A stretch of 64,000 nt of DNA from Rhodocyclaceae bacterium (GTDB lineage: Bacteria; Pseudomonadota; Gammaproteobacteria; Burkholderiales; Rhodocyclaceae). Location: positions 438 to 64,437 of the forward strand of contig JBGARB010000004.1 in the NCBI GenBank assembly GCA_044230495.1. Direction: 5' to 3'. Within the stretch, counting starts at the first letter, position 1; every line of letters starts with the position of its first letter. A model generated the notes under the pieces. It was not told where the DNA came from. It saw only the letters and a list, made by a program, of their open reading frames with translations, and did not search any database. This document shows, one piece after another, positions 1 to 64,000 of the stretch. The position numbers and the translations under genes were made by a program.

Positions 1-1399
1 TGCCGGCCAGCAGGACGACATCGTCAGCCGCCGCCGCGCCGATCGCGCGCATGATCGCGGCGCCGCGTTCGGCATCGACAACGCGTTCGGCGCCCGCCGT
101 CATGCCGGCGACGATCTGATCGATGATCGCCTGCGGCGGCTCGCTGCGCGGATTGTCGCTGGTCACCCAGCTCACGTCGGCGAGCCGCTCGGCGATGGCG
201 CCCATCAAGGGCCGCTTGCCCGGATCGCGGTCACCGCCGCAGCCGAACACGCAATGCAGCCGGCCGCCGCGTGCCCGCGCCGTCTCGCGCAGGCTGCCCA
301 GCACCTGCTCCAGCGCGTCCGGCGTATGGGCGTAGTCGACGACCACCAAGGGTTCGTTGGCGCCGCCCAGCGCCTGCATGCGCCCGGGTGGAGGCGCAAG
401 GTGTGTCAGCGCGCCGGCGATGTCGCCAAGCGCATGACCATGCGCGCGCAGCACGCCGATGACCACCAGCAGGTTGGCGACGTTGAAGCGGCCGACCACG
501 GGAGATGCAAAGCAGACCCCGTCGACCTTGAAGGCGACGCCGCCGGCGCTGAAATCGAGCTCTCGTGCCAGCAACGTCCTGCCGCGCCACGCGGCGGGGA
601 TGCTGGCCGCGTCGAGTGCGCAGGCAAAACCCTCGACGGCGCGCGGCAGCCCGAGGGCCAACGTGCGACCAAACGCGTCATCGACGTTGATGACGGCAGC
701 AGGCAGCGCCGGCCAGGCGAACAGCCGCGCCTTGGCCTCGGCATAGGTCGCCATGTCGCCGTGGTAGTCCAGATGGTCGCGCGTGAGGTTGGTAAAGGCG
801 GCGACGGCGAAACGCGCCGCGCACACGCGGCCCTGCGCGATGCCGATCGACGAAACCTCCATCGCGCAGGCCGGCAGGCCGCGGGCGACGAAGCCGGCCA
901 GCGTTTCATGCACCGCCACGGCGTCGGGCGTGGTGTTCGGCGATTCCGCCAGCTCGCCGGGCAGGCCGCTGCCCAGTGTCCCGATGACCGCGCAGGGCGT
1001 GCCTAGCCGGCCCATGGCCTGCGCGATCCATTGCGTCACCGAGGTCTTGCCGTTGGTGCCGGTGACGCCGGCGAGCCAGAGTTGCGCACTGGGATGCCCA
1101 TACACCACGTCGGCAAGGCCGCCGACGCGGTGCGCCAGCCCCTTGACGACGACGATCGGCGCGCGTTTTGCGCCAGGCGCCGTGTCACCACCACTGTAGT
1201 TTGGCGGCGTGCCGTCCTCGGCGACGACGGCGGCGGCGCCGCGCGCCAGCGCATCGGCGATGAACGCGCGGCCATCGACGCGCGCACCGCGCAGCGCGAC
1301 GAAGATGTCGCCGGGCTGCACGCGGCGAGAATCGGCACACAGCCTGCGCGCGACGACGCCGTGGGCGGCGAGCGCATCGAGGATCGCCTGCGGATTCAC
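1..1399 (-). CDS. murE: UDP-N-acetylmuramoyl-L-alanyl-D-glutamate--2,6-diaminopimelate ligase (MurE); 3' end runs off the window
   Basis: My own minus-strand translation from GTG at 1399 reads VNPQAILDAL...LAGVTGTNGKTS (Mur ligase P-loop)...VTSDNPRSEP. It stays open to position 1, so it is absent from the ORF track. It lies directly downstream of ftsI, as in dcw clusters. The start codon choice is uncertain. Confidence 0.85.
   Translation of the reverse strand, partial: MNPQAILDALAAHGVVARRLCADSRRVQPGDIFVALRGARVDGRAFIADALARGAAAVVAEDGTPPNYSGGDTAPGAKRAPIVVVKGLAHRVGGLADVVYGHPSAQLWLAGVTGTNGKTSVTQWIAQAMGRLGTPCAVIGTLGSGLPGELAESPNTTPDAVAVHETLAGFVARGLPACAMEVSSIGIAQGRVCAARFAVAAFTNLTRDHLDYHGDMATYAEAKARLFAWPALPAAVINVDDAFGRTLALGLPRAVEGFACALDAASIPAAWRGRTLLARELDFSAGGVAFKVDGVCFASPVVGRFNVANLLVVIGVLRAHGHALGDIAGALTHLAPPPGRMQALGGANEPLVVVDYAHTPDALEQVLGSLRETARARGGRLHCVFGCGGDRDPGKRPLMGAIAERLADVSWVTSDNPRSEPPQAIIDQIVAGMTAGAERVVDAERGAAIMRAIGAAAADDVVLLAG
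1178..1202 (-). repeat. 25-bp dispersed repeat, copy 1 (AAACTACAGTGGTGGTGACACGGCG)
   Basis: Read directly. It lies inside murE in the sense orientation and is translated NYSGGDTA, in the variable region before the P-loop. Confidence 0.9.
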
Positions 1400-3126
1400 A
1401 ACTTTTTCTCCGCGGGCGCGGCATTGGCCATCACCAGCGGCTTGAGCGGCGCGTCGGGCGCGACGCCCAGCGCCCGCAGCGAGCCGCCCATGATCTCGGC
1501 GAACACCGGTGCGGCGACATCGCCGCCGTAGTGCTTGCCCTGCGGTTCGTCGATGGCCACGGCAACGATCAGGCGCGGTTCGGAGGCCGGCGCGAAGCCG
1601 ACGAAAGAGGACAGGTACTTGTTCACGTACACGCCCTCCTCGATCTTGTGCGCCGTGCCGGTCTTGCCGGCGACGCGATAGCCCGGCACCTGCGCCGCCG
1701 GCGCCGTGCCGCCCGGCTGCACCGCCATCTCGAGCATGGCGCGGACTTCGCGTGCGGTCTGCGGCGTAAATACCGTCGCCGGCTGCGGCAGCGGCGCTGC
1801 GACGCGCACCAGCGAGAGCGGCAGCATGTCGCCATCGCGCGCGAACACCTGGTAGGCGCGCGCCATGTGCATCAGCGACACCGACAAGCCGTGGCCGTAG
1901 GCCATCGTCGCCTGCTCGATCGGCTTCCAGGTTTTCGCCGCCCGCAAGCGCCCGGCGCTGGCGCCGGGGAACCCGATCTGCACCGGCGCGCCGAAGCCGA
2001 GGGAGCGGAAGCCGCGGTCCATGTCGCCGGCTTCCAGGTCCAACGCCACCTTGGCGATGCCGACGTTGGACGATTTCTGGATCACTTCGGCGAGCGTGAG
2101 CAGGCCATGCTTGTGGGCATCGGAAATCTTGGCCTTGCCGATGGTCAGCGATCCGGGCGCGGTCTGGATCGGCGTATTGAAGCGGACGTTGCCCTTGTCC
2201 ATCGCCAGCGCGGCGACGAAGGGCTTCATCGTCGAACCCGGCTCGAAAGTGTCGGTGATCGCGCGATTGCGCAATTGCGGGCCGGAAAGCCGCGCGCGGT
2301 TGTTCGGGTTGTAGGTCGGCAGGTTGGCCAGCGCGAGGATTTCGCCGGTGCGCACGTCGATCGCCACCACGCTCGCGGCGCGGGCGCGCGTGTCGCGCAT
2401 GGCGCGCTCCAGCGCGGCGAAGGCGAGGTGCTGCACCTTGGCGTCCAGCGCCAGCACGATATCCTTGCCGTCCTGCGGCGCACGGATGCTTTCGACATCC
2501 TCGACGACATTGCCGCGGCGATCCTTGATGACCCGCCGGCTGCCGTTGCGACCCGCCAGCTCGGCCTGATAGGCACGCTCGATGCCCTCCTGCCCGGCAT
2601 CGTCTACGCCGGTGAAGCCGAGCATGTGCGCCATCGTTTCGCCGGACGGGTAGTAGCGACGGTATTCGTCCTGCTGGTGGAGGCCGGGCAGCTTCATGGC
2701 GGCGATGCGCGCGGCCAGCTCCGGGCTGATCTGGCGTTTGAGATAAACGAAGTCGCGGTCGCTGCCAAGCTTCTGCGTCAGCTCGCGGCTTTCCATGCCC
2801 AGCAGCTTCGCTAGCTCGCGCAGTTGCGACGGCGCAAGCTGGGCGTCGTCCGGAATCGCCCACAAGGACTTGACCGGCGTCGACACCGCCAGCACGCCGC
2901 CGTGGCGATCGACGATGCGCCCGCGCGTGGCCGGGATCTCGAGCTGCCGTTCATAACGGGCGCGACCCTTCTCGCCGAGAAATTCGTTGTTCACGCCCTG
3001 CAAGAAGAGCGCGCGCCCGGCCTGCGTGGCGAATCCCGCCAGCAGCAAGCCGAGCAGCACGCGTCGACGCCATGCCGGCAGACGCGACGACAACAGCGGA
3101 TTGCGCCCAACGCGACGGCTGATCAT
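1396..3126 (-). CDS. ftsI: peptidoglycan D,D-transpeptidase FtsI (PBP3)
   Basis: Taken from ORF 1396..3450. I chose the start at [12 protein letters not shown] (ATG 3126), which overlaps the ftsL stop as ATGA. It has an N-terminal TM segment, PBP dimerisation and transpeptidase regions (STMKP, SSN, KTGT motifs visible), and dcw synteny. Confidence 0.9.
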   Translation of the reverse strand: MISRRVGRNPLLSSRLPAWRRRVLLGLLLAGFATQAGRALFLQGVNNEFLGEKGRARYERQLEIPATRGRIVDRHGGVLAVSTPVKSLWAIPDDAQLAPSQLRELAKLLGMESRELTQKLGSDRDFVYLKRQISPELAARIAAMKLPGLHQQDEYRRYYPSGETMAHMLGFTGVDDAGQEGIERAYQAELAGRNGSRRVIKDRRGNVVEDVESIRAPQDGKDIVLALDAKVQHLAFAALERAMRDTRARAASVVAIDVRTGEILALANLPTYNPNNRARLSGPQLRNRAITDTFEPGSTMKPFVAALAMDKGNVRFNTPIQTAPGSLTIGKAKISDAHKHGLLTLAEVIQKSSNVGIAKVALDLEAGDMDRGFRSLGFGAPVQIGFPGASAGRLRAAKTWKPIEQATMAYGHGLSVSLMHMARAYQVFARDGDMLPLSLVRVAAPLPQPATVFTPQTAREVRAMLEMAVQPGGTAPAAQVPGYRVAGKTGTAHKIEEGVYVNKYLSSFVGFAPASEPRLIVAVAIDEPQGKHYGGDVAAPVFAEIMGGSLRALGVAPDAPLKPLVMANAAPAEKKL

Positions 3127-3389
3127 GGCCGGGCCTCGATGGCGAGGATCTCGCCGGCGGCGGGACCGCGCATGCCGAGGCGCTCGCGGGCGATCCGCTC
3201 GATGCGCGCCGGTGCCGCGACGGTGTGCAGCTCCAGTTGCAGTTGCCCCCATTCCACATCGAGGGCGCGGGTCCGCTTCTGTTCGACGTCGAGTGCCGAA
3301 TAGAGCGTGCGGGCGCGGTGGTTGGCATTCACCGTCGACAGCGCGCAGACCACGGCGATGAGCAACAGGACGAGATTGACGCGCGTCAT
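3123..3389 (-). CDS. ftsL: cell division protein FtsL
   Basis: An 88-aa protein, [21 protein letters not shown]..., with one TM helix followed by a coiled region. It sits between rsmH and ftsI. Confidence 0.85.
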
Positions 3390-4321
3390 GCGGCGGCCCC
3401 GATGCGTTCGGCCACGCGCAGCACGGCGCTTCTGGCGCGCGGATTGTCATTCACCTCTGCGGCGTCGGCGAAGATCGGCTTGCCGACCAGGCGCAACGGC
3501 GGCGCCGGCAACTCGGCGGCACGCACCGGCACGCCCCGGGGCGGTTGCGGCGCATTCGACTGCTCGCGCAGGAAGCGCTTGACGATGCGATCTTCCAGCG
3601 AATGAAAGCTGATCACCGCCAGCCGCCCTCCTTGCGCCAGTCGTCCCGCAGCCGCGGGCAATGCTAGCGACAGCTCTTCAAGCTCGCGATTGACGTGAAT
3701 CCGTAGAGCCTGGAAGGTGCGCGTCGCCGGGTGCTGGCCGGGCTCGCGCGTGCGCACGACTTGCGCCACGAGCGTGGCCAGCTCTCCTGTCCTTGCAATA
3801 CGTTGTTCGCGCCGAGCAGCAACAAGCGCCTTTGCAACCGCATGAGCAAACCGTTCTTCGCCATAGTCCCTCACCACCCTTTCGATGTCAGCTTCTGATG
3901 CCCGCGCCAGAAAATCGGCGGCGGTCTCCCCCCTCGTGGTGTCCATGCGCATGTCCAGCGGCGCATCGAACCGGAAGCTCATGCCGCGCTCGGCCGTATC
4001 GAGCTGAGGCGACGACACGCCGATGTCCATCAGCACGCCATCCACCTGCCCGACGCCTTGCGCATCGAGTACCGCGCCCATCTCGCTGAATGGCGCATGA
4101 ATCAGGGCCAGCCGCGGATCGCCCAGCGACGCGCCGGCGGCAATCGCCTGCGGATCGCGATCGAGCGCGATCAGCCGGCCCGCCGGACCGATCTGCGCAA
4201 GGATCGCCCGCGCGTGTCCGCCGCGCCCGAAGGTCGCATCGACGTAGATGCCGCCGGGCCGGATGGCCAGCGCCGCCACCGCCTGCGCGAGCAGCACCGG
4301 GACGTGGACGAGCGCAGTCAC
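3386..4321 (-). CDS. rsmH: 16S rRNA (cytosine1402-N4)-methyltransferase RsmH
   Basis: Taken from ORF 3386..4609. The start is trimmed to GTG at 4321 ([11 protein letters not shown]...), which overlaps the mraZ stop. HVPVLL and DATFGRGGH motifs are present. The length (311 aa) is typical. Confidence 0.9.
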
Positions 4322-4761
4322 AGCGCAAGGTTTTCCAGTCCCGGGGGCAGCTGATCGCCCATCGCCAGGATGGCTTCCTGTTGCGCCAGCCAAAGCGCCT
4401 CGGACCAGACCTCGAAATGAGTGCCCTGGCCGACCATCCATACCGATTTTTCGAGCGCGGCGAACTGCCGCAGCGCGGGCGACACCAGCAGGCGACCGGC
4501 AGCGTCGATCTCGACATCCTCGGCAAAGCCGACGAGCAGCCGGCGCACGCGCGCCGTATCGACCTGCAGCGAGGGCGCCGCCAGCACCTGGGCGCGGATC
4601 GGCTGCCACGCCGGCTCCGGATAGAGCAGCAGGCAGCGGTGCGGATGAGCCGTCAGCACGAGGCGGCCATGGCCCGGTGAGGTCAGCGCGTCACGATGCT
4701 TTGCCGGAACCGCCATGCGGCCCTTGGCATCGAGACTCAGCGCTGTCGCACCCTGGAACAT
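4318..4761 (-). CDS. mraZ: transcriptional regulator MraZ
   Basis: The start is at [15 protein letters not shown] (ATG 4761), preceded by GGAGGGGG. It is the first gene of the dcw cluster. Confidence 0.9.
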
Positions 4762-4798
4762 GCCCCCTCCTGGAGCGCTCGATTCGAACGCTCGTTTG

Positions 4799-4823
4799 CC
4801 CACCGTTTCCCACTTAAACCCAC
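4799..4823 (-). promoter_or_regulatory. candidate MraZ operator: three GTGGG direct repeats at 10-bp spacing
   Basis: CCCAC occurs on the + strand at 4799, 4809 and 4819 (GTGGG on the gene strand), 38-62 nt upstream of the mraZ ATG. This matches the known MraZ operator architecture of repeated (T)GGG(N) boxes one helical turn apart. Confidence 0.5.
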
Positions 4824-5056
4824 TCTAAGACACTTTTCTACACCCGTCAAGCGCTTTTCAGTGATTTTTCCCAATCGAACAAGGGCTTACGTTGCATCCA
4901 GGTGGAAATTGCATAGTCATTAAAAATCCGTTGGTTAGACGCAAATGTGAATGTCGATTATTCGAAATGTGCCTGCGCGGCGCGCCGCGGGCGACCCATC
5001 GACGCATAACGTCTTTCGATCAGGCCGGCAGCAGCCTTGCGATATGCTCGTCAGCC

Positions 5057-6529
5057 ATGGCGCAGACCCTGACACTGTCCCGCGCAGCCCACCTGATCGG
5101 CATTTCGCGGACTGAACTGCAGCAACGCATCCACAACGGCGAATTGCCCTCCTTTGACGGCACGGTGACCGCCGAGGACCTGTTGCGTGCGTATCCGCAA
5201 GCGCAGCTGGAGCAAAGCGGCGCCTTCGAGAAGGTCGTCGGCATCCGCGACGATGCGTTCGCCAAACGCTTGCGCGAACGTGTTCTGCCCACGCAGGAAG
5301 TGCTGGCACGCCGGCTGTTCCTGCAAGCACAAGAGCTGGCCGAAGCGCGCCGCCACCTGACGCGTTACCACGCGCTGCTCGACGCCGTACGCACGCGCAT
5401 CGACGCCGTGCCCGTGCCTGACCCCGCCGAGATCGCCCGCCTGCTCGACGACGGACTGGCCGACGTGCTGGCCAGCAGCGCCGCCGCCGATGCCGCCACC
5501 ATGGTCGAGACGCTGACCACCGTGATGCGCGTGATGTCGGCGCAAGTGACGCTGCGGCCGTCGGGGCACGAGTTCTACGTCGATGGTTCGGAGACGCTGC
5601 TCAAATCGGCCCTGGCCGCGGGCCTGGCGCCGAACTACGGCTGCGGCAATGGCACTTGCGGACTGTGCAAATGCCGGGTGATCGAAGGCGAAGTCCGGCC
5701 CGTCGTCCACGCCGACTACCCGTTCTCTGCCGCCGAGCGCGCGCAGGGCTTCGCATTGATGTGCTGCAACACGGCCGTCAGCCCCGAACTGGTCATCGAG
5801 GCGATCGAGGCCGGCGCGGCGGCGGATGTGCCCGAACAGCGCCTCATCGCCCGCGTTCGTGCGATCGACACGCTGGGCGGTGACGTGCTGCGCCTGCATC
5901 TGCAAACACCGCGCAGCAACCGCCTGCGCTTCTTCGCCGGGCAGCGCGTCACGCTGGGCCTGAGTGGCGCGAGCGATGCCCACGGCGATTTCCCCATCGC
6001 CAGTTGTCCGTGCGACGATCGCAACCTGCATTTCCACTTGTCGCGCAGCGAAGTGCGCGAACAGGCGGCGCGCTTCGTGCATGCCGCATTTGCCGGACAG
6101 ATCAAGGCCGGCGACGACATCTCGGTGTGGGGTCCGTGGGGCGACTTCACGCTGCCCGCCGACGATCTGCGCCCGCTGCTGTTCGTCGCCGTCGACCATG
6201 GCTACGCACCGATCGCCAGCCTCATCGAGCACGCACTGGCGCAGGACGACGCCCGCCCCATCACCCTCGTCTGGCTTTCGTCACAACCGGGCGGCATCTA
6301 CCTGCCCAATCCGGCACGCGCCTGGGCCGATGCGATCGAAAGCTTCGAGTTCCTGCCCGTGGTCGCCGACGATCCTGTCGCCGCTCTGGCCGAGCGGCTG
6401 CCGGAGCAGATGGCGCTCGCTGCGGCGTCCGTGTATGTCGCGGCACCGCCTGCCGACCTTGATCGCCTGCTCCCGGCCTTGCGCGAAGCAGGTGCCGACC
6501 CGAAACGCCTGCGTGGCGAAGCGTGCTGA
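5057..6529 (+). CDS. multidomain protein: N-terminal HTH-like segment, plant-type 2Fe-2S ferredoxin domain, FNR-like (FAD/NAD-binding fold) domain
   Basis: Taken from ORF 4892..6529, with the start trimmed to MAQTLTLSRAAHLIGISRTELQQRIHNGEL (ATG 5057). A CGNGTCGLCKC...C cluster is typical of 2Fe-2S ferredoxins. The following ~230 aa resemble ferredoxin-reductase folds, but the RxYS and GGxGxxP positions look degenerate (FPIASCP, VAVDHGYAPI). Confidence 0.65.
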   Translation: MAQTLTLSRAAHLIGISRTELQQRIHNGELPSFDGTVTAEDLLRAYPQAQLEQSGAFEKVVGIRDDAFAKRLRERVLPTQEVLARRLFLQAQELAEARRHLTRYHALLDAVRTRIDAVPVPDPAEIARLLDDGLADVLASSAAADAATMVETLTTVMRVMSAQVTLRPSGHEFYVDGSETLLKSALAAGLAPNYGCGNGTCGLCKCRVIEGEVRPVVHADYPFSAAERAQGFALMCCNTAVSPELVIEAIEAGAAADVPEQRLIARVRAIDTLGGDVLRLHLQTPRSNRLRFFAGQRVTLGLSGASDAHGDFPIASCPCDDRNLHFHLSRSEVREQAARFVHAAFAGQIKAGDDISVWGPWGDFTLPADDLRPLLFVAVDHGYAPIASLIEHALAQDDARPITLVWLSSQPGGIYLPNPARAWADAIESFEFLPVVADDPVAALAERLPEQMALAAASVYVAAPPADLDRLLPALREAGADPKRLRGEAC

Positions 6530-6556
6530 CGCTGCTCGCGGTAGCATGCGGGCACG

Positions 6557-6928
6557 ATGAATCAACGCAAGATCATTCCGCTGCATCCGGTCAGCGACGA
6601 AGACCCGACGGTGAAATCCTGTGCCGGCGGCGAACCCTTTGCCCTGATGGTGCTTGGCGACAGCATGGAGCCCGAATTCGTCGAGGGCGACATCATCCTC
6701 GTCGAACCCGAAGGCCTGGCGACCGATGGCAGCTACGTGCTGGCGCAGGTCGAGGACGAATGGGTCTTCCGGCAATTGCGCCGGCAAGGCGAGGGATGGC
6801 AACTCGCCGCGCTCAATGCCGCCTATCCGTCGGCCGCGATCCCCGCCATCCGCGGCACGGTCAAGGGCGTCATCATCCAGAAATCCAAGCCCGGCCGGCG
6901 CAAGGCCACCGTGCGCTACGTGGACTAG
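6557..6928 (+). CDS. stand-alone S24 (LexA/UmuD-like) peptidase-fold protein with no DNA-binding domain
   Basis: A 123-aa protein containing LGDSMEPEFVEGDIILVEP, the hallmark S24 serine motif. The position equivalent to the catalytic Lys (LexA VTVKRL) reads WVFRQL by my eye alignment. Confidence 0.7.
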   Translation: MNQRKIIPLHPVSDEDPTVKSCAGGEPFALMVLGDSMEPEFVEGDIILVEPEGLATDGSYVLAQVEDEWVFRQLRRQGEGWQLAALNAAYPSAAIPAIRGTVKGVIIQKSKPGRRKATVRYVD

Positions 6929-6934
6929 CCTGCC

Positions 6935-7168
6935 GTGCCCTACTACATCTACCGCGTTACCCCGCTCGGCCCCGTGCGCAATCTCGCGCGTCTCGATCAG
7001 CACGAGGCCTTCAAGCCCGCCTCGAACGAGGCCAAGCGGCTGCGCCGCGAACTCGACCTCGCCCCCGGCGAACTGGTCAAGGTCATCTTCGCCGACAACG
7101 AGTTGCAGGCCGAAGAGCTGCTCAGCCAGGTGCGCGAAGGCGAACCGCTGACGGGAGACGATTGGTAG
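6935..7168 (+). CDS. hypothetical small protein (77 aa)
   Basis: A clean ORF 7 nt after the S24 gene on the same strand. No motif recognised. Confidence 0.5.
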   Translation: MPYYIYRVTPLGPVRNLARLDQHEAFKPASNEAKRLRRELDLAPGELVKVIFADNELQAEELLSQVREGEPLTGDDW

Positions 7169-7175
7169 CGACCGC

Positions 7176-7628
7176 ATGGACGAGTCCGCGTTCCGGCACG
7201 CCAAAGGCGAAATCAACCGCCTGCCCTGCGTCTTCGAACGCGCGCTGCTCGCCCGCCACGGTGTCTGCGAATGCGCCGTGCGGCACCAGATCGGCGAGCG
7301 CGAGACGATCGCCTGTGCGCAACCCGTGGCGCGCGCCGCCTGCGGTGAACTGCTGAACCTGCTGCGCGAAAAGTCCGCCTTCGCGCTGGGCATCGCCGAC
7401 GCCCGTCGTATCCTGCCTCATGCCATGGTGATGAAGATCCAATGCGGCGGCCTCGACGGCCTGCGCGACGCCGTGGCACCCGATGCCGCCGCGCCGAACG
7501 TGCACGCGCTGGTGCGCGCCGGCATCGACGCGCACGGCAGCCTCGCCGCGCTGCCGTTCGAACGCATCGTGCGCGGCATCGCGGCCTGGAAGGGTCGCCG
7601 TCGCCACGGCACGCGGAGCGCAACATGA
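7176..7628 (+). CDS. hypothetical protein (150 aa, several Cys)
   Basis: The ORF starts 8 nt after the previous gene. Its stop overlaps the next start (ATGA at 7625-7628), suggesting translational coupling. No family recognised. Confidence 0.5.
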   Translation: MDESAFRHAKGEINRLPCVFERALLARHGVCECAVRHQIGERETIACAQPVARAACGELLNLLREKSAFALGIADARRILPHAMVMKIQCGGLDGLRDAVAPDAAAPNVHALVRAGIDAHGSLAALPFERIVRGIAAWKGRRRHGTRSAT

Positions 7629-8665
7629 TCGCCGGCCTCGGCACGCTGATCGACACCGTGCAACGCAATTGCGACATCGCCGACGCGCGCCACGCTCGCG
7701 ACGTGACCATGTGCACCTACCTGCTCGGCATGCGCGAGCACTACCGTTGGGAGCATGCGCTGCCGTTCGGCGCCTCGCCGCCGCGTCAGGAAGTCGGTCG
7801 CTGGATCAGCGAGCGCGAAATCGGCTGGGCGCAACTGGACGAGGCCGAGTACGCCCCGCTCGCACTGGGTGACGAAAGCGTCGCGCCCTTCGACGCGCCG
7901 CGCGCCAACGTGCTGCTCAACCGCCACGGCCTCGTCTATGGCGCCGGCATCGGCCGCTTCGGCAAGCCGCATTTCTTCCTTGGCCGGCTGGCCCGCACCG
8001 AACGACGCGACGGCGCGCAGTTGCTCGTCTGCGAATGCGAATACGCGCGCGACATCAGCGCCATTCCGGCGGCTTTGCAGGGCGAGACCATCCTCGTGCG
8101 CCGCGATGCCCTGCGCCAATGGTTGTGGCAGAAGGTCGAGGGCTGGGCGGTGAAGCGCCAGCCGGGCGCACTGGCGCGCGCGCTGGCCGCCTACGACTAC
8201 GATGCCGATCCGCACGCGGCGCTCGAACGCCTCGTCGAGAGCGAGACCGAAACCCTGATCCTGCACGAGACCGGCGAGCTGGCCGCCGGCCGCCTGCTCG
8301 GTCCGGCCTGGCACGAGCGCCTCGCGGCGCTGCGCCATCGCCACGCCGAACTGCTGCTGCGCGCCGTGCGCGACCTGCTCGCCGATTGCCTGGTGACCCT
8401 GCCCGCGCTCGTCGCGCAGCGTCGCGATGCCTCGCTGCATCTGTGGTTCGCCGATTTCGACGGCCTGCGCCGCGAGCTGGCGCCCGGCCTCGCCGCCGCC
8501 TACGGCCAGGCAAACTACAGTGGTGGCGGGACGGCGGTTGACGCCTTGCAGCACGCCATCGCCGCCGGCGCCGCACACTGGCTGCACGTCGCGCGCACGC
8601 TGCTCGATGCCGACGACCACGCGCTGGTGGCGCTGGCGCAGGCGCCGCAATCCCTCACGCTATAG
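7625..8665 (+). CDS. conserved hypothetical protein (346 aa)
   Basis: Taken from ORF 7442..8665, trimmed to MIAGLGTLIDTVQRNCDIAD (ATG 7625). It contains one in-frame copy of the 25-bp repeat (…[16 protein letters not shown]…). Confidence 0.55.
   Translation: MIAGLGTLIDTVQRNCDIADARHARDVTMCTYLLGMREHYRWEHALPFGASPPRQEVGRWISEREIGWAQLDEAEYAPLALGDESVAPFDAPRANVLLNRHGLVYGAGIGRFGKPHFFLGRLARTERRDGAQLLVCECEYARDISAIPAALQGETILVRRDALRQWLWQKVEGWAVKRQPGALARALAAYDYDADPHAALERLVESETETLILHETGELAAGRLLGPAWHERLAALRHRHAELLLRAVRDLLADCLVTLPALVAQRRDASLHLWFADFDGLRRELAPGLAAAYGQANYSGGGTAVDALQHAIAAGAAHWLHVARTLLDADDHALVALAQAPQSLTL
8512..8536 (+). repeat. 25-bp dispersed repeat, copy 2 (AAACTACAGTGGTGGCGGGACGGCG)
   Basis: Lies inside CDS 7625..8665 in the sense orientation, translated NYSGGGTA. 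Confidence 0.9.
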
Positions 8666-8672
8666 TCGTGGC

Positions 8673-9455
8673 ATGCCCGCCACGCTGAATTTCTCGGCCA
8701 ACATTTCGTTCCTGTTTCAGGAGCTGCCGTTCCTCGAACGCTTCCGGGCCGCCGCGAACGCCGGTTTCGAGGCCGTCGAATTCCACTTTCCCTACGCGTG
8801 GGACGCCGCCGCGCTGGCTGAAGTGATGCTCACCTCGGGCACACGTGTCGTGTTGTTCAACCTGCCGGCCGGTGACTGGGCGGCGGGTGAACGCGGCATC
8901 GCCTGCCTGCCCGATCGCGTCGACGAATTCCGCGCCGGCGTTTCGCGTGCCCTCGACTACGCGCGCGCGCTCGACGTACCGCGGCTCAATTGCCTCGCCG
9001 GCATTCCGCCGCCCGGCCTGGCGCGCGACACCGCCATGGCCACGCTCACCGACAACCTGCGTCACGCCGCCCAGGTGCTTGGCGATGCCGGCATCGCGTT
9101 GCTCGTCGAGCCGCTCAACAGCCGCGACAACCCCGGCTTCCTGATTCCCACGTCGCGCCAGATGCTGGCGCTGATCGATGCGGTCGGCGCACCGAATCTG
9201 AAACTGCAATACGACCTCTATCACGCGCAGGTCATGGAAGGCGATCTGGCGGGAACGCTGGCGACGCACTTGCCGCGCATCGGCCATATCCAGTTCGCCG
9301 ACAACCCGGGGCGCCACCAGCCGGGCACCGGCGAAATCCGCTTCGAATTCCTCTTCGCCGAATTGCGGCGACTGGGCTACGCGCATTGGGTCGGCGCCGA
9401 ATACCTGCCACTGGGGGCGACGTCGGACAGCTTCGGCTGGCGGAACGCCCTGTGA
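8673..9455 (+). CDS. hyi: hydroxypyruvate isomerase family protein (xylose-isomerase-like TIM barrel)
   Basis: MPATLNFSANISFLFQELPFLERF...AVEF...HIQFAD...GEI pattern, 260 aa. It is adjacent to glycerate kinase and glcDEF. Confidence 0.8.
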   Translation: MPATLNFSANISFLFQELPFLERFRAAANAGFEAVEFHFPYAWDAAALAEVMLTSGTRVVLFNLPAGDWAAGERGIACLPDRVDEFRAGVSRALDYARALDVPRLNCLAGIPPPGLARDTAMATLTDNLRHAAQVLGDAGIALLVEPLNSRDNPGFLIPTSRQMLALIDAVGAPNLKLQYDLYHAQVMEGDLAGTLATHLPRIGHIQFADNPGRHQPGTGEIRFEFLFAELRRLGYAHWVGAEYLPLGATSDSFGWRNAL

Positions 9456-10503
9456 CGCCCCGCGAGCTGCTGCGCGCGCTGTTCGACGCCGCGGTGCACC
9501 GCGCCGACGCCGCACATTGCCTGCCGCCTCATCTGCCCGCCCCGCCTGCCGGGCGCACGATCGTCGTCGGCGCCGGCAAGGCCGCTGCCGCGATGGCCGC
9601 CGCCGTCGAGGCGCACTGGCCCGCCGCTGCGCCGTTGGCCGGCCTCGTCGTCACGCGCTATGGCCACGGCATGCCGACGACCCGCATCGAGGTCATCGAA
9701 GCCGCGCATCCGGTTCCCGATGCCGCCGGCGCCGCAGCGGCGCAGCGCATCCTGGCCGCCGTACAGGGTTTGCATGCCGACGACCTCGTGCTGGCGCTGA
9801 TGTCGGGCGGCGGCTCGGCATTGCTGGCGCTGCCGGCGCCGGGCGTCACGCTCGCCGAAAAGCAGGCCCGCACGCGCGAGCTGCTGCGCAATGGCGCCTC
9901 GATCCACGCGATCAACGCCGAGCGCAAGCGGCTGTCGGCGATCAAGGGCGGCAAGCTCGCCGCCGCCGCGATGCCGGCGCGCGTACTCACACTGGCGATC
10001 TCCGACGTGCCTGGCGACGACCCGGCCACCATCGCCTCCGGGCCGACGGTGCCGTCGGCGGGCGATGCCGCCTTCCCGTTTTGCCGGACGCAGGTCATCG
10101 CCACGCCGCACGACAGCCTCGAGGCCGCTGCCACCATCGCCCGCGCGCAGGGCATCACGCCGGTGATCCTCGGCGACCGCATCGAAGGCGAAGCGCGCGA
10201 AGTGGCGCGCGTGCTCGCCGGCATCGCGCTGGCCTGCCGGGCGCACGGCACGCCGGCCGGCGCCCCCTGCGTGCTGCTCTCGGGCGGCGAGACCACGGTG
10301 ACGGTATCGACGGCGTGGAACACAATGCCGGCGCATTGCTTGCGCCGGATACGCTGGCACGCATGGCGGCAGCCGGCATCGACGCGCGTGCCCGGCTCGC
10401 CGACAACGACGCCTTCGGCGCCTTCGAGGCAGCCGACGACCTCGTCGTCACCGGCCCGACGCGCACCAACGTCAACGATTTTCGTGCCATCCTCGTCACA
10501 TGA
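9452..10503 (+). pseudogene. glycerate 2-kinase / hydroxypyruvate reductase-type (DUF4147+MOFRL) gene with an internal deletion and frameshift
   Basis: Frame 2 from GTG 9452 gives VTPRELLRALFDAA...LLSGGETTVTV up to about 10304. The expected continuation (GIDGVEHNAGALLAPDTLARM...VVTGPTRTNVNDFRAILVT-stop at 10503) is in frame 1. The usual G-x-GRGGRN...DTD block between the two parts is missing. Frame 2 reads on without a stop until 11056. Confidence 0.6.
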
Positions 10504-11987
10504 CTGCGTCGCACGAACCCGATTTTTCGACGGCCGACATCGCGGCATTGCTGGCGGCATTGCGCGAGACATTGCCCCCCGCCCGCCTGCTGGTCGACGC
10601 CGAGGATTTGCGGCCCTACGAATGCGACGGGCTGTCCGCCTACCGCCACCTGCCGCGCGCCGTGACGCTGCCCGAAAGCGAAGCCGAGGTAATCGCCATC
10701 CTGCGCGCCTGCCATCGCTTCGGCGTGCCGGTGGTGCCGCGCGGTGCCGGCACCGGCCTGTCCGCCGGCGCCCTGCCGCACGTCGACGGCATCGTGCTGA
10801 GCACCGCGCGCATGAAGCGCATCGTCCGCCTCGACCCGCTCGCGCGCGTGGCCGTGGTGCAACCGGGCGTACGCAACCTGGCCATCTCCGAAGCCGCCGC
10901 GGCGCACGGCCTCTATTACGCGCCGGACCCCAGCTCGCAGATCGCCTGCACCATCGGCGGCAATGTCGCCGAGAACTCGGGCGGCGTGCATTGCCTGAAA
11001 TACGGGCTGACGGTGCACAACGTCATGCGCGTGCGCGCCGTGCTGATCGACGGTGACGTCATCGAGTTGGGCGGCGAGGCGCCGGATGCGCCCGGCCTCG
11101 ACCTGCTGGCGCTGTTCATCGGCTCGGAGGGCCTGCTCGGCGTCGTCACCGAAGTCACCGTCAAGCTGTGTCCGAAGCCGCAGACGGCGCAGTGCATCAT
11201 GGCCTCGTTCGATGACGTCGGCAAGGCCGGCGATGCGGTGGCGGCGATCATCGCCGCCGGCATCATCCCGGCCGGACTGGAGATGATGGACAAGCCGGCC
11301 ACCGCCGCCGTCGAGCCCTTCGTCAAGGCCGGCTACGACCTGGACGCCGCCGCCATCCTGTTGTGCGAATCGGACGGCACGCCGGATGAGGTGCGCGAGG
11401 AAGTCGGCCGCATGAGCGCCGTGCTCGAGGGCGCCGGCGCGAAGGCGCTGCGCGTATCGGCGTCGGAGGCCGAGCGGCTGCGCTTCTGGGCCGGCCGCAA
11501 GGCGGCCTTCCCCGCGGCAGGACGCATTTCCGCCGACTATTACTGCATGGACGGCACCATACCGCGCAAGCGCCTGGGCGACATGCTCGGCGCCATCACG
11601 CAGATGGAACGGAAATACGGCCTGCGCTGCATCAACGTCTTTCATGCCGGCGACGGCAACCTGCATCCGCTGATTCTCTACGACGCCAATGTGCCCGGCG
11701 AACTGGAGCGCACCGAGGAGTTCGGCGCCGAGATCCTGCGTTTGTCGGTGGCGCTGGGCGGCACGATCACCGGCGAGCACGGCGTCGGCTTCGAGAAGAT
11801 CGGCGCCATGTGCGACCAGTTCGCCACCGACGAGCTGGCCGCCTTCCATGCCGTCAAGGCCGCCTTCGATCCCGCCGGCCTGCTCAATCCGGGCAAGGCG
11901 GTGCCGACGCTGCACCGCTGCGCCGAGCTGGGCCGCATGCATGTGCATGGCGGCCAGCTGCCGCATCCCGAACTGGAGCGCTTCTGA
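10500..11987 (+). CDS. glcD: glycolate oxidase subunit GlcD (FAD-linked oxidase)
   Basis: A 495-aa ORF with an FAD-binding PCMH domain (PRGAGTGLSAGALP), followed by glcE and glcF. Confidence 0.9.
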   Translation: MTASHEPDFSTADIAALLAALRETLPPARLLVDAEDLRPYECDGLSAYRHLPRAVTLPESEAEVIAILRACHRFGVPVVPRGAGTGLSAGALPHVDGIVLSTARMKRIVRLDPLARVAVVQPGVRNLAISEAAAAHGLYYAPDPSSQIACTIGGNVAENSGGVHCLKYGLTVHNVMRVRAVLIDGDVIELGGEAPDAPGLDLLALFIGSEGLLGVVTEVTVKLCPKPQTAQCIMASFDDVGKAGDAVAAIIAAGIIPAGLEMMDKPATAAVEPFVKAGYDLDAAAILLCESDGTPDEVREEVGRMSAVLEGAGAKALRVSASEAERLRFWAGRKAAFPAAGRISADYYCMDGTIPRKRLGDMLGAITQMERKYGLRCINVFHAGDGNLHPLILYDANVPGELERTEEFGAEILRLSVALGGTITGEHGVGFEKIGAMCDQFATDELAAFHAVKAAFDPAGLLNPGKAVPTLHRCAELGRMHVHGGQLPHPELERF

Positions 11988-13066
11988 TGGACGCCCTGCT
12001 TGCCGGGTTCCGTGAGCGCATCCGCGCCGGCACGCCGCTGGTCGTCCGCGGCGGCGGCAGCAAGGATTTCTACGGCGGCGCAGCGACGGGCAACGTGCTC
12101 GACGTGCGCGCCTGGCAGGGCATCGCCAACTACGAACCGAGCGAGCTGGTCATCACCGCCCGCGCCGGCACGCCGCTGGCCGAGGTCGAGTCGCGGCTCG
12201 CCGCGCAAGGCCAGTGCCTCGCCTTCGAGCCGCCGCGCTTCGGCGCCGGTGGCACCATCGGCGGCATGGTGGCTTGCGGGCTCTCCGGTCCGCGGCGCAT
12301 GAGCGTGGGCGCGCTGCGCGATTTCGTGCTCGGCGTCACGATCATGGACGGCAACGGCCGCGTGCTGAAGTTCGGCGGCGAAGTAATGAAGAACGTCGCC
12401 GGCTTCGATGTCTCGCGCCTGATGGCCGGCAGCATGGGCACGCTGGGCGTGCTGCTGGACGTTTCGGTGAAGGTGCTGCCGGTGCCCGTGGCCGACGCCA
12501 CGGTGGTCCTGGCGATGAACGAAGCGGACGCGCTGCAGGCCGTCAATCAGTGGGCCGGCCAGCCCCTGCCGTTGGCCGCGACGTGCTGGTCGCCCGAGCA
12601 GGGCGGCATGCTCGCCGTGCGCCTGGCCGGCGCCCGCGCGGCGGTCGAGGCGGCGGCGCGCAAGATCGGTGGCGAGCCGCCCTCGCCTGAAGGCGCAAAC
12701 TACAGTGGTGGTGGCACGGCGCTGTGGGCGTCGCTGCGCGATCACACGCACGCATTCTTCGCCGGTGACGCGCCGCTGTGGCGGCTTGCCGTGCCATCGA
12801 CCGCGCCTGCACTCGATCTGGGGCCGACGCTGGTCGAATGGGGCGGCGGCCAGCGCTGGTTGCGCGGCGAATTCGACGCCCGGTCGCTGCGCGAAACCGT
12901 CGCCAAGGCGGGCGGCCACGCGACGCTGTTTCGCGGCGGCGACAAGTCGGTGGGCGTCTTCACGCCGACGGTACCCGCGATCGCCGCCTTGCAGCAGCGG
13001 CTGCGCGCCGCATTCGATCCGCATGGCGTGTTCAACGCGGGTCGTTTGTACCCGGCTGTGCCATGA
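11987..13066 (+). CDS. glcE: glycolate oxidase FAD-binding subunit GlcE
   Basis: The start, MDALLAGFRERIRAGTPLVVRGGGSKDFYG (ATG 11987), overlaps the glcD stop. It carries an in-frame copy of the 25-bp repeat (…[17 protein letters not shown]…). Confidence 0.85.
   Translation: MDALLAGFRERIRAGTPLVVRGGGSKDFYGGAATGNVLDVRAWQGIANYEPSELVITARAGTPLAEVESRLAAQGQCLAFEPPRFGAGGTIGGMVACGLSGPRRMSVGALRDFVLGVTIMDGNGRVLKFGGEVMKNVAGFDVSRLMAGSMGTLGVLLDVSVKVLPVPVADATVVLAMNEADALQAVNQWAGQPLPLAATCWSPEQGGMLAVRLAGARAAVEAAARKIGGEPPSPEGANYSGGGTALWASLRDHTHAFFAGDAPLWRLAVPSTAPALDLGPTLVEWGGGQRWLRGEFDARSLRETVAKAGGHATLFRGGDKSVGVFTPTVPAIAALQQRLRAAFDPHGVFNAGRLYPAVP
12697..12721 (+). repeat. 25-bp dispersed repeat, copy 3 (AAACTACAGTGGTGGTGGCACGGCG)
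   Basis: Lies inside glcE in the sense orientation, translated NYSGGGTA. Confidence 0.9.
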
Positions 13067-13217
13067 GCCCGACCCGACGGAGCACAGGCCGTCGCGAGCG
13101 CAGCCCAGATGGCCGCGCCCGGCGCACAGCAAGGAGACATGCCTGGCTGGCAGGCGACGAAGCGAGCACCGCGCAAGGCCATATCGGCAAGCGCAGCAGG
13201 CATGGGGACGTCGGCTG

Positions 13218-14453
13218 ATGGAGACCCACCTCGCCGATTTCATCCGCGGCACGCCCGACGGCGACGAGGCCGAGCGCATCCTGCGCCGCTGCGTGCATTG
13301 CGGCTTCTGCACCGCCACCTGTCCCACCTACCAACTGCTCGGCGACGAACTCGACGGCCCGCGCGGCCGCATCTATCTGATCAAGCAGGTACTCGAAGGC
13401 GCGCAGCCGACAGCGCGTACGCAGCTGCACCTCGACCGCTGCCTGACCTGCCGCTCGTGCGAATCGACGTGCCCTTCCGGCGTCGAGTACGCGCGCCTGC
13501 TCGACATCGGCCGCGCCGTCGTCGATGCGCGCGTGCCGCGCACGGGCACCCAGGCGCTGCTGCGCGGCGCCCTGCGGCGCTTCGTGCCCAACCGCGCGCT
13601 GTTCGGCACGGCGATGGCGCTGGGCAAGGCCGTGCGGCCGCTGCTGCCGGCGGCGCTGAAGGCCAAGGTGCCGGCGCCCGCGCACGTCGGCGCGCGGCCG
13701 CGGCAGGGCGACACGCACCGCCGCCGCGTGATTTCGCTTGCCGGCTGCGTGCAGCCGGGCATGTTTCCCAACATCAACGTCGCCACCGCGCGCGTGCTCG
13801 ATGCCGCGGGCATCGGCGTGATCGAACCGGGGGGCGCCGGCTGTTGCGGTGCCGTGCGCCATCACCTGTCGGACGGCGCAGGGGCCCTCGACGACGCGCG
13901 GCGAAACATCGACGCCTGGTGGCCGCTGGTCGAAGGCGGCGCCGAGGCCATCGTCATCAACGCGTCGGGGTGCGGCGCACATGTGCGCGAATACGGCCAT
14001 CTGCTGCGCCACGACGCGGCGTACGCCGCAAAGGCCGCGCGCATCACCACGATGGTGCGCGACATCGGCGAAGTGGTGGCCGCCGAGTTCGGTACGCTGG
14101 CGCCGCGCCTCGCCCGCGCCGACGACACGCGGATCGCCATCCACAACCCCTGCTCGCTGCAGCACGGCCAGCAATTGCGCGGTCTGATCGAGGCCATCGT
14201 GGCGGCGACCGGAGCCACGGCCGTGCCGGTGGCCGAAGGCCACCTGTGCTGCGGCTCGGCCGGCACCTACTCGATCCTGCAGCCGGAACTGTCGCAGCGG
14301 CTGCGCGACAACAAGCTTGCCGCCCTGACGGCAGCGGCGCCGTCGCTGATCGTCAGCGCCAACGTCGGCTGCATCGCCCATCTTGGCGATGCGGCCGGAA
14401 TCCCGGTACGCCACTGGATCGAATTCGTCGATTCGCTGCTCGGCACGAGTTGA
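13218..14453 (+). CDS. glcF: glycolate oxidase iron-sulfur subunit GlcF
   Basis: METHLADFIRG...CVHCGFCTATCPTY...CLTCRSCESTCPSGV (two 4Fe-4S motifs) plus CCG domains, 411 aa. Confidence 0.9.
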   Translation: METHLADFIRGTPDGDEAERILRRCVHCGFCTATCPTYQLLGDELDGPRGRIYLIKQVLEGAQPTARTQLHLDRCLTCRSCESTCPSGVEYARLLDIGRAVVDARVPRTGTQALLRGALRRFVPNRALFGTAMALGKAVRPLLPAALKAKVPAPAHVGARPRQGDTHRRRVISLAGCVQPGMFPNINVATARVLDAAGIGVIEPGGAGCCGAVRHHLSDGAGALDDARRNIDAWWPLVEGGAEAIVINASGCGAHVREYGHLLRHDAAYAAKAARITTMVRDIGEVVAAEFGTLAPRLARADDTRIAIHNPCSLQHGQQLRGLIEAIVAATGATAVPVAEGHLCCGSAGTYSILQPELSQRLRDNKLAALTAAAPSLIVSANVGCIAHLGDAAGIPVRHWIEFVDSLLGTS

Positions 14454-14520
14454 CCTCGGACAAGCCCGGCACCGGCGGCTGCCGCTATGATGGCCGCCAC
14501 TCGAAATGGAGGGAGTACCC

Positions 14521-16101
14521 ATGCCGATGACCATAGGCGTGCCGCGCGAGACATTCGCCGGCGAGAAACGTGTTGCCACCGTGCCCGAGGTGGTCGAGAA
14601 GCTCATCAAGCTCGGCTTTGCCGTGCAGGTGGAAAGCGGCGCCGGCGCGGCGGCCAACTGCGACGACGACAGCTATCGCGCCGTCGGCGCGACGGTGGTC
14701 GACAACGCCGCCGCGCTGTGGGCCAATTCGGACATCGTCTTCAAGGTGCGGCCGCCGTCTGCCGACGAAGTCGGCCTGATGCGCGAAGGCGGCACGCTGC
14801 TCGGCTTCGTGTGGCCGGCGCAGAATCCCGAGCTGATGCAGCAGTTGGCGGCGAAGCACGCCACTGTGCTGGCCATCGACGCGCTGCCGCGCATGCTCAG
14901 TCGTGCGCAAAAGATGGACGCGCTGACCTCGCAGGCCGGCGTCGCGGGCTACCGCGCGGTCATCGAGGCGGCCAACGCCTTCGGCCGCTTCTTCAACGGC
15001 CAGATCACCGCCGCCGGCAAGGTGCCGCCGGCCAAGGTGTTCATCGCCGGCGCCGGTGTCGCCGGCCTCGCGGCGATCGGCACGGCCGCCGGACTGGGCG
15101 CCATCGTGCGCGCCAACGACACGCGGGCCGAGGTCGCCGACCAGGTGGTGTCGCTGGGCGGCGAGTTCGTCAAGGTCGATTACGAAGAGGAAGGCTCGGG
15201 TGGTGGCGGCTACGCCAAGGTCATGTCCGAGGGCTTCCAGCAGGCGCAGCGCGAGATGTACGCCAAACAGGCGCGCGAGGTGGACATCATCATCACCACG
15301 GCGCTGATTCCCGGCAAGCCGGCGCCGCGCCTCATCACCGCCGAAATGGTCAGGACCATGAAGCCCGGCAGCGTCATCGTGGACATGGCCGCCGAGCAGG
15401 GCGGCAACTGCGAGCTGACCGAGCCGGGCCAATCGGTGGTGAAGCACGGCGTCACCATCGTCGGCTACACCGACCTGGTCAGCCGTCTGGCCAAGCAGTC
15501 ATCGACGCTGTACGCCACCAACCTGTTCCGCCTGACCGAGGAACTGTGCAAGACCAAGGACGGCGTCATCAACGTCAACATGGAGGACGACGCGATCCGC
15601 GGCCTGACGGTCGTCAAGGAGGGCGCCATCACCTGGCCGGCGCCGCCGATCACGCTGCCGGCGGCACCGCCCAAGCCTGCCGCTGCCGCGCCGGCGGCCA
15701 AGAAGGGCCATGGCCACGGCGCCAGCGAGCCGATGTCGGTGAAATCGCTGGGGCTGCTGTTCGGCATCGGCGCGCTGGCGTTCTGGTTCATCGGTGCAAT
15801 GGCGCCGGCGGCCTTCCTCGGTCACTTCACGGTCTTCGTGCTGGCCTGCTTCGTCGGCTACATGGTGGTGTGGAACGTCACGCCGGCGCTGCACACGCCG
15901 CTGATGAGCGTGACCAACGCGATCTCCAGCATCATCGCCATCGGTGCGCTGGTGCAGATCGCCCCGCCGGTGACCGGCACCGACGCCAGACTGGAGACGT
16001 GGATTGCCGGCATGGCCTTCCTCGCCATCGTGCTCACGGCCATCAACATGTTCGGCGGCTTCGCGGTGACGCGGCGCATGCTCGACATGTTCCGCAAATA
16101 A
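14521..16101 (+). CDS. pntA: NAD(P) transhydrogenase subunit alpha (full-length, with C-terminal TM helices)
   Basis: [19 protein letters not shown]..., with GGAGGGA 6 nt upstream of ATG 14521. An alternative start lies at 14506. It has an Ala-dehydrogenase-like dI domain followed by TM helices. Confidence 0.9.
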
Positions 16102-16111
16102 GGAGACCGCC

Positions 16112-17524
16112 ATGCTGACCTCCAGTCTCGCCACGGTCTCCTACATCGGGGCCACCATCCTGTTCATCCTCAGCCTCGGCGGCCTGTCCAACCCGGAAAG
16201 CTCCCGGCGCGGCAACCTCTACGGCATCATCGGCATGGCGCTCGCCGTGCTCGCCACGGTGTTCGGTCCGCGCGTCTCGCCCGAGGGCCTGGGCTACATC
16301 GTGCTGGCCATGGCCATCGGCGGCAGCATCGGCCTCTATGCGGCGCGCACCGTGCAGATGACGCAGATGCCCGAGCTCGTCGCGCTGATGCACAGCCTCG
16401 TCGGCCTCGCCGCGTGCCTGGTCGGCTTTGCCAGCTACATCGACACCTCGATCGTGTTCGCCGGCGCCGAAAAGACCATCCACGAAATCGAGATCTACCT
16501 GGGCATCCTGATCGGTGCGGTGACCTTCTCCGGTTCGCTGATCGCCTTCGGCAAGCTCTCCGGCAAGATCGGCGGCAAGCCGCTGATGCTCCCGGCGCGG
16601 CACTGGCTGAACCTCGGACTGCTGATCATCGTGATCGTCGTCGGCAAGATGTTCCTCGACGCGCATTCGATCAACGACGGCATGCTGCCGCTGATCATCA
16701 TGACGGTCGTCGCCCTGCTCTTCGGCATCCACATGGTGATGGCGATCGGCGGCGCCGACATGCCGGTGGTGGTGTCGATGCTCAACAGCTATTCGGGCTG
16801 GGCGGCGGCGGCCACCGGCTTCATGCTCAGCAACGACCTGCTGATCGTCACCGGCGCACTGGTCGGTTCGAGCGGCGCGATCCTTTCGTACATCATGTGC
16901 AACGCGATGAACCGCAATTTCATCAGCGTCATCGCCGGCGGCTTCGGCACCGGCGAGGGCGCCAAGCCGGCGGCCGCCGGCGCGCAACCGGCGGGCGAAG
17001 TCGTGGCGGTCAGCGCGCTGGAAACCGCCGAGCTGCTGCGCGAAGCCAAGAGCGTGATCATCGTTCCAGGCTACGGCATGGCGGTGGCGCAGGCGCAGCA
17101 CACGGTGTTCGAGATCACCAAACATCTGCGCGACAAGGGCGTGAACATCCGCTTCGGCATCCACCCGGTGGCCGGCCGCATGCCTGGCCACATGAACGTG
17201 CTGCTCGCCGAAGCCAAGGTGCCGTATGACATTGTGATGGAGATGGACGAGATCAACGACGACTTTCCGGCAACCGATGTGGCGATGGTGATCGGCGCCA
17301 ACGATATCGTCAATCCGAGCGCGCAGGAAGATCCGGGCAGCCCGATCGCCGGCATGCCGGTGCTGGAGGTGTGGAAGGCACGCACGTCCATCGTCATGAA
17401 GCGCTCGATGGCCTCCGGTTACGCCGGCGTGGACAATCCGCTGTTCTACAAGGAGAACAACCGCATGTTGTTCGGCGACGCGAAGAAGATGCTCGACGAA
17501 GTGCTGGTTGCGCTGAAGGCCTGA
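16112..17524 (+). CDS. pntB: NAD(P) transhydrogenase subunit beta
   Basis: A 470-aa protein with a polytopic N-terminus and a C-terminal dIII domain (…[11 protein letters not shown]…[18 protein letters not shown]…). Confidence 0.95.
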
Positions 17525-17525
17525 C

Positions 17526-18311
17526 GTGAAGCGCGACCTCGAGGGTCAATGGGCGCTGATTACCGGCGCGTCGAGCGGCTTCGGCATCGATTTCGCGCAT
17601 CTGCTCGCCGCGCGCGGTGCCAAACTCGTGCTGGTGGCCCGCCGGGTGACGCCGATGCGTGCGCTGGCCCGCGAGTTGCGCGCCGCGCACGGCACGCAAT
17701 GCGAAGTCATCGGCATGGATCTCGCGCATCCCGGCGTCGGCCCGGATCTGGCGGAACGCCTCGATGGCCGCGGCATCGACATCGATCTGCTCATCAACAA
17801 CGCCGGCTACGGCGTCTTCGGCGATTTCGTCGACCAGCCGCTGGCCGCGCATGGCGCCATGCTGCTGCTCAACATCGTCGCGCTCACCGAGCTGACGCAC
17901 GTCTTCGGCGCGCGCATGGCCGCCAGGGGTGCCGGGCGCATCCTGCTCGTCGGCTCGCTCGGCGGCTTCCAGCCGCTGCCCACCTACGCCGCGTATGCGG
18001 CCAGCAAGGCCTACGTCCTGAGCTTCGGCGAGGCGCTGCACATCGAGCTGGCGCCGCGCGGCGTCACGGTCACCGTCCTGTGTCCCGGCGCCACGCGCAC
18101 CAATTTCCTCAGCGTTTCGGGACAGACCCTGCCCTACGCCGACAAACTGCTGGCCGACAGCCGCCCGGTGGCGAAGGCCGGGCTTGATGCGCTCTTCGCC
18201 GGGCGCGCCAGCGTCGTGCCGGGCATCGCCAACAAATCCACCGCGTTCTCCAATCGCATGCTGCCGCGGGGCGTGCTGCCCAAGCTCGCCTACCGACTGT
18301 TGCGCAAGTGA
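17526..18311 (+). CDS. SDR family oxidoreductase
   Basis: TGASSGFG Rossmann motif, an NNAG motif and YAASK catalytic motif; 261 aa. Confidence 0.8.
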   Translation: MKRDLEGQWALITGASSGFGIDFAHLLAARGAKLVLVARRVTPMRALARELRAAHGTQCEVIGMDLAHPGVGPDLAERLDGRGIDIDLLINNAGYGVFGDFVDQPLAAHGAMLLLNIVALTELTHVFGARMAARGAGRILLVGSLGGFQPLPTYAAYAASKAYVLSFGEALHIELAPRGVTVTVLCPGATRTNFLSVSGQTLPYADKLLADSRPVAKAGLDALFAGRASVVPGIANKSTAFSNRMLPRGVLPKLAYRLLRK

Positions 18312-18958
18312 GCGCGCGCACGCTGCTGCTGGTCGGCGCCACTGGCGCCGTCGGCAGCGAAGTCCTCGGGCAGGCGCTGGCCGACCGCCGGGTCGGCCGC
18401 ATCGTCGCGCCGACGCGGCGACCGCTCGCCACGGCGCACGCGGGTGCGCACGCCAAACTCCTCAACCCGGTCGTCGATTTTGCCGCGCTCACCGGCGCGG
18501 AGCCGTGGTGGCCTTGCGACGCGGTGATCTGCACGCTGGGCACGACGATCCGCATCGCCGGCTCGCAGGCCGCATTCGCGCAGGTGGATCGCGACCTGCC
18601 GATCCGCTTCGGCCGCCTCGCCCTCGCTGCCGGCGCCACGGCCTATGCGCTCAATTCGTCGCTCGGGGCCAGCGCGAAAGGCAACTTCTATCTGCGCACC
18701 AAGGCCGAGGCCGAGGCCGGCATCCTTGCGCTGGGTTTCGCCAGCGTCACCCTCGTGCGGCCGTCTCTGATCGACGCCGAGCGCAGCGAGTCGCGCCCCG
18801 GCGAGCGTGCCGGCATTCTCGTCGCCCGCGCGTTGCGGCCGCTGATTCCGGCGCGCTATCGTGCCGTCACATCGGCCGCCATCGCCCGCGCCCTGCTCGA
18901 CGGCGCGCTTGCCGCGCCGCCCGGCACGACGATCGTCGAGTCGAAAGACCTCGCGTAG
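18308..18958 (+). CDS. NAD(P)H-binding (atypical SDR / NmrA-like) protein
   Basis: LLVGATGAVGSEVL glycine-rich N-terminus; 216 aa. The start overlaps the preceding stop. Confidence 0.6.
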   Translation: MSARTLLLVGATGAVGSEVLGQALADRRVGRIVAPTRRPLATAHAGAHAKLLNPVVDFAALTGAEPWWPCDAVICTLGTTIRIAGSQAAFAQVDRDLPIRFGRLALAAGATAYALNSSLGASAKGNFYLRTKAEAEAGILALGFASVTLVRPSLIDAERSESRPGERAGILVARALRPLIPARYRAVTSAAIARALLDGALAAPPGTTIVESKDLA

Positions 18959-18964
18959 TCCGCC

Positions 18965-18989
18965 AAACTACAGTGGTGGTGGGACGGCG
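18965..18989 (+). repeat. 25-bp dispersed repeat, copy 4 (AAACTACAGTGGTGGTGGGACGGCG)
   Basis: Lies at a convergent junction, 6 nt after the stop at 18958. Its reverse strand supplies …AVPPPL-TAG, the end of the TerC-family gene. A CGGCGGCG/CGCCGCCG hairpin follows (18991-19009). Confidence 0.9.
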
Positions 18990-19936
18990 CCGGCGGCGGG
19001 CCGCCGCCGCAGCGACAGCCACACCGAACCGCCGATCAGCGCGGCGACGATGGCCAGCGACAGGCCGACCGGCACCTTGATGAAATCGACCAGCAGCATC
19101 TTCGCGCCGATGAACACGAGCACGGCGGCGAGGCCGTATTTCAGCAGCGAGAAGCGGTCGGCCATGTCGGCGAGCAGAAAATACATCGCGCGCAGGCCGA
19201 GGATCGCAAAGACGTTGGACGTCAGCACGATGAACGGATCGGTGGTGATGGCGAAGATCGCCGGGATCGAATCCACCGCAAAGATGATGTCGGAAAACTC
19301 GACCATCACCAGCGCGAGGAACAGCGGCGTGAACAGCCGCACGCCATCCTCGACCACGATGAAACGCTCGCCGCGCAGGCCGTCGGTCAGCGGCAGCCGC
19401 GCACGCAGCCAGCGCAGCAGCGGATTGTCGGACAGCCCGTGGTCGCTGCCGGCCAGCCAGAACATCTTGATGCCGGTGACGAGCAGGAAGCCGCCGAACA
19501 GATAGAGCAGCCAGTGGAACTGCGTGATCAGCCAGGCGCCGGCGAAGATCATGATCGTGCGCAGCACGATGGCGCCCAGCACGCCGTAGATCAGTACGCG
19601 GCGCTGCAGTTCGATCGGTACGCCGATGACGGCAAACAGCATCAGCCAGACGAAGACGTTGTCCACGGCCAGCGACTTTTCGATCACGTAGCCGGTGAGG
19701 AACTCCAGCGCAGTCCGCGTGGCGCGCGCCTCGCCGGCGCTGCCGGCCAGCCAGACCCACAGGCCGGCGGCGAAGGCCAGCGACACGGCCACCCACACCG
19801 CCGACCACGTGGCGGCGGCGCGCAGCGACATGCGCTGACCGCGCCCGCCGCCGGCCGCAAGGAGGTCGATCGCCAGCATCGTCGCGACCACCGCCGCGAA
19901 ACTCGCCCACATCCAGCCATTGGCCACGCTTTCCAT
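18968..19936 (-). CDS. TerC family integral membrane protein
   Basis: Trimmed to [13 protein letters not shown]... (ATG 19936). It is polytopic, with LAVDNVF and SIPAIFAIT TerC motifs. The last six codons and the stop codon lie inside a copy of the 25-bp repeat. Confidence 0.8.
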
Positions 19937-20142
19937 GTTGCCGTTCCGTCCCGAAGAAGCGCGCAGCGTAGCGGCGCGACGATGGCCGGACAATTCGGAA
20001 GAATCTCGCCGCAACTCGGTTTTTTCGATGTCTCGACGCGCAGTAAGCTGCGTTCGGGAGGAAAGAGGCCATCGATACGCTGAACGCCAACACACCATCC
20101 GCCGCGCGCACGCTGCCGTGGCGACGCATTGCCGTCGCCCTC

Positions 20143-21619
20143 GTGCTGGCCGTCGCCGCCGCGCTGGTGGGCGAACGGATTGCCGGTGAGCGCGACGTCG
20201 CCCGCCACGAGCGACTGGTGACGGCGATGGCCGGACAACTCGCCGAAGGCGGCGTGCGCGCCAAGGTATTCGGCGCCATGATCGCGCTCGGGCAGATCAA
20301 CGCAGCGATACGCGAAACGGCGGCCGGTCGCCGGCCGCCCGACAATGCCGAGACCATCGAAGTGCTCCGGGCGCTCGATCAAGCGTTCGACCTGGGCAAT
20401 GCCTTCGTGACCAATCTCGATGGCGTGGTGGTTGCCTATCACGTCGACTCGGGCGTCTCCGGCAGCGGCCGCAACCTGTTCTTCCGCCCGTACATTCGTG
20501 CCGCGCTGTCGGGGACGCCCGCCATGTACGCCGCGATGGGCACCGCCACGGGCGATCGCGGCATCTACGTCGCCGCGCCGATCCCGCAACGGCGGACCGC
20601 GCCCGGCGCCATCGAGGGCGAGCCCATCGGTGCCGTGGTGGCGAAAGTCTCGTTCGACGAAATCGACGAACTGCTCGACGCGGCGCCGATCCCGGTGGCG
20701 CTCGTTTCTCCGGAAGGCGTGGTGTTTGCGTCCAACCAGTTGTCTTGGCGCTCCCGCATCGTCGGCGCAAACGTCGATGCCGCCGCGGTGGCCAAGGATC
20801 CGCGTGCCGGCCGCGCTTACGATCTGATCCAGCCGCAGCGGCTCGACATCGCCGTGGACGGCACGCTTGAACTCGATGGCCAACGCCATCGCATGGTGGC
20901 CCTCGATGTCGATTGGCACGATCCGCAGGGCAACTGGCGCCTGCTGGGTTTCGCCAATGCCGGCGCCAGCTACGGCTGGCCCGGTCGCGCCATCGTCGGC
21001 CTGACGACGTTCCTGCTCGTTCTGCTCGCCTTGCAGTGGCGAGCGGCGCATCGCGCAGCGCACGGCCGAACTGGAAATCGCCAACCGCAAGCTGGCCGCA
21101 TTGTCCGCCACCGATCCGCTGACCGGGCTCGCCAACCGCCGGCGCTTCGACGAGGCGCTGGCGACCGAGACGCTGCAGGCAAGGCGCGCCGGCAAGCCGA
21201 TGGCGCTGGCGATGATCGACGTCGACCATTTCAAGAAATTCAACGACCTCTATGGCCACCAGGGCGGTGACGACACGCTGCGCCAGGTCGCCGCGGTCAT
21301 GGCCGCACACGCCCGACGTCCGAGCGACCTCATCGCCCGCTATGGCGGCGAGGAGATCGCGATGATCCTGCCGGAGACGCCGATCGACGACGCACTGCGC
21401 ATCCTGGACGCCATCCGCGCCGACATCGAAACCCGCCAGCTGCCGCATGCGGGCGCGCCGCTGGGCCACGTTTCCGTCAGCATCGCCATCGCCGCGCTGA
21501 ACGCGCCGCTGCCCGACGCAGCGGCCGTGCTGATCGCGGCCGCCGATCAGGCGCTTTATCGCGCCAAGGACGGCGGACGCAACCGCGTTGTCGTGGCGGG
21601 CAGCGCGATCGCGCGATAG
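20143..21619 (+). pseudogene. diguanylate cyclase (periplasmic sensor domain - TM - GGDEF) with an apparent frameshift near 21040
   Basis: Frame 1 (20143..) encodes a sensor domain and the TM helix GRAIVGLTTFLLVLLALQW. The natural continuation, ERRIAQRTAELEIANRKLAALSATDPLTGLANRR...RYGGEEIA (GGDEF), is in frame 2 from about 21041 to the stop at 21619. The true N-terminus is probably upstream of 20143: an in-frame TM helix starts near 20080, but no ATG/GTG/TTG is present there. This could be a sequencing error rather than decay. Confidence 0.55.
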
Positions 21620-21644
21620 CGCCGTGTCACCACCACTGTAGTTT
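21620..21644 (-). repeat. 25-bp dispersed repeat, copy 5 (AAACTACAGTGGTGGTGACACGGCG)
   Basis: Fills most of the 34-nt convergent spacer between the GGDEF gene stop (21619) and the uvrA stop (21654). Confidence 0.9.
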
Positions 21645-21653
21645 GCGGGGGCG

Positions 21654-24521
<2,868 letters not shown>

Positions 24522-24560
24522 GGGGCGCAGGGCGAAAAGGGAAGCCGGGCAATATACAGG

Positions 24561-25253
24561 CTAGCGCTCGATCGGCGTAATGGTCAGACTGTCCGGCCCG
24601 GAGCGCACGTGGATCAGCAGTTCCGCGCGCACGGCACGCCGTCCGATCCGGGCCGGGAAGTAGCGGGCGCCTGCGAAGGCCGCGGCGGCCTCCGCTGACA
24701 GCGCCGCTTCGATGGCCGACAGCACGACGACGGAGTCGACGCTGCCGCCGTCGCTGATGCGGACTGAAAGCAGCGTTTCCGACACAGGATAGAGACGCCC
24801 CGCCTCTTCACGCAGTACCGGTGCCTGCAGCACTGGCCGCTGTGTCAGCTCCGACAACCGGTGATAGTGCGGCAACGCGGCCGACGCCAGGTCAGCCAGT
24901 GCCACGCGATCGGTTCCCATGGCATCCGTCAGTCCATCTGTCGGTCGCACTGCCGGTATCGGCGGCGGATGGAACGAAACAGCAGGCCTTGGCGACACTT
25001 CCGTCCCCGACATGATGGATTCATGTGTTGCCTGGTCGCTGCGCGCAAGGGCAACGGCGTCCCTTACTTCCGACACGGCGCTACCTGCTTGCCCTTCCGG
25101 TCGGGACGCCAGGCTGCCGACCACGAACGCCCACGATTGGGCGGGGCCGGCCTCCCGGGCCAGCCCCGCCGGTGTCACCGGAACATAGAGCAGCGAACCG
25201 TGCAGCAACAACGAGCCAAGCAATGCCCCCGCTAGTTCGTGATCTCGCGCCAT
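24561..25253 (-). CDS. hypothetical protein with a weak TonB C-terminal-like domain; last gene of the pilus operon
   Basis: Taken from ORF 24561..25703, trimmed to MARDHELAGALLGSLLLHG (ATG 25253), which overlaps the pilY1 stop by 22 nt. It has an N-terminal TM helix, a Pro-rich middle and a C-terminal ~80 aa that resembles TonB_C by eye only. Confidence 0.4.
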   Translation of the reverse strand: MARDHELAGALLGSLLLHGSLLYVPVTPAGLAREAGPAQSWAFVVGSLASRPEGQAGSAVSEVRDAVALARSDQATHESIMSGTEVSPRPAVSFHPPPIPAVRPTDGLTDAMGTDRVALADLASAALPHYHRLSELTQRPVLQAPVLREEAGRLYPVSETLLSVRISDGGSVDSVVVLSAIEAALSAEAAAAFAGARYFPARIGRRAVRAELLIHVRSGPDSLTITPIER

Positions 25254-28200
25254 GTCAGGCGGCGGCCTTCCGGATTGCCGATGGCGATAGGCGGCTCCAG
25301 CGTGATGGTCTCCGCGTCGGACAAGGTCGCAATCACCTTCGTCTTGCCGCTGGGCAGTCGGATCACGTTGATGCCGACCGCCAGCGCATCGGCGAGGCGT
25401 TGGCCGACCTTGCCGTCCGCAATACCGCAGCCGTTGCGCAGGTCGAAGTAGTTCAGCCAGCTGTAGCCCCCGACATTGCAGGCCTGCGGATCCGGCACGT
25501 TGGAGGCGACAATCAGCGTACCCAACTGGATCTGCATATCGACGTTCACCCGCTCCTTGCTGTCGGGCAGGTTGACGTACCAGCCATTCGGCGTCGAATT
25601 CGTGCAGCTCGTGACGGTACGAATCTGCGATGCCCCTGATCCGGTTTGCGTGACCGTCTGTGCGATGAGGTCGGTACGTCCATTGACGACCACCGGAGCG
25701 CACGCAGATGCGGGTTCGGTCATCGGATCCTTGATGCCATAGACCGACTGCACTTGCGTCGAAGTCATGTCGGTGCTGCCCAGGTAGCGGCCGGTTCCGA
25801 CATAGACGAAGATTTCCGTGCCCACCAGCGAGACGAGCGGCTTGACGGTGATCGGTTGCGGCGTGCCGCCCGCATCGGTCACGGTGATCAGCTTGGTCGC
25901 CTCCAGACCCGTCGGCGCGATGCTGTCATTGACATCGAATCGCCACACATTGCCGGCCATGTCGGCGCCGTAGATATGGCTGACCGTGTTGTTGATGATC
26001 GGGTCGGCCGCTGACCAGCCGGCGATCTTCATCAGGTTCGACGGCGTGCCGGCGGACCCTTCGCAGGTGACGATGTCGCTGAGCAGTGCGCCCGTCACCG
26101 CGTTGAGGACGTACAGGTGTCCCTTGCCGTCGGCGTTGTTCACTCCGGAGGTCACGAATACCGCCCACGTGCCGTCAGCCAGCTTGCCGATCAGCGGATT
26201 GCCGTAGCTGTAGCCGAGGTTGGCATCGGTGAATTCCCACAGCGCCTTGGGAGCCGCCGGATCGGTGACATCCAGCGCGTAGTACGACTTGCCGCCCTTG
26301 TTCAGCCCGCCGACGACGATCGTGCGCCAGTTGGTGCCATCGAACACGTCTCCCGCAACCGGCGAGCCGTCCACCAGGAAGCGGTGTGCCGTGGCGTAAT
26401 CACGATTGGTAAGCTTGTGCAATTCCGGCAGGACAGCGCGCGGCATGAATGCCCACGCCTCGCTTCCGTCATTGCCGTTGAAGGCATGCAACATGCCGTC
26501 ATTGGACGCCACATACACCATCGATGCCCGCGACGCATTCGCGGACTTGAACGCCGCGTAGCCCGTGTCTTCGTACAGCGCAAACGGTTTGCGCACGAAC
26601 AGCGGCTGGGCATTGACGATGTCGCCCAACACCGTATCGAGGTCGGTGTCGCCCCGCTTGCGGTAGAACTGCGTCGACGAAGCGGCATCCCATGCGTCCG
26701 CATTGCTGTTGACTTCATTGCCTCGCTGACCGCGGATGAAGTTCACCATCCGGTAGCCGGCCGCCGCCGCGCGCTGGTTGTAGGTCGTACCGGAACCATC
26801 TCCCATGTCCGGGTACTGGCCGAGGCTCGAGACCTGCGTGCTGCCGAAGTAGCCCTGCTCGGTGGCGTCCAGGGTCGTCACGGCTGCGCCGGTCGGGTTC
26901 TTGCTGCCGTCGCACGCATAGGTGTTCCACTTGAAGTCGACCATGTTGTCAGTCGCACCCGAGCGGAAGAGCTTGATCGTCCGCGTATCGCAGGCGCCGC
27001 CCACCTTGTTGTTGAGCTGCGTGGCCGCGGTCCAGACCGATGCATCCAGCACCTGTCCCTCGACCACGTTTTCGCCATCGACGACGCCATCGGCAAGCGC
27101 AATCGCATGCGCCTCGATATCGCCATACCAGGATTGCGTCTTGTACTTCGCGAGGTAAGCAAAGTTGTCGCCGGCCACCGGCTCCAGGTTCGATGTGGCG
27201 GCCGCCGCGGCAGATGCCACGCGGGCGTTCAGGCCGGAAAGTGCAGTGCGCAGGGAGGACGCCACCGATTCCGGGTCGGACGCGCTGAAGTACTGGCCAC
27301 GACCGTTCACCGCCGCATGCCAGAGGTCGTCCAGTGCCGACGGACTGTCGGCTGAGGGCGCCGGCCAGTTCAGCGTGCCCTCGCGAATCGCGCCGAAATT
27401 GCCGTCCGCCGCGGTCTGCTGCTGCTTGTAATTCTGCGCGTAGGCGATGGTGCCGGACAGGCCGAGACCCAGGGTATAGGTGGACATGTGCTGCCAGGTC
27501 GCGCGGTCAGCCTCGACATCGGAGCCGGCAGCCGGCACGTTGTTCTCGAGCGTCGGACGCAGGTCATTGACGTAGTAGTACTGCGCGACATCGGCCAGCG
27601 TGCCGTTGGCACCGGCGGTGAGCGCGCCATAGCTCACGCACGGCCACGCGGTACACGGCGCGGTCGGGAGGGGGGGCTCCGGGTCGACAGGGCGGCGCGG
27701 ATTCGGTGTTGGCGCGGTCGGGGTGCCACTGGCGGTTGGCATGCAGGTGCCTTCAGGGGCCGCCATGTTGGTCCATGCCGAATAGCTGTTGGTGACGGTC
27801 GGCGAGCCGACGTCGACACCACCGCTGGTGTTCTGCGTCGTGGTCGTCGTTTGTGTGCGGTACTGGATGCGATTGCCCGGATCGGAGCCCGAGCCCGGAT
27901 CGCAGATCACCTCCACGCCACTGCCATCTGGTCCTGATGGCGTACAGGAAGCCACATTGGTCCAGTCCTGAATCACGATCGACTGGCAGAAATTCGTGGG
28001 GGTGGCAACGCAGGGCCCGGTGGTATTCGTCCATGGCCCGCCGCTGATGATGTCACAGGTCACGCGCACGCCGCCGGCATTGGACTCAGTGCACGAGGGC
28101 GCATTCGGCTCGGTGGAAACCGTAATTTCCCGACAGTCCCGGCGATTCGTGCCGCTGTTGTCCACTGTGCAGGACGATGCATTGACCCAGCCGTTCCACA

Positions 28201-29911
28201 CCACGCTGCAGGTGCGCGCCGTACCGGCCGTGTAGTTCGTCGGTCCGGGGCTTTGCGCCACCGGCGTGCAGCTGCTGGTCGTGCCCTGATCGGTATAGGC
28301 CGTGTATTGGCATTGGCGGGCGAGCGCCCACACCGCGCCGTTGGCCGTGCTCGTCTGCTCGTTCACCACGGTGCAGGAGGACTGGTTCGACCAGGATGAC
28401 CAGGATGCGGCATAGCGGCAGTCACGCCGGCTACTTCCGCTCGCATCGATCGTGCAGCTTGACGTGCCGCCGCTGCCGGTGGCCGCCCATCCAGTCCAGG
28501 TGGCACCGCTGTTGGCCGAGGTTCGCGTTTCCAGTGTCCGCTGACGACGCTGCAGATAGGACTCGTAGTAATGCTGCTGGCCGTCATTGCTTTGCAATTG
28601 GTAGATCGTCTTCGTGATCGACCCACTCTGCTGCTGCCATTGCAGCGTGCGCTGCCGGTCAACCGTCACCGTGCAGGCGGCGACCTGATAGTGATTCAGC
28701 TTGTCGATCGTCGTGCGCACTTGCGATGCGCCGTCGAACATCGGGCGACCGCTGATCAGCAGACCTGTCCCTTGCGCGTCTGTCGCCGTGACGTTGCTGT
28801 CGTAGGTCTGCGTATCCATCGAACTGCCATCCAGCGTCGAACCGCCGCCGCCGTTCCAGTATCCGTCAGTGGTCAGGATGGTGAAATTTTGCTGGCAGGA
28901 ATACTGCACCGGATCGTCCGCTGCCGACGGAATCATGCCGGCGTTGATGCCGTCGTTCTTGCCGGCGAAGTAACGGCCGACGCGCGACAGTGCCGGGCGC
29001 AGCGGCGTCGAGCCGCTGGTCGAGGCGCCGTAAAGCTTGTCGAACCAGCTGCGCTTCTGTTCGCCGACATTGACCCCTTCAAAAGGCGCCGGCTTGAGGA
29101 ACTTGCTGGCGTTGATGGTTGCTGGATCGCCGGTCATCGGATTGATGGTGATGAAACCTACGCGGTAACGGTTGTTGATGCCGTCGAAGGCCTCGCCGAC
29201 GGCTGCCTTCATCATCATCAGGCGCTTGCGGTAATAGCTGTACCAGTTGGCGAAATTGGTGCGCTCGTCCGTTCCACCGGGGCCGGATGTGGCTGAAACC
29301 ACCCTCTTTGTCCAGGAGCCGCCGCTCGGGTCGGCGATTGTGTTGGGCCAGGACCATGGCTGTTCGGTTGTGTTTTGTGACGCATCGACCTTGATCGTGC
29401 AGGACGATGACAGCGGTGACAGCTTCGTGATCGCAGACACGCCGTCGAAGGCCGTGCCGCCAAACGACTGCTTCGAATGCACGTAGTAGTAGGCGGGCTG
29501 AGGAGAGCTGTCGAACGGATCCCAACGGCCCTGATGCGCAAAGGACGTGGACAGGTCATTTGTGCACCCCGGTGAACTGCTGTAGCCGTTGGTGCAGGCT
29601 GCGGTAAATGTACGACTCGCCTTGCGCGTGCCATCGGCGTTCTTGGGTGGCAGGTAGGTAAGGTTCGGGTTGTAATAGACGGTGTTGCATTCCCAGTTGC
29701 GTGCGCCAACGTCGTTCAGTCGATCATCCAGCGCGTCCGGCATGAACATCCAGTCCATCGACCCGGAATCGTCGAGCACGAACATCACGTTCGGCTTGAC
29801 GTCGGCAGAGGTTACGGAAACCAGCGGCTGGTCGGAAAGATCGGCCAGCGCGGCGTAGGCCACGGGCGCTGCCATGGTCAGCAGCGCACAGGCGAGAAGG
29901 CGTCGTTTCAT
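25232..29911 (-). CDS. pilY1: type IV pilus tip-associated adhesin PilY1 (vWA domain + Cys-rich insert + C-terminal PilY1/PilC propeller), 1559 aa
   Basis: Trimmed to MKRRLLACALLTMAAPVAYA (signal peptide, ATG 29911). A vWA MIDAS motif (VMFVLDDSGSMDW) is present. The long C-terminal region is typical of PilY1, and the gene follows pilX as in fimU-pilVWXY1E operons. Confidence 0.85.
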   Translation of the reverse strand: MKRRLLACALLTMAAPVAYAALADLSDQPLVSVTSADVKPNVMFVLDDSGSMDWMFMPDALDDRLNDVGARNWECNTVYYNPNLTYLPPKNADGTRKASRTFTAACTNGYSSSPGCTNDLSTSFAHQGRWDPFDSSPQPAYYYVHSKQSFGGTAFDGVSAITKLSPLSSSCTIKVDASQNTTEQPWSWPNTIADPSGGSWTKRVVSATSGPGGTDERTNFANWYSYYRKRLMMMKAAVGEAFDGINNRYRVGFITINPMTGDPATINASKFLKPAPFEGVNVGEQKRSWFDKLYGASTSGSTPLRPALSRVGRYFAGKNDGINAGMIPSAADDPVQYSCQQNFTILTTDGYWNGGGGSTLDGSSMDTQTYDSNVTATDAQGTGLLISGRPMFDGASQVRTTIDKLNHYQVAACTVTVDRQRTLQWQQQSGSITKTIYQLQSNDGQQHYYESYLQRRQRTLETRTSANSGATWTGWAATGSGGTSSCTIDASGSSRRDCRYAASWSSWSNQSSCTVVNEQTSTANGAVWALARQCQYTAYTDQGTTSSCTPVAQSPGPTNYTAGTARTCSVVWNGWVNASSCTVDNSGTNRRDCREITVSTEPNAPSCTESNAGGVRVTCDIISGGPWTNTTGPCVATPTNFCQSIVIQDWTNVASCTPSGPDGSGVEVICDPGSGSDPGNRIQYRTQTTTTTQNTSGGVDVGSPTVTNSYSAWTNMAAPEGTCMPTASGTPTAPTPNPRRPVDPEPPLPTAPCTAWPCVSYGALTAGANGTLADVAQYYYVNDLRPTLENNVPAAGSDVEADRATWQHMSTYTLGLGLSGTIAYAQNYKQQQTAADGNFGAIREGTLNWPAPSADSPSALDDLWHAAVNGRGQYFSASDPESVASSLRTALSGLNARVASAAAAATSNLEPVAGDNFAYLAKYKTQSWYGDIEAHAIALADGVVDGENVVEGQVLDASVWTAATQLNNKVGGACDTRTIKLFRSGATDNMVDFKWNTYACDGSKNPTGAAVTTLDATEQGYFGSTQVSSLGQYPDMGDGSGTTYNQRAAAAGYRMVNFIRGQRGNEVNSNADAWDAASSTQFYRKRGDTDLDTVLGDIVNAQPLFVRKPFALYEDTGYAAFKSANASRASMVYVASNDGMLHAFNGNDGSEAWAFMPRAVLPELHKLTNRDYATAHRFLVDGSPVAGDVFDGTNWRTIVVGGLNKGGKSYYALDVTDPAAPKALWEFTDANLGYSYGNPLIGKLADGTWAVFVTSGVNNADGKGHLYVLNAVTGALLSDIVTCEGSAGTPSNLMKIAGWSAADPIINNTVSHIYGADMAGNVWRFDVNDSIAPTGLEATKLITVTDAGGTPQPITVKPLVSLVGTEIFVYVGTGRYLGSTDMTSTQVQSVYGIKDPMTEPASACAPVVVNGRTDLIAQTVTQTGSGASQIRTVTSCTNSTPNGWYVNLPDSKERVNVDMQIQLGTLIVASNVPDPQACNVGGYSWLNYFDLRNGCGIADGKVGQRLADALAVGINVIRLPSGKTKVIATLSDAETITLEPPIAIGNPEGRRLTWREITN

Positions 29912-29924
29912 GATCGCTCCTGGA

Positions 29925-30581
29925 TCAGAACATCGTGGTTTGCGTGAAGGCGACCGCGTTGCGCGGCCCGCGAACGCGGGTGGTGATGCGGTAATAGGGC
30001 CGCATCGTCGTCGAAAGCTGTTGCGTGCCGTAGGTGATCGTCCCATGGCCACCGCTGCCACCGCCCGTCTGCAGCGCCAGCACGCAGCTTTGGCCCGATG
30101 CATCGATCGAACCAATGCGATCGCACAGCCGATGCACGACATAGCGAACGCTATTGCCGGCGGCATCGAGATCATCGTCACCGTCACCATCGGTGTCCGT
30201 CACCAGAATGCTCTGGTTGGTACCTTCCCAGTCGTAGGTGAAGGGATCGAAACGCGACGGTGTGGCCGAAGCATTGCAATTGGTCGCACTGGCCACATCA
30301 GTCTGATCGTTGTAGCAGTGGGCGGGGAAATAGCCCGGAAAGGCCGCAAAGAGGGCCGATCCGGTCTGGTTCATCAGCCAGTCGCGCGCCACTTCCTGGC
30401 CGCTGTCGGCACCGGCGATGGCGGAATTGGTAAACGTGAGGTTGCCGGAAATCATCGCGCTGGCCGCCAGCTTGCGGAACATCGCGACGCCGGAGAGCAT
30501 CATCGCGCCGAGGATGATGATGGCGATGATCAGTGAAACGCCCTGCTGGGCGCGCCGGCCGGTCAATGATCGTGCGCTCAT
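29925..30581 (-). CDS. pilX: type IV pilus minor pilin PilX
   Basis: Trimmed to MSARSLTGRRAQQGVSLIIAIIILGAMMLSGVAMF (PilX N-terminal type). The start overlaps the pilW stop. Confidence 0.7.
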   Translation of the reverse strand: MSARSLTGRRAQQGVSLIIAIIILGAMMLSGVAMFRKLAASAMISGNLTFTNSAIAGADSGQEVARDWLMNQTGSALFAAFPGYFPAHCYNDQTDVASATNCNASATPSRFDPFTYDWEGTNQSILVTDTDGDGDDDLDAAGNSVRYVVHRLCDRIGSIDASGQSCVLALQTGGGSGGHGTITYGTQQLSTTMRPYYRITTRVRGPRNAVAFTQTTMF

Positions 30582-31678
30582 GCTGCGACATTCCTCCAGA
30601 TCATGTTGCGCAGGGGAACCATGACTTCCTGCACCTGATACTTGTAGTGCCGCCAGTTGTTGATGGCGGCGCCACCGGCGCCCGAATCGGCCGTGCCGTC
30701 GACATTGCGCATCGTGAAGGCGCCGCCCGCCCACCCTGGCGCGGTGGTCGTCACCGGCGCGTTGGCGCGCTCCTGCCCGCGAATGAGGATGGCAAAGCGG
30801 ATCAGGCGCAACTGCTCCCAAGCGGCGGCATTGGCGGGCGTCGTCGCCGTCCACGTGTCGGCGGCTGTATCACCGTCCGTATCGAGGCCGTACTCGGCCT
30901 GCAGGTCGACCACGTTATCCACCACATCGCCCCATGCGGGCGGCGCGGCATGATCGTTGAGCAGATTGGCCCGTACCAAGCGGTTGTTGTCAATCGCCCA
31001 CGCATTCAGGCGCGGCGAGAACTGCCAATCATTGGCGGGCATCACGGGTGCTTTGCCCAGGTTATGCAGAACGGCATTCGATGCCGGAAAGGTCAGAGTG
31101 ACGGCCGTTGAGCCGCTGAACCGGCCAAACCCTGCCGCATGAAGAATCTGCGGCGCCGCATCCGCGCCTTGCGCGACTGTCGCGGCACTGACATGCATCA
31201 ACCGGCAACCCGACGCCGATGCGAGTACGACAAGGTCGTTCTGCTCGATGCCGCCGCGCGCATCAAGCAGCGTATCGCCGGCCGCCGATGACTGCACGAT
31301 GTAAGTAGACGAAGGCGCCTGCGAACTGCCGTAAAGCACATGGATCTGGTCCGGTGCGCCTCCAGCGCCGTCGATGATCCGGACGGGCGCGAGCGGGAAG
31401 GTAAAAGCCGTACCGTTGTCGCTCGCGGCGACGCTGCAGCCGAAATAGGTGGTGCCGGCTATCGGTTCGCCGGTGATGCCCATGCCGCCATTGCGGATGT
31501 CGCGTTCGAGCTGGAAGGCTGCGACAGTGCCCGATACCTGCGCCTCGCCGCCAGACGACAAGGCGCGCTTGTTGCGATCGAAATCTTCTTGGGTACGCAG
31601 GATCATGAACATGCCGATGATGCCGATGAAGGCACCGATCAACACCTCGAGAATGGTGAAACCGCCTTGCCGCTTCAT
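30578..31678 (-). CDS. pilW: type IV pilus minor pilin PilW
   Basis: MKRQGGFTILEVLIGAFIG prepilin-type N-terminus; 366 aa; lies between pilV and pilX. Confidence 0.8.
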   Translation of the reverse strand: MKRQGGFTILEVLIGAFIGIIGMFMILRTQEDFDRNKRALSSGGEAQVSGTVAAFQLERDIRNGGMGITGEPIAGTTYFGCSVAASDNGTAFTFPLAPVRIIDGAGGAPDQIHVLYGSSQAPSSTYIVQSSAAGDTLLDARGGIEQNDLVVLASASGCRLMHVSAATVAQGADAAPQILHAAGFGRFSGSTAVTLTFPASNAVLHNLGKAPVMPANDWQFSPRLNAWAIDNNRLVRANLLNDHAAPPAWGDVVDNVVDLQAEYGLDTDGDTAADTWTATTPANAAAWEQLRLIRFAILIRGQERANAPVTTTAPGWAGGAFTMRNVDGTADSGAGGAAINNWRHYKYQVQEVMVPLRNMIWRNVAA

Positions 31679-32157
31679 GTCACGGTCCCCATCAGCACGT
31701 GCCGGCGCGGCACGGACAATCCTGGCTGCTGCCAGCAGACGACGATGCGCACCTGATTGACGCGCGATGGCGCCACCGCCGGGATCACGCGTACCTGACC
31801 GCTGGCTTGCGGCAGCGCCTGCGCAGCCTGCAGGTCGGCAACCCAGGTGGTGATGATCGCGTTGGCGGAATCCGCACCGCTGAACGCGCAGTCGGTGTCG
31901 CCACCCGTCGGTTGATGGTCGAAGGACGCGAGGTCGGCGTTGTAATTCACCATCGTGTCGCGACGGATATTGGCCTGGATTTCGGAGAACAGCCGGTTGG
32001 CGAAGTTGTTGGCTTCGACGCGATAGCCTGTATCGACATTCGTATTGATGGCCGCGGCCTGCAGGCCGATGAGGCCGAGGATGCCAAACGAAAAAAGGAC
32101 CAGTGCGATCAGCGCCTCGATGATCATCGAGCCTTGTTGAGACCTCATGATTCTCAT
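31675..32157 (-). CDS. pilV: type IV pilus minor pilin PilV
   Basis: MRIMRSQQGSMIIEALIALVLFSFGILG prepilin-like N-terminus; 160 aa; 4-nt overlaps on both sides. Confidence 0.8.
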   Translation of the reverse strand: MRIMRSQQGSMIIEALIALVLFSFGILGLIGLQAAAINTNVDTGYRVEANNFANRLFSEIQANIRRDTMVNYNADLASFDHQPTGGDTDCAFSGADSANAIITTWVADLQAAQALPQASGQVRVIPAVAPSRVNQVRIVVCWQQPGLSVPRRHVLMGTVT

Positions 32158-32744
32158 GGCGGGCAGGACCTCGGATCGTTCGCGTTCTCTGCGGTGGTTT
32201 TCGGGTCGCAGAGCTTCACCCGGCCGGTCGCCGTAACGGCCACTTGCAGGCAGCGCACCTTGCCGCCGGCGCCCTCATGGACACAACTGCCGTGCAGCGG
32301 GTAGGAAAGGTTGAAACGGGCTACGGTGACCGGAGTCGCCAGGATGCTGAGATTCGTGCCGCCCAGTGGCGTGAAAGGCACCACGCCGCTGTTGCTGCCG
32401 AGCACGACGCGTGACTGTCCGTCCTCGGCAAGTTTCAGTCCGGCGACGTATTCGCTGCGATCAGCGGGGCGCACCATCCAGCCTTCCGCGGCGGTATCGG
32501 GATCCGCCGTCGCGACGTCTTCGGGCGACGCCACGGTCTGCACCAGTTCGACCACGACATTGCGCGACGCGGCTTCGGCCTTGGCGCGCATCATGTCGGC
32601 GACTAGATTTTCGGCCGCCGCACGCACACGGCTGTTGACGAGGAAATCCTGAAAATACGGAATCGCGATCGCCATCAGGATGCCCATCAGCGCCACTGCG
32701 ACCATCATCTCGACCAGCGAGAACCCACGCTGCAAGGCACGCAT
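32154..32744 (-). CDS. fimT: GspH/FimT-family minor pilin
   Basis: Trimmed to MRALQRGFSLVEMMVAVALMGILMAIAIP (ATG 32744, sharing one base with the pilE stop codon). FimT versus FimU cannot be separated by eye. Confidence 0.7.
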   Translation of the reverse strand: MRALQRGFSLVEMMVAVALMGILMAIAIPYFQDFLVNSRVRAAAENLVADMMRAKAEAASRNVVVELVQTVASPEDVATADPDTAAEGWMVRPADRSEYVAGLKLAEDGQSRVVLGSNSGVVPFTPLGGTNLSILATPVTVARFNLSYPLHGSCVHEGAGGKVRCLQVAVTATGRVKLCDPKTTAENANDPRSCPP

Positions 32745-33217
32745 CAGCAGCCTCCCGCCTTGTTCTTGGCCCAGCAATTGCCGGTGGGTGCCGTCCAGCC
32801 GGCCGGCACGGAGTCTGTCGCGCGGATGTTGCGCTCGTCGATCGAATACACGAGGCCCGCCAGATCGCCCGAACCGCTTGCCGTGATGACGAACGTCGAG
32901 CCCGTCAGCGTCGGGCAGGCAAAGGTGAAACCGCCCGGCGTCGGCTCGGGGAGCGGCGCCTGCGTGCCGGGCTGGCATGCCCCGGCGTAGGTGCGGAAGT
33001 CCTGGAACTGGCGCTCCATGCGGATACGCATTTCGGACAACGTATTGATCGCCTCAGAGATCTTGCCGCGCCGCACGTATTCGACGTAGTTCGGATAGAC
33101 GATGCCGGCCAGAATGCCGATGATCGTCAGCACGACCATCAGTTCGATCAGCGAAAAGCCGCCCTCGCCGCCACGTTGGCGCATCGGTTGCTCGGCAGTG
33201 AAGATTGCAACGGACAT
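32744..33217 (-). CDS. pilE: type IV pilin PilE-like
   Basis: …GG|FSLIELMVVLTIIGILAGIVYPNYVEYVRRGKISEA is a class III signal plus a pilin N-terminal helix. The start is either ATG 33217 (good AAAGGGGA RBS) or ATG 33184. A C-terminal Cys pair is present. Confidence 0.8.
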   Translation of the reverse strand: MSVAIFTAEQPMRQRGGEGGFSLIELMVVLTIIGILAGIVYPNYVEYVRRGKISEAINTLSEMRIRMERQFQDFRTYAGACQPGTQAPLPEPTPGGFTFACPTLTGSTFVITASGSGDLAGLVYSIDERNIRATDSVPAGWTAPTGNCWAKNKAGGC

Positions 33218-33261
33218 CGGATCCCCTTTCAGCGTCGCCAGTTTCGTCGCCGGTCCCCACG

Positions 33262-33282
33262 CCGGCAATCAGGCATTGCCGG
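33262..33282. promoter_or_regulatory. inverted repeat CCGGCAAT-N5-ATTGCCGG in the divergent pilE / sensor-kinase spacer
   Basis: Perfect 8-bp arms were read directly from the sequence. It may be an operator for the adjacent NarL-type regulator or simply a hairpin. No functional evidence. Confidence 0.25.
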
Positions 33283-33313
33283 AGCATCATAGGGGAAACC
33301 TGATCAGCGCCCG

Positions 33314-33338
33314 AAACTACAGTGGTGGTGACACGGCG
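33314..33338 (+). repeat. 25-bp dispersed repeat, copy 6 (AAACTACAGTGGTGGTGACACGGCG)
   Basis: Lies in the divergent pilE / sensor-kinase spacer. Its 3' CGGCGC forms the base of an imperfect hairpin, CGGCGC-TT-GGC-cgcaaa-GCC-GCGCCG. Confidence 0.9.
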
Positions 33339-33395
33339 CTTGGCCGCAAAGCCGCGCCGGCAGGGCGATTCGCGGCGCTGGGCTATAGTAGCCGC

Positions 33396-34619
33396 ATGAC
33401 CCGCCGCGCCCTGCTCTGCGGAATACTCACGACCGCGCCAAGCCTCGCCCCGGCCGCCGATGGCACTGCCGGCGGCACGCTGATGCCGGTCATGCTGACC
33501 TTGGCGGCGAGCTTCTTCGGCGCGCTGCTGCTGCTCGCGCTGTGGTCGGGCTGGCGGCAGCGGCGCCTGCTGCGCGAACTGCGCCGGCGCGAAACGCTGT
33601 TCGCGGCCTTCTTCGACCAATCGCCCACGGGCCTCGCGATGCTCGACCGCGAGCTGCGCTACGTGCGCGCCAACGCCGTGCGCGAGCGTCTGCCCGGCGC
33701 CTCCGGCGCGCTCGCCGGTCGCGCCATGCGCGATGCGGCGCCGGCGCTGGCGGCAGCGGCGATGCCGCGGCTGCATGATCTCGTGGTGGCCGGCCGCGCG
33801 GTGACTGCCCTCGACATCGCGCTGCCGCTGCCCGAGGGCGAACGCCGCTGGCTGGTGTCGTGGTTCCCGCTGCCGGGCGTACATGGCGCGCCGGGCGGCG
33901 TCGGCGAAATCGTCGTCGATGTCACCGAACGGGCGCTGGCCGAGCGCGCGCTGGCCGCATCGGCAACGCAGATCAGACGGCTGGCGGCGCATCGCGAGGA
34001 CGAACGCGAACGCGAATACCGTCGCCTGGCGCGCGAATTCCACGACGAACTGGGCCAGACGCTCACCGGCGCACGCCTGCAGTTGCAACTCGTCGAGAAG
34101 GCGCTGCGCGGCGACGAATCCGGCCTGCTCGCGCTGGCCACCATCGAACGCATGCTCGGCGAGGCTTATCGCAGCGTCAAGACCATCGCCGCCGAGCTGC
34201 GTCCGCCGGCGCTGAACCTCGGCCTCGCCGCCGCCATCGAGTGGCAGGCCGAGCGCCTGCTGGTGCCCGCCGGCATCCGCTTCACGCTGGCGCCGGGACC
34301 GGCCGACGGCCTCGACGAAGCGCGCGCGACGACGCTGTTCCGCATCGTGCAGGAGGCGCTGACCAATATCGTGCGCTATGCCGGCGCCTCCACGGTGCAT
34401 GTCTCGCTGCGCACCGAAGGCGCGGAGCACGTGCTGACCATCGCTGATGACGGCCGCGGCTTTGCGCCGGACGGCGTCGACCGGCTGGCGCATTTCGGCC
34501 TGTCCGGCATGAGCGAGCGTGCCAGTGCACTGGGTGGTCGCCTCGACATCGACAGCGCGCCCGGCGAAGGCACGCGCATTGCTGTCTTTCTGCCCGTCCT
34601 GCTGGAGCCTGCCGCATGA
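33396..34619 (+). CDS. sensor histidine kinase (TM - PAS-like - HisKA_3 - HATPase)
   Basis: Trimmed to MTRRALLCGIL (ATG 33396). It contains the HisKA_3 H-box LAREFHDELGQTLTG and a C-terminal ATPase with GGRLDIDSAPGEGTRI. Confidence 0.8.
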   Translation: MTRRALLCGILTTAPSLAPAADGTAGGTLMPVMLTLAASFFGALLLLALWSGWRQRRLLRELRRRETLFAAFFDQSPTGLAMLDRELRYVRANAVRERLPGASGALAGRAMRDAAPALAAAAMPRLHDLVVAGRAVTALDIALPLPEGERRWLVSWFPLPGVHGAPGGVGEIVVDVTERALAERALAASATQIRRLAAHREDEREREYRRLAREFHDELGQTLTGARLQLQLVEKALRGDESGLLALATIERMLGEAYRSVKTIAAELRPPALNLGLAAAIEWQAERLLVPAGIRFTLAPGPADGLDEARATTLFRIVQEALTNIVRYAGASTVHVSLRTEGAEHVLTIADDGRGFAPDGVDRLAHFGLSGMSERASALGGRLDIDSAPGEGTRIAVFLPVLLEPAA

Positions 34620-35245
34620 TCCGCGCCATCGTCGCCGACGACCACACCCTGTTCCGCATCGGCCTCAAGCAATTGCTGGAGTCGTTCGGCGACATCGCCG
34701 TCGTCGCCGAGGCCGCGAACGCCGACGAAGCCCTGCACCGCCTGGCGACCGTTAACTGCACGCTGCTGGTGTGCGACCTGACGATGCCCGGCGTCACCGG
34801 CACCAGCCTGATCGAGGCCGTGCGCGCCGCGCACGCCGGGCTGCCGATCCTCGTGTTGTCGATGCACGATGAACCGGCCACCGTACGTCGTGCACTGGCT
34901 GCCGGAGCGACCGGCTACCTCACCAAGGAATCCTCACCGGATGTCCTCCATGCGGCCGTGCAGGCGGTGGCGCGCGGTGAACGTTACCTGCCGCCGACGC
35001 TGGCACAGGCTCTGGCATTCGAGTCGGCGGCGGCCACCCGCGCCGCACACGAGGCCCTGAGCCAGCGCGAGTTGCAGGTTTTCCGGCTGATTGCCGCCGG
35101 GTCGTCGCTGGCGGCCATCGCCGAGCAACTGGGACTGTCGCCGAAGACCATCACCACGCACAAGACGCACCTGATGGAGAAGCTCGGCGTCGCGAACAAC
35201 GCCGACCTGATCCGCTACGCCGTCGAACACCGGCTGTTTGAATGA
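34616..35245 (+). CDS. NarL/FixJ-family response regulator (REC + LuxR HTH)
   Basis: MIRAIVADDHTLFRIGL...DLTMPG... REC domain and LSQRELQVFRLIAAGSSLAAIAEQLGLSPKTITTHKTHLMEKLG HTH. The start overlaps the kinase stop. Confidence 0.9.
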   Translation: MIRAIVADDHTLFRIGLKQLLESFGDIAVVAEAANADEALHRLATVNCTLLVCDLTMPGVTGTSLIEAVRAAHAGLPILVLSMHDEPATVRRALAAGATGYLTKESSPDVLHAAVQAVARGERYLPPTLAQALAFESAAATRAAHEALSQRELQVFRLIAAGSSLAAIAEQLGLSPKTITTHKTHLMEKLGVANNADLIRYAVEHRLFE

Positions 35246-35299
35246 CGGCATTGCATCGATTGATCTGGGGGCGCCAAGCCGGCGGTTAGACTGACGAGC

Positions 35300-35324
35300 C
35301 GCCGTTCCGCCGCCACTGTCGTTT
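35300..35324 (-). repeat. 25-bp dispersed repeat, degenerate copy 7 (AAACGACAGTGGCGGCGGAACGGCG, 22/25 match)
   Basis: Lies immediately upstream of, and overlapping, the TTG start of the SulP-Usp gene. Confidence 0.6.
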
Positions 35325-37899
35325 GACCGCCGTTCCCGACCGCGCCACGTTGTTGCGTCTGCTGCCCTTCCTGCGCTGGTGGCCGCTGGTCACGCGTGCA
35401 ACGCTGAAGGAAGACCTGCTCGCCGGCCTCACCGGCGCGCTGATCGTGCTGCCGCAAGGCGTCGCCTTTGCCACCATCGCCGGCCTGCCGCCGCAGTACG
35501 GCCTCTACGCGGCGATGATGCCGGCAATCGTCGCCGCGCTGTTCGGCTCCTCGTGGCATCTGGTGTCCGGCCCCACCACCGCGATCTCCATTGCGCTCTA
35601 CGCCGCGCTGCATTCGCTCGCCGAACCGGGCACGCCCGAATACGTCGGCCTGGCGCTGACGCTGACGCTGCAGGTGGGCATCTTCCAGATGGCGCTTGGC
35701 CTGGCGCGCATGGGTGCCGTGGTGAATTTCATTTCGCATACCGTGGTCATCGGCTTCACCACCGGCGCGGCGGTGCTCATCGCCGCCAGCCAGGTGCGCA
35801 GTTTCTTCGGCATCGACATTCCGCGCGGCGTCCCGTTCTATGAAATCCTCCACCAGTTCGCGTTGCAGATCGACCGCATCAACCCGTGGGTGACGGCGGT
35901 CGGCGTGGCGACGCTGGCGGCCGGCCTGTTCGTCAAGCGACGCTGGAAGAAGTTTCCCTACATGATCGCGGCGATGGTCGGCGGCGGCCTCGTCGCCTTC
36001 GCCTTCAACACCGAGTTCGGCCAGACCGAAACCGGCATCCGGACGGTCGGCGCGCTGCCTGCCGGGTTGCCGCCGTTCTCTTGGCCGGACTTCTCCTTCG
36101 CGGCGCTGAAAAAGACCTTCGGCCCCGCGCTGGTCATCACCATGCTGGCGCTTACCGAAGCGGTGTCGATCGCGCGCGCCATCGCCGTACGCTCGGAACA
36201 GCGCATCGACGGCAACCAGGAGTTCATCGGCCAGGGCCTGTCGAACCTCGTCGGCGCGTTCTTTTCGGGCTATGCGTCTTCGGGTTCGTTCAACCGCTCC
36301 GGCGTGAACTACGAAGCCGGCGCGCGCACGCCGCTGGCCACGGTCTTCGCATCGCTGTTCCTGCTCGTCATCCTGCTCGTCGTCGCACCGCTCGCCGCCT
36401 ATCTGCCCAACGCCGCGATGGCCGGCATCCTGTTCCTCGTCGCCTGGGGACTGATCGACTTCCACCACATCACCTCGATCTGGCGGACCAGCCGCACCGA
36501 ATCCGCCGTGCTGTGGGTCACCGTCATCGGCACGTTGATGAACCTCGAGGCCGGCATCGTCGCCGGCGTCCTGCTCTCGCTGCTGCTCTACCTGCATCGC
36601 ACCTCGCGGCCGACCATCGACACGCTGGTGCCGGCGGTCGATGCCAGCGGCTATCATTTCATCGATGCGCGCGGCCACAAGGAGTGCCCGCAACTGCGCA
36701 TCGTGCGCATCAACGGTTCGGCCTATTTCGGCGCGGTCGACCACATCCAGAGCGCGCTGCAGCAGATCGATCTGGACAACCCGCGGCAGAAATCCGTACT
36801 CGTCGTTTCGCTGGGCATGAACTTCATCGACGTCGCCGGCGCCGAGATGTTCGCGCAGGAGGCACGCCGTCGCCGACGGCTTGGCGGCGGACTGTACTTC
36901 TATCGCATGAAGCCGGCAGCGTACGAAATCCTCCGCCAGGGCGACTACGTACACGACATCGGCGAAGGCGCGTTTTTCCCGGTGAAGACCAATCCCACCG
37001 ACGCGCTGTACTGGACGCTCGACCCGGACATTTGCCGCACTTGCAAGGCGCGCATCTTCGCCAACTGCCACAGCGGCCGCCTGCCCGACGGCGACCGCCG
37101 CCTGCGCCTGATGCTCGCCGCCGACGGCAGCGACATGGCCGCGGCGCCCCGCGCCCTGGCACTCGACCTTGCCCATGCCATGGGCGTCACGCTCGACGTG
37201 GTGGGCGTCAGCGCCAACGACGCCGAGGCCTTCGAGGTCGACACGCGCCTGGCCGACATCGCCCGCGAAGGCGTGCGCCGCGATGTCGCCTGCGAGCCGG
37301 TGCATCGACGCGGCAACGACCTCGCGCGCGAAATCCACGACGCCGCGGCGCGCGCCCATACGCAATTGCTCGTCATCGGCCGCCGGCTGATCCCGCTCAA
37401 GGGCAACGAGTTCGGCCCCTTCGCGCAGCGCCTCGTCGCCACCGCGCCGTGCCATACGTTGATCGTCGCGCCGGAAAGCCGGTTGTGGTCGCGGCGCATT
37501 CTGGTCGCCTTCGACGGCAGCGACGCCGCGCTGCAGGCCTGCGACTTCGCCGCGCAGCTTGCCAAGCCGGCTCATTTGCCGATCACGCTGCTGTCGGTAG
37601 GCGATGCCGCCAGCGCCGCCTTTGCACCGATCAGCGATGCCGCGCAACTGGCGCTGGCGCGGCTGCGCGCCGACGGCGTCGAGGGCGCGCACGAGGTGCG
37701 CAGCGGCCGCGTTGCCGATGCGCTGATCACTTGCGCCGCCGAGGGCGGCGCCGACCTCATCGTGCTCTATCGCCATACGCGCGGCGCGCTCGCGCGCACC
37801 TTGCTGGGCAGCGTCAGCCATGAAGTGATTCTGCGCGCCGGCGTCCCTGTGCTGCTCGTTGGTGCCGCCGAGCAGCGCGCGGCGGCGCTCAACGGCTGA
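35323..37899 (+). CDS. SulP-family anion transporter fused to STAS and two C-terminal universal-stress-protein (Usp) domains
   Basis: An 858-aa ORF with a TTG start. It has a SulP TM core (…GLPPQYGLYAAMMPAIV…), a STAS domain (…VVSLGMNFIDVAGAEMF…), then two Usp-like halves (…LMLAADGSDMA… and …ILVAFDGSDAAL…GSVSHEVILRAGVPVLLV). Confidence 0.85.
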   Translation: MTAVPDRATLLRLLPFLRWWPLVTRATLKEDLLAGLTGALIVLPQGVAFATIAGLPPQYGLYAAMMPAIVAALFGSSWHLVSGPTTAISIALYAALHSLAEPGTPEYVGLALTLTLQVGIFQMALGLARMGAVVNFISHTVVIGFTTGAAVLIAASQVRSFFGIDIPRGVPFYEILHQFALQIDRINPWVTAVGVATLAAGLFVKRRWKKFPYMIAAMVGGGLVAFAFNTEFGQTETGIRTVGALPAGLPPFSWPDFSFAALKKTFGPALVITMLALTEAVSIARAIAVRSEQRIDGNQEFIGQGLSNLVGAFFSGYASSGSFNRSGVNYEAGARTPLATVFASLFLLVILLVVAPLAAYLPNAAMAGILFLVAWGLIDFHHITSIWRTSRTESAVLWVTVIGTLMNLEAGIVAGVLLSLLLYLHRTSRPTIDTLVPAVDASGYHFIDARGHKECPQLRIVRINGSAYFGAVDHIQSALQQIDLDNPRQKSVLVVSLGMNFIDVAGAEMFAQEARRRRRLGGGLYFYRMKPAAYEILRQGDYVHDIGEGAFFPVKTNPTDALYWTLDPDICRTCKARIFANCHSGRLPDGDRRLRLMLAADGSDMAAAPRALALDLAHAMGVTLDVVGVSANDAEAFEVDTRLADIAREGVRRDVACEPVHRRGNDLAREIHDAAARAHTQLLVIGRRLIPLKGNEFGPFAQRLVATAPCHTLIVAPESRLWSRRILVAFDGSDAALQACDFAAQLAKPAHLPITLLSVGDAASAAFAPISDAAQLALARLRADGVEGAHEVRSGRVADALITCAAEGGADLIVLYRHTRGALARTLLGSVSHEVILRAGVPVLLVGAAEQRAAALNG

Positions 37900-37904
37900 T
37901 CGGA

Positions 37905-37929
37905 AAACTACAGTGGTGGCAGGACGGCG
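37905..37929 (+). repeat. 25-bp dispersed repeat, copy 8 (AAACTACAGTGGTGGCAGGACGGCG)
   Basis: Lies 5 nt after the SulP-Usp stop. It is the first of two direct copies in the 337-nt convergent spacer. Confidence 0.9.
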
Positions 37930-38100
37930 GTAGAGGCGTCGCCGGCACGGGTGACGTCGTGGCGCCGTAGCGCCCCGCACCTCGGGCGGCCGGCGCAGCG
38001 AGGTAGAGAAGGAGCCGCCGGAGGCGGCGGGTGACACGAGCGTAGTCGGTGCCCGAAGGTCGCGGGGCGCGGAACCGCATTGCGGTTTCGGCGCCCGCCC

Positions 38101-38125
38101 AAACTACAGTGGTGGCGGGACGGCG
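38101..38125 (+). repeat. 25-bp dispersed repeat, copy 9 (AAACTACAGTGGTGGCGGGACGGCG)
   Basis: The second direct copy, 196 nt after copy 8 and 111 nt before the stop of the small hydrogenase-like subunit. Confidence 0.9.
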
Positions 38126-38236
38126 GTCGAGTCGCCCCAAGCCTGAGTCGCCACCACGCATCCCGCTCGCGGGCGCTGCGCCCTCACTGCGTGGGGCCCC
38201 CTCCGCTGCGAGCGGTCGCTATGGCAACACGGCGCT

Positions 38237-38758
38237 TCAGCGCCTGGCCACGGCGGCGAGAATCCCGCGCATGATCGCCAGCGGCGTCGGCGGGCAGCCC
38301 GGCACGCGCACATCGACGGGGATCACGTCGGCGACCGCACCGCAGGTCGCGTAATTGGCACCGAACAGCGCGCCGGCTTCGCCGCAGCCGGCGCCGCAAT
38401 CACCCACGGCGACGACGAGCTTCGGATCGGGCGTGCACTCGTAGGCGATCTTCAGCGCGTTCTCCATGTTCTTCGTCACCGGCCCGGTGACCAGCAGCAT
38501 GTCGGCGTGGCGCGGGCTGGCCACGAACTTGATGCCGCGTCCTTCGAGGTTGTAGTACGGATTGTTCATCGCGTGCACTTCCAGCTCGCAGCCGTTGCAC
38601 GAGCCGGCATCGACCTCGCGGATGGTCAGCGCGCGGCCGAGGATCGCCAGCACCTCGTCGCCCAGCCGCTCGACCTCGCGTGCCGGCGCATCCGTCGTGA
38701 GGTCGTGGCGCTCGGTGACGATGCCGGTCGAGAAGATGCGACGAATGAGCGGGATCAC
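38237..38758 (-). CDS. NuoB/HycG/HyfI-like small subunit (4Fe-4S) of a group-4-hydrogenase-related complex
   Basis: Trimmed to a GTG at 38758 overlapping the large-subunit stop. GSCNGCELE, VGDCG and PGCPPTP Cys motifs are retained. Confidence 0.85.
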   Translation of the reverse strand: MIPLIRRIFSTGIVTERHDLTTDAPAREVERLGDEVLAILGRALTIREVDAGSCNGCELEVHAMNNPYYNLEGRGIKFVASPRHADMLLVTGPVTKNMENALKIAYECTPDPKLVVAVGDCGAGCGEAGALFGANYATCGAVADVIPVDVRVPGCPPTPLAIMRGILAAVARR

Positions 38759-40314
38759 AGGTCGACTCCGCTGTAGGAGAGATTGAACGACTTGTTGATG
38801 AGCGGAAAATCGGGAACGATGTCCTTGAGCACGGCATGTTCGAGCGCCGGCCAGTTCTGCCACGACGGGTCGTGCGGATGCGCACGGGCGAGGCGGCCGT
38901 CGCCGTCGAGACGCACGCCGACCAGCGTCTCGCCGCGCCAACCCTCGACGACGCCCAGACCTTCGACGTGCGGCTGCGGCACCACGGTGACGCGCGACTC
39001 GCCCGAGGGCAGGCCGACGCACAGCTCGCGCAGCAGACGCAGCGATTCGGCGAGCTCCGAAAAACGTACCGCGGCGCGCGCCGCAACGTCGCCGCGTTCG
39101 TCGCTCGCCGGCCGCACGCCGAGCGCGGCGTAGGGCGGCGGCGGCGTGTAGCCGAGCCGATGGGCGCGGCCATCGAGCAGCAGGCCGCAGGCGCGCACGG
39201 CAAAGCCGGTGATCGACAGCTCGCGCGCCAGTTCCGCGGAGATCGTGCCGGTGGTGACGAAGCGGTCCTGCAGGCCGGCATGGTCGTCGTAGATCGCGCG
39301 CAAGATGGCTACTTCGCGGGCCATCGTTTCGCCCTGTGCAACGAGTTGCGCCAGCGCGCCGGCGGGCGGGTCGACAGCGACGCCGCCGGGCACGATGCGA
39401 TCCATCATGAAGCGGTGGCCGAACACCTCGGCGTTCAGCCGCAGCCAATCTTCCTTGAGGCGCAGGAACTGCGTCAGGCCAAAGGCCAGCGCGGCATCGT
39501 TGCCCAGCGCGCCGAGATCGCCCAGATGATTGGCCACGCGCTCGCGCTCGAGCATGACCGCGCGCAAACCCAGCGCGCGCGCCGGCACGTCGGTGGCGCA
39601 GGCCGTCTCGACGGCGCTTGCATACGCCCACGCGAAGGCGCAGGTGGAATCACCGGAGACGCGGCCGATCAGCTTGGCGCCGGTGACCAGGTCGGCACCG
39701 GCCAGCCGCCGCTCGGTACCCTTGTGCTGATAGCCCAGGCGCTGTTCGAGCCGCAGCACGCGCTCGCCGACGACCGAAAAGCGGAAGTGTCCCGGCTCGA
39801 TGATGCCGGCATGGATCGGGCCAACGGGGATCTCGTGCGCACCCTCGCCGCCGACCGTGACGAACGGGTAGTCGGTCGGCGCGTTGGCGTGCGTCGGTGC
39901 CGGGCCGGCATCGGCGCGCAGCGGGAACCAGCCTGCGGGCCAGCCGCCATGGCGCAGCCACGGACGCTGGTCGGGGCCGTCGTGACGCAGGCCGACCAGA
40001 TCGAAGGTGGCGCGTTGCAAGCGGTTGGCGGCCGAAAAGATGCCGGACAGATCGGGGTACGCGGGGTCGTCGGCGGGCAGCGGCAGCATCACCCACGCGT
40101 GCCCTTCCACCAGCCCGAAAACGACATGCAGGCGGAACCCGGTGCCATTCGCGGTGGCGTCCTCTCCCCACAATGCGGCAAGCCGTCCGTCGGCGGCGCG
40201 CACCGACCGCGCGAAGTCCAGCAGCGCGGCGCCATTTTCGGCCGTGCCGCGCCAGACCGGCGCACCGGCGCCCGGCTGCGGTGCGAAAACGATGGACGTG
40301 TCGATGGCGAACAT
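38755..40314 (-). CDS. NuoC-NuoD/HycE/HyfG-like large subunit lacking the NiFe-binding cysteines
   Basis: A 519-aa ORF. The core GPIHAGIIEPGHFRF…LGYQHKGTE is typical of the family. The N-terminal RxCGxCxxxH position reads GRVSGDSTCAFAW. The C-terminus reads FNLSYSGVDL-stop where DPCxxCxxR is expected. Confidence 0.85.
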   Translation of the reverse strand: MFAIDTSIVFAPQPGAGAPVWRGTAENGAALLDFARSVRAADGRLAALWGEDATANGTGFRLHVVFGLVEGHAWVMLPLPADDPAYPDLSGIFSAANRLQRATFDLVGLRHDGPDQRPWLRHGGWPAGWFPLRADAGPAPTHANAPTDYPFVTVGGEGAHEIPVGPIHAGIIEPGHFRFSVVGERVLRLEQRLGYQHKGTERRLAGADLVTGAKLIGRVSGDSTCAFAWAYASAVETACATDVPARALGLRAVMLERERVANHLGDLGALGNDAALAFGLTQFLRLKEDWLRLNAEVFGHRFMMDRIVPGGVAVDPPAGALAQLVAQGETMAREVAILRAIYDDHAGLQDRFVTTGTISAELARELSITGFAVRACGLLLDGRAHRLGYTPPPPYAALGVRPASDERGDVAARAAVRFSELAESLRLLRELCVGLPSGESRVTVVPQPHVEGLGVVEGWRGETLVGVRLDGDGRLARAHPHDPSWQNWPALEHAVLKDIVPDFPLINKSFNLSYSGVDL

Positions 40315-40320
40315 GATCTG

Positions 40321-41775
40321 CTAGCCCAGCATGCGCGCGGCTTCGTGGAACCACTGCCGCAGGTAGGGGGGAATCCACAGCCCGAACATCAGCACCAGCG
40401 CCAGATGCACGAAGACCGGCAGGATCGCCGGCGCGTGCGGCAACCGCCGCGCGCTGGTCTCGCCGAAGACCATCGGCTGCACCTTGCCGAAGATCGCCGC
40501 GAAGGCGACGCCCAGGCCGATGAGCAGGATCGGCATGGTCCACGGATAGTGGCGCATGGCGTGCGTCAGGATCATGAATTCGCTGGCGAAGACGCCGAAC
40601 GGCGGCATGCCGAGGATCGCCAGCGTGCCGATCATCAGGCCCCAGCCGATCAGCGGATTGATGTGCATGAGACCGCGGATGTCATCCATGATCTGCGTGC
40701 CGGTCTTCTGCGTGGCATGGCCGACGGCGAAGAAGATCGCCGACTTGGTCAGCGAATGCATGGTCATGTGCAGCAGACCGGCGAAATTCGCCACGGCGCC
40801 GCCCATGCCGGAAGCGAAGGTGATGAGCCCCATGTGTTCGATGGACGAATACGCGAACATGCGCTTGACGTCCTTCTGGCGCAGCAGGAAAAAGGCGGCA
40901 ACGAGCAGCGTGAACAGCCCGAAGCCCATCATCAGCGTGCCAGCGAAATCGGCCGGCAGCGCGCCGTCGGCGATCACCTTGCAACGCAGGATGGCGTAGA
41001 GCGCGACGTTGAGCAGCAGCCCGGAGAGTACGGCCGAAACGGGCGTCGGACCTTCGGCGTGGGCGTCGGGAAGCCAGTTGTGCAACGGCGCGAGGCCGAC
41101 CTTGGTGCCGTAGCCGACGAGCAGGAAGATGAAGGCCAGCGCCATGATCGCCGGCTCGAGCTGCGTATTGACGTTGACTAGGTAAGTCCACAGCAACGCG
41201 TTGCCCGTCTGGCCGAGCACGCGCTCGGCGGCGAAGTAGAGCAGGATGGTGCCGAACAGCGCCTGCGCAATGCCGACGCCGCAAAGGATGAAATATTTCC
41301 AGGCCGCTTCGAGGCTGGCCGGCGTGCGGTAGAGCGAGACCAGCAGCACGGTCGTCAACGTCGCCGCCTCCATCGCCACCCACAGGATGCCGAGGTTGTT
41401 GGTGGTCAGCGCCAGCAGCATGGTGAACATGAAGAGCTGGTACATGCTCTTGTAAAGGCGCAGGCGCGGGCGCGTCAGGCGCCCGTGCTCGCGCTCGTTC
41501 TTCATGTACGGGCCGGAGAAGATGCTGGTGGTCAGACCGACGAAGGCCGTCAGCGCGACGAAAAAGACGTTCAGCGAATCGATGAAGAACTGCTCGCCGA
41601 AGGCGAAGCGCGGTCCGTTGGCGACCACCTCGGCGGTGAGGCCGGCGGCGGCGAGGAAGGTGCCGAGGCTGGCGAGCGCGTTGAGGTTCGGCGCCCATGC
41701 GCGTTCGCCGGCGACGGTGAGCACCGCACCGCTGGCAAGCGGAATCAGCAGCATGAGGGCGAAGAAATCCGGCAT
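40321..41775 (-). CDS. NuoM/NuoN-type antiporter-like subunit (HyfF/HycQ-like)
   Basis: Trimmed to MPDFFALMLLIPLASG (ATG 41775, overlapping the upstream stop as TGATG). It is polytopic, with the WLPDAHAEGPTPVSA motif. Confidence 0.85.
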   Translation of the reverse strand: MPDFFALMLLIPLASGAVLTVAGERAWAPNLNALASLGTFLAAAGLTAEVVANGPRFAFGEQFFIDSLNVFFVALTAFVGLTTSIFSGPYMKNEREHGRLTRPRLRLYKSMYQLFMFTMLLALTTNNLGILWVAMEAATLTTVLLVSLYRTPASLEAAWKYFILCGVGIAQALFGTILLYFAAERVLGQTGNALLWTYLVNVNTQLEPAIMALAFIFLLVGYGTKVGLAPLHNWLPDAHAEGPTPVSAVLSGLLLNVALYAILRCKVIADGALPADFAGTLMMGFGLFTLLVAAFFLLRQKDVKRMFAYSSIEHMGLITFASGMGGAVANFAGLLHMTMHSLTKSAIFFAVGHATQKTGTQIMDDIRGLMHINPLIGWGLMIGTLAILGMPPFGVFASEFMILTHAMRHYPWTMPILLIGLGVAFAAIFGKVQPMVFGETSARRLPHAPAILPVFVHLALVLMFGLWIPPYLRQWFHEAARMLG

Positions 41776-42443
41776 CACTCGTCTTTCAGGCGTTCCATGT
41801 GGTGGATGTCGAGGCTGTCGAACTGGTCGCGGATCTGGAAGAAGAACACGCCGAGAATGATGACGCCGACCAGCACGTCGAGCGCGATGCCCAGCTCGAC
41901 CACCATCGGCATGCCGTAGGTTGCGCTGGTCGCGGCAAGGAAGAGCCCGTTTTCCATGGCCAGAAAGCCGACCACCTGGGTGATCGCCTTGCGCCGCGTG
42001 ATCATCATCAGGAAGGCCAGCATCACGGTCGCCAGCGCGATGCCCAGTGTGCCGCGCGAGACGGTCGACGAGAACTCGGCGATCGGCAGCGCGACGTTGA
42101 AGGCAATGATGACGAGCCCGAGGCCGACCAGCAGCGTGGTGGTGATGTTGATCATCGGCTCGACTTCGCGCTTGATCTTCAGTTGCGTCATCAGCCGGTG
42201 CAGGATCCACGGCAGCAGCGCGGCCTTGAGCACCAGCGTCAGCGCCGCCGAGTAGTAAAGGTGCGTCTGCCCGGTGGTCACGGCCACCACCAGCGTGGAC
42301 AGGAACAGCACCAGTCCCTGCACGGCGAACAGGTCGATCAGGCCGCGCACGCTGCGCTGCGCGAGCATGGCGAAGGCGAGCAGCAGGATCACTGCGGCGA
42401 ACAGGTTGATGAGCTGGGCCGACAGCGGCAGCGCGGTGGTCAT
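41775..42443 (-). CDS. HyfE/HycP-like small membrane subunit (NuoK-related)
   Basis: Trimmed to MTTALPLSAQLINLFAAVILL (ATG 42443, ATGA overlap); 222 aa; multi-TM. Confidence 0.8.
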   Translation of the reverse strand: MTTALPLSAQLINLFAAVILLLAFAMLAQRSVRGLIDLFAVQGLVLFLSTLVVAVTTGQTHLYYSAALTLVLKAALLPWILHRLMTQLKIKREVEPMINITTTLLVGLGLVIIAFNVALPIAEFSSTVSRGTLGIALATVMLAFLMMITRRKAITQVVGFLAMENGLFLAATSATYGMPMVVELGIALDVLVGVIILGVFFFQIRDQFDSLDIHHMERLKDE

Positions 42444-43393
42444 GCCCCCCTCTCCAGCAGCAGGCGCACCAGCAGTCCGAGCACGGCGATGAGGAAGGCG
42501 GTGCCGAGGAACTCTGGGGCGCGGAAGATGCGCAGCTTGGCGTTGATGGTCTCGATGGCGGCCAGGAAGGCACCGCCAAGCGCAAGCTTGACGAGAAGCA
42601 GCGGGATCGCGGCCACCAGTGCGAGGAAATTGTCGCGCTCGGCAATGCCCCAAGGGAAAAACAGCGCCAGGCCCAGGCACGAGTACGCGTAGAGCTTGAG
42701 GCTCGCTGCCCATTCGAGCAGGGCCAGGTGCCGGCCCGAATATTCGAGGATCAGCGCCTCGTGGATCATCGTCAGTTCGAGGTGCGTGGCCGGGTTGTCC
42801 ACCGGCACGCGCGCATTCTCGGCGAAGGATACGAAGGTGAAGGCGATGCCGGCGAAGGCCAGGCTGGGATGGATCACCAGCTCGCGGTGGGCAAGCGTCT
42901 CGACGATGGTGGCCACCGAAGTCGATTGGGCAATCATCGCCAGCGTGAAGATGACCATCAGCAGCGCCGGCTCGGCGAGGAAGCCGATGAGCATTTCGCG
43001 CCGCGCGCCAAGGCTGCCGAAGGCCGTGCCGACATCCATCGCGGCCAGCGAAATGAACACCCGGGCGAGGCCGAAGACGCCGACCAGCGCAATGACGTCG
43101 GCGGCCGGCGCGAACGGCAGGTCGGTCGACAGCGTGGGGATGATCGCGCAAGCCAGCAGCATGCAGCCGAAAACGATGAAGGGCGCGAAGCGGAACAGCG
43201 TCGAGGCGCCATGCGCCAGCACCACGTCCTTGTGGAACAGCTTGTGCAGCATGAAATACGGCTGCCACAAGGGTGGCGCCGTGCGGTTCTGCATCCACGC
43301 GCGACATTGGTTGACCCAGCCGGTGAGCAGCGGCGCCAGCGCGGCAGCGAGCACAATCGCGAAGAGTTGTCCCAGGAAACCGGCAATGCTCAT
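42440..43393 (-). CDS. NuoH/HycD/HyfC-like membrane subunit
   Basis: Trimmed to MSIAGFLGQLFAIVLAAAL (ATG 43393, ATGA overlap with the upstream stop); 317 aa; polytopic. Confidence 0.85.
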   Translation of the reverse strand: MSIAGFLGQLFAIVLAAALAPLLTGWVNQCRAWMQNRTAPPLWQPYFMLHKLFHKDVVLAHGASTLFRFAPFIVFGCMLLACAIIPTLSTDLPFAPAADVIALVGVFGLARVFISLAAMDVGTAFGSLGARREMLIGFLAEPALLMVIFTLAMIAQSTSVATIVETLAHRELVIHPSLAFAGIAFTFVSFAENARVPVDNPATHLELTMIHEALILEYSGRHLALLEWAASLKLYAYSCLGLALFFPWGIAERDNFLALVAAIPLLLVKLALGGAFLAAIETINAKLRIFRAPEFLGTAFLIAVLGLLVRLLLERGA

Positions 43394-45450
43394 GGCCGCC
43401 CCAGCAACAACAGCAGCAACAGCGTGACGAAGCTGTACAGCAGGTAGATCGCGATGCGCCCGCCTTGCAGCGTCGCGATGCGATCGGACAGCCGGTGCGC
43501 CAGGCCGGCCACCGGCAGGTAGAGCCAGTGCCAGAAGTGGTCTTCGATCTTGACGCGGTAGACCGGCTCGGCATCGCGCACCGACGGAAATTGCCGCTCC
43601 ATGCGGAACATCGGCTCGAAGATGCGCCGGATCGGCTGGCTGAAGCCCTCGGCGCTGTCCTGCGCGCGAGGTCCCTCGAAGTAGTAGCCACAATCCCAAG
43701 GCTGCGAGCGGCGGATGCGGCCGTGGTAGAGCTTTTTCACCAGCCAGCGGCCGAGCAGCAGCGTGGCGGCGATGACGGCGAGGAACAGCACCGGCTGATA
43801 GCTGGCGCGCGCAGCCGAAATCGGCGCCAGCAACCACCAGTCGTGCTCGGCCAAACGTGCCGTCAGCCCGGCGCCGAGCAACTGCGTCGTTGCCGCATCG
43901 ATGCGCAGCATGACGGTCACCGGCAGCAGCCCGAGCACCAGCGTCAGCCCCACCAGCCACAGAAGGCCCGCGCGTTCCCACGGGCCGGCATCGTGGGCAT
44001 CGTTCAGGCTCGGCTCGCGCATCTGGCCGAGGAAGACGATGCCGTGGAACTTGACCATGGCGAAGCCGGCCATCGCCGCCACCAGCACGACCAGCGCCGC
44101 GGCGACGGGCACGATCATGTTCAGCCACGGATGCGGCAGGCTGGGCGAGAACAGGAAGCCCTGCAGCAGCAGCCACTCGGAAACGAAGCCGGACAGCGGC
44201 GGCAGCCCGGCACCGGCGATGACGCCGACCAGCGCCAGCCAGGCGACCCACGGCATGCGGTGGATCAGCCCGCCGAGTTTGCCCAGATTGCGTTCCTTCG
44301 TCGCATGCAGGACCGAGCCGGTGCACAGGAACAGCAGGCTCTTGAAACCGGCGTGGGCCAGGCAGTGATACAACGCGGCGGTCAACGCCAGCGCCGCCAG
44401 CGCCTCCATGTCATAGGCATGAAACGTCAGCGCCAGGCCGAGCGCGACGGCGATAAGGCCGATGTTCTCGATCGACGAATAGGCCAGCAGGCGCTTCATG
44501 TCCGATTGCACCATGCTGTAGAGCACGCCGAACGCGGCGGTGGCGAGCCCGGTGCCGAGCATGACCACGCCCCACCACCACTGCGGCTCGCCGAGCAGGT
44601 CGAAACTCACGCGCAACAGGCCGTAGATCGCGGTCTTGAGCATCACGCCGCTCATCATCGCCGACACCGGCGACGGCGCTGCCGGATGCGCCTCGGGCAG
44701 CCACACGTGGAGCGGCAGCAGGCCGGCCTTGGCGCCGAAGCCGACGAGCGCCAGCAGGAAGCCCGCCGACGCCCACGACGGGCTCAGCTCCTGCGCGCGC
44801 ATCGCCGCGAACGTATAGTCGCCGGCGCCGCCAGTGAGCACGCCGAACGACAGCAGGATCGCCAGCGCCCCCAGGTGCGCGATCAGCAGGTAGATGAAGC
44901 CGGCCGCACGGATCGCCGCGTGCTTGTGGTCGGTGACGACGAGGAAGAAAGACGACAGCGCCATGCACTCCCATGCCACCATGAAGGCGTAGGCGTCGTC
45001 GGCCAGCATGACCAGCGCCATGCTGGCGACGAAGACGTGATACTCGAGGCACAGCAGGCCCGGCGCGGTCCCGGCACCTTCGCGGAAGTAGCCCGCCGCG
45101 TAGATCGAGATGCCGACGGTGGCGAAACCCAGCAACATCACGAACATCGCCGCGAGGCTGTCCAGGCGCAAATGGAATGGCAGGTCGGGCAGACCGATCG
45201 GCAACAGCATCGCGTCGGCCGGAGCGCCGAGCGAGGCGAGGCCCACGAAGCCGACGACGAAGCCGACCAGTGCGCCGAGCGGAAACAACGTCTGCGCCAC
45301 GAAACGTGTGTTGCGCGGCAGCGCCAGCCCGGCCAGCCCGATCAGCAGCCAGCCGACGACGCACAGCAGCAGCGTCTGCAACGGCGCGAGTTCGGGCAGC
45401 GTCATGGCGATCATGGCGTCAGCGCCGCCTGCTTGGGGTGCGGCAAACAT
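43390..45450 (-). CDS. NuoL-type antiporter-like subunit (HyfB-like)
   Basis: A 686-aa polytopic ORF with WLPEAHPAAPSPVSA. The start could be ATG 45450, 45414 or 45405. It begins 24 nt after the upstream SulP gene. Confidence 0.85.
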   Translation of the reverse strand: MFAAPQAGGADAMIAMTLPELAPLQTLLLCVVGWLLIGLAGLALPRNTRFVAQTLFPLGALVGFVVGFVGLASLGAPADAMLLPIGLPDLPFHLRLDSLAAMFVMLLGFATVGISIYAAGYFREGAGTAPGLLCLEYHVFVASMALVMLADDAYAFMVAWECMALSSFFLVVTDHKHAAIRAAGFIYLLIAHLGALAILLSFGVLTGGAGDYTFAAMRAQELSPSWASAGFLLALVGFGAKAGLLPLHVWLPEAHPAAPSPVSAMMSGVMLKTAIYGLLRVSFDLLGEPQWWWGVVMLGTGLATAAFGVLYSMVQSDMKRLLAYSSIENIGLIAVALGLALTFHAYDMEALAALALTAALYHCLAHAGFKSLLFLCTGSVLHATKERNLGKLGGLIHRMPWVAWLALVGVIAGAGLPPLSGFVSEWLLLQGFLFSPSLPHPWLNMIVPVAAALVVLVAAMAGFAMVKFHGIVFLGQMREPSLNDAHDAGPWERAGLLWLVGLTLVLGLLPVTVMLRIDAATTQLLGAGLTARLAEHDWWLLAPISAARASYQPVLFLAVIAATLLLGRWLVKKLYHGRIRRSQPWDCGYYFEGPRAQDSAEGFSQPIRRIFEPMFRMERQFPSVRDAEPVYRVKIEDHFWHWLYLPVAGLAHRLSDRIATLQGGRIAIYLLYSFVTLLLLLLLGRP

Positions 45451-45474
45451 CGTTCGCGACGGGGCCGTTTCATC

Positions 45475-47628
45475 TCAGCGGGCCTCGTTGCCGCCCCAGC
45501 GCTGGGGCATCAGCGGACACGACAGCGGTGCAAGCGCCGTCCCGCCACCACTGTAGTTTGCGTAGATCGCCTCCAGCGCCTGATCGTAGGTGGAGAAGAT
45601 CCTGTCCTCGCCCAGCCAGGCCAGCAGGCCCGTGGCGCGCATGACGTCCAGCACCTGCTTCTTGAGGCCCGAAAACACCACATCGACGCCGCCCTCGCGC
45701 AAGCGGCGGATGACATGGTGCATGACTTCCTCACCCGAGGCATCCAGCTCGTTGATGCCGTCGCCGACGATCAGCAGCGTGCGCGCCTTCGGGTTGCCGG
45801 CCACCGCCTCGAGGATCGCATCCTCGAAGTACGACACGTTGGCGAAATACAGCCGACCGTCGAAGCGCACGGCGGTCACGATCTCCGAGGTCGGCAGGTT
45901 GTGCACCTTGACGTCGCGCAAGGTGCCGTCGGCATGCCGGCCGAGAATCGCCACGCGCGGGCGCATGGTGCGGAAAAGGTACAGCGCGATGGCCACCGCG
46001 GCGCCGACGAGGATGCCGGTATCGAGGTGCGGCGCAAAGGCCAGCGTGGCGGCAAAGGTGATGATCGCCGCGATGCCGTCGTGTCTGCTGGCCTGCCACG
46101 CGTGACGGATGGCACCGAAATTCACCAGCCCGACAACGGCCATGATGATGACCGCCGCCAGCACCGCCTGCGGCAGGTGGTAGAGCAGCGGCGTCAGGAA
46201 CAGCAGCGTGAGCAGCACGAACAAGCCGGTGAATACCGCCGAGAGTCCGCTCGCCGCGCCGGCGTTGAGATTCACCGCCGAGCGCGAGAACGACCCCGAT
46301 ACCGGAAAACCCTGTGTCAGCGCACTGGCCAGATTGGCCAGCCCCTGCCCCAGCAACTCCTGGTTCGGATCGATGCGTTGACGGGTCTTGGCGGCCATTG
46401 CCTTGGCGATCGAGATCGCTTCCATGAACGCCACCAGCGAGATCACCACCGCCGCCGACAGCAGCGCGCGCAGGCTGTCCCAACTGATCGCAGGCAGGGC
46501 CACGGTGGGCAAGCCTTCGGGAACCTTGCCGACGACTTCGCCACCGCCCACCAGCCGAACCTCGCCCCCCGGTGCGCCCGGCGCGCGCGCAATGCGCCAG
46601 CGATGACCGTCCGTCCCTTGTGCGGGTGCCGCCGCGGCATCGACGAACCGGTCCGCAGCGCCCGCCGCACCGGGAAGGCGCGCCAACGACATGCTGCGCA
46701 GCGCCCGGTTGCGCACGCGATTCTCGGCCTCGCGATCTTTCAGTTGCAGCCGCAGCACGTCGATTTCGTAGTTGAGCGTCAGCGCCGCATGCGCGCCACC
46801 GGTACCCGCCTTGCGTGCCGCGGCCAGCGCCGCGCCCCCGCTCGCGATGCGCGCATTCAACTCCTCGATCTTCTGCTGCGCCGAGGCGTATTCGGCGAGC
46901 AGCATCACCGCCTCGGGCGCCTCGATCTGCGCCAGCGATACCGCCGCATTGCGCTCGAAGCCGACGGACCAACTGACCACGGTCGCGATGGCCACGGCCA
47001 CCAGCACGCCGGGCGCGCGCGGCGCAAGCCGCCGCAAGACCGCCATGACGGCGATCGCGCCGACGCCCATCGCCAGCGTCGGCCAGTGCGTGTCGCCGAT
47101 CTGCAGCAGCACGTTCCAGACATCGGCGACAAAGTGCTCGGTGCGCGGCATCGGCACGCCGATGAGCTTGTTCACCTGCGACAGCCCGATGATGATCGCC
47201 GCCGCATTGGTGAAGCCGACGATCACCGGATGCGACAGGAAATTGACCACCACGCCCAGTCGGAAGACGCCGAGCACGAGCTGGAAGACGCCGACCAGCA
47301 GCGCCAGCCCGATCGCCAGCGCGACGTAGGCCTCGGTGCCGCCGGCGGCCAGCGGCGCCAGCGCCGACGCCGTGAGCAGCGAGGCCACGGCGACCGGCCC
47401 GGTGGCGAGCTGGCTGGAGGAGCCCCACAACGCGCCGATCACCGCCGGCAGGAAGCCGGCATACAGCCCGTAGTACGGCGGCACGCCCGCCAGTTGGGCG
47501 TAGGCCATCGATTGCGGCACGAGCACCAGCGCCACCGTCAGGCCGGCGACGAAGTCCGCCCGCATCGAGCCGGCATTCGGCGCCGGCCAGCGCAAAAAGG
47601 GCAACCATGCGGAGAGTGCGGATTTCAT
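45475..47628 (-). CDS. SulP-family anion transporter with a ~140-aa insertion inside the TM core, plus STAS
   Basis: A 717-aa ORF. SulP core motifs (…GVPPYYGLYAGFLPAVIGAL…) are present. A coiled/low-complexity insert lies between …VGFERN and GKVPEGLP…. A STAS domain is present. The C-terminal tail reads through a copy of the 25-bp repeat (…[17 protein letters not shown]…). Confidence 0.85.
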   Translation of the reverse strand: MKSALSAWLPFLRWPAPNAGSMRADFVAGLTVALVLVPQSMAYAQLAGVPPYYGLYAGFLPAVIGALWGSSSQLATGPVAVASLLTASALAPLAAGGTEAYVALAIGLALLVGVFQLVLGVFRLGVVVNFLSHPVIVGFTNAAAIIIGLSQVNKLIGVPMPRTEHFVADVWNVLLQIGDTHWPTLAMGVGAIAVMAVLRRLAPRAPGVLVAVAIATVVSWSVGFERNAAVSLAQIEAPEAVMLLAEYASAQQKIEELNARIASGGAALAAARKAGTGGAHAALTLNYEIDVLRLQLKDREAENRVRNRALRSMSLARLPGAAGAADRFVDAAAAPAQGTDGHRWRIARAPGAPGGEVRLVGGGEVVGKVPEGLPTVALPAISWDSLRALLSAAVVISLVAFMEAISIAKAMAAKTRQRIDPNQELLGQGLANLASALTQGFPVSGSFSRSAVNLNAGAASGLSAVFTGLFVLLTLLFLTPLLYHLPQAVLAAVIIMAVVGLVNFGAIRHAWQASRHDGIAAIITFAATLAFAPHLDTGILVGAAVAIALYLFRTMRPRVAILGRHADGTLRDVKVHNLPTSEIVTAVRFDGRLYFANVSYFEDAILEAVAGNPKARTLLIVGDGINELDASGEEVMHHVIRRLREGGVDVVFSGLKKQVLDVMRATGLLAWLGEDRIFSTYDQALEAIYANYSGGGTALAPLSCPLMPQRWGGNEAR
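45535..45559 (-). repeat. 25-bp dispersed repeat, copy 10 (AAACTACAGTGGTGGCGGGACGGCG)
   Basis: Lies inside the 3' tail of SulP gene 45475..47628 in the sense orientation, translated NYSGGGTA. Confidence 0.9.
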
Positions 47629-47656
47629 GACGTGCGCGTGCGGTGGAAGCAGTGAC

Positions 47657-49294
47657 TCAGCCCCGTACCTTGAAGCGTCCGGTGACGCTGGCCAGCTCGT
47701 CGGTCACCTGGCGCACGCCGGCCATCGCGCGGCTGACGGCTTCGATGGTAGCGACGTTTTCCTCCGACAGCCGGGCCACCTCGTCGACGCGCGCGGCAAT
47801 GCCGCCACTGCGCTCGCGCTGCTCGCGCAGGGTTGCCGAGATGGCGGCCACGGCCGACACGGCCGAGGCCGTGCTGGCCTCGATGTGGCCGACCGCCTGC
47901 GTGGTCTCGCTGACCTGCTGGCGGACGCTGTTCATGGTGCGCCGGCTGTCTTCCATGCTCGACACGACGGCCTCGGTGCCGTCCTGGATGGCGACGATGG
48001 TACGGGTGATCTCCTGCGCGGACGCAGTGGTGCGTTCGGCCAGCTTGCGCACTTCGTCGGCGACGACGGCAAAGCCGCGCCCCTGCTCGCCGGCCCGCGC
48101 CGCCTCGATGGCCGCATTGAGCGCCAGCAGGTTGGTCTGATCGGCGATGTCCTTGATGACATTGGCAATCGCGCCGACCTGCACCATCTGCGTCGACAAC
48201 TGCTGGATCATGTCGGCGGTCTCGCCGACCCGGTCGGCAGCGCGGACCACGTCGCCCGACGCGGCATCGCCGCGCGCACGTCCTGCCTGGGCGGCGGATC
48301 CGGCTTCTGCCGCACGGGCGCTGGCCTCGTCGGCACTGGTGCCGACGCTGTCGATGCTCGCCGCCAGCTCGGACAATGTGGCCGCCGCCGCGCGCACCGC
48401 ATGCGACGACTCGCCCGCCCGGGCCGCCATCGATTCGCTCGAGGCCGAGACCTGGTGCACCGACGCCCGCAGTTGCGTTGCCGTGTCCTGTACCTGCGCC
48501 ACCAGCGCCGACAGACCGCCCTGCACCTCGGCCAGGCTGCGCAACATGGTCGCCGCCTCGTCGTCGCCCTCGGCCCGGATGTGCGATGTCATATCGCCGC
48601 CGGCCAGACGTTTGAGTTCATCGACGGCCACATGCAGCGGGCCGGCGATGTTGCGGGTGACCGCCAGTGCCAGCAGGCCGCCGACCACCAACGCGATGGC
48701 CATCGCGGCGGAGGTGACTACGAAGATGCGCCGGGCAATGCCCTGCCCCTGCTCGTCGGCCTCCCGGGCGCGTTCCTTGTTGAGCTTGACGATCTCGGAG
48801 AGGTCGTCGTCCACCAGCCGGAAGACGTTCTGCACCGATCCCTGCGTCAGCGTCATCGCGCCACCCGTGTTGCCGGCGCGCGCCTGACCGGCGATGTCGC
48901 TGATTTTGCCGGTGTACTGCGGCCAGTTTTCGTTGATGCGCGCCAGCAGCTCGCGCTCCTTGGCGGACAGCTCGAGCTTGGCATACTCGGCCAGCCGCGC
49001 CTTCATGTCGCGCTCGTATTCGCCCATTTCGCGCAGGATGTCGTCGATGACGCCGGCATCCTGCTCGGCTGCGAGCGAATAGATCGTGCGATTGTGCTTG
49101 ACGGCGAGGAAGTTCGCCTCGTCGACCATGCCGATGGCTGCGACGCGCTGGGCGTACATGTCGTTGAGCAGCCGGCCCAGGCGCTGCGCCGAGAGCATGC
49201 CGTAGCCGCCGATGGCGCACAGCAGGAAGATCAGCACGCCAAAGCCGATGGCGAGCTTCTTGCCCGTGCTGAAGCGGCTGAGAAAAGCGTTCAT
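47657..49294 (-). CDS. methyl-accepting chemotaxis protein (4-helix-bundle sensor, HAMP, MA domain)
   Basis: Taken from ORF 47657..51070, trimmed to [19 protein letters not shown] (ATG 49294). It contains the signalling hairpin [40 protein letters not shown]. Confidence 0.9.
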
Positions 49295-49359
49295 GGTATC
49301 TCCCGAGGGCGTTGCGCCGAACCCCAGGCGCGGCACAGTGGTTTTTGCGAGCGATGATA

Positions 49360-49382
49360 GCCGACGCGGAACACGCGTCGGC
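49360..49382. other. 9-bp-stem hairpin GCCGACGCG-gaaca-CGCGTCGGC in the divergent MCP / kinase spacer
   Basis: Read directly from the sequence. Function unknown. Confidence 0.3.
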
Positions 49383-49471
49383 GCGGGAAAAGGCTCGCTT
49401 GCCCGGCCATTCATTGTGTCTATACTGGCTGCGCCTGGCGGTCGGCCGCCACCTTTCAGCCGGATGAACTC

Positions 49472-51034
49472 TTGACGACCGAACGACCGATGCAACGGAT
49501 TCTCGACGGCCTGCGCTCCCTTCGCGCCGCCGTGATCCTCGCTGCACTGTTCGGCGTCGCGCTGCCGACGGCGCTGCTGTCGTATGCCGACCTGCAGCGC
49601 CTGCGCGGCGATGCCGAGACCGCATTGGACGCCGACGTGGCGCGTACAGCCGAGCTGCTGGCGATGTCCATGCGCGAACCGATCTGGCAGTTCGCGCCCG
49701 ATCAGGCGCAAAGCATCATCGAAGCCTCGCTGCTCGACATGCGCATTCTCGAGGTGCAGGTCTTCGACAGCTCGGGGCGGGTGTTCGCGGCCAAGAAACG
49801 CGACGGCCAGGGCGCGAACGATGCCCTGCGCTACACGACCTCGGTGACGCGCCAGGAGCAGCGTGTCGGCCATGTCGAAGTCGCCATCTCCAAGGCCGGC
49901 TACCAGCAGGCCATCGCGCAAAGCATGAATCGCGTGCTGCTCAATCTGGTGATCAGCATCATCGCTTCCGTCATCGTCATCACCTGGCTGCTGCACATCC
50001 GCCTGGTCAAGCCGGTCGACCGGCTGGTGAGGGCATCGCAAAACGTCGCCGGCGGCAATCTGGCGGCGCCGATTCCGCCCGGCACGGGTGATGAACTGGG
50101 CCGCCTCTCGGAGAGTCTGGGCCGCATGCGCGACAAGCTCGCCGGCCTGGTCGCGGAACTCGAGGGCCGCAACGAAGAGTTGCGGGTCGCCAACGAGCAG
50201 TTGGAAGCGCGTGTCGCCGAGCGCACGGCCGAACTGGAGACCGCGCTCGAAAAGCTCGTTCGCGCGCAGGAAGACATGGTCGAGTCGGAGAAGCTGGCGT
50301 CGCTGGGCCGCATCGTCGCCGGCGTCGCGCACGAGCTGAACACACCCATCGGCAATGCATTGACCGTTGCCTCGACGGTCAATGATTCGCTGCGCCCCCT
50401 GATCGTGGAGTTCGAGGCCGGCAGTGTGCGCAAATCCACGCTGGCGGCGGCGGCGAAAAGCGATGCCGGACTCAACATCCTGATGCGCAATCTCGAAAAG
50501 GCGGCGAAGATGATCGCCAACTTCAAGCAGGTGGCGGTCGACCAGACCAGCGAGCAGCGCCGCGAATTCGATCTCGCCGACGTCACCGAAGAGGTCCTCA
50601 GCACGCTGGGGCCGAGCATCAACAAATCGGGCCAGCATGTCGTCACCGACCTTGCGCCCGACCTGCGCTGCGACAGCTTCCCCGGACCTTACGGCCAGGT
50701 GCTCACCAACCTGATCACCAACGCGCTGATGCATGCCTTTCCCGGCGAGCGCCGCGGCGGGCGCGTGACAGTCCGCACCGAAGCGGCCGGGCCGCACGAG
50801 GTCCGCCTGATCGTCGAGGACGACGGCGCCGGCATGACCGCGGAGGTCAAGCGGCGGATATTCGACCCCTTCTTCACCACCAGCATGGGCCGCGGTGGCA
50901 GCGGCCTGGGCATGAACATCTGCCAGGGCTTCGTCAATCGTGTGCTCGGCGGCACGATCCGCGTCGAAAGCGCGCTGGGCAGCGGTTCGCGCTTCACGGT
51001 CGAGTTCCCGCGGACGGCGCCGAAGGGACACTGA
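49472..51034 (+). CDS. HAMP-domain sensor histidine kinase
   Basis: A 520-aa ORF (alternative ATG at 49490) with two TM segments, a HAMP domain, a coiled coil, the H-box [12 protein letters not shown], and an ATPase with GSGLGMNI. Confidence 0.85.
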
Positions 51035-51050
51035 GCGTGAAACACTGAGC

Positions 51051-51602
51051 ATGGGACACCGGCTGAGCAAAATCTACACGCGCACGGGCGACGCAGGCAC
51101 GACGGGGCTGGGCGATGGATCGCGCATCGACAAGAGTTCGCCGCGCGTCGCCGCGATGGGCGATGTGGACGAGCTCAATTCGCATCTGGGCGTGCTCGCC
51201 TGTGAAGACCTGCCGGGCGACGTCGCCGAGTTGCTGGCCGGCATCCAGCATGACCTGTTCGATCTCGGCGGCGAGCTGTCGATTCCGGGTGCGACGCTGC
51301 TCAAGGCCACGCAGCCGGCGCGGCTCGAACAGGCCATCGACCATTACAACGCGACGCTCTCGCCGCTCAAGGAGTTCATTCTGCCCGGCGGCACGCGCGC
51401 TGCGGCGCTGACGCACGTCGCCCGTGCCGTCTGCCGGCGTGCCGAACGCAGCGTGATCGAGCTGGCGCGCCGGGAAGCGGTGGCCGATACCAGCCGGCAA
51501 TACCTCAACCGGCTCTCCGATCTGCTGTTCGTGCTCGCGCGCTGGCTCAACCGTCACGCCGGCGGCACCGACGTGCTGTGGCAAAAGGGCAAGAACGCCT
51601 GA
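51051..51602 (+). CDS. ATP:cob(I)alamin adenosyltransferase, PduO type
   Basis: [20 protein letters not shown]…LPGG…RAVCRRAER pattern; 183 aa. Confidence 0.85.
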
Positions 51603-51611
51603 GCGCGCTGG

Positions 51612-51636
51612 CGCCGTGCCGCCACCACTGTAGTTT
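51612..51636 (-). repeat. 25-bp dispersed repeat, copy 11 (AAACTACAGTGGTGGCGGCACGGCG)
   Basis: Lies in the 35-nt convergent spacer between the adenosyltransferase stop (51602) and the cNMP-binding gene stop (51638). Confidence 0.9.
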
Positions 51637-51637
51637 G

Positions 51638-52171
51638 CTAGCGGCGCAAGGCGCGGCGGCGCGACTCCATGCACTCCATGAGCTGGCCGCTGATCGTGCG
51701 CAGCCGCTGGTTGAGCAGGATGAGGAACTCCATCATCAGCTTGACGCCGATCTGCGGGTCCTCCGCAATCAGCGCGGTCATCGCGGCGCGGTCGAGCACC
51801 GCGAATTCGACATCGTCGACGGCCACGCAACTGGCGAAGCGCGGCTCACCGTCGATCAGCGACATCTCGCCCAGGGTCTTGCCGGGTCCGGCCACCGCGA
51901 TCTGTACCGGGAGCCCGTGCGCATCGCGCTTGACGATCTCGACGGCGCCACTGAGGATCAGCACCATGTAGTCGCCGGGATCGCCTTCGTTGATGATGGC
52001 CAGGCCCGCCGGCGCGCGGTAGCAGCGCATGCTGGCCGCCAGGCGATCGAGATCGCCCGCCTCGAAATCCTCGAACAGCGCGATCGACTGGATGATCTCG
52101 CGGATGCGCGGAACGAATGGCGTGGCACTGCCCAATGCGCTCATCTGCGGGAACCGTTCGTCTGTGACCAT
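51638..52171 (-). CDS. cyclic-nucleotide-binding domain protein
   Basis: …LFEDFEAGDLDRLA…GDYMVLILSGAVEI…GKTLGEMSLIDGEPRFASCVA… is a cNMP-binding fold; 177 aa. Confidence 0.8.
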   Translation of the reverse strand: MVTDERFPQMSALGSATPFVPRIREIIQSIALFEDFEAGDLDRLAASMRCYRAPAGLAIINEGDPGDYMVLILSGAVEIVKRDAHGLPVQIAVAGPGKTLGEMSLIDGEPRFASCVAVDDVEFAVLDRAAMTALIAEDPQIGVKLMMEFLILLNQRLRTISGQLMECMESRRRALRR

Positions 52172-52210
52172 GGCGTCCGATTATAGGTACGGACGACGCC
52201 GGCGGCACGC

Positions 52211-53818
52211 CTACTTCGTGCAGGATTCGCCAGGAAAGTAGCGGTCGCAGAAATAGCAGCCGCGCTGCGGCAGCCATGCCGGCAGCTGGTAGTAGCGCCG
52301 ACGCACCTCGCGCAGCACTTCTTCGCGATAGCGCGCGTAATCGAAGCCCTCGCCGCGGATCAGCCAGAAAGTCGCTCCGCGTACCTCGATCGTCTGCACG
52401 CGCGAACGGCGGAAATACGGCTGGTAGTAGCCGGCCTCGGGCGCCGTCTTGCGCAGGATCAGGAGGTTGCGGCCGTCGAGCGAGCGTACATCCGTCATGA
52501 TGTCGTCGTGCCGCGCATGCGAGGAGCCCAGGCCGAAGACCATCACGTAACGCTTCAGGTTCCACGCCAGCGTGATCGCGTTCGAATAACCGTCCATCGC
52601 CGGCACCCAGTTCTTCTGCGCATCGGCAAGGTCCGCCGCCAGCGCCGCCGCAATGCCGGCGCCATCGACGGTCAGCACGGCGCTCGGGTAGATGCGCTGT
52701 TTGCGCCATGTCTCCAGCGGCAACTGCGCCATGACGAACGCGGCGACGACGTGCAGCACGGCGAAGCCGACGAAGAACACGCCGAGCCGGCGCAAGGTCG
52801 GCAGCGGCACGCGCAGCGCCACCCAGATCAGCACGAAGGGCACGAACGACAGCAGCCAGTGCAGGCCGATGGTCTTCGGCCCGGAGAGCAGCCCGAACAG
52901 CAGCAACGGCACGCCGGCCAGCACGACCAATGAAACGACAGTGGTGGCGGGACGGCGCATGACATCGACCGCGTCGGCCGGATCGGCTGGCGGGCCGGCC
53001 GGCAGCGGATCGAGCGTGCGGCGCACGGCCAGCCAGGCTGCCGGCGGCGAAAAGACGTAGAGCAGCGTTGCCGCGTAGAGCAGCGGCGTTACCCACGAGA
53101 AGGCCGCGTCGGCGTTGCGATTGACGAAATTGAACATGTAGTTCGGCCAGCAATGGCCGGCGTTCCACCAGGCCATCAGCGCCAGCGCCGGCACGCACAT
53201 CGCATACGTGACGAACAACCCCGCCCAGATGCCGCGGCGGCGCAGGCGCGCCGTATCGACGAGATAGGCAAAGCCCAGCAAGGCGACGAAATATTTCGAC
53301 AGCACGGCGCCGGCCAGCAGTACACCACACAAGACGAACCAGCCCCAGCCATCGCCGGGACGCCGCTGCACCGCACGCAGCCAGGCCAGACCCGAAAGCA
53401 CGCTGAAATAGACCAGCGGCGTGTCGGTGGTGACGAAGACGTTCCAGACGTTGGCCGGCGCCAGCAGCACCAGCAGGAACAGCGCATTGCGCCGCGCCGG
53501 CTCGATGCCGGGCCAGAGCCGTGGCGCGGCCCAGGCGATGGCCAGCGCCAGCAGCAGCGGCTGCAGGATCGTCGCCACGCGCAGCAGCAGCGCCGAATCG
53601 CCCAGCGCGGAAAGCGCTGCGAGCCACCAGCCGATCATCGGCGGATGATCGTAATAGCCCCAGTCCGGCGCAAAGCCCCACCAAATGAAATATGCCTCGT
53701 CGCCGGTGACCGGCGTGACCCAGCCCAGCCAGAAACGGAAGACCAGCGAGGCGACGACGATCGCCGCCAGGACCGGCACATCGAGCAGGCCGGCGCGGGC
53801 CGGCGGGATGTGCGCCAT
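52211..53818 (-). CDS. ArnT/PMT-like (GT39/GT83) membrane glycosyltransferase with a C-terminal soluble domain
   Basis: A 535-aa ORF with an N-terminal …GDEAYFIWWG…YYDHPPM… motif and about 11 TM helices. It carries a reverse-oriented copy of the 25-bp repeat in a loop (…VMRRPATTVVSLV…). Confidence 0.75.
   Translation of the reverse strand: MAHIPPARAGLLDVPVLAAIVVASLVFRFWLGWVTPVTGDEAYFIWWGFAPDWGYYDHPPMIGWWLAALSALGDSALLLRVATILQPLLLALAIAWAAPRLWPGIEPARRNALFLLVLLAPANVWNVFVTTDTPLVYFSVLSGLAWLRAVQRRPGDGWGWFVLCGVLLAGAVLSKYFVALLGFAYLVDTARLRRRGIWAGLFVTYAMCVPALALMAWWNAGHCWPNYMFNFVNRNADAAFSWVTPLLYAATLLYVFSPPAAWLAVRRTLDPLPAGPPADPADAVDVMRRPATTVVSLVVLAGVPLLLFGLLSGPKTIGLHWLLSFVPFVLIWVALRVPLPTLRRLGVFFVGFAVLHVVAAFVMAQLPLETWRKQRIYPSAVLTVDGAGIAAALAADLADAQKNWVPAMDGYSNAITLAWNLKRYVMVFGLGSSHARHDDIMTDVRSLDGRNLLILRKTAPEAGYYQPYFRRSRVQTIEVRGATFWLIRGEGFDYARYREEVLREVRRRYYQLPAWLPQRGCYFCDRYFPGESCTK
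52933..52957 (+). repeat. 25-bp dispersed repeat, copy 12 (AAACGACAGTGGTGGCGGGACGGCG, 24/25 match)
   Basis: Lies inside the GT39-like gene in antisense orientation, translated RRPATTVVS in a predicted loop. The T-to-G change falls in the TAG triplet of the repeat's reverse strand, which lies in a frame other than the one this gene reads. Confidence 0.85.
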
Positions 53819-53830
53819 GCCCGTGGGGAT

Positions 53831-54904
53831 CTAGCGCTCGGCCAACTTCAGTCGACGCGCGCGCACCGCCGCGGCCAGCGCGTCGAGCACCTGCACGGTG
53901 TCGTCCCAGCCGATGCAGGCATCGGTCACCGACTGGCCGTATTCGAGCGGCTTGCCGGGCGTCAGGTCCTGGCGCCCCGGCTTGAGGTGCGACTCGATCA
54001 TCACGCCGACGACGCGCTCGTCGCCGGCGGCGATCTGCGCGCCGACCTCGCCCGCGACGTCGATCTGCAGCTCGAATTTCTTGCGGCTGTTGGCGTGCGA
54101 GCAATCGATCATGGCCCGCGCCGCGAGACCGGCCTTGGCCAGTTCGCTGCAAGCGGCATCGATCGCCGCGGCGTCGTAGTTCGGCGCCGTGCCGCCACGC
54201 AGGATGACATGGCAATCCTCGTTGCCGTTGGTCGAGACGATGGCCGAGTGCCCCGCCTTGGTCACCGACAGGAAGTGATGCGGACTGGCGGCGGCCTTGA
54301 TGGCATCGACGGCGATGCGCACGTTGCCGTCGGTGCCGTTCTTGAAGCCGACCGGGCACGACAGGCCGGAAGCCAGTTCGCGGTGCACCTGCGACTCGGT
54401 GGTGCGGGCACCGATCGCGCCCCAGGCGATCAGGTCGGCCGTGTATTGCGGCGTGATGGTATCGAGGAACTCCGTGGCGCACGGCAGGCCCAGCTCGTTG
54501 ATCTCCCACAACAGCCGTCGCGCCAGGCGCAGGCCGTCGTTGATGCGGAAGCTGCCGTCGAGGCGCGGGTCGTTGATGAGCCCCTTCCAGCCCACCGTGG
54601 TGCGCGGCTTCTCGAAATAGACGCGCATCAGGATCACCAGGTCGTCGGCCAGGCGCGCACGTTCGCCGACCAGCCGGGCGGCATATTCCATCGCCGCGTC
54701 GTAGTCGTGGATCGAGCACGGACCGACGACCACGATCAGCCGGTCGTCGGCGCCGTGCAGCACGCGATGCAGATCGTTGCGGGCCTGAAAGGTCGTGTCC
54801 GCCGCCTTGTCGGTCGCCGGGAATTCGCGCAGGATGTGGGCCGGCGGCGAAAGCTCCTTGATCTCCTTGATGCGGACGTCGTCGATGATGTGCTTCATGG
54901 GCAT
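53831..54904 (-). CDS. class I 3-deoxy-7-phosphoheptulonate (DAHP) synthase
   Basis: Trimmed to MPMKHIIDDVRIKEIKEL… It contains GPCSIHD, KPRTTVGWKGLINDP and IDCSHANS motifs; 357 aa. The isozyme cannot be assigned. Confidence 0.9.
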   Translation of the reverse strand: MPMKHIIDDVRIKEIKELSPPAHILREFPATDKAADTTFQARNDLHRVLHGADDRLIVVVGPCSIHDYDAAMEYAARLVGERARLADDLVILMRVYFEKPRTTVGWKGLINDPRLDGSFRINDGLRLARRLLWEINELGLPCATEFLDTITPQYTADLIAWGAIGARTTESQVHRELASGLSCPVGFKNGTDGNVRIAVDAIKAAASPHHFLSVTKAGHSAIVSTNGNEDCHVILRGGTAPNYDAAAIDAACSELAKAGLAARAMIDCSHANSRKKFELQIDVAGEVGAQIAAGDERVVGVMIESHLKPGRQDLTPGKPLEYGQSVTDACIGWDDTVQVLDALAAAVRARRLKLAER

Positions 54905-55073
54905 GGAATTGGTCGGGGTCAAAGGCCATTTTGCCAGAAGGTGCACGACCTCACGCTGCACTGCGGCAAACGCCGTCGATACAATTCTTTTCAATTGGTC
55001 ACCGCACCGCCGCCACTTGGCCGCGGCCGTGCTGGTTCAATGCGTTGTCGTTTCAATTCCGGAGACATGCAAC

Positions 55074-56546
55074 ATGCAAACCCGCACCCTTTCAACCCGG
55101 CGCAGCCGGCTCATCGCCGCCGCAACCGGCAGCGCACTGACGCTTGCCGGTGTCGCCTGGTTCTCGTCGCAGTCGTCGCCGATTGCGCAGGCGCAAGCCG
55201 CGCCCGCCCAGGAGCAACGCTGGACCGGCGGCCAGGGGCTTCCCGACTTCACCGGCATCGTCGAGCGTCATGGCCCGGCAGTGGTCAACATCAGCGTCAC
55301 CGGCAAGGCCAGGCGCGGTTCGCCGCATCTTGACCCGAACGATCCGTTCTACGAGTTCTTCCGCCGCTTCGGCCCCAACACGCCGAACATCCCCAACATG
55401 CCGCGCGGCCGCGGCGCGCCGGCACAGAGCATGGGCTCGGGTTTCATCGTCAGCAGCGACGGCGTCATCCTGACCAATGCGCACGTCGTCGACGACGCCG
55501 AGGAAGTCACGGTCAAGCTGACCGACCGCCGCGAGTTCAAGGCCAAGGTGGTGGGTCTGGACAAGGCGACCGATGTCGCGGTGCTGCGCATTGAAGCCAA
55601 GGGGCTGCCCACCGTCACGCTGGGCAGCGCCGATGCGATGCGCGTGGGCGAATGGGTCGTTGCCATCGGCTCGCCGTTCGGCTTCGAAAACACCGTCACC
55701 GCCGGCATCATCTCGGCGAAGTCGCGCGCGCTGCCGCAGGAAGGCTATGTACCCTTCCTGCAAACCGACGTGGCGATCAACCCCGGCAACTCCGGCGGCC
55801 CGCTGTTCAACATGCGCGGCGAAGTCGTCGGCATCAACTCGCAGATCTACTCGCGCAGCGGCGGCTACCAGGGCGTCTCGTTCGCGATCCCGATCGACAC
55901 CGCGATGAAGATCCAGCGCCAGTTGCTCGACGGCGGCAAGGTGCAGCGCGGCCGCCTCGGCGTCGTCATCCAGGAGGTCGATCAGGCACTGGCCAACTCG
56001 TTCGGCCTCGACAAGGCCATCGGCGCACTGGTCAGCGAAGTCGAGGATGCCAGCCCGGCGGCCAAGGCCGGCGTCGAACCGGGCGACGTGATCATCAAGT
56101 TCAACGGCCGCGAAATCGCGCGCTCGAGCGAACTGCCCCTGCTCGTCGGCGATGTGCTCCCTGGCCGCAAGGCAACGCTGGAAGTCTGGCGCAATGGCAA
56201 GACGCTGTCGCTCGCCGTCACCGTCGGCGAGGCGCCGAATGCATCCGGCAAGGCCGATCCGTCTGATCCCGACAAGGGCAACGACCGCCTCGGCCTGTCG
56301 GTGCGGCCGCTGTCGCCGCAGGAGAAGCGCCAGCTCGGCACCGACAAGGGGCTGATCGTCGATGACGTGTCGGGCGCAGCCGAAAACGCCGGCATCCGCG
56401 CCGGCGACATCGTGATCGCGCTCAACGGCACGCCGGTGCAAAGCGCCCAGCAGTTGCGGTCGCTGGCGGCCAAGGCCGGCAAGCGGGTCGCGCTGCTGAT
56501 CCAGCGCGGCGAGCGCAAGCTGTTCGTGCCGCTCGACCTGGACTGA
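55074..56546 (+). CDS. DegP/DegQ/MucD-type periplasmic serine endoprotease (trypsin domain + 2 PDZ)
   Basis: Trimmed to MQTRTLSTRR (ATG 55074, GGAGA RBS). It has a signal peptide, TNAHVV, DVAVL and GNSGGPL catalytic-triad motifs, and two PDZ-like regions. Confidence 0.9.
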   Translation: MQTRTLSTRRSRLIAAATGSALTLAGVAWFSSQSSPIAQAQAAPAQEQRWTGGQGLPDFTGIVERHGPAVVNISVTGKARRGSPHLDPNDPFYEFFRRFGPNTPNIPNMPRGRGAPAQSMGSGFIVSSDGVILTNAHVVDDAEEVTVKLTDRREFKAKVVGLDKATDVAVLRIEAKGLPTVTLGSADAMRVGEWVVAIGSPFGFENTVTAGIISAKSRALPQEGYVPFLQTDVAINPGNSGGPLFNMRGEVVGINSQIYSRSGGYQGVSFAIPIDTAMKIQRQLLDGGKVQRGRLGVVIQEVDQALANSFGLDKAIGALVSEVEDASPAAKAGVEPGDVIIKFNGREIARSSELPLLVGDVLPGRKATLEVWRNGKTLSLAVTVGEAPNASGKADPSDPDKGNDRLGLSVRPLSPQEKRQLGTDKGLIVDDVSGAAENAGIRAGDIVIALNGTPVQSAQQLRSLAAKAGKRVALLIQRGERKLFVPLDLD

Positions 56547-56568
56547 CGCCTTAGTCGCACGCATTGCC

Positions 56569-57141
56569 GTGCAACGCAACCCCGCGACCGCGATCACGCT
56601 GCTGATCGCGGTCGCGTCTTTTCTGCTGCATGCCTACGGTGAACCGGTAGACGAACTGATCTGGCGAAGTGGCATGGGTGCCGCCGCGCCTTGGCGCTGG
56701 ATCAGCGCGCATGTCGCGCACCTGTCGGCGACGCACTTTGCCGCCAACGCCGCTGCCGCGCTCGTGCTGGCCTTCGCCGCTGACCGGCTGGCGATCTCGC
56801 GCGGTTTGCCCGGTGCTTGGGTGATGTCGCTGATCGCCGTCGATCTCGGGCTGCTCGTCGGGCCGTGGCAAATCGCATGGTATGCCGGCGCCTCCGGTAC
56901 GTTGTACGGCGTAGCAGGCTGGGTTTGCCTGCGGCTCGCGCTCGACCCGATGCGTTTGCCTGCGCCCGGCGCGCAGCGGACGGCCGCCGCCCTCTACGCG
57001 CTGCTCGTCGTCAGGGTACTGTGGTCGCTCGCCACGCCGGTCGGCGAAACGGGCTGGCTGGGCGTGGCGACGGCCACGCCCGCGCACCTCTATGGCCTGG
57101 TCGGCGGCAGCATCTGGGCGCTGCTGCGCCGGGCACGGTAG
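56569..57141 (+). CDS. rhombosortase (rhomboid-family intramembrane protease for GlyGly-CTERM proteins)
   Basis: A 190-aa polytopic protein with WRWISAHVAHLSATH, YAGASGTLYG (Ser motif) and PAHLYGLVGG (His motif). It is adjacent to a GlyGly-CTERM protease. Confidence 0.7.
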   Translation: MQRNPATAITLLIAVASFLLHAYGEPVDELIWRSGMGAAAPWRWISAHVAHLSATHFAANAAAALVLAFAADRLAISRGLPGAWVMSLIAVDLGLLVGPWQIAWYAGASGTLYGVAGWVCLRLALDPMRLPAPGAQRTAAALYALLVVRVLWSLATPVGETGWLGVATATPAHLYGLVGGSIWALLRRAR

Positions 57142-58982
57142 GCGAAAGCACCGATCGCCAGCAGCAGCGCGAGGTCGGCCAGCCCCCATGCACCACCACC
57201 GCCGCCGCCACCGCTGTTCGATGCCGGCGGCGTAACGATCACCACCGGCGCCGCTTCGATGACCACGTCGCTCTGCGTGCTCGCCGAGGCGCCCAGCGAG
57301 TCGGTCACCATCAGCCGCACGACGTAGGTGCCGGCCACTGTCGCCTGAAAGCTCGTGGCGGCCGAATCGAGCCGCGAGAGCGCGGCACCGCTGCCGGCAG
57401 GCGACGAGGCCAATTGCCAGGTCCATGTCGATACCGTCAGCCCGGGCGCGGCGGTGCTGCCGCTGCCGTCCAGCGCGATGACATTGCCGGCGACCAGCGT
57501 ACCGCTGGCGACGATGCGCGCGACGGGGGGTAGCGCCTCGCGTACCGACGCCGCGGCATCGAGCAACCCGGCCCCGCAGGTGCTCGTGGTGCAATTGCAC
57601 TGCCCCTGCGTCAGTTCGCCCTCGGCCAGCGTCGGGCAGGTCGGCAACAGGGCATCCGCCGGGAAGGAGCGCGCCGTGCGCTGGATGCGGCGGATGATGT
57701 CCGCCGGCGCGAGGGCCGGATTGGCCGCCAGCATCAGTGCCGCAACGGCGGAAACCTGCGGCGCCGAGAAGCTCGTGCCGACATTGAAATTGAATTCGTC
57801 GGTATAGCCGTTGGCGGCGGGCGTGGTGGCGCCGAGGTTGGTCGTCGTGCGGATGCTGAACAGGCACGCGCCGCTGGCATTGACGCAATTGCCGGCTGGC
57901 GCGCTGATGCCGACTTCGGGACCGAGGCTGCTGTAGCCGACCTTGGTGCCGACATGGCGCACGCCGCCCACCGCCAGCACGCCGACGCAATTCGCCGGCT
58001 CGGCGACAGGCCCCGATGAATTGCCGGCGGCGACCACCATCAGCACGCCGCGCGCGTTCAATTCGTTGAGCAGGTCGAGATACGATGCCGCGCATGCGCC
58101 GGCGCCGCCCAGGCTCAGGCTGACGATGCGGGCGGGATTCGGATTGGCCGGCACGCCGGGGACCGTGCCGCCGGCCGCCCAGCGCGTGCCGGCGATGATG
58201 TCGGAATCGTAGCCGCCGCATTTGCCGAGCACGCGCACCGGCAACAGGCCGACGCGCCAGTTGATGCCGGCGATGCCGATGGAATTGTTGCCCTCGGCGC
58301 CGATGATGCCGGCCACGCGCGTGCCATGCCAACTGCTGTCCTGCACCTCGAGGTCGTCGCCGCACGCCGCCTTCACCGCCGGGTCGGCCACGTCGGCGGC
58401 AGAAATGAAATCGCCGGCATCGGACGCGTCGGCATCGCGGCTGTCGCCGTCGCCGGCATTCACGCGGTCGCTGATGAAGTCATAGCCGGGCAACAGCCGA
58501 TTGGCGAGGTCCGGGTGGTCGTAGCGCACGCCGGTATCGACGAAGGCGACGACGATGGACGCATCGCCGGTCGTGGAATCCCACGCCGTCACGGCATCGA
58601 TGGCCGCTGGCGCCGCGGTGATCGGCTGGTGGTACCACTGCGTGGCATGCAGGGGATCGTTGGGCAGCGCGCGGATCGTCCGCCGGCGGTCGGGCACGGC
58701 ATATTCGACGTCGGCCTGCGCCGATAGCCGCCGGGCCAGTTCGTCGGAATCCACGCCGCTCGCGGTGACCACCTCGGCGCGCTCGTGCAGCATGTTGCCG
58801 CGCACGAGGCGCACACCGATGCGCGCCGAGAGCCTGTCCGTGCGGTCGGCCGCCAACGCCTGCTTGAGCGCAGCATCGGTGGCCTTGTACTTGACGATGA
58901 CGCGTCCGCCGGGCGCCTGCGCCCAGGCGGCGCCGGCGCACAAGGCGAACGAGGCGAACAGCACGGTGAGCAGCCTGCGCAT
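57090..58982 (-). CDS. secreted subtilisin-like (S8) serine protease with a GlyGly-CTERM sorting signal
   Basis: The start is at MRRLLTVLFASFALCAGAAWA (ATG 58982; alternatives at 59000 and 59045). DTG, HGT and GTSFSAP catalytic motifs are present. The C-terminus reads NSGGGGGGGAWGLADLALLLAIGAFAYRARR. The 3' end overlaps the rhombosortase 3' end by 52 nt. Confidence 0.85.
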   Translation of the reverse strand: MRRLLTVLFASFALCAGAAWAQAPGGRVIVKYKATDAALKQALAADRTDRLSARIGVRLVRGNMLHERAEVVTASGVDSDELARRLSAQADVEYAVPDRRRTIRALPNDPLHATQWYHQPITAAPAAIDAVTAWDSTTGDASIVVAFVDTGVRYDHPDLANRLLPGYDFISDRVNAGDGDSRDADASDAGDFISAADVADPAVKAACGDDLEVQDSSWHGTRVAGIIGAEGNNSIGIAGINWRVGLLPVRVLGKCGGYDSDIIAGTRWAAGGTVPGVPANPNPARIVSLSLGGAGACAASYLDLLNELNARGVLMVVAAGNSSGPVAEPANCVGVLAVGGVRHVGTKVGYSSLGPEVGISAPAGNCVNASGACLFSIRTTTNLGATTPAANGYTDEFNFNVGTSFSAPQVSAVAALMLAANPALAPADIIRRIQRTARSFPADALLPTCPTLAEGELTQGQCNCTTSTCGAGLLDAAASVREALPPVARIVASGTLVAGNVIALDGSGSTAAPGLTVSTWTWQLASSPAGSGAALSRLDSAATSFQATVAGTYVVRLMVTDSLGASASTQSDVVIEAAPVVIVTPPASNSGGGGGGGAWGLADLALLLAIGAFAYRARRSSAQMLPPTRP

Positions 58983-59108
58983 GCGTCTATCCTGAATCAT
59001 CGGCGATTCGCCATGTTCGGCAAACACGGATGCGGCGTCAAGCACCTTTGCATGACTTGACGCGCGTTGCCGTTACACTGGCCCGCACGCGTTCGTCCGG
59101 GAGTCGCC

Positions 59109-59576
59109 ATGGAAACCAAGCCGCCGTTGCCGCCTTTCACCGCCGAAACCGCCGCGCAGAAAGTGCGCATGGCCGAGGATGCATGGAACACCCGCGATCC
59201 GGATCGTGTCGCGCTGGTCTATACGGAGGACACGCGCTGGCGCAATCGCGCCGAATTCCCGGTCGGCCGCGAGGAGGTCCGGCAGTTCCTGCGCCGCAAG
59301 TGGGCTCGCGAACTCGATTACCGCCTGATCAAGGAACTGTGGGCGACCAGCGGCAATCGCATCGCGGTGCGTTTCGCCTACGAATACCGCGACGATTCGG
59401 GCAATTGGTTCCGCGCTTACGGCAACGAGAACTGGGAGTTCAACGAGCAGGGCTTCATGATGCGACGATTCGCCAGCATCAATGATCTGCCCATCACCGA
59501 GGCGGAATGCAAGTTCCGCTGGCCGCTCGGCCGCAGGCCGGACGATCACCCCGGACTGTCGGACCTCGGGCTCTGA
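59109..59576 (+). CDS. DUF1348-like / NTF2-fold (SnoaL-like) protein
   Basis: Trimmed to [31 protein letters not shown] (ATG 59109, GGGAG RBS); 155 aa. The family name is from memory of similar proteins. Confidence 0.65.
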
Positions 59577-59598
59577 CGCGCCGCCACAGCGCGGCGCG
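59577..59598 (+). terminator. GC-rich hairpin CGCGCCGC-cacagc-GCGGCGCG immediately after the stop codon
   Basis: Perfect 8-bp arms were read from the sequence. No U-tract follows, so its role as an intrinsic terminator is uncertain. Confidence 0.3.
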
Positions 59599-59603
59599 GT
59601 GCG

Positions 59604-59628
59604 AAACTACAGTGGTGGTGACACGGCG
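59604..59628 (+). repeat. 25-bp dispersed repeat, copy 13 (AAACTACAGTGGTGGTGACACGGCG)
   Basis: Lies in the convergent spacer between the DUF1348-like gene and phoX, bracketed by the two GC-rich hairpins. Confidence 0.9.
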
Positions 59629-59659
59629 CCCCGCGCGGAACTGCCGCGCAAGGGGCGCC
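59625..59659. terminator. strong bipartite hairpin GGCGCCCCGCGCGG-aactg-CCGCGCaaGGGGCGCC
   Basis: The 8-bp and 6-bp stems were read from the sequence. The 5' arm starts inside the last 4 nt of the repeat copy at 59604-59628. It lies between convergent genes. Confidence 0.35.
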
Positions 59660-59711
59660 AAGTCGCAGTACACGACAATCCCCACCCCCTGTCCAGGAAT
59701 GGGGGTCGACA

Positions 59712-61850
59712 TCAGCCGCCGATGATGCCGCCGTCGGCACGACGCACGATGACGGTCGCCGAACGTGGCCGCGCGCCGGCTGTCGGCCATTGCGAGAAAG
59801 CCGTTGGATTGCGCGCCGTGTCGTTGTCCGTGAAGGTCGTGCCGGCCTGCGTCTTCGGCGCCCGCGGGTGGTTGCCGACTTCGCCGGGATGCTGCACGTT
59901 GATGAACATCGTCGTGCGGTCCGGTGTCCAGGTCACGCCGGTGATTTCGCAGCCGGACGGACCGACGAGGAAGCGGCGGATTTCCTTCGTCGTCGGGTCG
60001 GCCACCAGCATCTGGTTGTTGCCCATGTTGGCGAAGTCACCCGAATTGGCATAGCTGCCGTCGGTCTGGATCCACAGCCGGCCGAAGCTGTCAAAGGCCA
60101 GACCATCCGGGCTGTTGAACAGGTTGGAGGCAGTGACATTAGATGACGGCTTGCGCGCGTCGGTGATCGACGGCTGCCCCGCGAGAACGAAGATGTCCCA
60201 CGCGAAGGTGAGCGCCGTCGGGTCGCCACCGGCTTCATTCCAGCGGATGATGTGGCCCCAGACGTTGTTGGCGCGGGGGTTCGCTTCGTCTGCCGGCGGG
60301 CGCGCCGAACCGGCCGACGTCGTGCCGTCCGGCTTGTTCGACACCGTGCCGCCACGGCGGTTGTTGTTGGTCAGCGTGCAGTACACCTCGCCGGCCTTCT
60401 TCGGGTTGGCGGCGATCCACTCGGGGCGATCCATCATCGTCGCGCCGACGCGATCGGCGGCCTGGCGCGTCTTGATCAGGATGTCGGCCTGGCTGGCGAA
60501 GCCGTTCTCGGCGGTGAGGCCGTTCTGACCATGCACGAGCGGAATCCAGCTGCCGGTGCCCATGTTGTCGGCGGCCGTCGCGCCAGCCTCGAACTTGGCC
60601 ACGTAGAGCGTCCCGCTCTCGAGCAGCTTGCGGTTGGCGGCGCCTGTGGGATTGCTCGCGTCGTAGGTGCCGGCGGAGACGAACTTGTAGATGTACTCGT
60701 TGCGCTCGTCGTCGCCCATGTACACGACCACCTTGCCGTTGGCGGCGATGACATGCTCGGCGTTCTCGTGCTTGACGCGTCCGAGCGCCGTGCGCTTGAC
60801 GGGCTTGGATGCCGGCGCGAACGGATCGATCTCGACGACCCAGCCGAAGCGGTGCGGCTCGTTGGGATTGACATCGGCATCGAAGCGCGGATCGACGGTG
60901 TGCCAGCGGTAGCCGAAGCCGGCGGTGGTAATGCCATAGCGCGATTGTCCGCCGACGATCTCGGCCTTCTGGTCCTGGAATTCCGGTGCGATGCTGGCGC
61001 CGCTGGTCGGCGCGCCGAAATAGCCGTTCCAGTTCTCTTCGCAGGTCAGGTAGGTGCCCCACGGCGTCCAGCCGTTGGCACAGTTGTTGAGCGTGCCGAG
61101 CACCTCCGTGCCGGTCGGGTCGGCGGCTGTCTTCATCAGCACGTGGCCGGCGGCGGGGCCTTGCAGCGTCATCGGCGTGTTGCCGTGGATGCGCCGGTTG
61201 TAGGGCGAGGTCTTGACGTGCTCCCACGCACCGCTGGCGTTGCGCTTGATGTGCACGACGCTGACGCCGTGCGCGGCCTGCGCCCTGCGCGCCTTCTCGA
61301 GCGTGAAGGGCGCCATCCAGTCGGCGGCGTCGGTATCCGGCGCGTAAAAGTACTCGGGGTTGATGTACTCGTGATTCATCACCAGCAGGCCTTCGTCGCT
61401 GCGGTCGCCCGGCGCGTTGCCGGCGGCGTTGAAGCCGAAGTAGCGCATGCCGTCGTGGTTGTCGCCGATCTGCTGCTCCTGATCGAGCGCAGTGTTCATG
61501 GCATCGCTGCGCCAGGCCGGACCGAAGGCATTGATCGGTTCGCCCCACGGCAGGAAGGGCGTGGCGGTATAGCCGGTGGGCACGACGACGGTATCGCCGG
61601 TGGCAGTGGCAATACCTTCGAAGCCGAACAGCTTTTCGGCAGCCGGCGTGGCGGCGGCAGCCTTGCCGTCGCCGTCGCCAAGGCAACCGCCGAGGCCGCC
61701 GAAAAATGGCACGGCGGCAAGCCCGAGGCCGCTCTTGAGCAACGAGCGACGCGTCGGGTTGGCCGCGATGGCGCGGTCTACGACTTCTTCAAGGTGCGAA
61801 TTTTGCGACGGGTTGGTGACGCCGTCGTCGTCGAGCAGGGATTGCGACAT
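59712..61850 (-). CDS. phoX: PhoX-family alkaline phosphatase (DUF839), Tat-exported
   Basis: Trimmed to MSQSLLDDDG (ATG 61850). It has a twin-arginine signal (NPTRRSLLKSGLGLAAVPF) and a beta-propeller PhoX-like body ending …RPRSATVIVRRADGGIIGG. Confidence 0.85.
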   Translation of the reverse strand: MSQSLLDDDGVTNPSQNSHLEEVVDRAIAANPTRRSLLKSGLGLAAVPFFGGLGGCLGDGDGKAAAATPAAEKLFGFEGIATATGDTVVVPTGYTATPFLPWGEPINAFGPAWRSDAMNTALDQEQQIGDNHDGMRYFGFNAAGNAPGDRSDEGLLVMNHEYINPEYFYAPDTDAADWMAPFTLEKARRAQAAHGVSVVHIKRNASGAWEHVKTSPYNRRIHGNTPMTLQGPAAGHVLMKTAADPTGTEVLGTLNNCANGWTPWGTYLTCEENWNGYFGAPTSGASIAPEFQDQKAEIVGGQSRYGITTAGFGYRWHTVDPRFDADVNPNEPHRFGWVVEIDPFAPASKPVKRTALGRVKHENAEHVIAANGKVVVYMGDDERNEYIYKFVSAGTYDASNPTGAANRKLLESGTLYVAKFEAGATAADNMGTGSWIPLVHGQNGLTAENGFASQADILIKTRQAADRVGATMMDRPEWIAANPKKAGEVYCTLTNNNRRGGTVSNKPDGTTSAGSARPPADEANPRANNVWGHIIRWNEAGGDPTALTFAWDIFVLAGQPSITDARKPSSNVTASNLFNSPDGLAFDSFGRLWIQTDGSYANSGDFANMGNNQMLVADPTTKEIRRFLVGPSGCEITGVTWTPDRTTMFINVQHPGEVGNHPRAPKTQAGTTFTDNDTARNPTAFSQWPTAGARPRSATVIVRRADGGIIGG

Positions 61851-61940
61851 GGTGAGGCTCCATCGTGGGTCGGGAAGGCGCGCAGTCTGGTGCGCGTCCA
61901 TGACGCCACGATGACGCTCACGTGACGCAAGGCCAGCCGA

Positions 61941-62246
61941 TCACGGCTTGCCGTCCTTGATGGCGAACTTTTCCCGCGACTTGCCCGCCGCTTCGGCCGC
62001 AGCCAGCCAGCGCGGCGTGCGCCCCCGCCCGCTCCAGGTTTCGCCGCTGGCGGGATTGCGGTATTTGGGTTTCACCGGCTTGCGTTTGGCCTTGCGTTCC
62101 GACAGGTCCGCCGCCGTGATGCCGTAGGCCTTCATCTTGGCGCGGATGTCGTCGACGACGGCAGCAAGTTCGGCGGCACGAACGGATTCGGCCTCGCGCT
62201 GCAAGCGGGTGATTTCGGCTTGCAGGTCAGCATAGCTCTTGGGCAT
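61941..62246 (-). CDS. H-NS-like nucleoid-associated protein (Bph3/BpH3 type)
   Basis: Trimmed to MPKSYADLQAEITRLQREAE (ATG 62246, AGGAG RBS). It has an N-terminal coiled coil and a C-terminal YRNPASGETWSGRGRTPRWL DNA-binding motif; 101 aa. Confidence 0.8.
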   Translation of the reverse strand: MPKSYADLQAEITRLQREAESVRAAELAAVVDDIRAKMKAYGITAADLSERKAKRKPVKPKYRNPASGETWSGRGRTPRWLAAAEAAGKSREKFAIKDGKP

Positions 62247-62320
62247 GGATCGGCTCCTGGGCTTCATAATGGCTTTCACGGCTGGCTTACGCCCGCGCAG
62301 GGGAAAACAGGAAAACGACG

Positions 62321-63340
62321 ATGGCACATTATCTGGTGACGGGCGGCACGGGTTATATCGGCAGCCATACGGTAATTGAATTGCTCAATGCCGGCGACAA
62401 CATAACCATTATCGACAATCTTTACAACAGCGATATCGAGGTATTGAACCGCATCGAGCGCATTTGCGGCCGGCGACCGGCGTTTGCGCACGCCGATATT
62501 CGCAACGGAGAGGCGCTCGACGAGATATTCCACGCCGGCGACATTTCGGCGGTGATCCATTTCGCCGGCCTCAAGGCGGTCGGCGAGTCGGTCGAAAAGC
62601 CCCTCGAATACTACGACAACAATGTCTTCGGCACGCTCGCGCTGTTGCATGCAATGCAGCGCGCCAACGTGAAACGGATCGTTTTCAGTTCGTCGGCGAC
62701 CGTTTATGGCACGCCGGCTTCCGTGCCGATCCGCGAAGATTTTCCGTTGAGCGCCACCAATCCCTACGGGCAATCGAAATTGATGATCGAGCATATTTTG
62801 CGCGATCTGGCGATTTCCGACCCGTCATGGAAAATCGCCATCCTGCGCTATTTCAATCCGGTCGGCGCGCATGCCAGCGGATTGATCGGCGAATCGCCCA
62901 ACGGCATTCCGAACAATCTGCTGCCCTACGTGTCGCAGGTCGCGGTCGGCAAGCGCGAATGCCTGTCCGTATTCGGCGGCGACTACCCGACGCGCGACGG
63001 CACCGGCGTGCGCGACTACATCCATGTCGTCGACCTGGCTCGCGGCCACCTGGCGGCGTTGCACGCGCTCGATGGCGCGCGGGAAACGCTGGTCGTCAAT
63101 CTCGGCACCGGCAACGGCTACTCGGTGCTGGAGATGGTGCGTGCTTTCGAGGCCGCGAGCGGACGACCGGTGCCTTACCGTGTCGTCGCGCGGCGCCCCG
63201 GCGACATCGCCGAATGCTTCGCCGACCCGGCGCATGCACGCGCCGTCCTCGGCTGGCAGGCCGAGTTCGACCTCGCGGCGATGTGCCGGGATGCCTGGAA
63301 CTGGCAGCACAACAACCCGGATGGCTACGCGCGCCCGTAG
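62321..63340 (+). CDS. galE: UDP-glucose 4-epimerase
   Basis: MAHYLVTGGTGYIGSHT…, YGQSK catalytic motif; 339 aa. Confidence 0.95.
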   Translation: MAHYLVTGGTGYIGSHTVIELLNAGDNITIIDNLYNSDIEVLNRIERICGRRPAFAHADIRNGEALDEIFHAGDISAVIHFAGLKAVGESVEKPLEYYDNNVFGTLALLHAMQRANVKRIVFSSSATVYGTPASVPIREDFPLSATNPYGQSKLMIEHILRDLAISDPSWKIAILRYFNPVGAHASGLIGESPNGIPNNLLPYVSQVAVGKRECLSVFGGDYPTRDGTGVRDYIHVVDLARGHLAALHALDGARETLVVNLGTGNGYSVLEMVRAFEAASGRPVPYRVVARRPGDIAECFADPAHARAVLGWQAEFDLAAMCRDAWNWQHNNPDGYARP

Positions 63341-63355
63341 CGGCGCGCACGGCGA

Positions 63356-64000
63356 CTACGCGCGTCCGTAGGTATCCTCGAAGCGCACAATGTCGTCTTC
63401 GCCGAGGTAGCTGCCCGACTGCACCTCGATGATCTCCAGCGGAATGGTGCCGGGGTTGGCGAGGCGATGCGTCTGCCCCAGCGGAATGTAGGTGCTCTGG
63501 TTTTCGCCGAGCACGACCCGGGCTTCGCCGTTGGTGATCTCGGCTGTGCCCGATACCACAACCCAGTGTTCCGCGCGGTGGTAGTGCATCTGCAGGCTGA
63601 GCGAGGCGCCCGGCTTGACCATGATGCGCTTGACCTTGAACCGCGTGCCTTCGTCGATGCTGTCGTACCAACCCCACGGCCGCTGCACCTTGCGATGCAG
63701 GCTTTGCTCGGCGCGATCCTCGCTGACGAGGCGGGCAACGATCTTCTTGACGTCCTGGCTGCGTGAGCGGTCGGCCACCAGCACCGCATCCGGCGTCTCG
63801 ACGATCACCACGTTGTCCAGACCGACGACGCCGACGAGCCGGCTGGTCGCATGCACCAGCGTGTTGCGGCTGTCTTCGAGCAGCACGTCGCCCACCGCGC
63901 AATTGCCGTCGGCGTCCTTGCCGGCCATGTGCCACACCGCATCCCATGCGCCGAGGTCGTTCCAGCCGGCATCGAGGACCACCATGCGCAGATCGATGCC
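63356..64000 (-). CDS. manC: mannose-1-phosphate guanylyltransferase / mannose-6-phosphate isomerase; only the C-terminal part is in the window
   Basis: A C-terminal cupin region is present: …RPWGWY…KRIMVKPGASLSLQMHYHRAEHWVVVSGTAE…IPLGQTHRLANPG… The reading frame continues past 64000. Confidence 0.9.
   Translation of the reverse strand, partial: GIDLRMVVLDAGWNDLGAWDAVWHMAGKDADGNCAVGDVLLEDSRNTLVHATSRLVGVVGLDNVVIVETPDAVLVADRSRSQDVKKIVARLVSEDRAEQSLHRKVQRPWGWYDSIDEGTRFKVKRIMVKPGASLSLQMHYHRAEHWVVVSGTAEITNGEARVVLGENQSTYIPLGQTHRLANPGTIPLEIIEVQSGSYLGEDDIVRFEDTYGRA

What the first reader, a model, noticed from the sequence alone, without database searches (positions are those of the whole stretch)
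38237..45450. Hyf/Hyc-like six-subunit membrane complex whose catalytic subunit has lost all NiFe cysteine ligands (Ehr-type)
**Operon structure.** Six tightly coupled genes (ATGA, GTGA or TGATG overlaps at four of the five junctions; the fifth is a 6-nt gap) encode:
- A NuoL-like (HyfB) subunit.
- A NuoH-like (HyfC/HycD) subunit.
- A HyfE-like subunit.
- A NuoM/N-like (HyfF) subunit.
- A NuoCD-like large subunit.
- A NuoB-like small subunit.

**Loss of the active site.**
- At the N-terminal RxCGxCxxxH position the large subunit reads GRVSGDSTCAFAW.
- It ends FNLSYSGVDL-stop where DPCxxCxxR is expected.
- A NiFe site therefore cannot form.
- The small subunit keeps its 4Fe-4S cysteines (GSCNGCE, GDCG, GCPP).

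**Missing partners in the window.** No HycF/NuoI-type ferredoxin subunit, hyp/hycI maturation gene or formate dehydrogenase is present.

**Interpretation.** This matches the energy-converting hydrogenase-related (Ehr) class proposed from comparisons of complex I with group 4 hydrogenases. Its substrate and physiological role are still unknown.
Basis: partly seen in the sequence, partly recalled or inferred. Interest (0 to 1): 0.7.

Follow-up and report, generated by a model that had tools for sequence, protein, structure and literature searches.

The report
Hydrogenase-like membrane complex lacking metal site
This operon encodes an anion transporter followed by a six-subunit relative of membrane-bound hydrogenases and respiratory complex I that has lost its hydrogen-splitting nickel-iron site; the class (Ehr, "hyfBCEFGI") is already known and widespread, its job is still unknown, and here the neighbouring genes hint at bicarbonate/CO2 handling.

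Summary
On the minus strand, 38237-45450 holds six translationally coupled genes: HyfB-like, NuoH/HyfC-like, HyfE-like, HyfF-like, a fused NuoC-NuoD large subunit and a NuoB-like small subunit. Aligned to E. coli HycE, all four NiFe cysteines are replaced (RVCGIC becomes RVSGDS, DPCYSC becomes NLSYSG). The protein ends two residues after the second motif. The small subunit keeps its four [4Fe-4S] cysteines. The two complex I quinone ligands (Nqo4 His38, Tyr87) are also absent.

The Ehr interpretation holds, but the class is not new. The same hyfBCEFGI unit is described in Cupriavidus and Geobacter and is common in Proteobacteria. More than 60 of 84 full-length representative clusters share the conserved replacement pattern.

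A second SulP-Usp gene lies convergent downstream. In related Rhodocyclaceae and Thiobacillus loci the operon recurs with SulP genes, a Cam-type gamma-carbonic anhydrase and RuBisCO cbbLSQO. This gives a testable but unproven link to inorganic-carbon handling. The link is absent in Burkholderia, Rhizobium and other taxa. Most SulP1-type genes also lack an adjacent Ehr operon.

The parts
45475..47628 (-). sulP1: SulP-family anion transporter with a C-terminal STAS domain (717 aa). It has a ~135-aa coiled-coil-like insert (residues ~225-365) splitting the permease domain. It is probably the first gene of the operon, since its stop lies 24 nt before the hyfB-like ATG.
   Evidence: Pfam Sulfate_transp 1e-103 and STAS 6e-14. 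NCBIfam sulP TIGR00815 scores 437 bits, above its cut-off. It is far below the cut-offs for BicA (131 vs 880) and DauA (207 vs 614). The same position is held in L166 and in 15 of 48 related genome loci. dN/dS 0.09.
43390..45450 (-). HyfB/NuoL-like antiporter-type subunit (686 aa; an alternative ATG lies at 45414).
   Evidence: NCBIfam NF005086 'hydrogenase 4 subunit B' scores 886 bits, above its 667 cut-off. The best solved relative is HycC 7z0s_C at 2e-57. The TM5 Glu (AWECMAL), TM7 Lys (GAKAG), TM8 Lys, TM11 Lys and TM12 Glu are all present in the alignments.
42440..43393 (-). HyfC/HycD/NuoH-like subunit (317 aa), ATGA overlap with hyfB.
   Evidence: Pfam NADHdh 1.5e-36 across the whole profile; junction shown.
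41775..42443 (-). HyfE-like small membrane subunit (222 aa), ATGA overlap.
   Evidence: NCBIfam NF008556 'hydrogenase 4 membrane subunit' at 4e-27 and 95 bits, below its 136 cut-off. There is no Pfam hit.
40321..41775 (-). HyfF/NuoM-N-like antiporter-type subunit (484 aa), TGATG junction.
   Evidence: NCBIfam NF005045 'hydrogenase 4 subunit F' scores 847 bits, above its 543 cut-off. The TM5 Glu, TM7 Lys, TM11 Lys and TM12 Glu motifs are present. The TM8 position is Asn.
38755..40314 (-). Large subunit: a fused NuoC-like (residues ~31-136) and NuoD/HycE-like domain (519 aa). It has no NiFe ligands and no C-terminal extension.
   Evidence: Pfam Complex1_30kDa and Complex1_49kDa. HycE alignment. 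AlphaFold2 mean pLDDT 92.3, pTM 0.94. Foldseek best match is HycE 7z0s_E with TM 0.91 and rmsd 2.3 A, followed by E. coli NuoCD at TM ~0.85.
39634..39663 (-). Former L1 NiFe motif, RVSGDSTCAF (residues 218-227). It aligns with HycE RVCGICGFAH and with Nqo4 RMDYLHSFAH.
   Evidence: The family-wide replacement consensus is R[VI]SGD[ST].
38758..38787 (-). Former L2 NiFe motif at the very C-terminus, FNLSYSGVDL followed by stop (residues 510-519). It aligns with HycE LDPCYSCTD.
   Evidence: N507, S509, Y514 and D518 are invariant in the 60-sequence alignment A1.
39778..39828 (-). PVGPIHAGIIEPGHFRF (residues 163-179), the equivalent of the beta1-beta2 loop of NuoD. It is nearly invariant across Cys-less and Cys-containing relatives. 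Residues 167-172 are the only segment of the model with pLDDT below 50.
   Evidence: Invariant columns; pLDDT; alignment to Nqo4.
38237..38758 (-). NuoB/HycG/MbhJ-like small subunit (173 aa, GTG start overlapping the large-subunit stop). It keeps the four cysteines of the proximal [4Fe-4S] cluster, in GSCNGCE at 38585-38605, GDC at 38381-38404 and PGCPP at 38288-38302.
   Evidence: Pfam Oxidored_q6 6e-28. MbhJ 6.5e-37 and HycG 3e-32 with all four Cys aligned. Coordinates.
35323..37899 (+). sulP2: a second SulP-STAS transporter fused to a universal-stress-protein domain (858 aa). It is convergent with the operon end and counts as associated, not co-transcribed.
   Evidence: Pfam Sulfate_transp 9e-98, Usp 1e-28 and STAS. 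SulP2-type genes recur next to the operon in L005, L018, L024, L029, L033, L058, L060 and L070 in other orientations and in L166.

Best explanation
**What it is (shown).** This is a sulP-hyfBCEFGI operon. It encodes a SulP/STAS anion transporter followed by an Ehr-type complex, that is, a hydrogenase-4-like, complex-I-like membrane assembly of six subunits.
- The large subunit has the HycE fold but no NiFe ligands, no protease-cleaved C-terminal extension and no complex I quinone ligands. It therefore cannot be a hydrogenase or a canonical quinone reductase.
- The small subunit keeps one [4Fe-4S] cluster.
- The two antiporter-like subunits keep the charged residues used for ion translocation in complex I, Mrp and MBH.
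- All genes are under strong purifying selection.

**How it most likely works (inferred).**
- The HyfB/HyfF/HyfE/HyfC membrane arm moves H+ or Na+ across the membrane.
- The HyfG-HyfI cap contacts HyfC through the invariant beta1-beta2-type loop. It controls that movement instead of making H2. Its single cluster acts as a redox input or sensor.
- In this lineage the ion movement serves anion transport, most probably bicarbonate, by the neighbouring SulP proteins. It could do so by recycling the coupling ion. Alternatively, where a gamma-carbonic anhydrase is encoded beside hyfB, it could remove the proton of CO2 hydration, as DAB and cyanobacterial NDH-1MS do.

**My probabilities**
- Identity as a non-hydrogenase Ehr complex: about 0.95.
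- Co-transcription with sulP1: about 0.7.
- A role in inorganic-carbon or anion handling: about 0.3.
For: **Identity**
- Domain content is given.
- The Cys replacements against HycE are shown.
- Nqo4 His38 aligns with Ile and Tyr87 with Gly.
- The four cluster cysteines are kept.
- The ion-path residues of HyfB and HyfF are present.
- The model has pLDDT 92.3 and matches HycE at TM 0.91.
- The window protein clusters with Cys-less representatives that share the conserved S-[STEN]-S-G pattern.
- dN/dS is 0.03-0.17.

**Known class**
- The hyfBCEFGI unit of Cupriavidus is described in PMC2864759.
- Ehr complexes are described in PMC7894505, PMC6349859 and PMC10284858.

**SulP link**
- The gap between sulP1 and hyfB is 24 nt.
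- The layout is identical in L166.
- Of 48 related genome loci with enough upstream sequence, 15 have a SulP gene directly upstream on the same strand and 24 have one within 10 kb.
- The link occurs in several different arrangements and in two separate clades of the large-subunit tree.

**Carbon link, in relatives only**
- A Cam/CcmM-class gamma-carbonic anhydrase with its three zinc histidines lies directly upstream of hyfB in L012, L058, L060 and L070.
- A CsoSCA_cat-like protein occurs in five loci.
- Form I RuBisCO cbbLSQO lies convergent with the operon in Thiobacillus and Sulfuricella loci.
- SulP1-type genes without Ehr also sit near cbbO, gamma-carbonic anhydrase and PF00361 genes.
- SulP transporters of autotrophic Pseudomonadota have been shown to take up inorganic carbon and are said to need sodium (PMC12628692).
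Against: **Against the carbon link in this window**
- No carbonic anhydrase, RuBisCO or carboxysome gene is in this window.
- sulP1 is far below the BicA and DauA equivalog cut-offs, so its substrate is unknown.

**Against a general SulP-Ehr coupling**
- The link is clade-restricted. 24 of 48 betaproteobacterial loci have no SulP.
- The Burkholderia, Paraburkholderia, Variovorax, Rhizobium and Methylocalor loci also have none. Their recurrent neighbours are spermidine-synthase-like, Usp and branched-chain ketoacid dehydrogenase genes.
- Only 10 of 49 SulP1-type metagenome loci with enough downstream sequence carry the Ehr genes. SulP1 is therefore not an obligate partner.
- The clades are related, so the locus counts are not independent events.

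**Points that favour a redox or stress role**
- The retained [4Fe-4S] cluster and the conserved Ser/Asp pocket argue for some redox or ligand chemistry that this model does not explain.
- Published expression data tie relatives to formate in Geobacter (PMC7894505) and to acid stress in Methylocystis (bioRxiv 10.1101/2025.08.29.672306), not to carbon limitation.

**Other limits**
- No promoter or terminator signal resolves the transcription unit.
Confidence: 0.6

Rival explanations
1. A redox-driven ion pump with a partner encoded elsewhere. A soluble donor reduces the single [4Fe-4S] cluster. The donor could be ferredoxin, or a formate dehydrogenase as in the proposed FDH-Ehr complexes. An unknown acceptor is reduced in the Ser/Asp pocket, and this drives H+/Na+ export. 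On this view the SulP genes are unrelated neighbours.
For: - The cluster ligands are retained.
- The pocket motifs R[VI]SGD[ST] and FNLSY[SA]GxDL are conserved over sequences only 35-55% identical.
- The invariant coupling loop is kept.
- Ehr subunits are more abundant on formate in Geobacter (PMC7894505).
- Formate dehydrogenases are co-induced with the relative in Methylocystis (bioRxiv 10.1101/2025.08.29.672306).
- The FDH-Ehr proposal itself is in PMC6349859.
Against: - There is no HycF/NuoI or HycB-type ferredoxin subunit to wire a donor to the cluster.
- No formate dehydrogenase is in the window or in the related loci examined.
- The quinone ligands are absent.
- No acceptor is known for any Ehr.
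Confidence: 0.22
2. A stress-induced (acid, hypoxia or stationary phase) ion-handling complex for pH or membrane-potential homeostasis. It has no specific tie to carbon. The SulP-Usp and other Usp neighbours reflect a shared stress regulon.
For: - The probable Cys-less relative in Methylocystis is induced 16-20-fold at pH 5 without detectable H2 (bioRxiv 10.1101/2025.08.29.672306).
- The M. tuberculosis Ehr-like genes lie in the Rv0081-Rv0087 unit under a stress-linked regulator (PMC6728331).
- Usp genes or domains recur beside the operon: sulP2-Usp here, Paraburkholderia and Variovorax, and cluster 14 in Thiobacillus.
Against: - It does not explain the recurrent gamma-carbonic anhydrase, CsoSCA-like and RuBisCO neighbours.
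- The expression data come from distant relatives.
- No mechanism follows from it.
Confidence: 0.15
3. A working [NiFe] hydrogenase whose cysteines were missed through misalignment, or a complex I variant with a normal quinone site.
For: NCBIfam names two subunits 'hydrogenase 4' and public annotations call the large subunit 'NADH-quinone oxidoreductase subunit C'. One cysteine (GDSTCAF) lies near the first motif.
Against: - HMMER alignments to HycE, MbhL and Nqo4 all place Ser, Ser, Ser and Gly at the ligand positions, and Ile and Gly at the quinone-ligand positions.
- The nearby Cys is not conserved in relatives, which have Val there.
- The protein stops two residues after the second motif.
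- The structural superposition on HycE covers 518 columns at 2.3 A, so there is no register shift.
- No hyp or hycI genes are in the window.
Confidence: 0.01
4. A decaying remnant of a hyf operon with no present function.
For: It lacks four or more genes of the E. coli hyf operon. PMC2864759 called the Cupriavidus copy an 'incomplete operon'.
Against: - All six reading frames are intact and translationally coupled.
- Third-position GC is 0.85-0.93.
- dN/dS is 0.03-0.17.
- Gene order is invariant in 80 loci.
- The replacement motifs are conserved across more than 60 of the 84 representative clusters aligned.
Confidence: 0.02

Closest known systems
Ehr complexes: the hyfBCEFGI clusters of Cupriavidus metallidurans CH34 (Rmet_4666-4671) and C. 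necator H16 (H16_A2196-2201), and EhrA-S of Geobacter sulfurreducens (GSU0739-0745)
   Same: - The six subunit types and, for Cupriavidus, the same gene order.
- A large subunit without NiFe cysteines.
- No HycF/HycB-type subunits and no dedicated maturation genes.
- Function unknown.
- The Cupriavidus chromid copies are 54-56% identical to the window's large subunit (PMC2864759; PMC7894505).
   Different: - Here, and in Rhodocyclaceae and Thiobacillus relatives, a SulP/STAS transporter gene precedes hyfB and a SulP-Usp gene follows the operon.
- None of the chromid or plasmid loci read in full has this: Burkholderia, Paraburkholderia, Variovorax, Rhizobium, Methylocalor. The Cupriavidus records themselves could not be checked, because their entries carry little or no annotation at the hit.
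- The Geobacter cluster has a different subunit set, with two EhrA copies.
E. coli formate hydrogenlyase (Hyc, PDB 7z0s) and hydrogenase-4 (Hyf), group 4a [NiFe] hydrogenases
   Same: - These are the best solved relatives of four subunits: HycE 2e-46 and TM 0.91, HycC 2e-57, HycG 3e-32, and a HycD-type NuoH fold.
- They share the fused NuoC-NuoD architecture.
- They share the CxxC-type small-subunit cluster motif.
   Different: - All four NiFe cysteines are lost and there is no C-terminal extension for HycI.
- HycF, HycB, FdhF, HyfD, HyfA, HyfH and HyfJ are absent.
- HyfB here keeps the TM7 lysine that HycC lacks.
Group 4f ('Ehf') putative [NiFe] hydrogenases
   Same: They are the nearest Cys-containing sequences (32-40% identity). 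They have the same length and the same invariant loop PVGPIHAGxxEPGHFRF.
   Different: They keep RxCGxCxxSH and F[EN]LCYxCxDR. The window protein and its clade do not.
Respiratory complex I (NuoB, CD, H, L, M, N) and Pyrococcus MBH/MBS
   Same: A common modular design: the NuoB-NuoD cap on NuoH plus antiporter-like subunits. The fold matches E. coli NuoCD at TM about 0.85.
   Different: - The quinone ligands His38 and Tyr87 are absent.
- NuoB has CxxC rather than the tandem CC motif.
- NuoA, E, F, G, I and J are absent.
- Scores to MBS are weak (46 bits).
Complex-I-derived inorganic-carbon pumps: DAB/DAC (DabAB) and cyanobacterial NDH-1MS (CupA/B). This is a 'works like' comparison only.
   Same: A NuoL-type proton-path subunit encoded beside inorganic-carbon genes. 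In Thiobacillus relatives a carbonic anhydrase gene directly precedes hyfB, next to RuBisCO. SulP inorganic-carbon transporters occur in the same kind of organisms (PMC12628692; PMC13144422).
   Different: - No DabA (PF10070) or CupA homologue is present.
- The anhydrase in relatives is gamma-class and is absent from this window.
- Ehr carries a NuoB/NuoD/NuoH module that DAB lacks.
- There is no experimental evidence.

Membership tests
Group 4 membrane-bound [NiFe] hydrogenase (Hyc/Hyf/Ech/Mbh) | N-terminal L1 motif RxCGxCxxxH supplying two NiFe cysteines | tested here: not met
   It reads RVSGDSTCAF. Both Cys positions are Ser in the alignments to HycE and MbhL.
Group 4 membrane-bound [NiFe] hydrogenase (Hyc/Hyf/Ech/Mbh) | C-terminal L2 motif DPCxxCxx[HR] supplying two NiFe cysteines, usually followed by a protease-cleaved extension | tested here: not met
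   It reads NLSYSGVDL followed by stop. The Cys positions are Ser and Gly, and there is no extension.
Group 4 membrane-bound [NiFe] hydrogenase (Hyc/Hyf/Ech/Mbh) | Small subunit with four cysteines for the proximal [4Fe-4S] cluster | tested here: met
   GSCNGC, GDC and GCPP align with the MbhJ and HycG ligands.
Group 4 membrane-bound [NiFe] hydrogenase (Hyc/Hyf/Ech/Mbh) | HycF/NuoI-type 2x[4Fe-4S] subunit and hyp/hycI maturation genes | tested here: not met
   None in the 64-kb window nor in the related loci surveyed. The rest of the genome cannot be searched.
Ehr (energy-converting / Ech-hydrogenase-related complex) | Homologues of the group 4 large and small subunits in which the NiFe-binding cysteines are missing | tested here: met
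   The fold matches HycE at TM 0.91.
Ehr (energy-converting / Ech-hydrogenase-related complex) | Encoded together with NuoH-like and Mrp/NuoL-type antiporter-like membrane subunits | tested here: met
   HyfC (NADHdh), HyfB and HyfF (Proton_antipo_M) and HyfE lie in one translationally coupled unit.
Ehr (energy-converting / Ech-hydrogenase-related complex) | Groups with other Cys-less sequences rather than with true hydrogenases or NuoD | tested here: met
   Shown by a neighbour-joining tree of 84 representatives. This is a distance tree without support values and without reference NuoD, EchE or MbxL sequences, so deep placement is not resolved.
Respiratory complex I (NDH-1) | Quinone head-group ligands of NuoD (T. 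thermophilus Nqo4 His38 and Tyr87) | tested here: not met
   His38 aligns with Ile172 and Tyr87 with Gly221.
Respiratory complex I (NDH-1) | Full core set, including NuoA, J, K, I and an electron-input module | tested here: not met
   Only six subunit types are in the operon. No NuoI-type motif occurs in the window.
DAB / NDH-1MS type vectorial CO2 hydration systems | A carbonic-anhydrase-like subunit (DabA PF10070 or CupA/B) paired with a NuoL-type subunit | tested here: not met
   None in the window. In some relatives a gamma-class anhydrase precedes hyfB. That is an analogy, not membership.
SulP bicarbonate transporters (BicA type) | Reaches the BicA equivalog score; demonstrated HCO3- transport | tested here: not met
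   sulP1 scores 131 bits and sulP2 191 bits against a cut-off of 880. Both pass only the general sulP subfamily model. Transport cannot be tested with these tools.
Mrp Na+/H+ antiporter | MrpA/D-like subunits together with MrpB, C, E, F and G | tested here: not met
   HyfB matches MrpA (1e-36) and MrpD (1e-28) of solved Mrp complexes. No MrpB, C, E, F or G genes are present.

The most novel reading that the evidence does not exclude
In Rhodocyclaceae and Thiobacillus lineages, the Ehr complex may be the energising module of an inorganic-carbon uptake system. That would make it a third independent recruitment of complex-I-type proton machinery for CO2/bicarbonate accumulation, after cyanobacterial NDH-1MS and DAB. 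It would work with dedicated SulP transporters and, in some species, a Cam-type gamma-carbonic anhydrase encoded directly upstream of hyfB and next to RuBisCO. This would give the first physiological function for any Ehr complex.
Probability: 0.2. Interest if true: 0.8.

Novelty: new member of a known kind. Interest (0 to 1): 0.42.

Why it matters
Ehr complexes are among the most widespread relatives of complex I with no assigned function. They occur in Cupriavidus, Burkholderia, rhizobia, methanotrophs, Geobacter, Nitrospira and mycobacteria. Databases routinely mislabel them as 'hydrogenase 4', 'formate hydrogenlyase' or 'NADH-quinone oxidoreductase subunit C'.

This window adds only another member. 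However, the comparative work yields two things:
- a clean negative: the site is neither a NiFe site nor a complex-I-type quinone site, yet the pocket is conserved and under selection;
- a concrete hypothesis that cheap experiments can test: the recurrent SulP, gamma-carbonic anhydrase and RuBisCO neighbourhood in chemolithoautotrophic Betaproteobacteria.

If the hypothesis holds, it would assign a function to the class and add a new type of carbon-concentrating machinery. If it fails, the class remains an open question and this locus is ordinary.

Tried and rejected
1. **Misalignment of the cysteines.** Rejected by three independent HMMER alignments and a 518-column structural superposition.
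2. **Complex I with a normal quinone site.** Rejected.
3. **Pseudogene relic.** Rejected by dN/dS and synteny.
4. **SulP1 as an obligate seventh subunit.** Rejected. Only 10 of 49 SulP1-type loci carry Ehr, and half of the related Ehr loci lack SulP.
5. **Promoter and terminator scan.** It gave nothing above shuffled expectation, so the transcription unit rests on spacing alone.
6. **Rfam search of the whole window.** No hits.
7. **Exact look-up of the window's large subunit in the assembly collection.** Not on record. The 96% relative was used instead.
8. **Literature searches.** Searches for H16_A2196-2201 and for Thiobacillus denitrificans locus tags guessed from memory found no functional data. 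No paper in the library links hyfB/hyfC with carbonic anhydrase or RuBisCO. This shows only that the link is absent from that library.
9. **Pocket inspection.** The AlphaFold model could not be used to inspect what fills the pocket, because coordinates are not returned. The large/small subunit pair could not be predicted either, because the tool takes a single chain.

Full report
**1. Observation**

The window has about 68% G+C. On the minus strand between 38237 and 45450 there are six open reading frames whose translations are unambiguous:
- a 686-aa HyfB/NuoL-like protein;
- a 317-aa NuoH/HyfC-like protein;
- a 222-aa HyfE-like protein;
- a 484-aa HyfF/NuoM-N-like protein;
- a 519-aa fused NuoC-NuoD large subunit;
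- a 173-aa NuoB-like small subunit.

Pfam and NCBIfam confirm each assignment. Two subunits exceed the curated cut-offs of the NCBIfam models 'hydrogenase 4 subunit B' and 'subunit F'. This explains how such operons are usually annotated. An independent gene call on a 96%-identical metagenome contig gives identical protein lengths.

**2. The active site**

phmmer against all solved structures puts E. coli HycE first (2e-46), then Pyrococcus MbhL, then Thermus Nqo4. The alignments show the following:
- HycE RVCGICGFAH faces RVSGDSTCAF, and DPCYSC faces NLSYSG. The four nickel-iron ligands are therefore Ser, Ser, Ser and Gly.
- The protein ends two residues later, so there is no extension for a HycI-type protease.
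- Against Nqo4, the quinone ligands His38 and Tyr87 face Ile and Gly.

An AlphaFold2 model built on 60 relatives is confident (pLDDT 92.3, pTM 0.94). It superposes on HycE with TM 0.91 and 2.3 A over 518 columns, ahead of E. coli NuoCD at about 0.85. A register error is therefore not credible.

The small subunit keeps all four cysteines of the proximal cluster in the CxxC (hydrogenase) arrangement. HyfB keeps the TM5 Glu, TM7 Lys, TM8 Lys, TM11 Lys and TM12 Glu of ion-translocating relatives. HyfF keeps all but the TM8 Lys.

**3. A living gene set, not a relic**

- Third-position G+C is 0.85-0.93 in all seven genes.
- dN/dS against the nearest relative is 0.03-0.17.
- Gene order hyfB-C-E-F-G-I is invariant in the 80 betaproteobacterial loci fetched.
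- An exhaustive HMMER search found 817 cluster representatives at E<=1e-30. Of the 84 full-length ones aligned, more than 60 lack the cysteines and share a conserved replacement pattern, R[VI]SGD[ST] and FNLSY[SA]GxDL. The 17 that keep three or four cysteines form one cluster in a distance tree.
- The loop PVGPIHAGIIEPGHFRF is the counterpart of the mobile beta1-beta2 loop of NuoD. It is nearly invariant in both groups and is the only low-confidence stretch of the model.

So the pocket was remodelled once or a few times and then kept.

**4. Is it known?**

Yes.
- The name Ehr covers exactly this: hydrogenase-like complexes lacking the NiFe ligands, with function undetermined (PMC6349859, PMC10284858, PMC7894505, PMC6728331).
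- The same six-gene hyfBCEFGI cluster was described in Cupriavidus metallidurans CH34 and C. necator H16 and judged unlikely to act in hydrogen metabolism (PMC2864759).
- A translated search of plasmids and chromids finds it in Cupriavidus, Burkholderia, Paraburkholderia, Variovorax, Rhizobium, Azospirillum and a Methylococcaceae bacterium. It is annotated there with the usual mixture of 'hydrogenase 4', 'formate hydrogenlyase' and 'NADH-quinone oxidoreductase subunit C'.

**5.

- A 717-aa SulP-family transporter with a STAS domain ends 24 nt upstream of hyfB on the same strand.
- A methyl-accepting chemotaxis protein gene ends 28 nt upstream of that.
- Convergent with the end of the operon is a second SulP-STAS gene fused to a universal stress protein domain. 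It is preceded by a PAS histidine kinase and a NarL-type regulator.
- The nearest relative has the identical layout.

**6. Does the SulP link mean anything?**

Of 48 related genome loci with at least 2.3 kb upstream, 15 have a SulP gene directly upstream on the same strand and 24 have one within 10 kb. By my own rough estimate, a few SulP genes in a genome of several megabases would give a few per cent by chance.

The arrangements differ:
- SulP1 then hyfB;
- SulP1, a second SulP, then hyfB;
- SulP2-type, a gamma-carbonic anhydrase, then hyfB;
- SulP2-type divergent or convergent with the operon.

The linked loci fall in two separate clades of the large-subunit tree, Rhodocyclaceae and Thiobacillus.

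In Thiobacillus and Sulfuricella loci the operon is convergent with form I RuBisCO cbbL-S-Q-O. It is accompanied by two further proteins:
- a Cam/CcmM-class gamma-carbonic anhydrase that keeps its three zinc histidines;
- a 353-aa protein matching the catalytic domain of the carboxysomal anhydrase CsoSCA.

SulP transporters of autotrophic Pseudomonadota have been shown to accumulate inorganic carbon (PMC12628692). No paper in the searchable library connects hyfB/hyfC with these genes.

**7. Limits of that link**

- The window itself contains no anhydrase or RuBisCO.
- sulP1 and sulP2 are far below the BicA and DauA equivalog thresholds.
- Half of the betaproteobacterial loci, and all the chromid or plasmid loci read in full, lack SulP. 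There the recurrent neighbours are spermidine-synthase-like proteins, Usp proteins and, in Burkholderia, the branched-chain ketoacid dehydrogenase.
- In the reciprocal test, 80 metagenome loci centred on SulP1-type genes (46-69% identity) carried the Ehr genes downstream in only 10 of 49 cases with enough sequence. The others sit mostly beside two-component regulators. A few lie near cbbO, gamma-carbonic anhydrase or NuoL-like genes.
- Published expression data for relatives point elsewhere: formate in Geobacter (PMC7894505) and acid stress in Methylocystis. In Methylocystis a 'group 4f hydrogenase' with the motif '...AARVS' rose 16-20-fold at pH 5 with no H2 detected (bioRxiv 10.1101/2025.08.29.672306).

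**8. Mechanism**

*Shown:*
- a HycE-fold cap without NiFe or quinone ligands;
- one retained [4Fe-4S] cluster;
- an intact NuoH-like subunit;
- two antiporter-like subunits with their ion-path residues;
- purifying selection;
- probable co-transcription with an anion transporter.

*Inferred:*
- The membrane arm translocates H+ or Na+.
- The cap gates or drives this through the conserved loop rather than by making H2.
- In this lineage the ion flux supports SulP-mediated anion uptake, probably bicarbonate. Where a gamma-carbonic anhydrase is present, it could instead pull the proton from CO2 hydration, by analogy with DAB and NDH-1MS.

I put about 0.95 on the identity, 0.7 on the seven-gene unit and 0.3 on the carbon or anion role.

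*Main rivals:*
- a redox pump with a partner encoded elsewhere (ferredoxin or formate dehydrogenase);
- a general acid or hypoxia stress function.

**9. Verdict**

The feature is a new member of a known but functionally unsolved class. Interest is moderate. The locus itself would not surprise a specialist. The SulP, carbonic anhydrase and RuBisCO neighbourhood does offer a direct experimental handle on a question that has stayed open since the class was named.

Noticed in passing
window 33396-37899 (+): A PAS histidine kinase (HisKA_3) and a NarL/GerE-type response regulator are followed by a SulP-STAS transporter fused to a C-terminal universal-stress-protein domain (858 aa). This is an unusual fusion. 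The same layout is present in the nearest relative, L166.
   Followed up: partly
window 47657-49294 (-): A methyl-accepting chemotaxis protein gene (4HB_MCP, HAMP, MCPsignal) stops only 28 nt before the sulP1 start, so it may be co-transcribed with the operon. It is conserved in L166 but not seen upstream of sulP1 in the other loci.
   Followed up: partly
window 45475-47628 (-), residues ~225-365 of SulP1: A ~135-aa coiled-coil-like insertion splits the Sulfate_transp domain into two Pfam stretches. All 80 SulP1-type metagenome matches span it, so it marks a distinct long SulP subfamily. That subfamily is often encoded beside a histidine kinase and a receiver-domain protein.
   Followed up: partly
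L076 12168-19110: This beta-proteobacterial MAG carries a second, divergent hyfBCEFGI-like operon (41-55% identity) immediately downstream of the first. It is a tandem duplication or a double acquisition.
   Followed up: no
L081 2686-3522; L164 2966-3799; L165 2774-3508 and 11711-12469; L060 12126-13343: Spermidine-synthase-like or 'fused MFS/spermidine synthase' genes recur immediately beside hyfBCEFGI in Burkholderia, Paraburkholderia, Variovorax and Thiobacillus. They often come with Usp and YoaK genes. This is a second conserved neighbourhood that the carbon hypothesis does not explain.
   Followed up: no
L003 12501-13562; L017 10048-11112; L023 14434-15477; L025 12346-13401; L054 2951-4012; L084 18454-19515; L089 14962-16005; L121 8224-8886: A ~353-aa protein matching only the catalytic domain of the carboxysomal carbonic anhydrase CsoSCA (26 bits, above the Pfam cut-off) sits next to Ehr and/or SulP1 genes, outside any carboxysome locus.
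   Followed up: partly
bioRxiv 10.1101/2025.08.29.672306 (Methylocystis): The 'group 4f [NiFe]-hydrogenase' reported there has the quoted motif '...AARVS' at what looks like the first ligand motif. It may therefore also be a Cys-less Ehr rather than a hydrogenase. This would fit the authors' failure to detect H2 despite 16-20-fold induction at pH 5.
   Followed up: no
L152 1226-3466: A distant group-4-like large and small subunit pair (33% and 42% identity) lies upstream of a SulP1-type gene in a metagenome contig. This may be another hydrogenase-like complex beside this transporter family.
   Followed up: no
window 7625-14453 (+): A DUF6866 protein, a xylose-isomerase-like TIM-barrel protein and the three glycolate oxidase genes (FAD-oxidase, FAD-binding, CCG/4Fe-4S) lie together, followed by pntAB transhydrogenase at 14581-17524. 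The glycolate oxidase set could serve phosphoglycolate salvage in an autotroph but is not specific to autotrophs.
   Followed up: no
window 25232-32978 (-): A 1652-aa PilY1-domain protein with PilW and FimT/GspH-like minor pilin genes lies in the stretch of lower G+C (62-65%).
   Followed up: no
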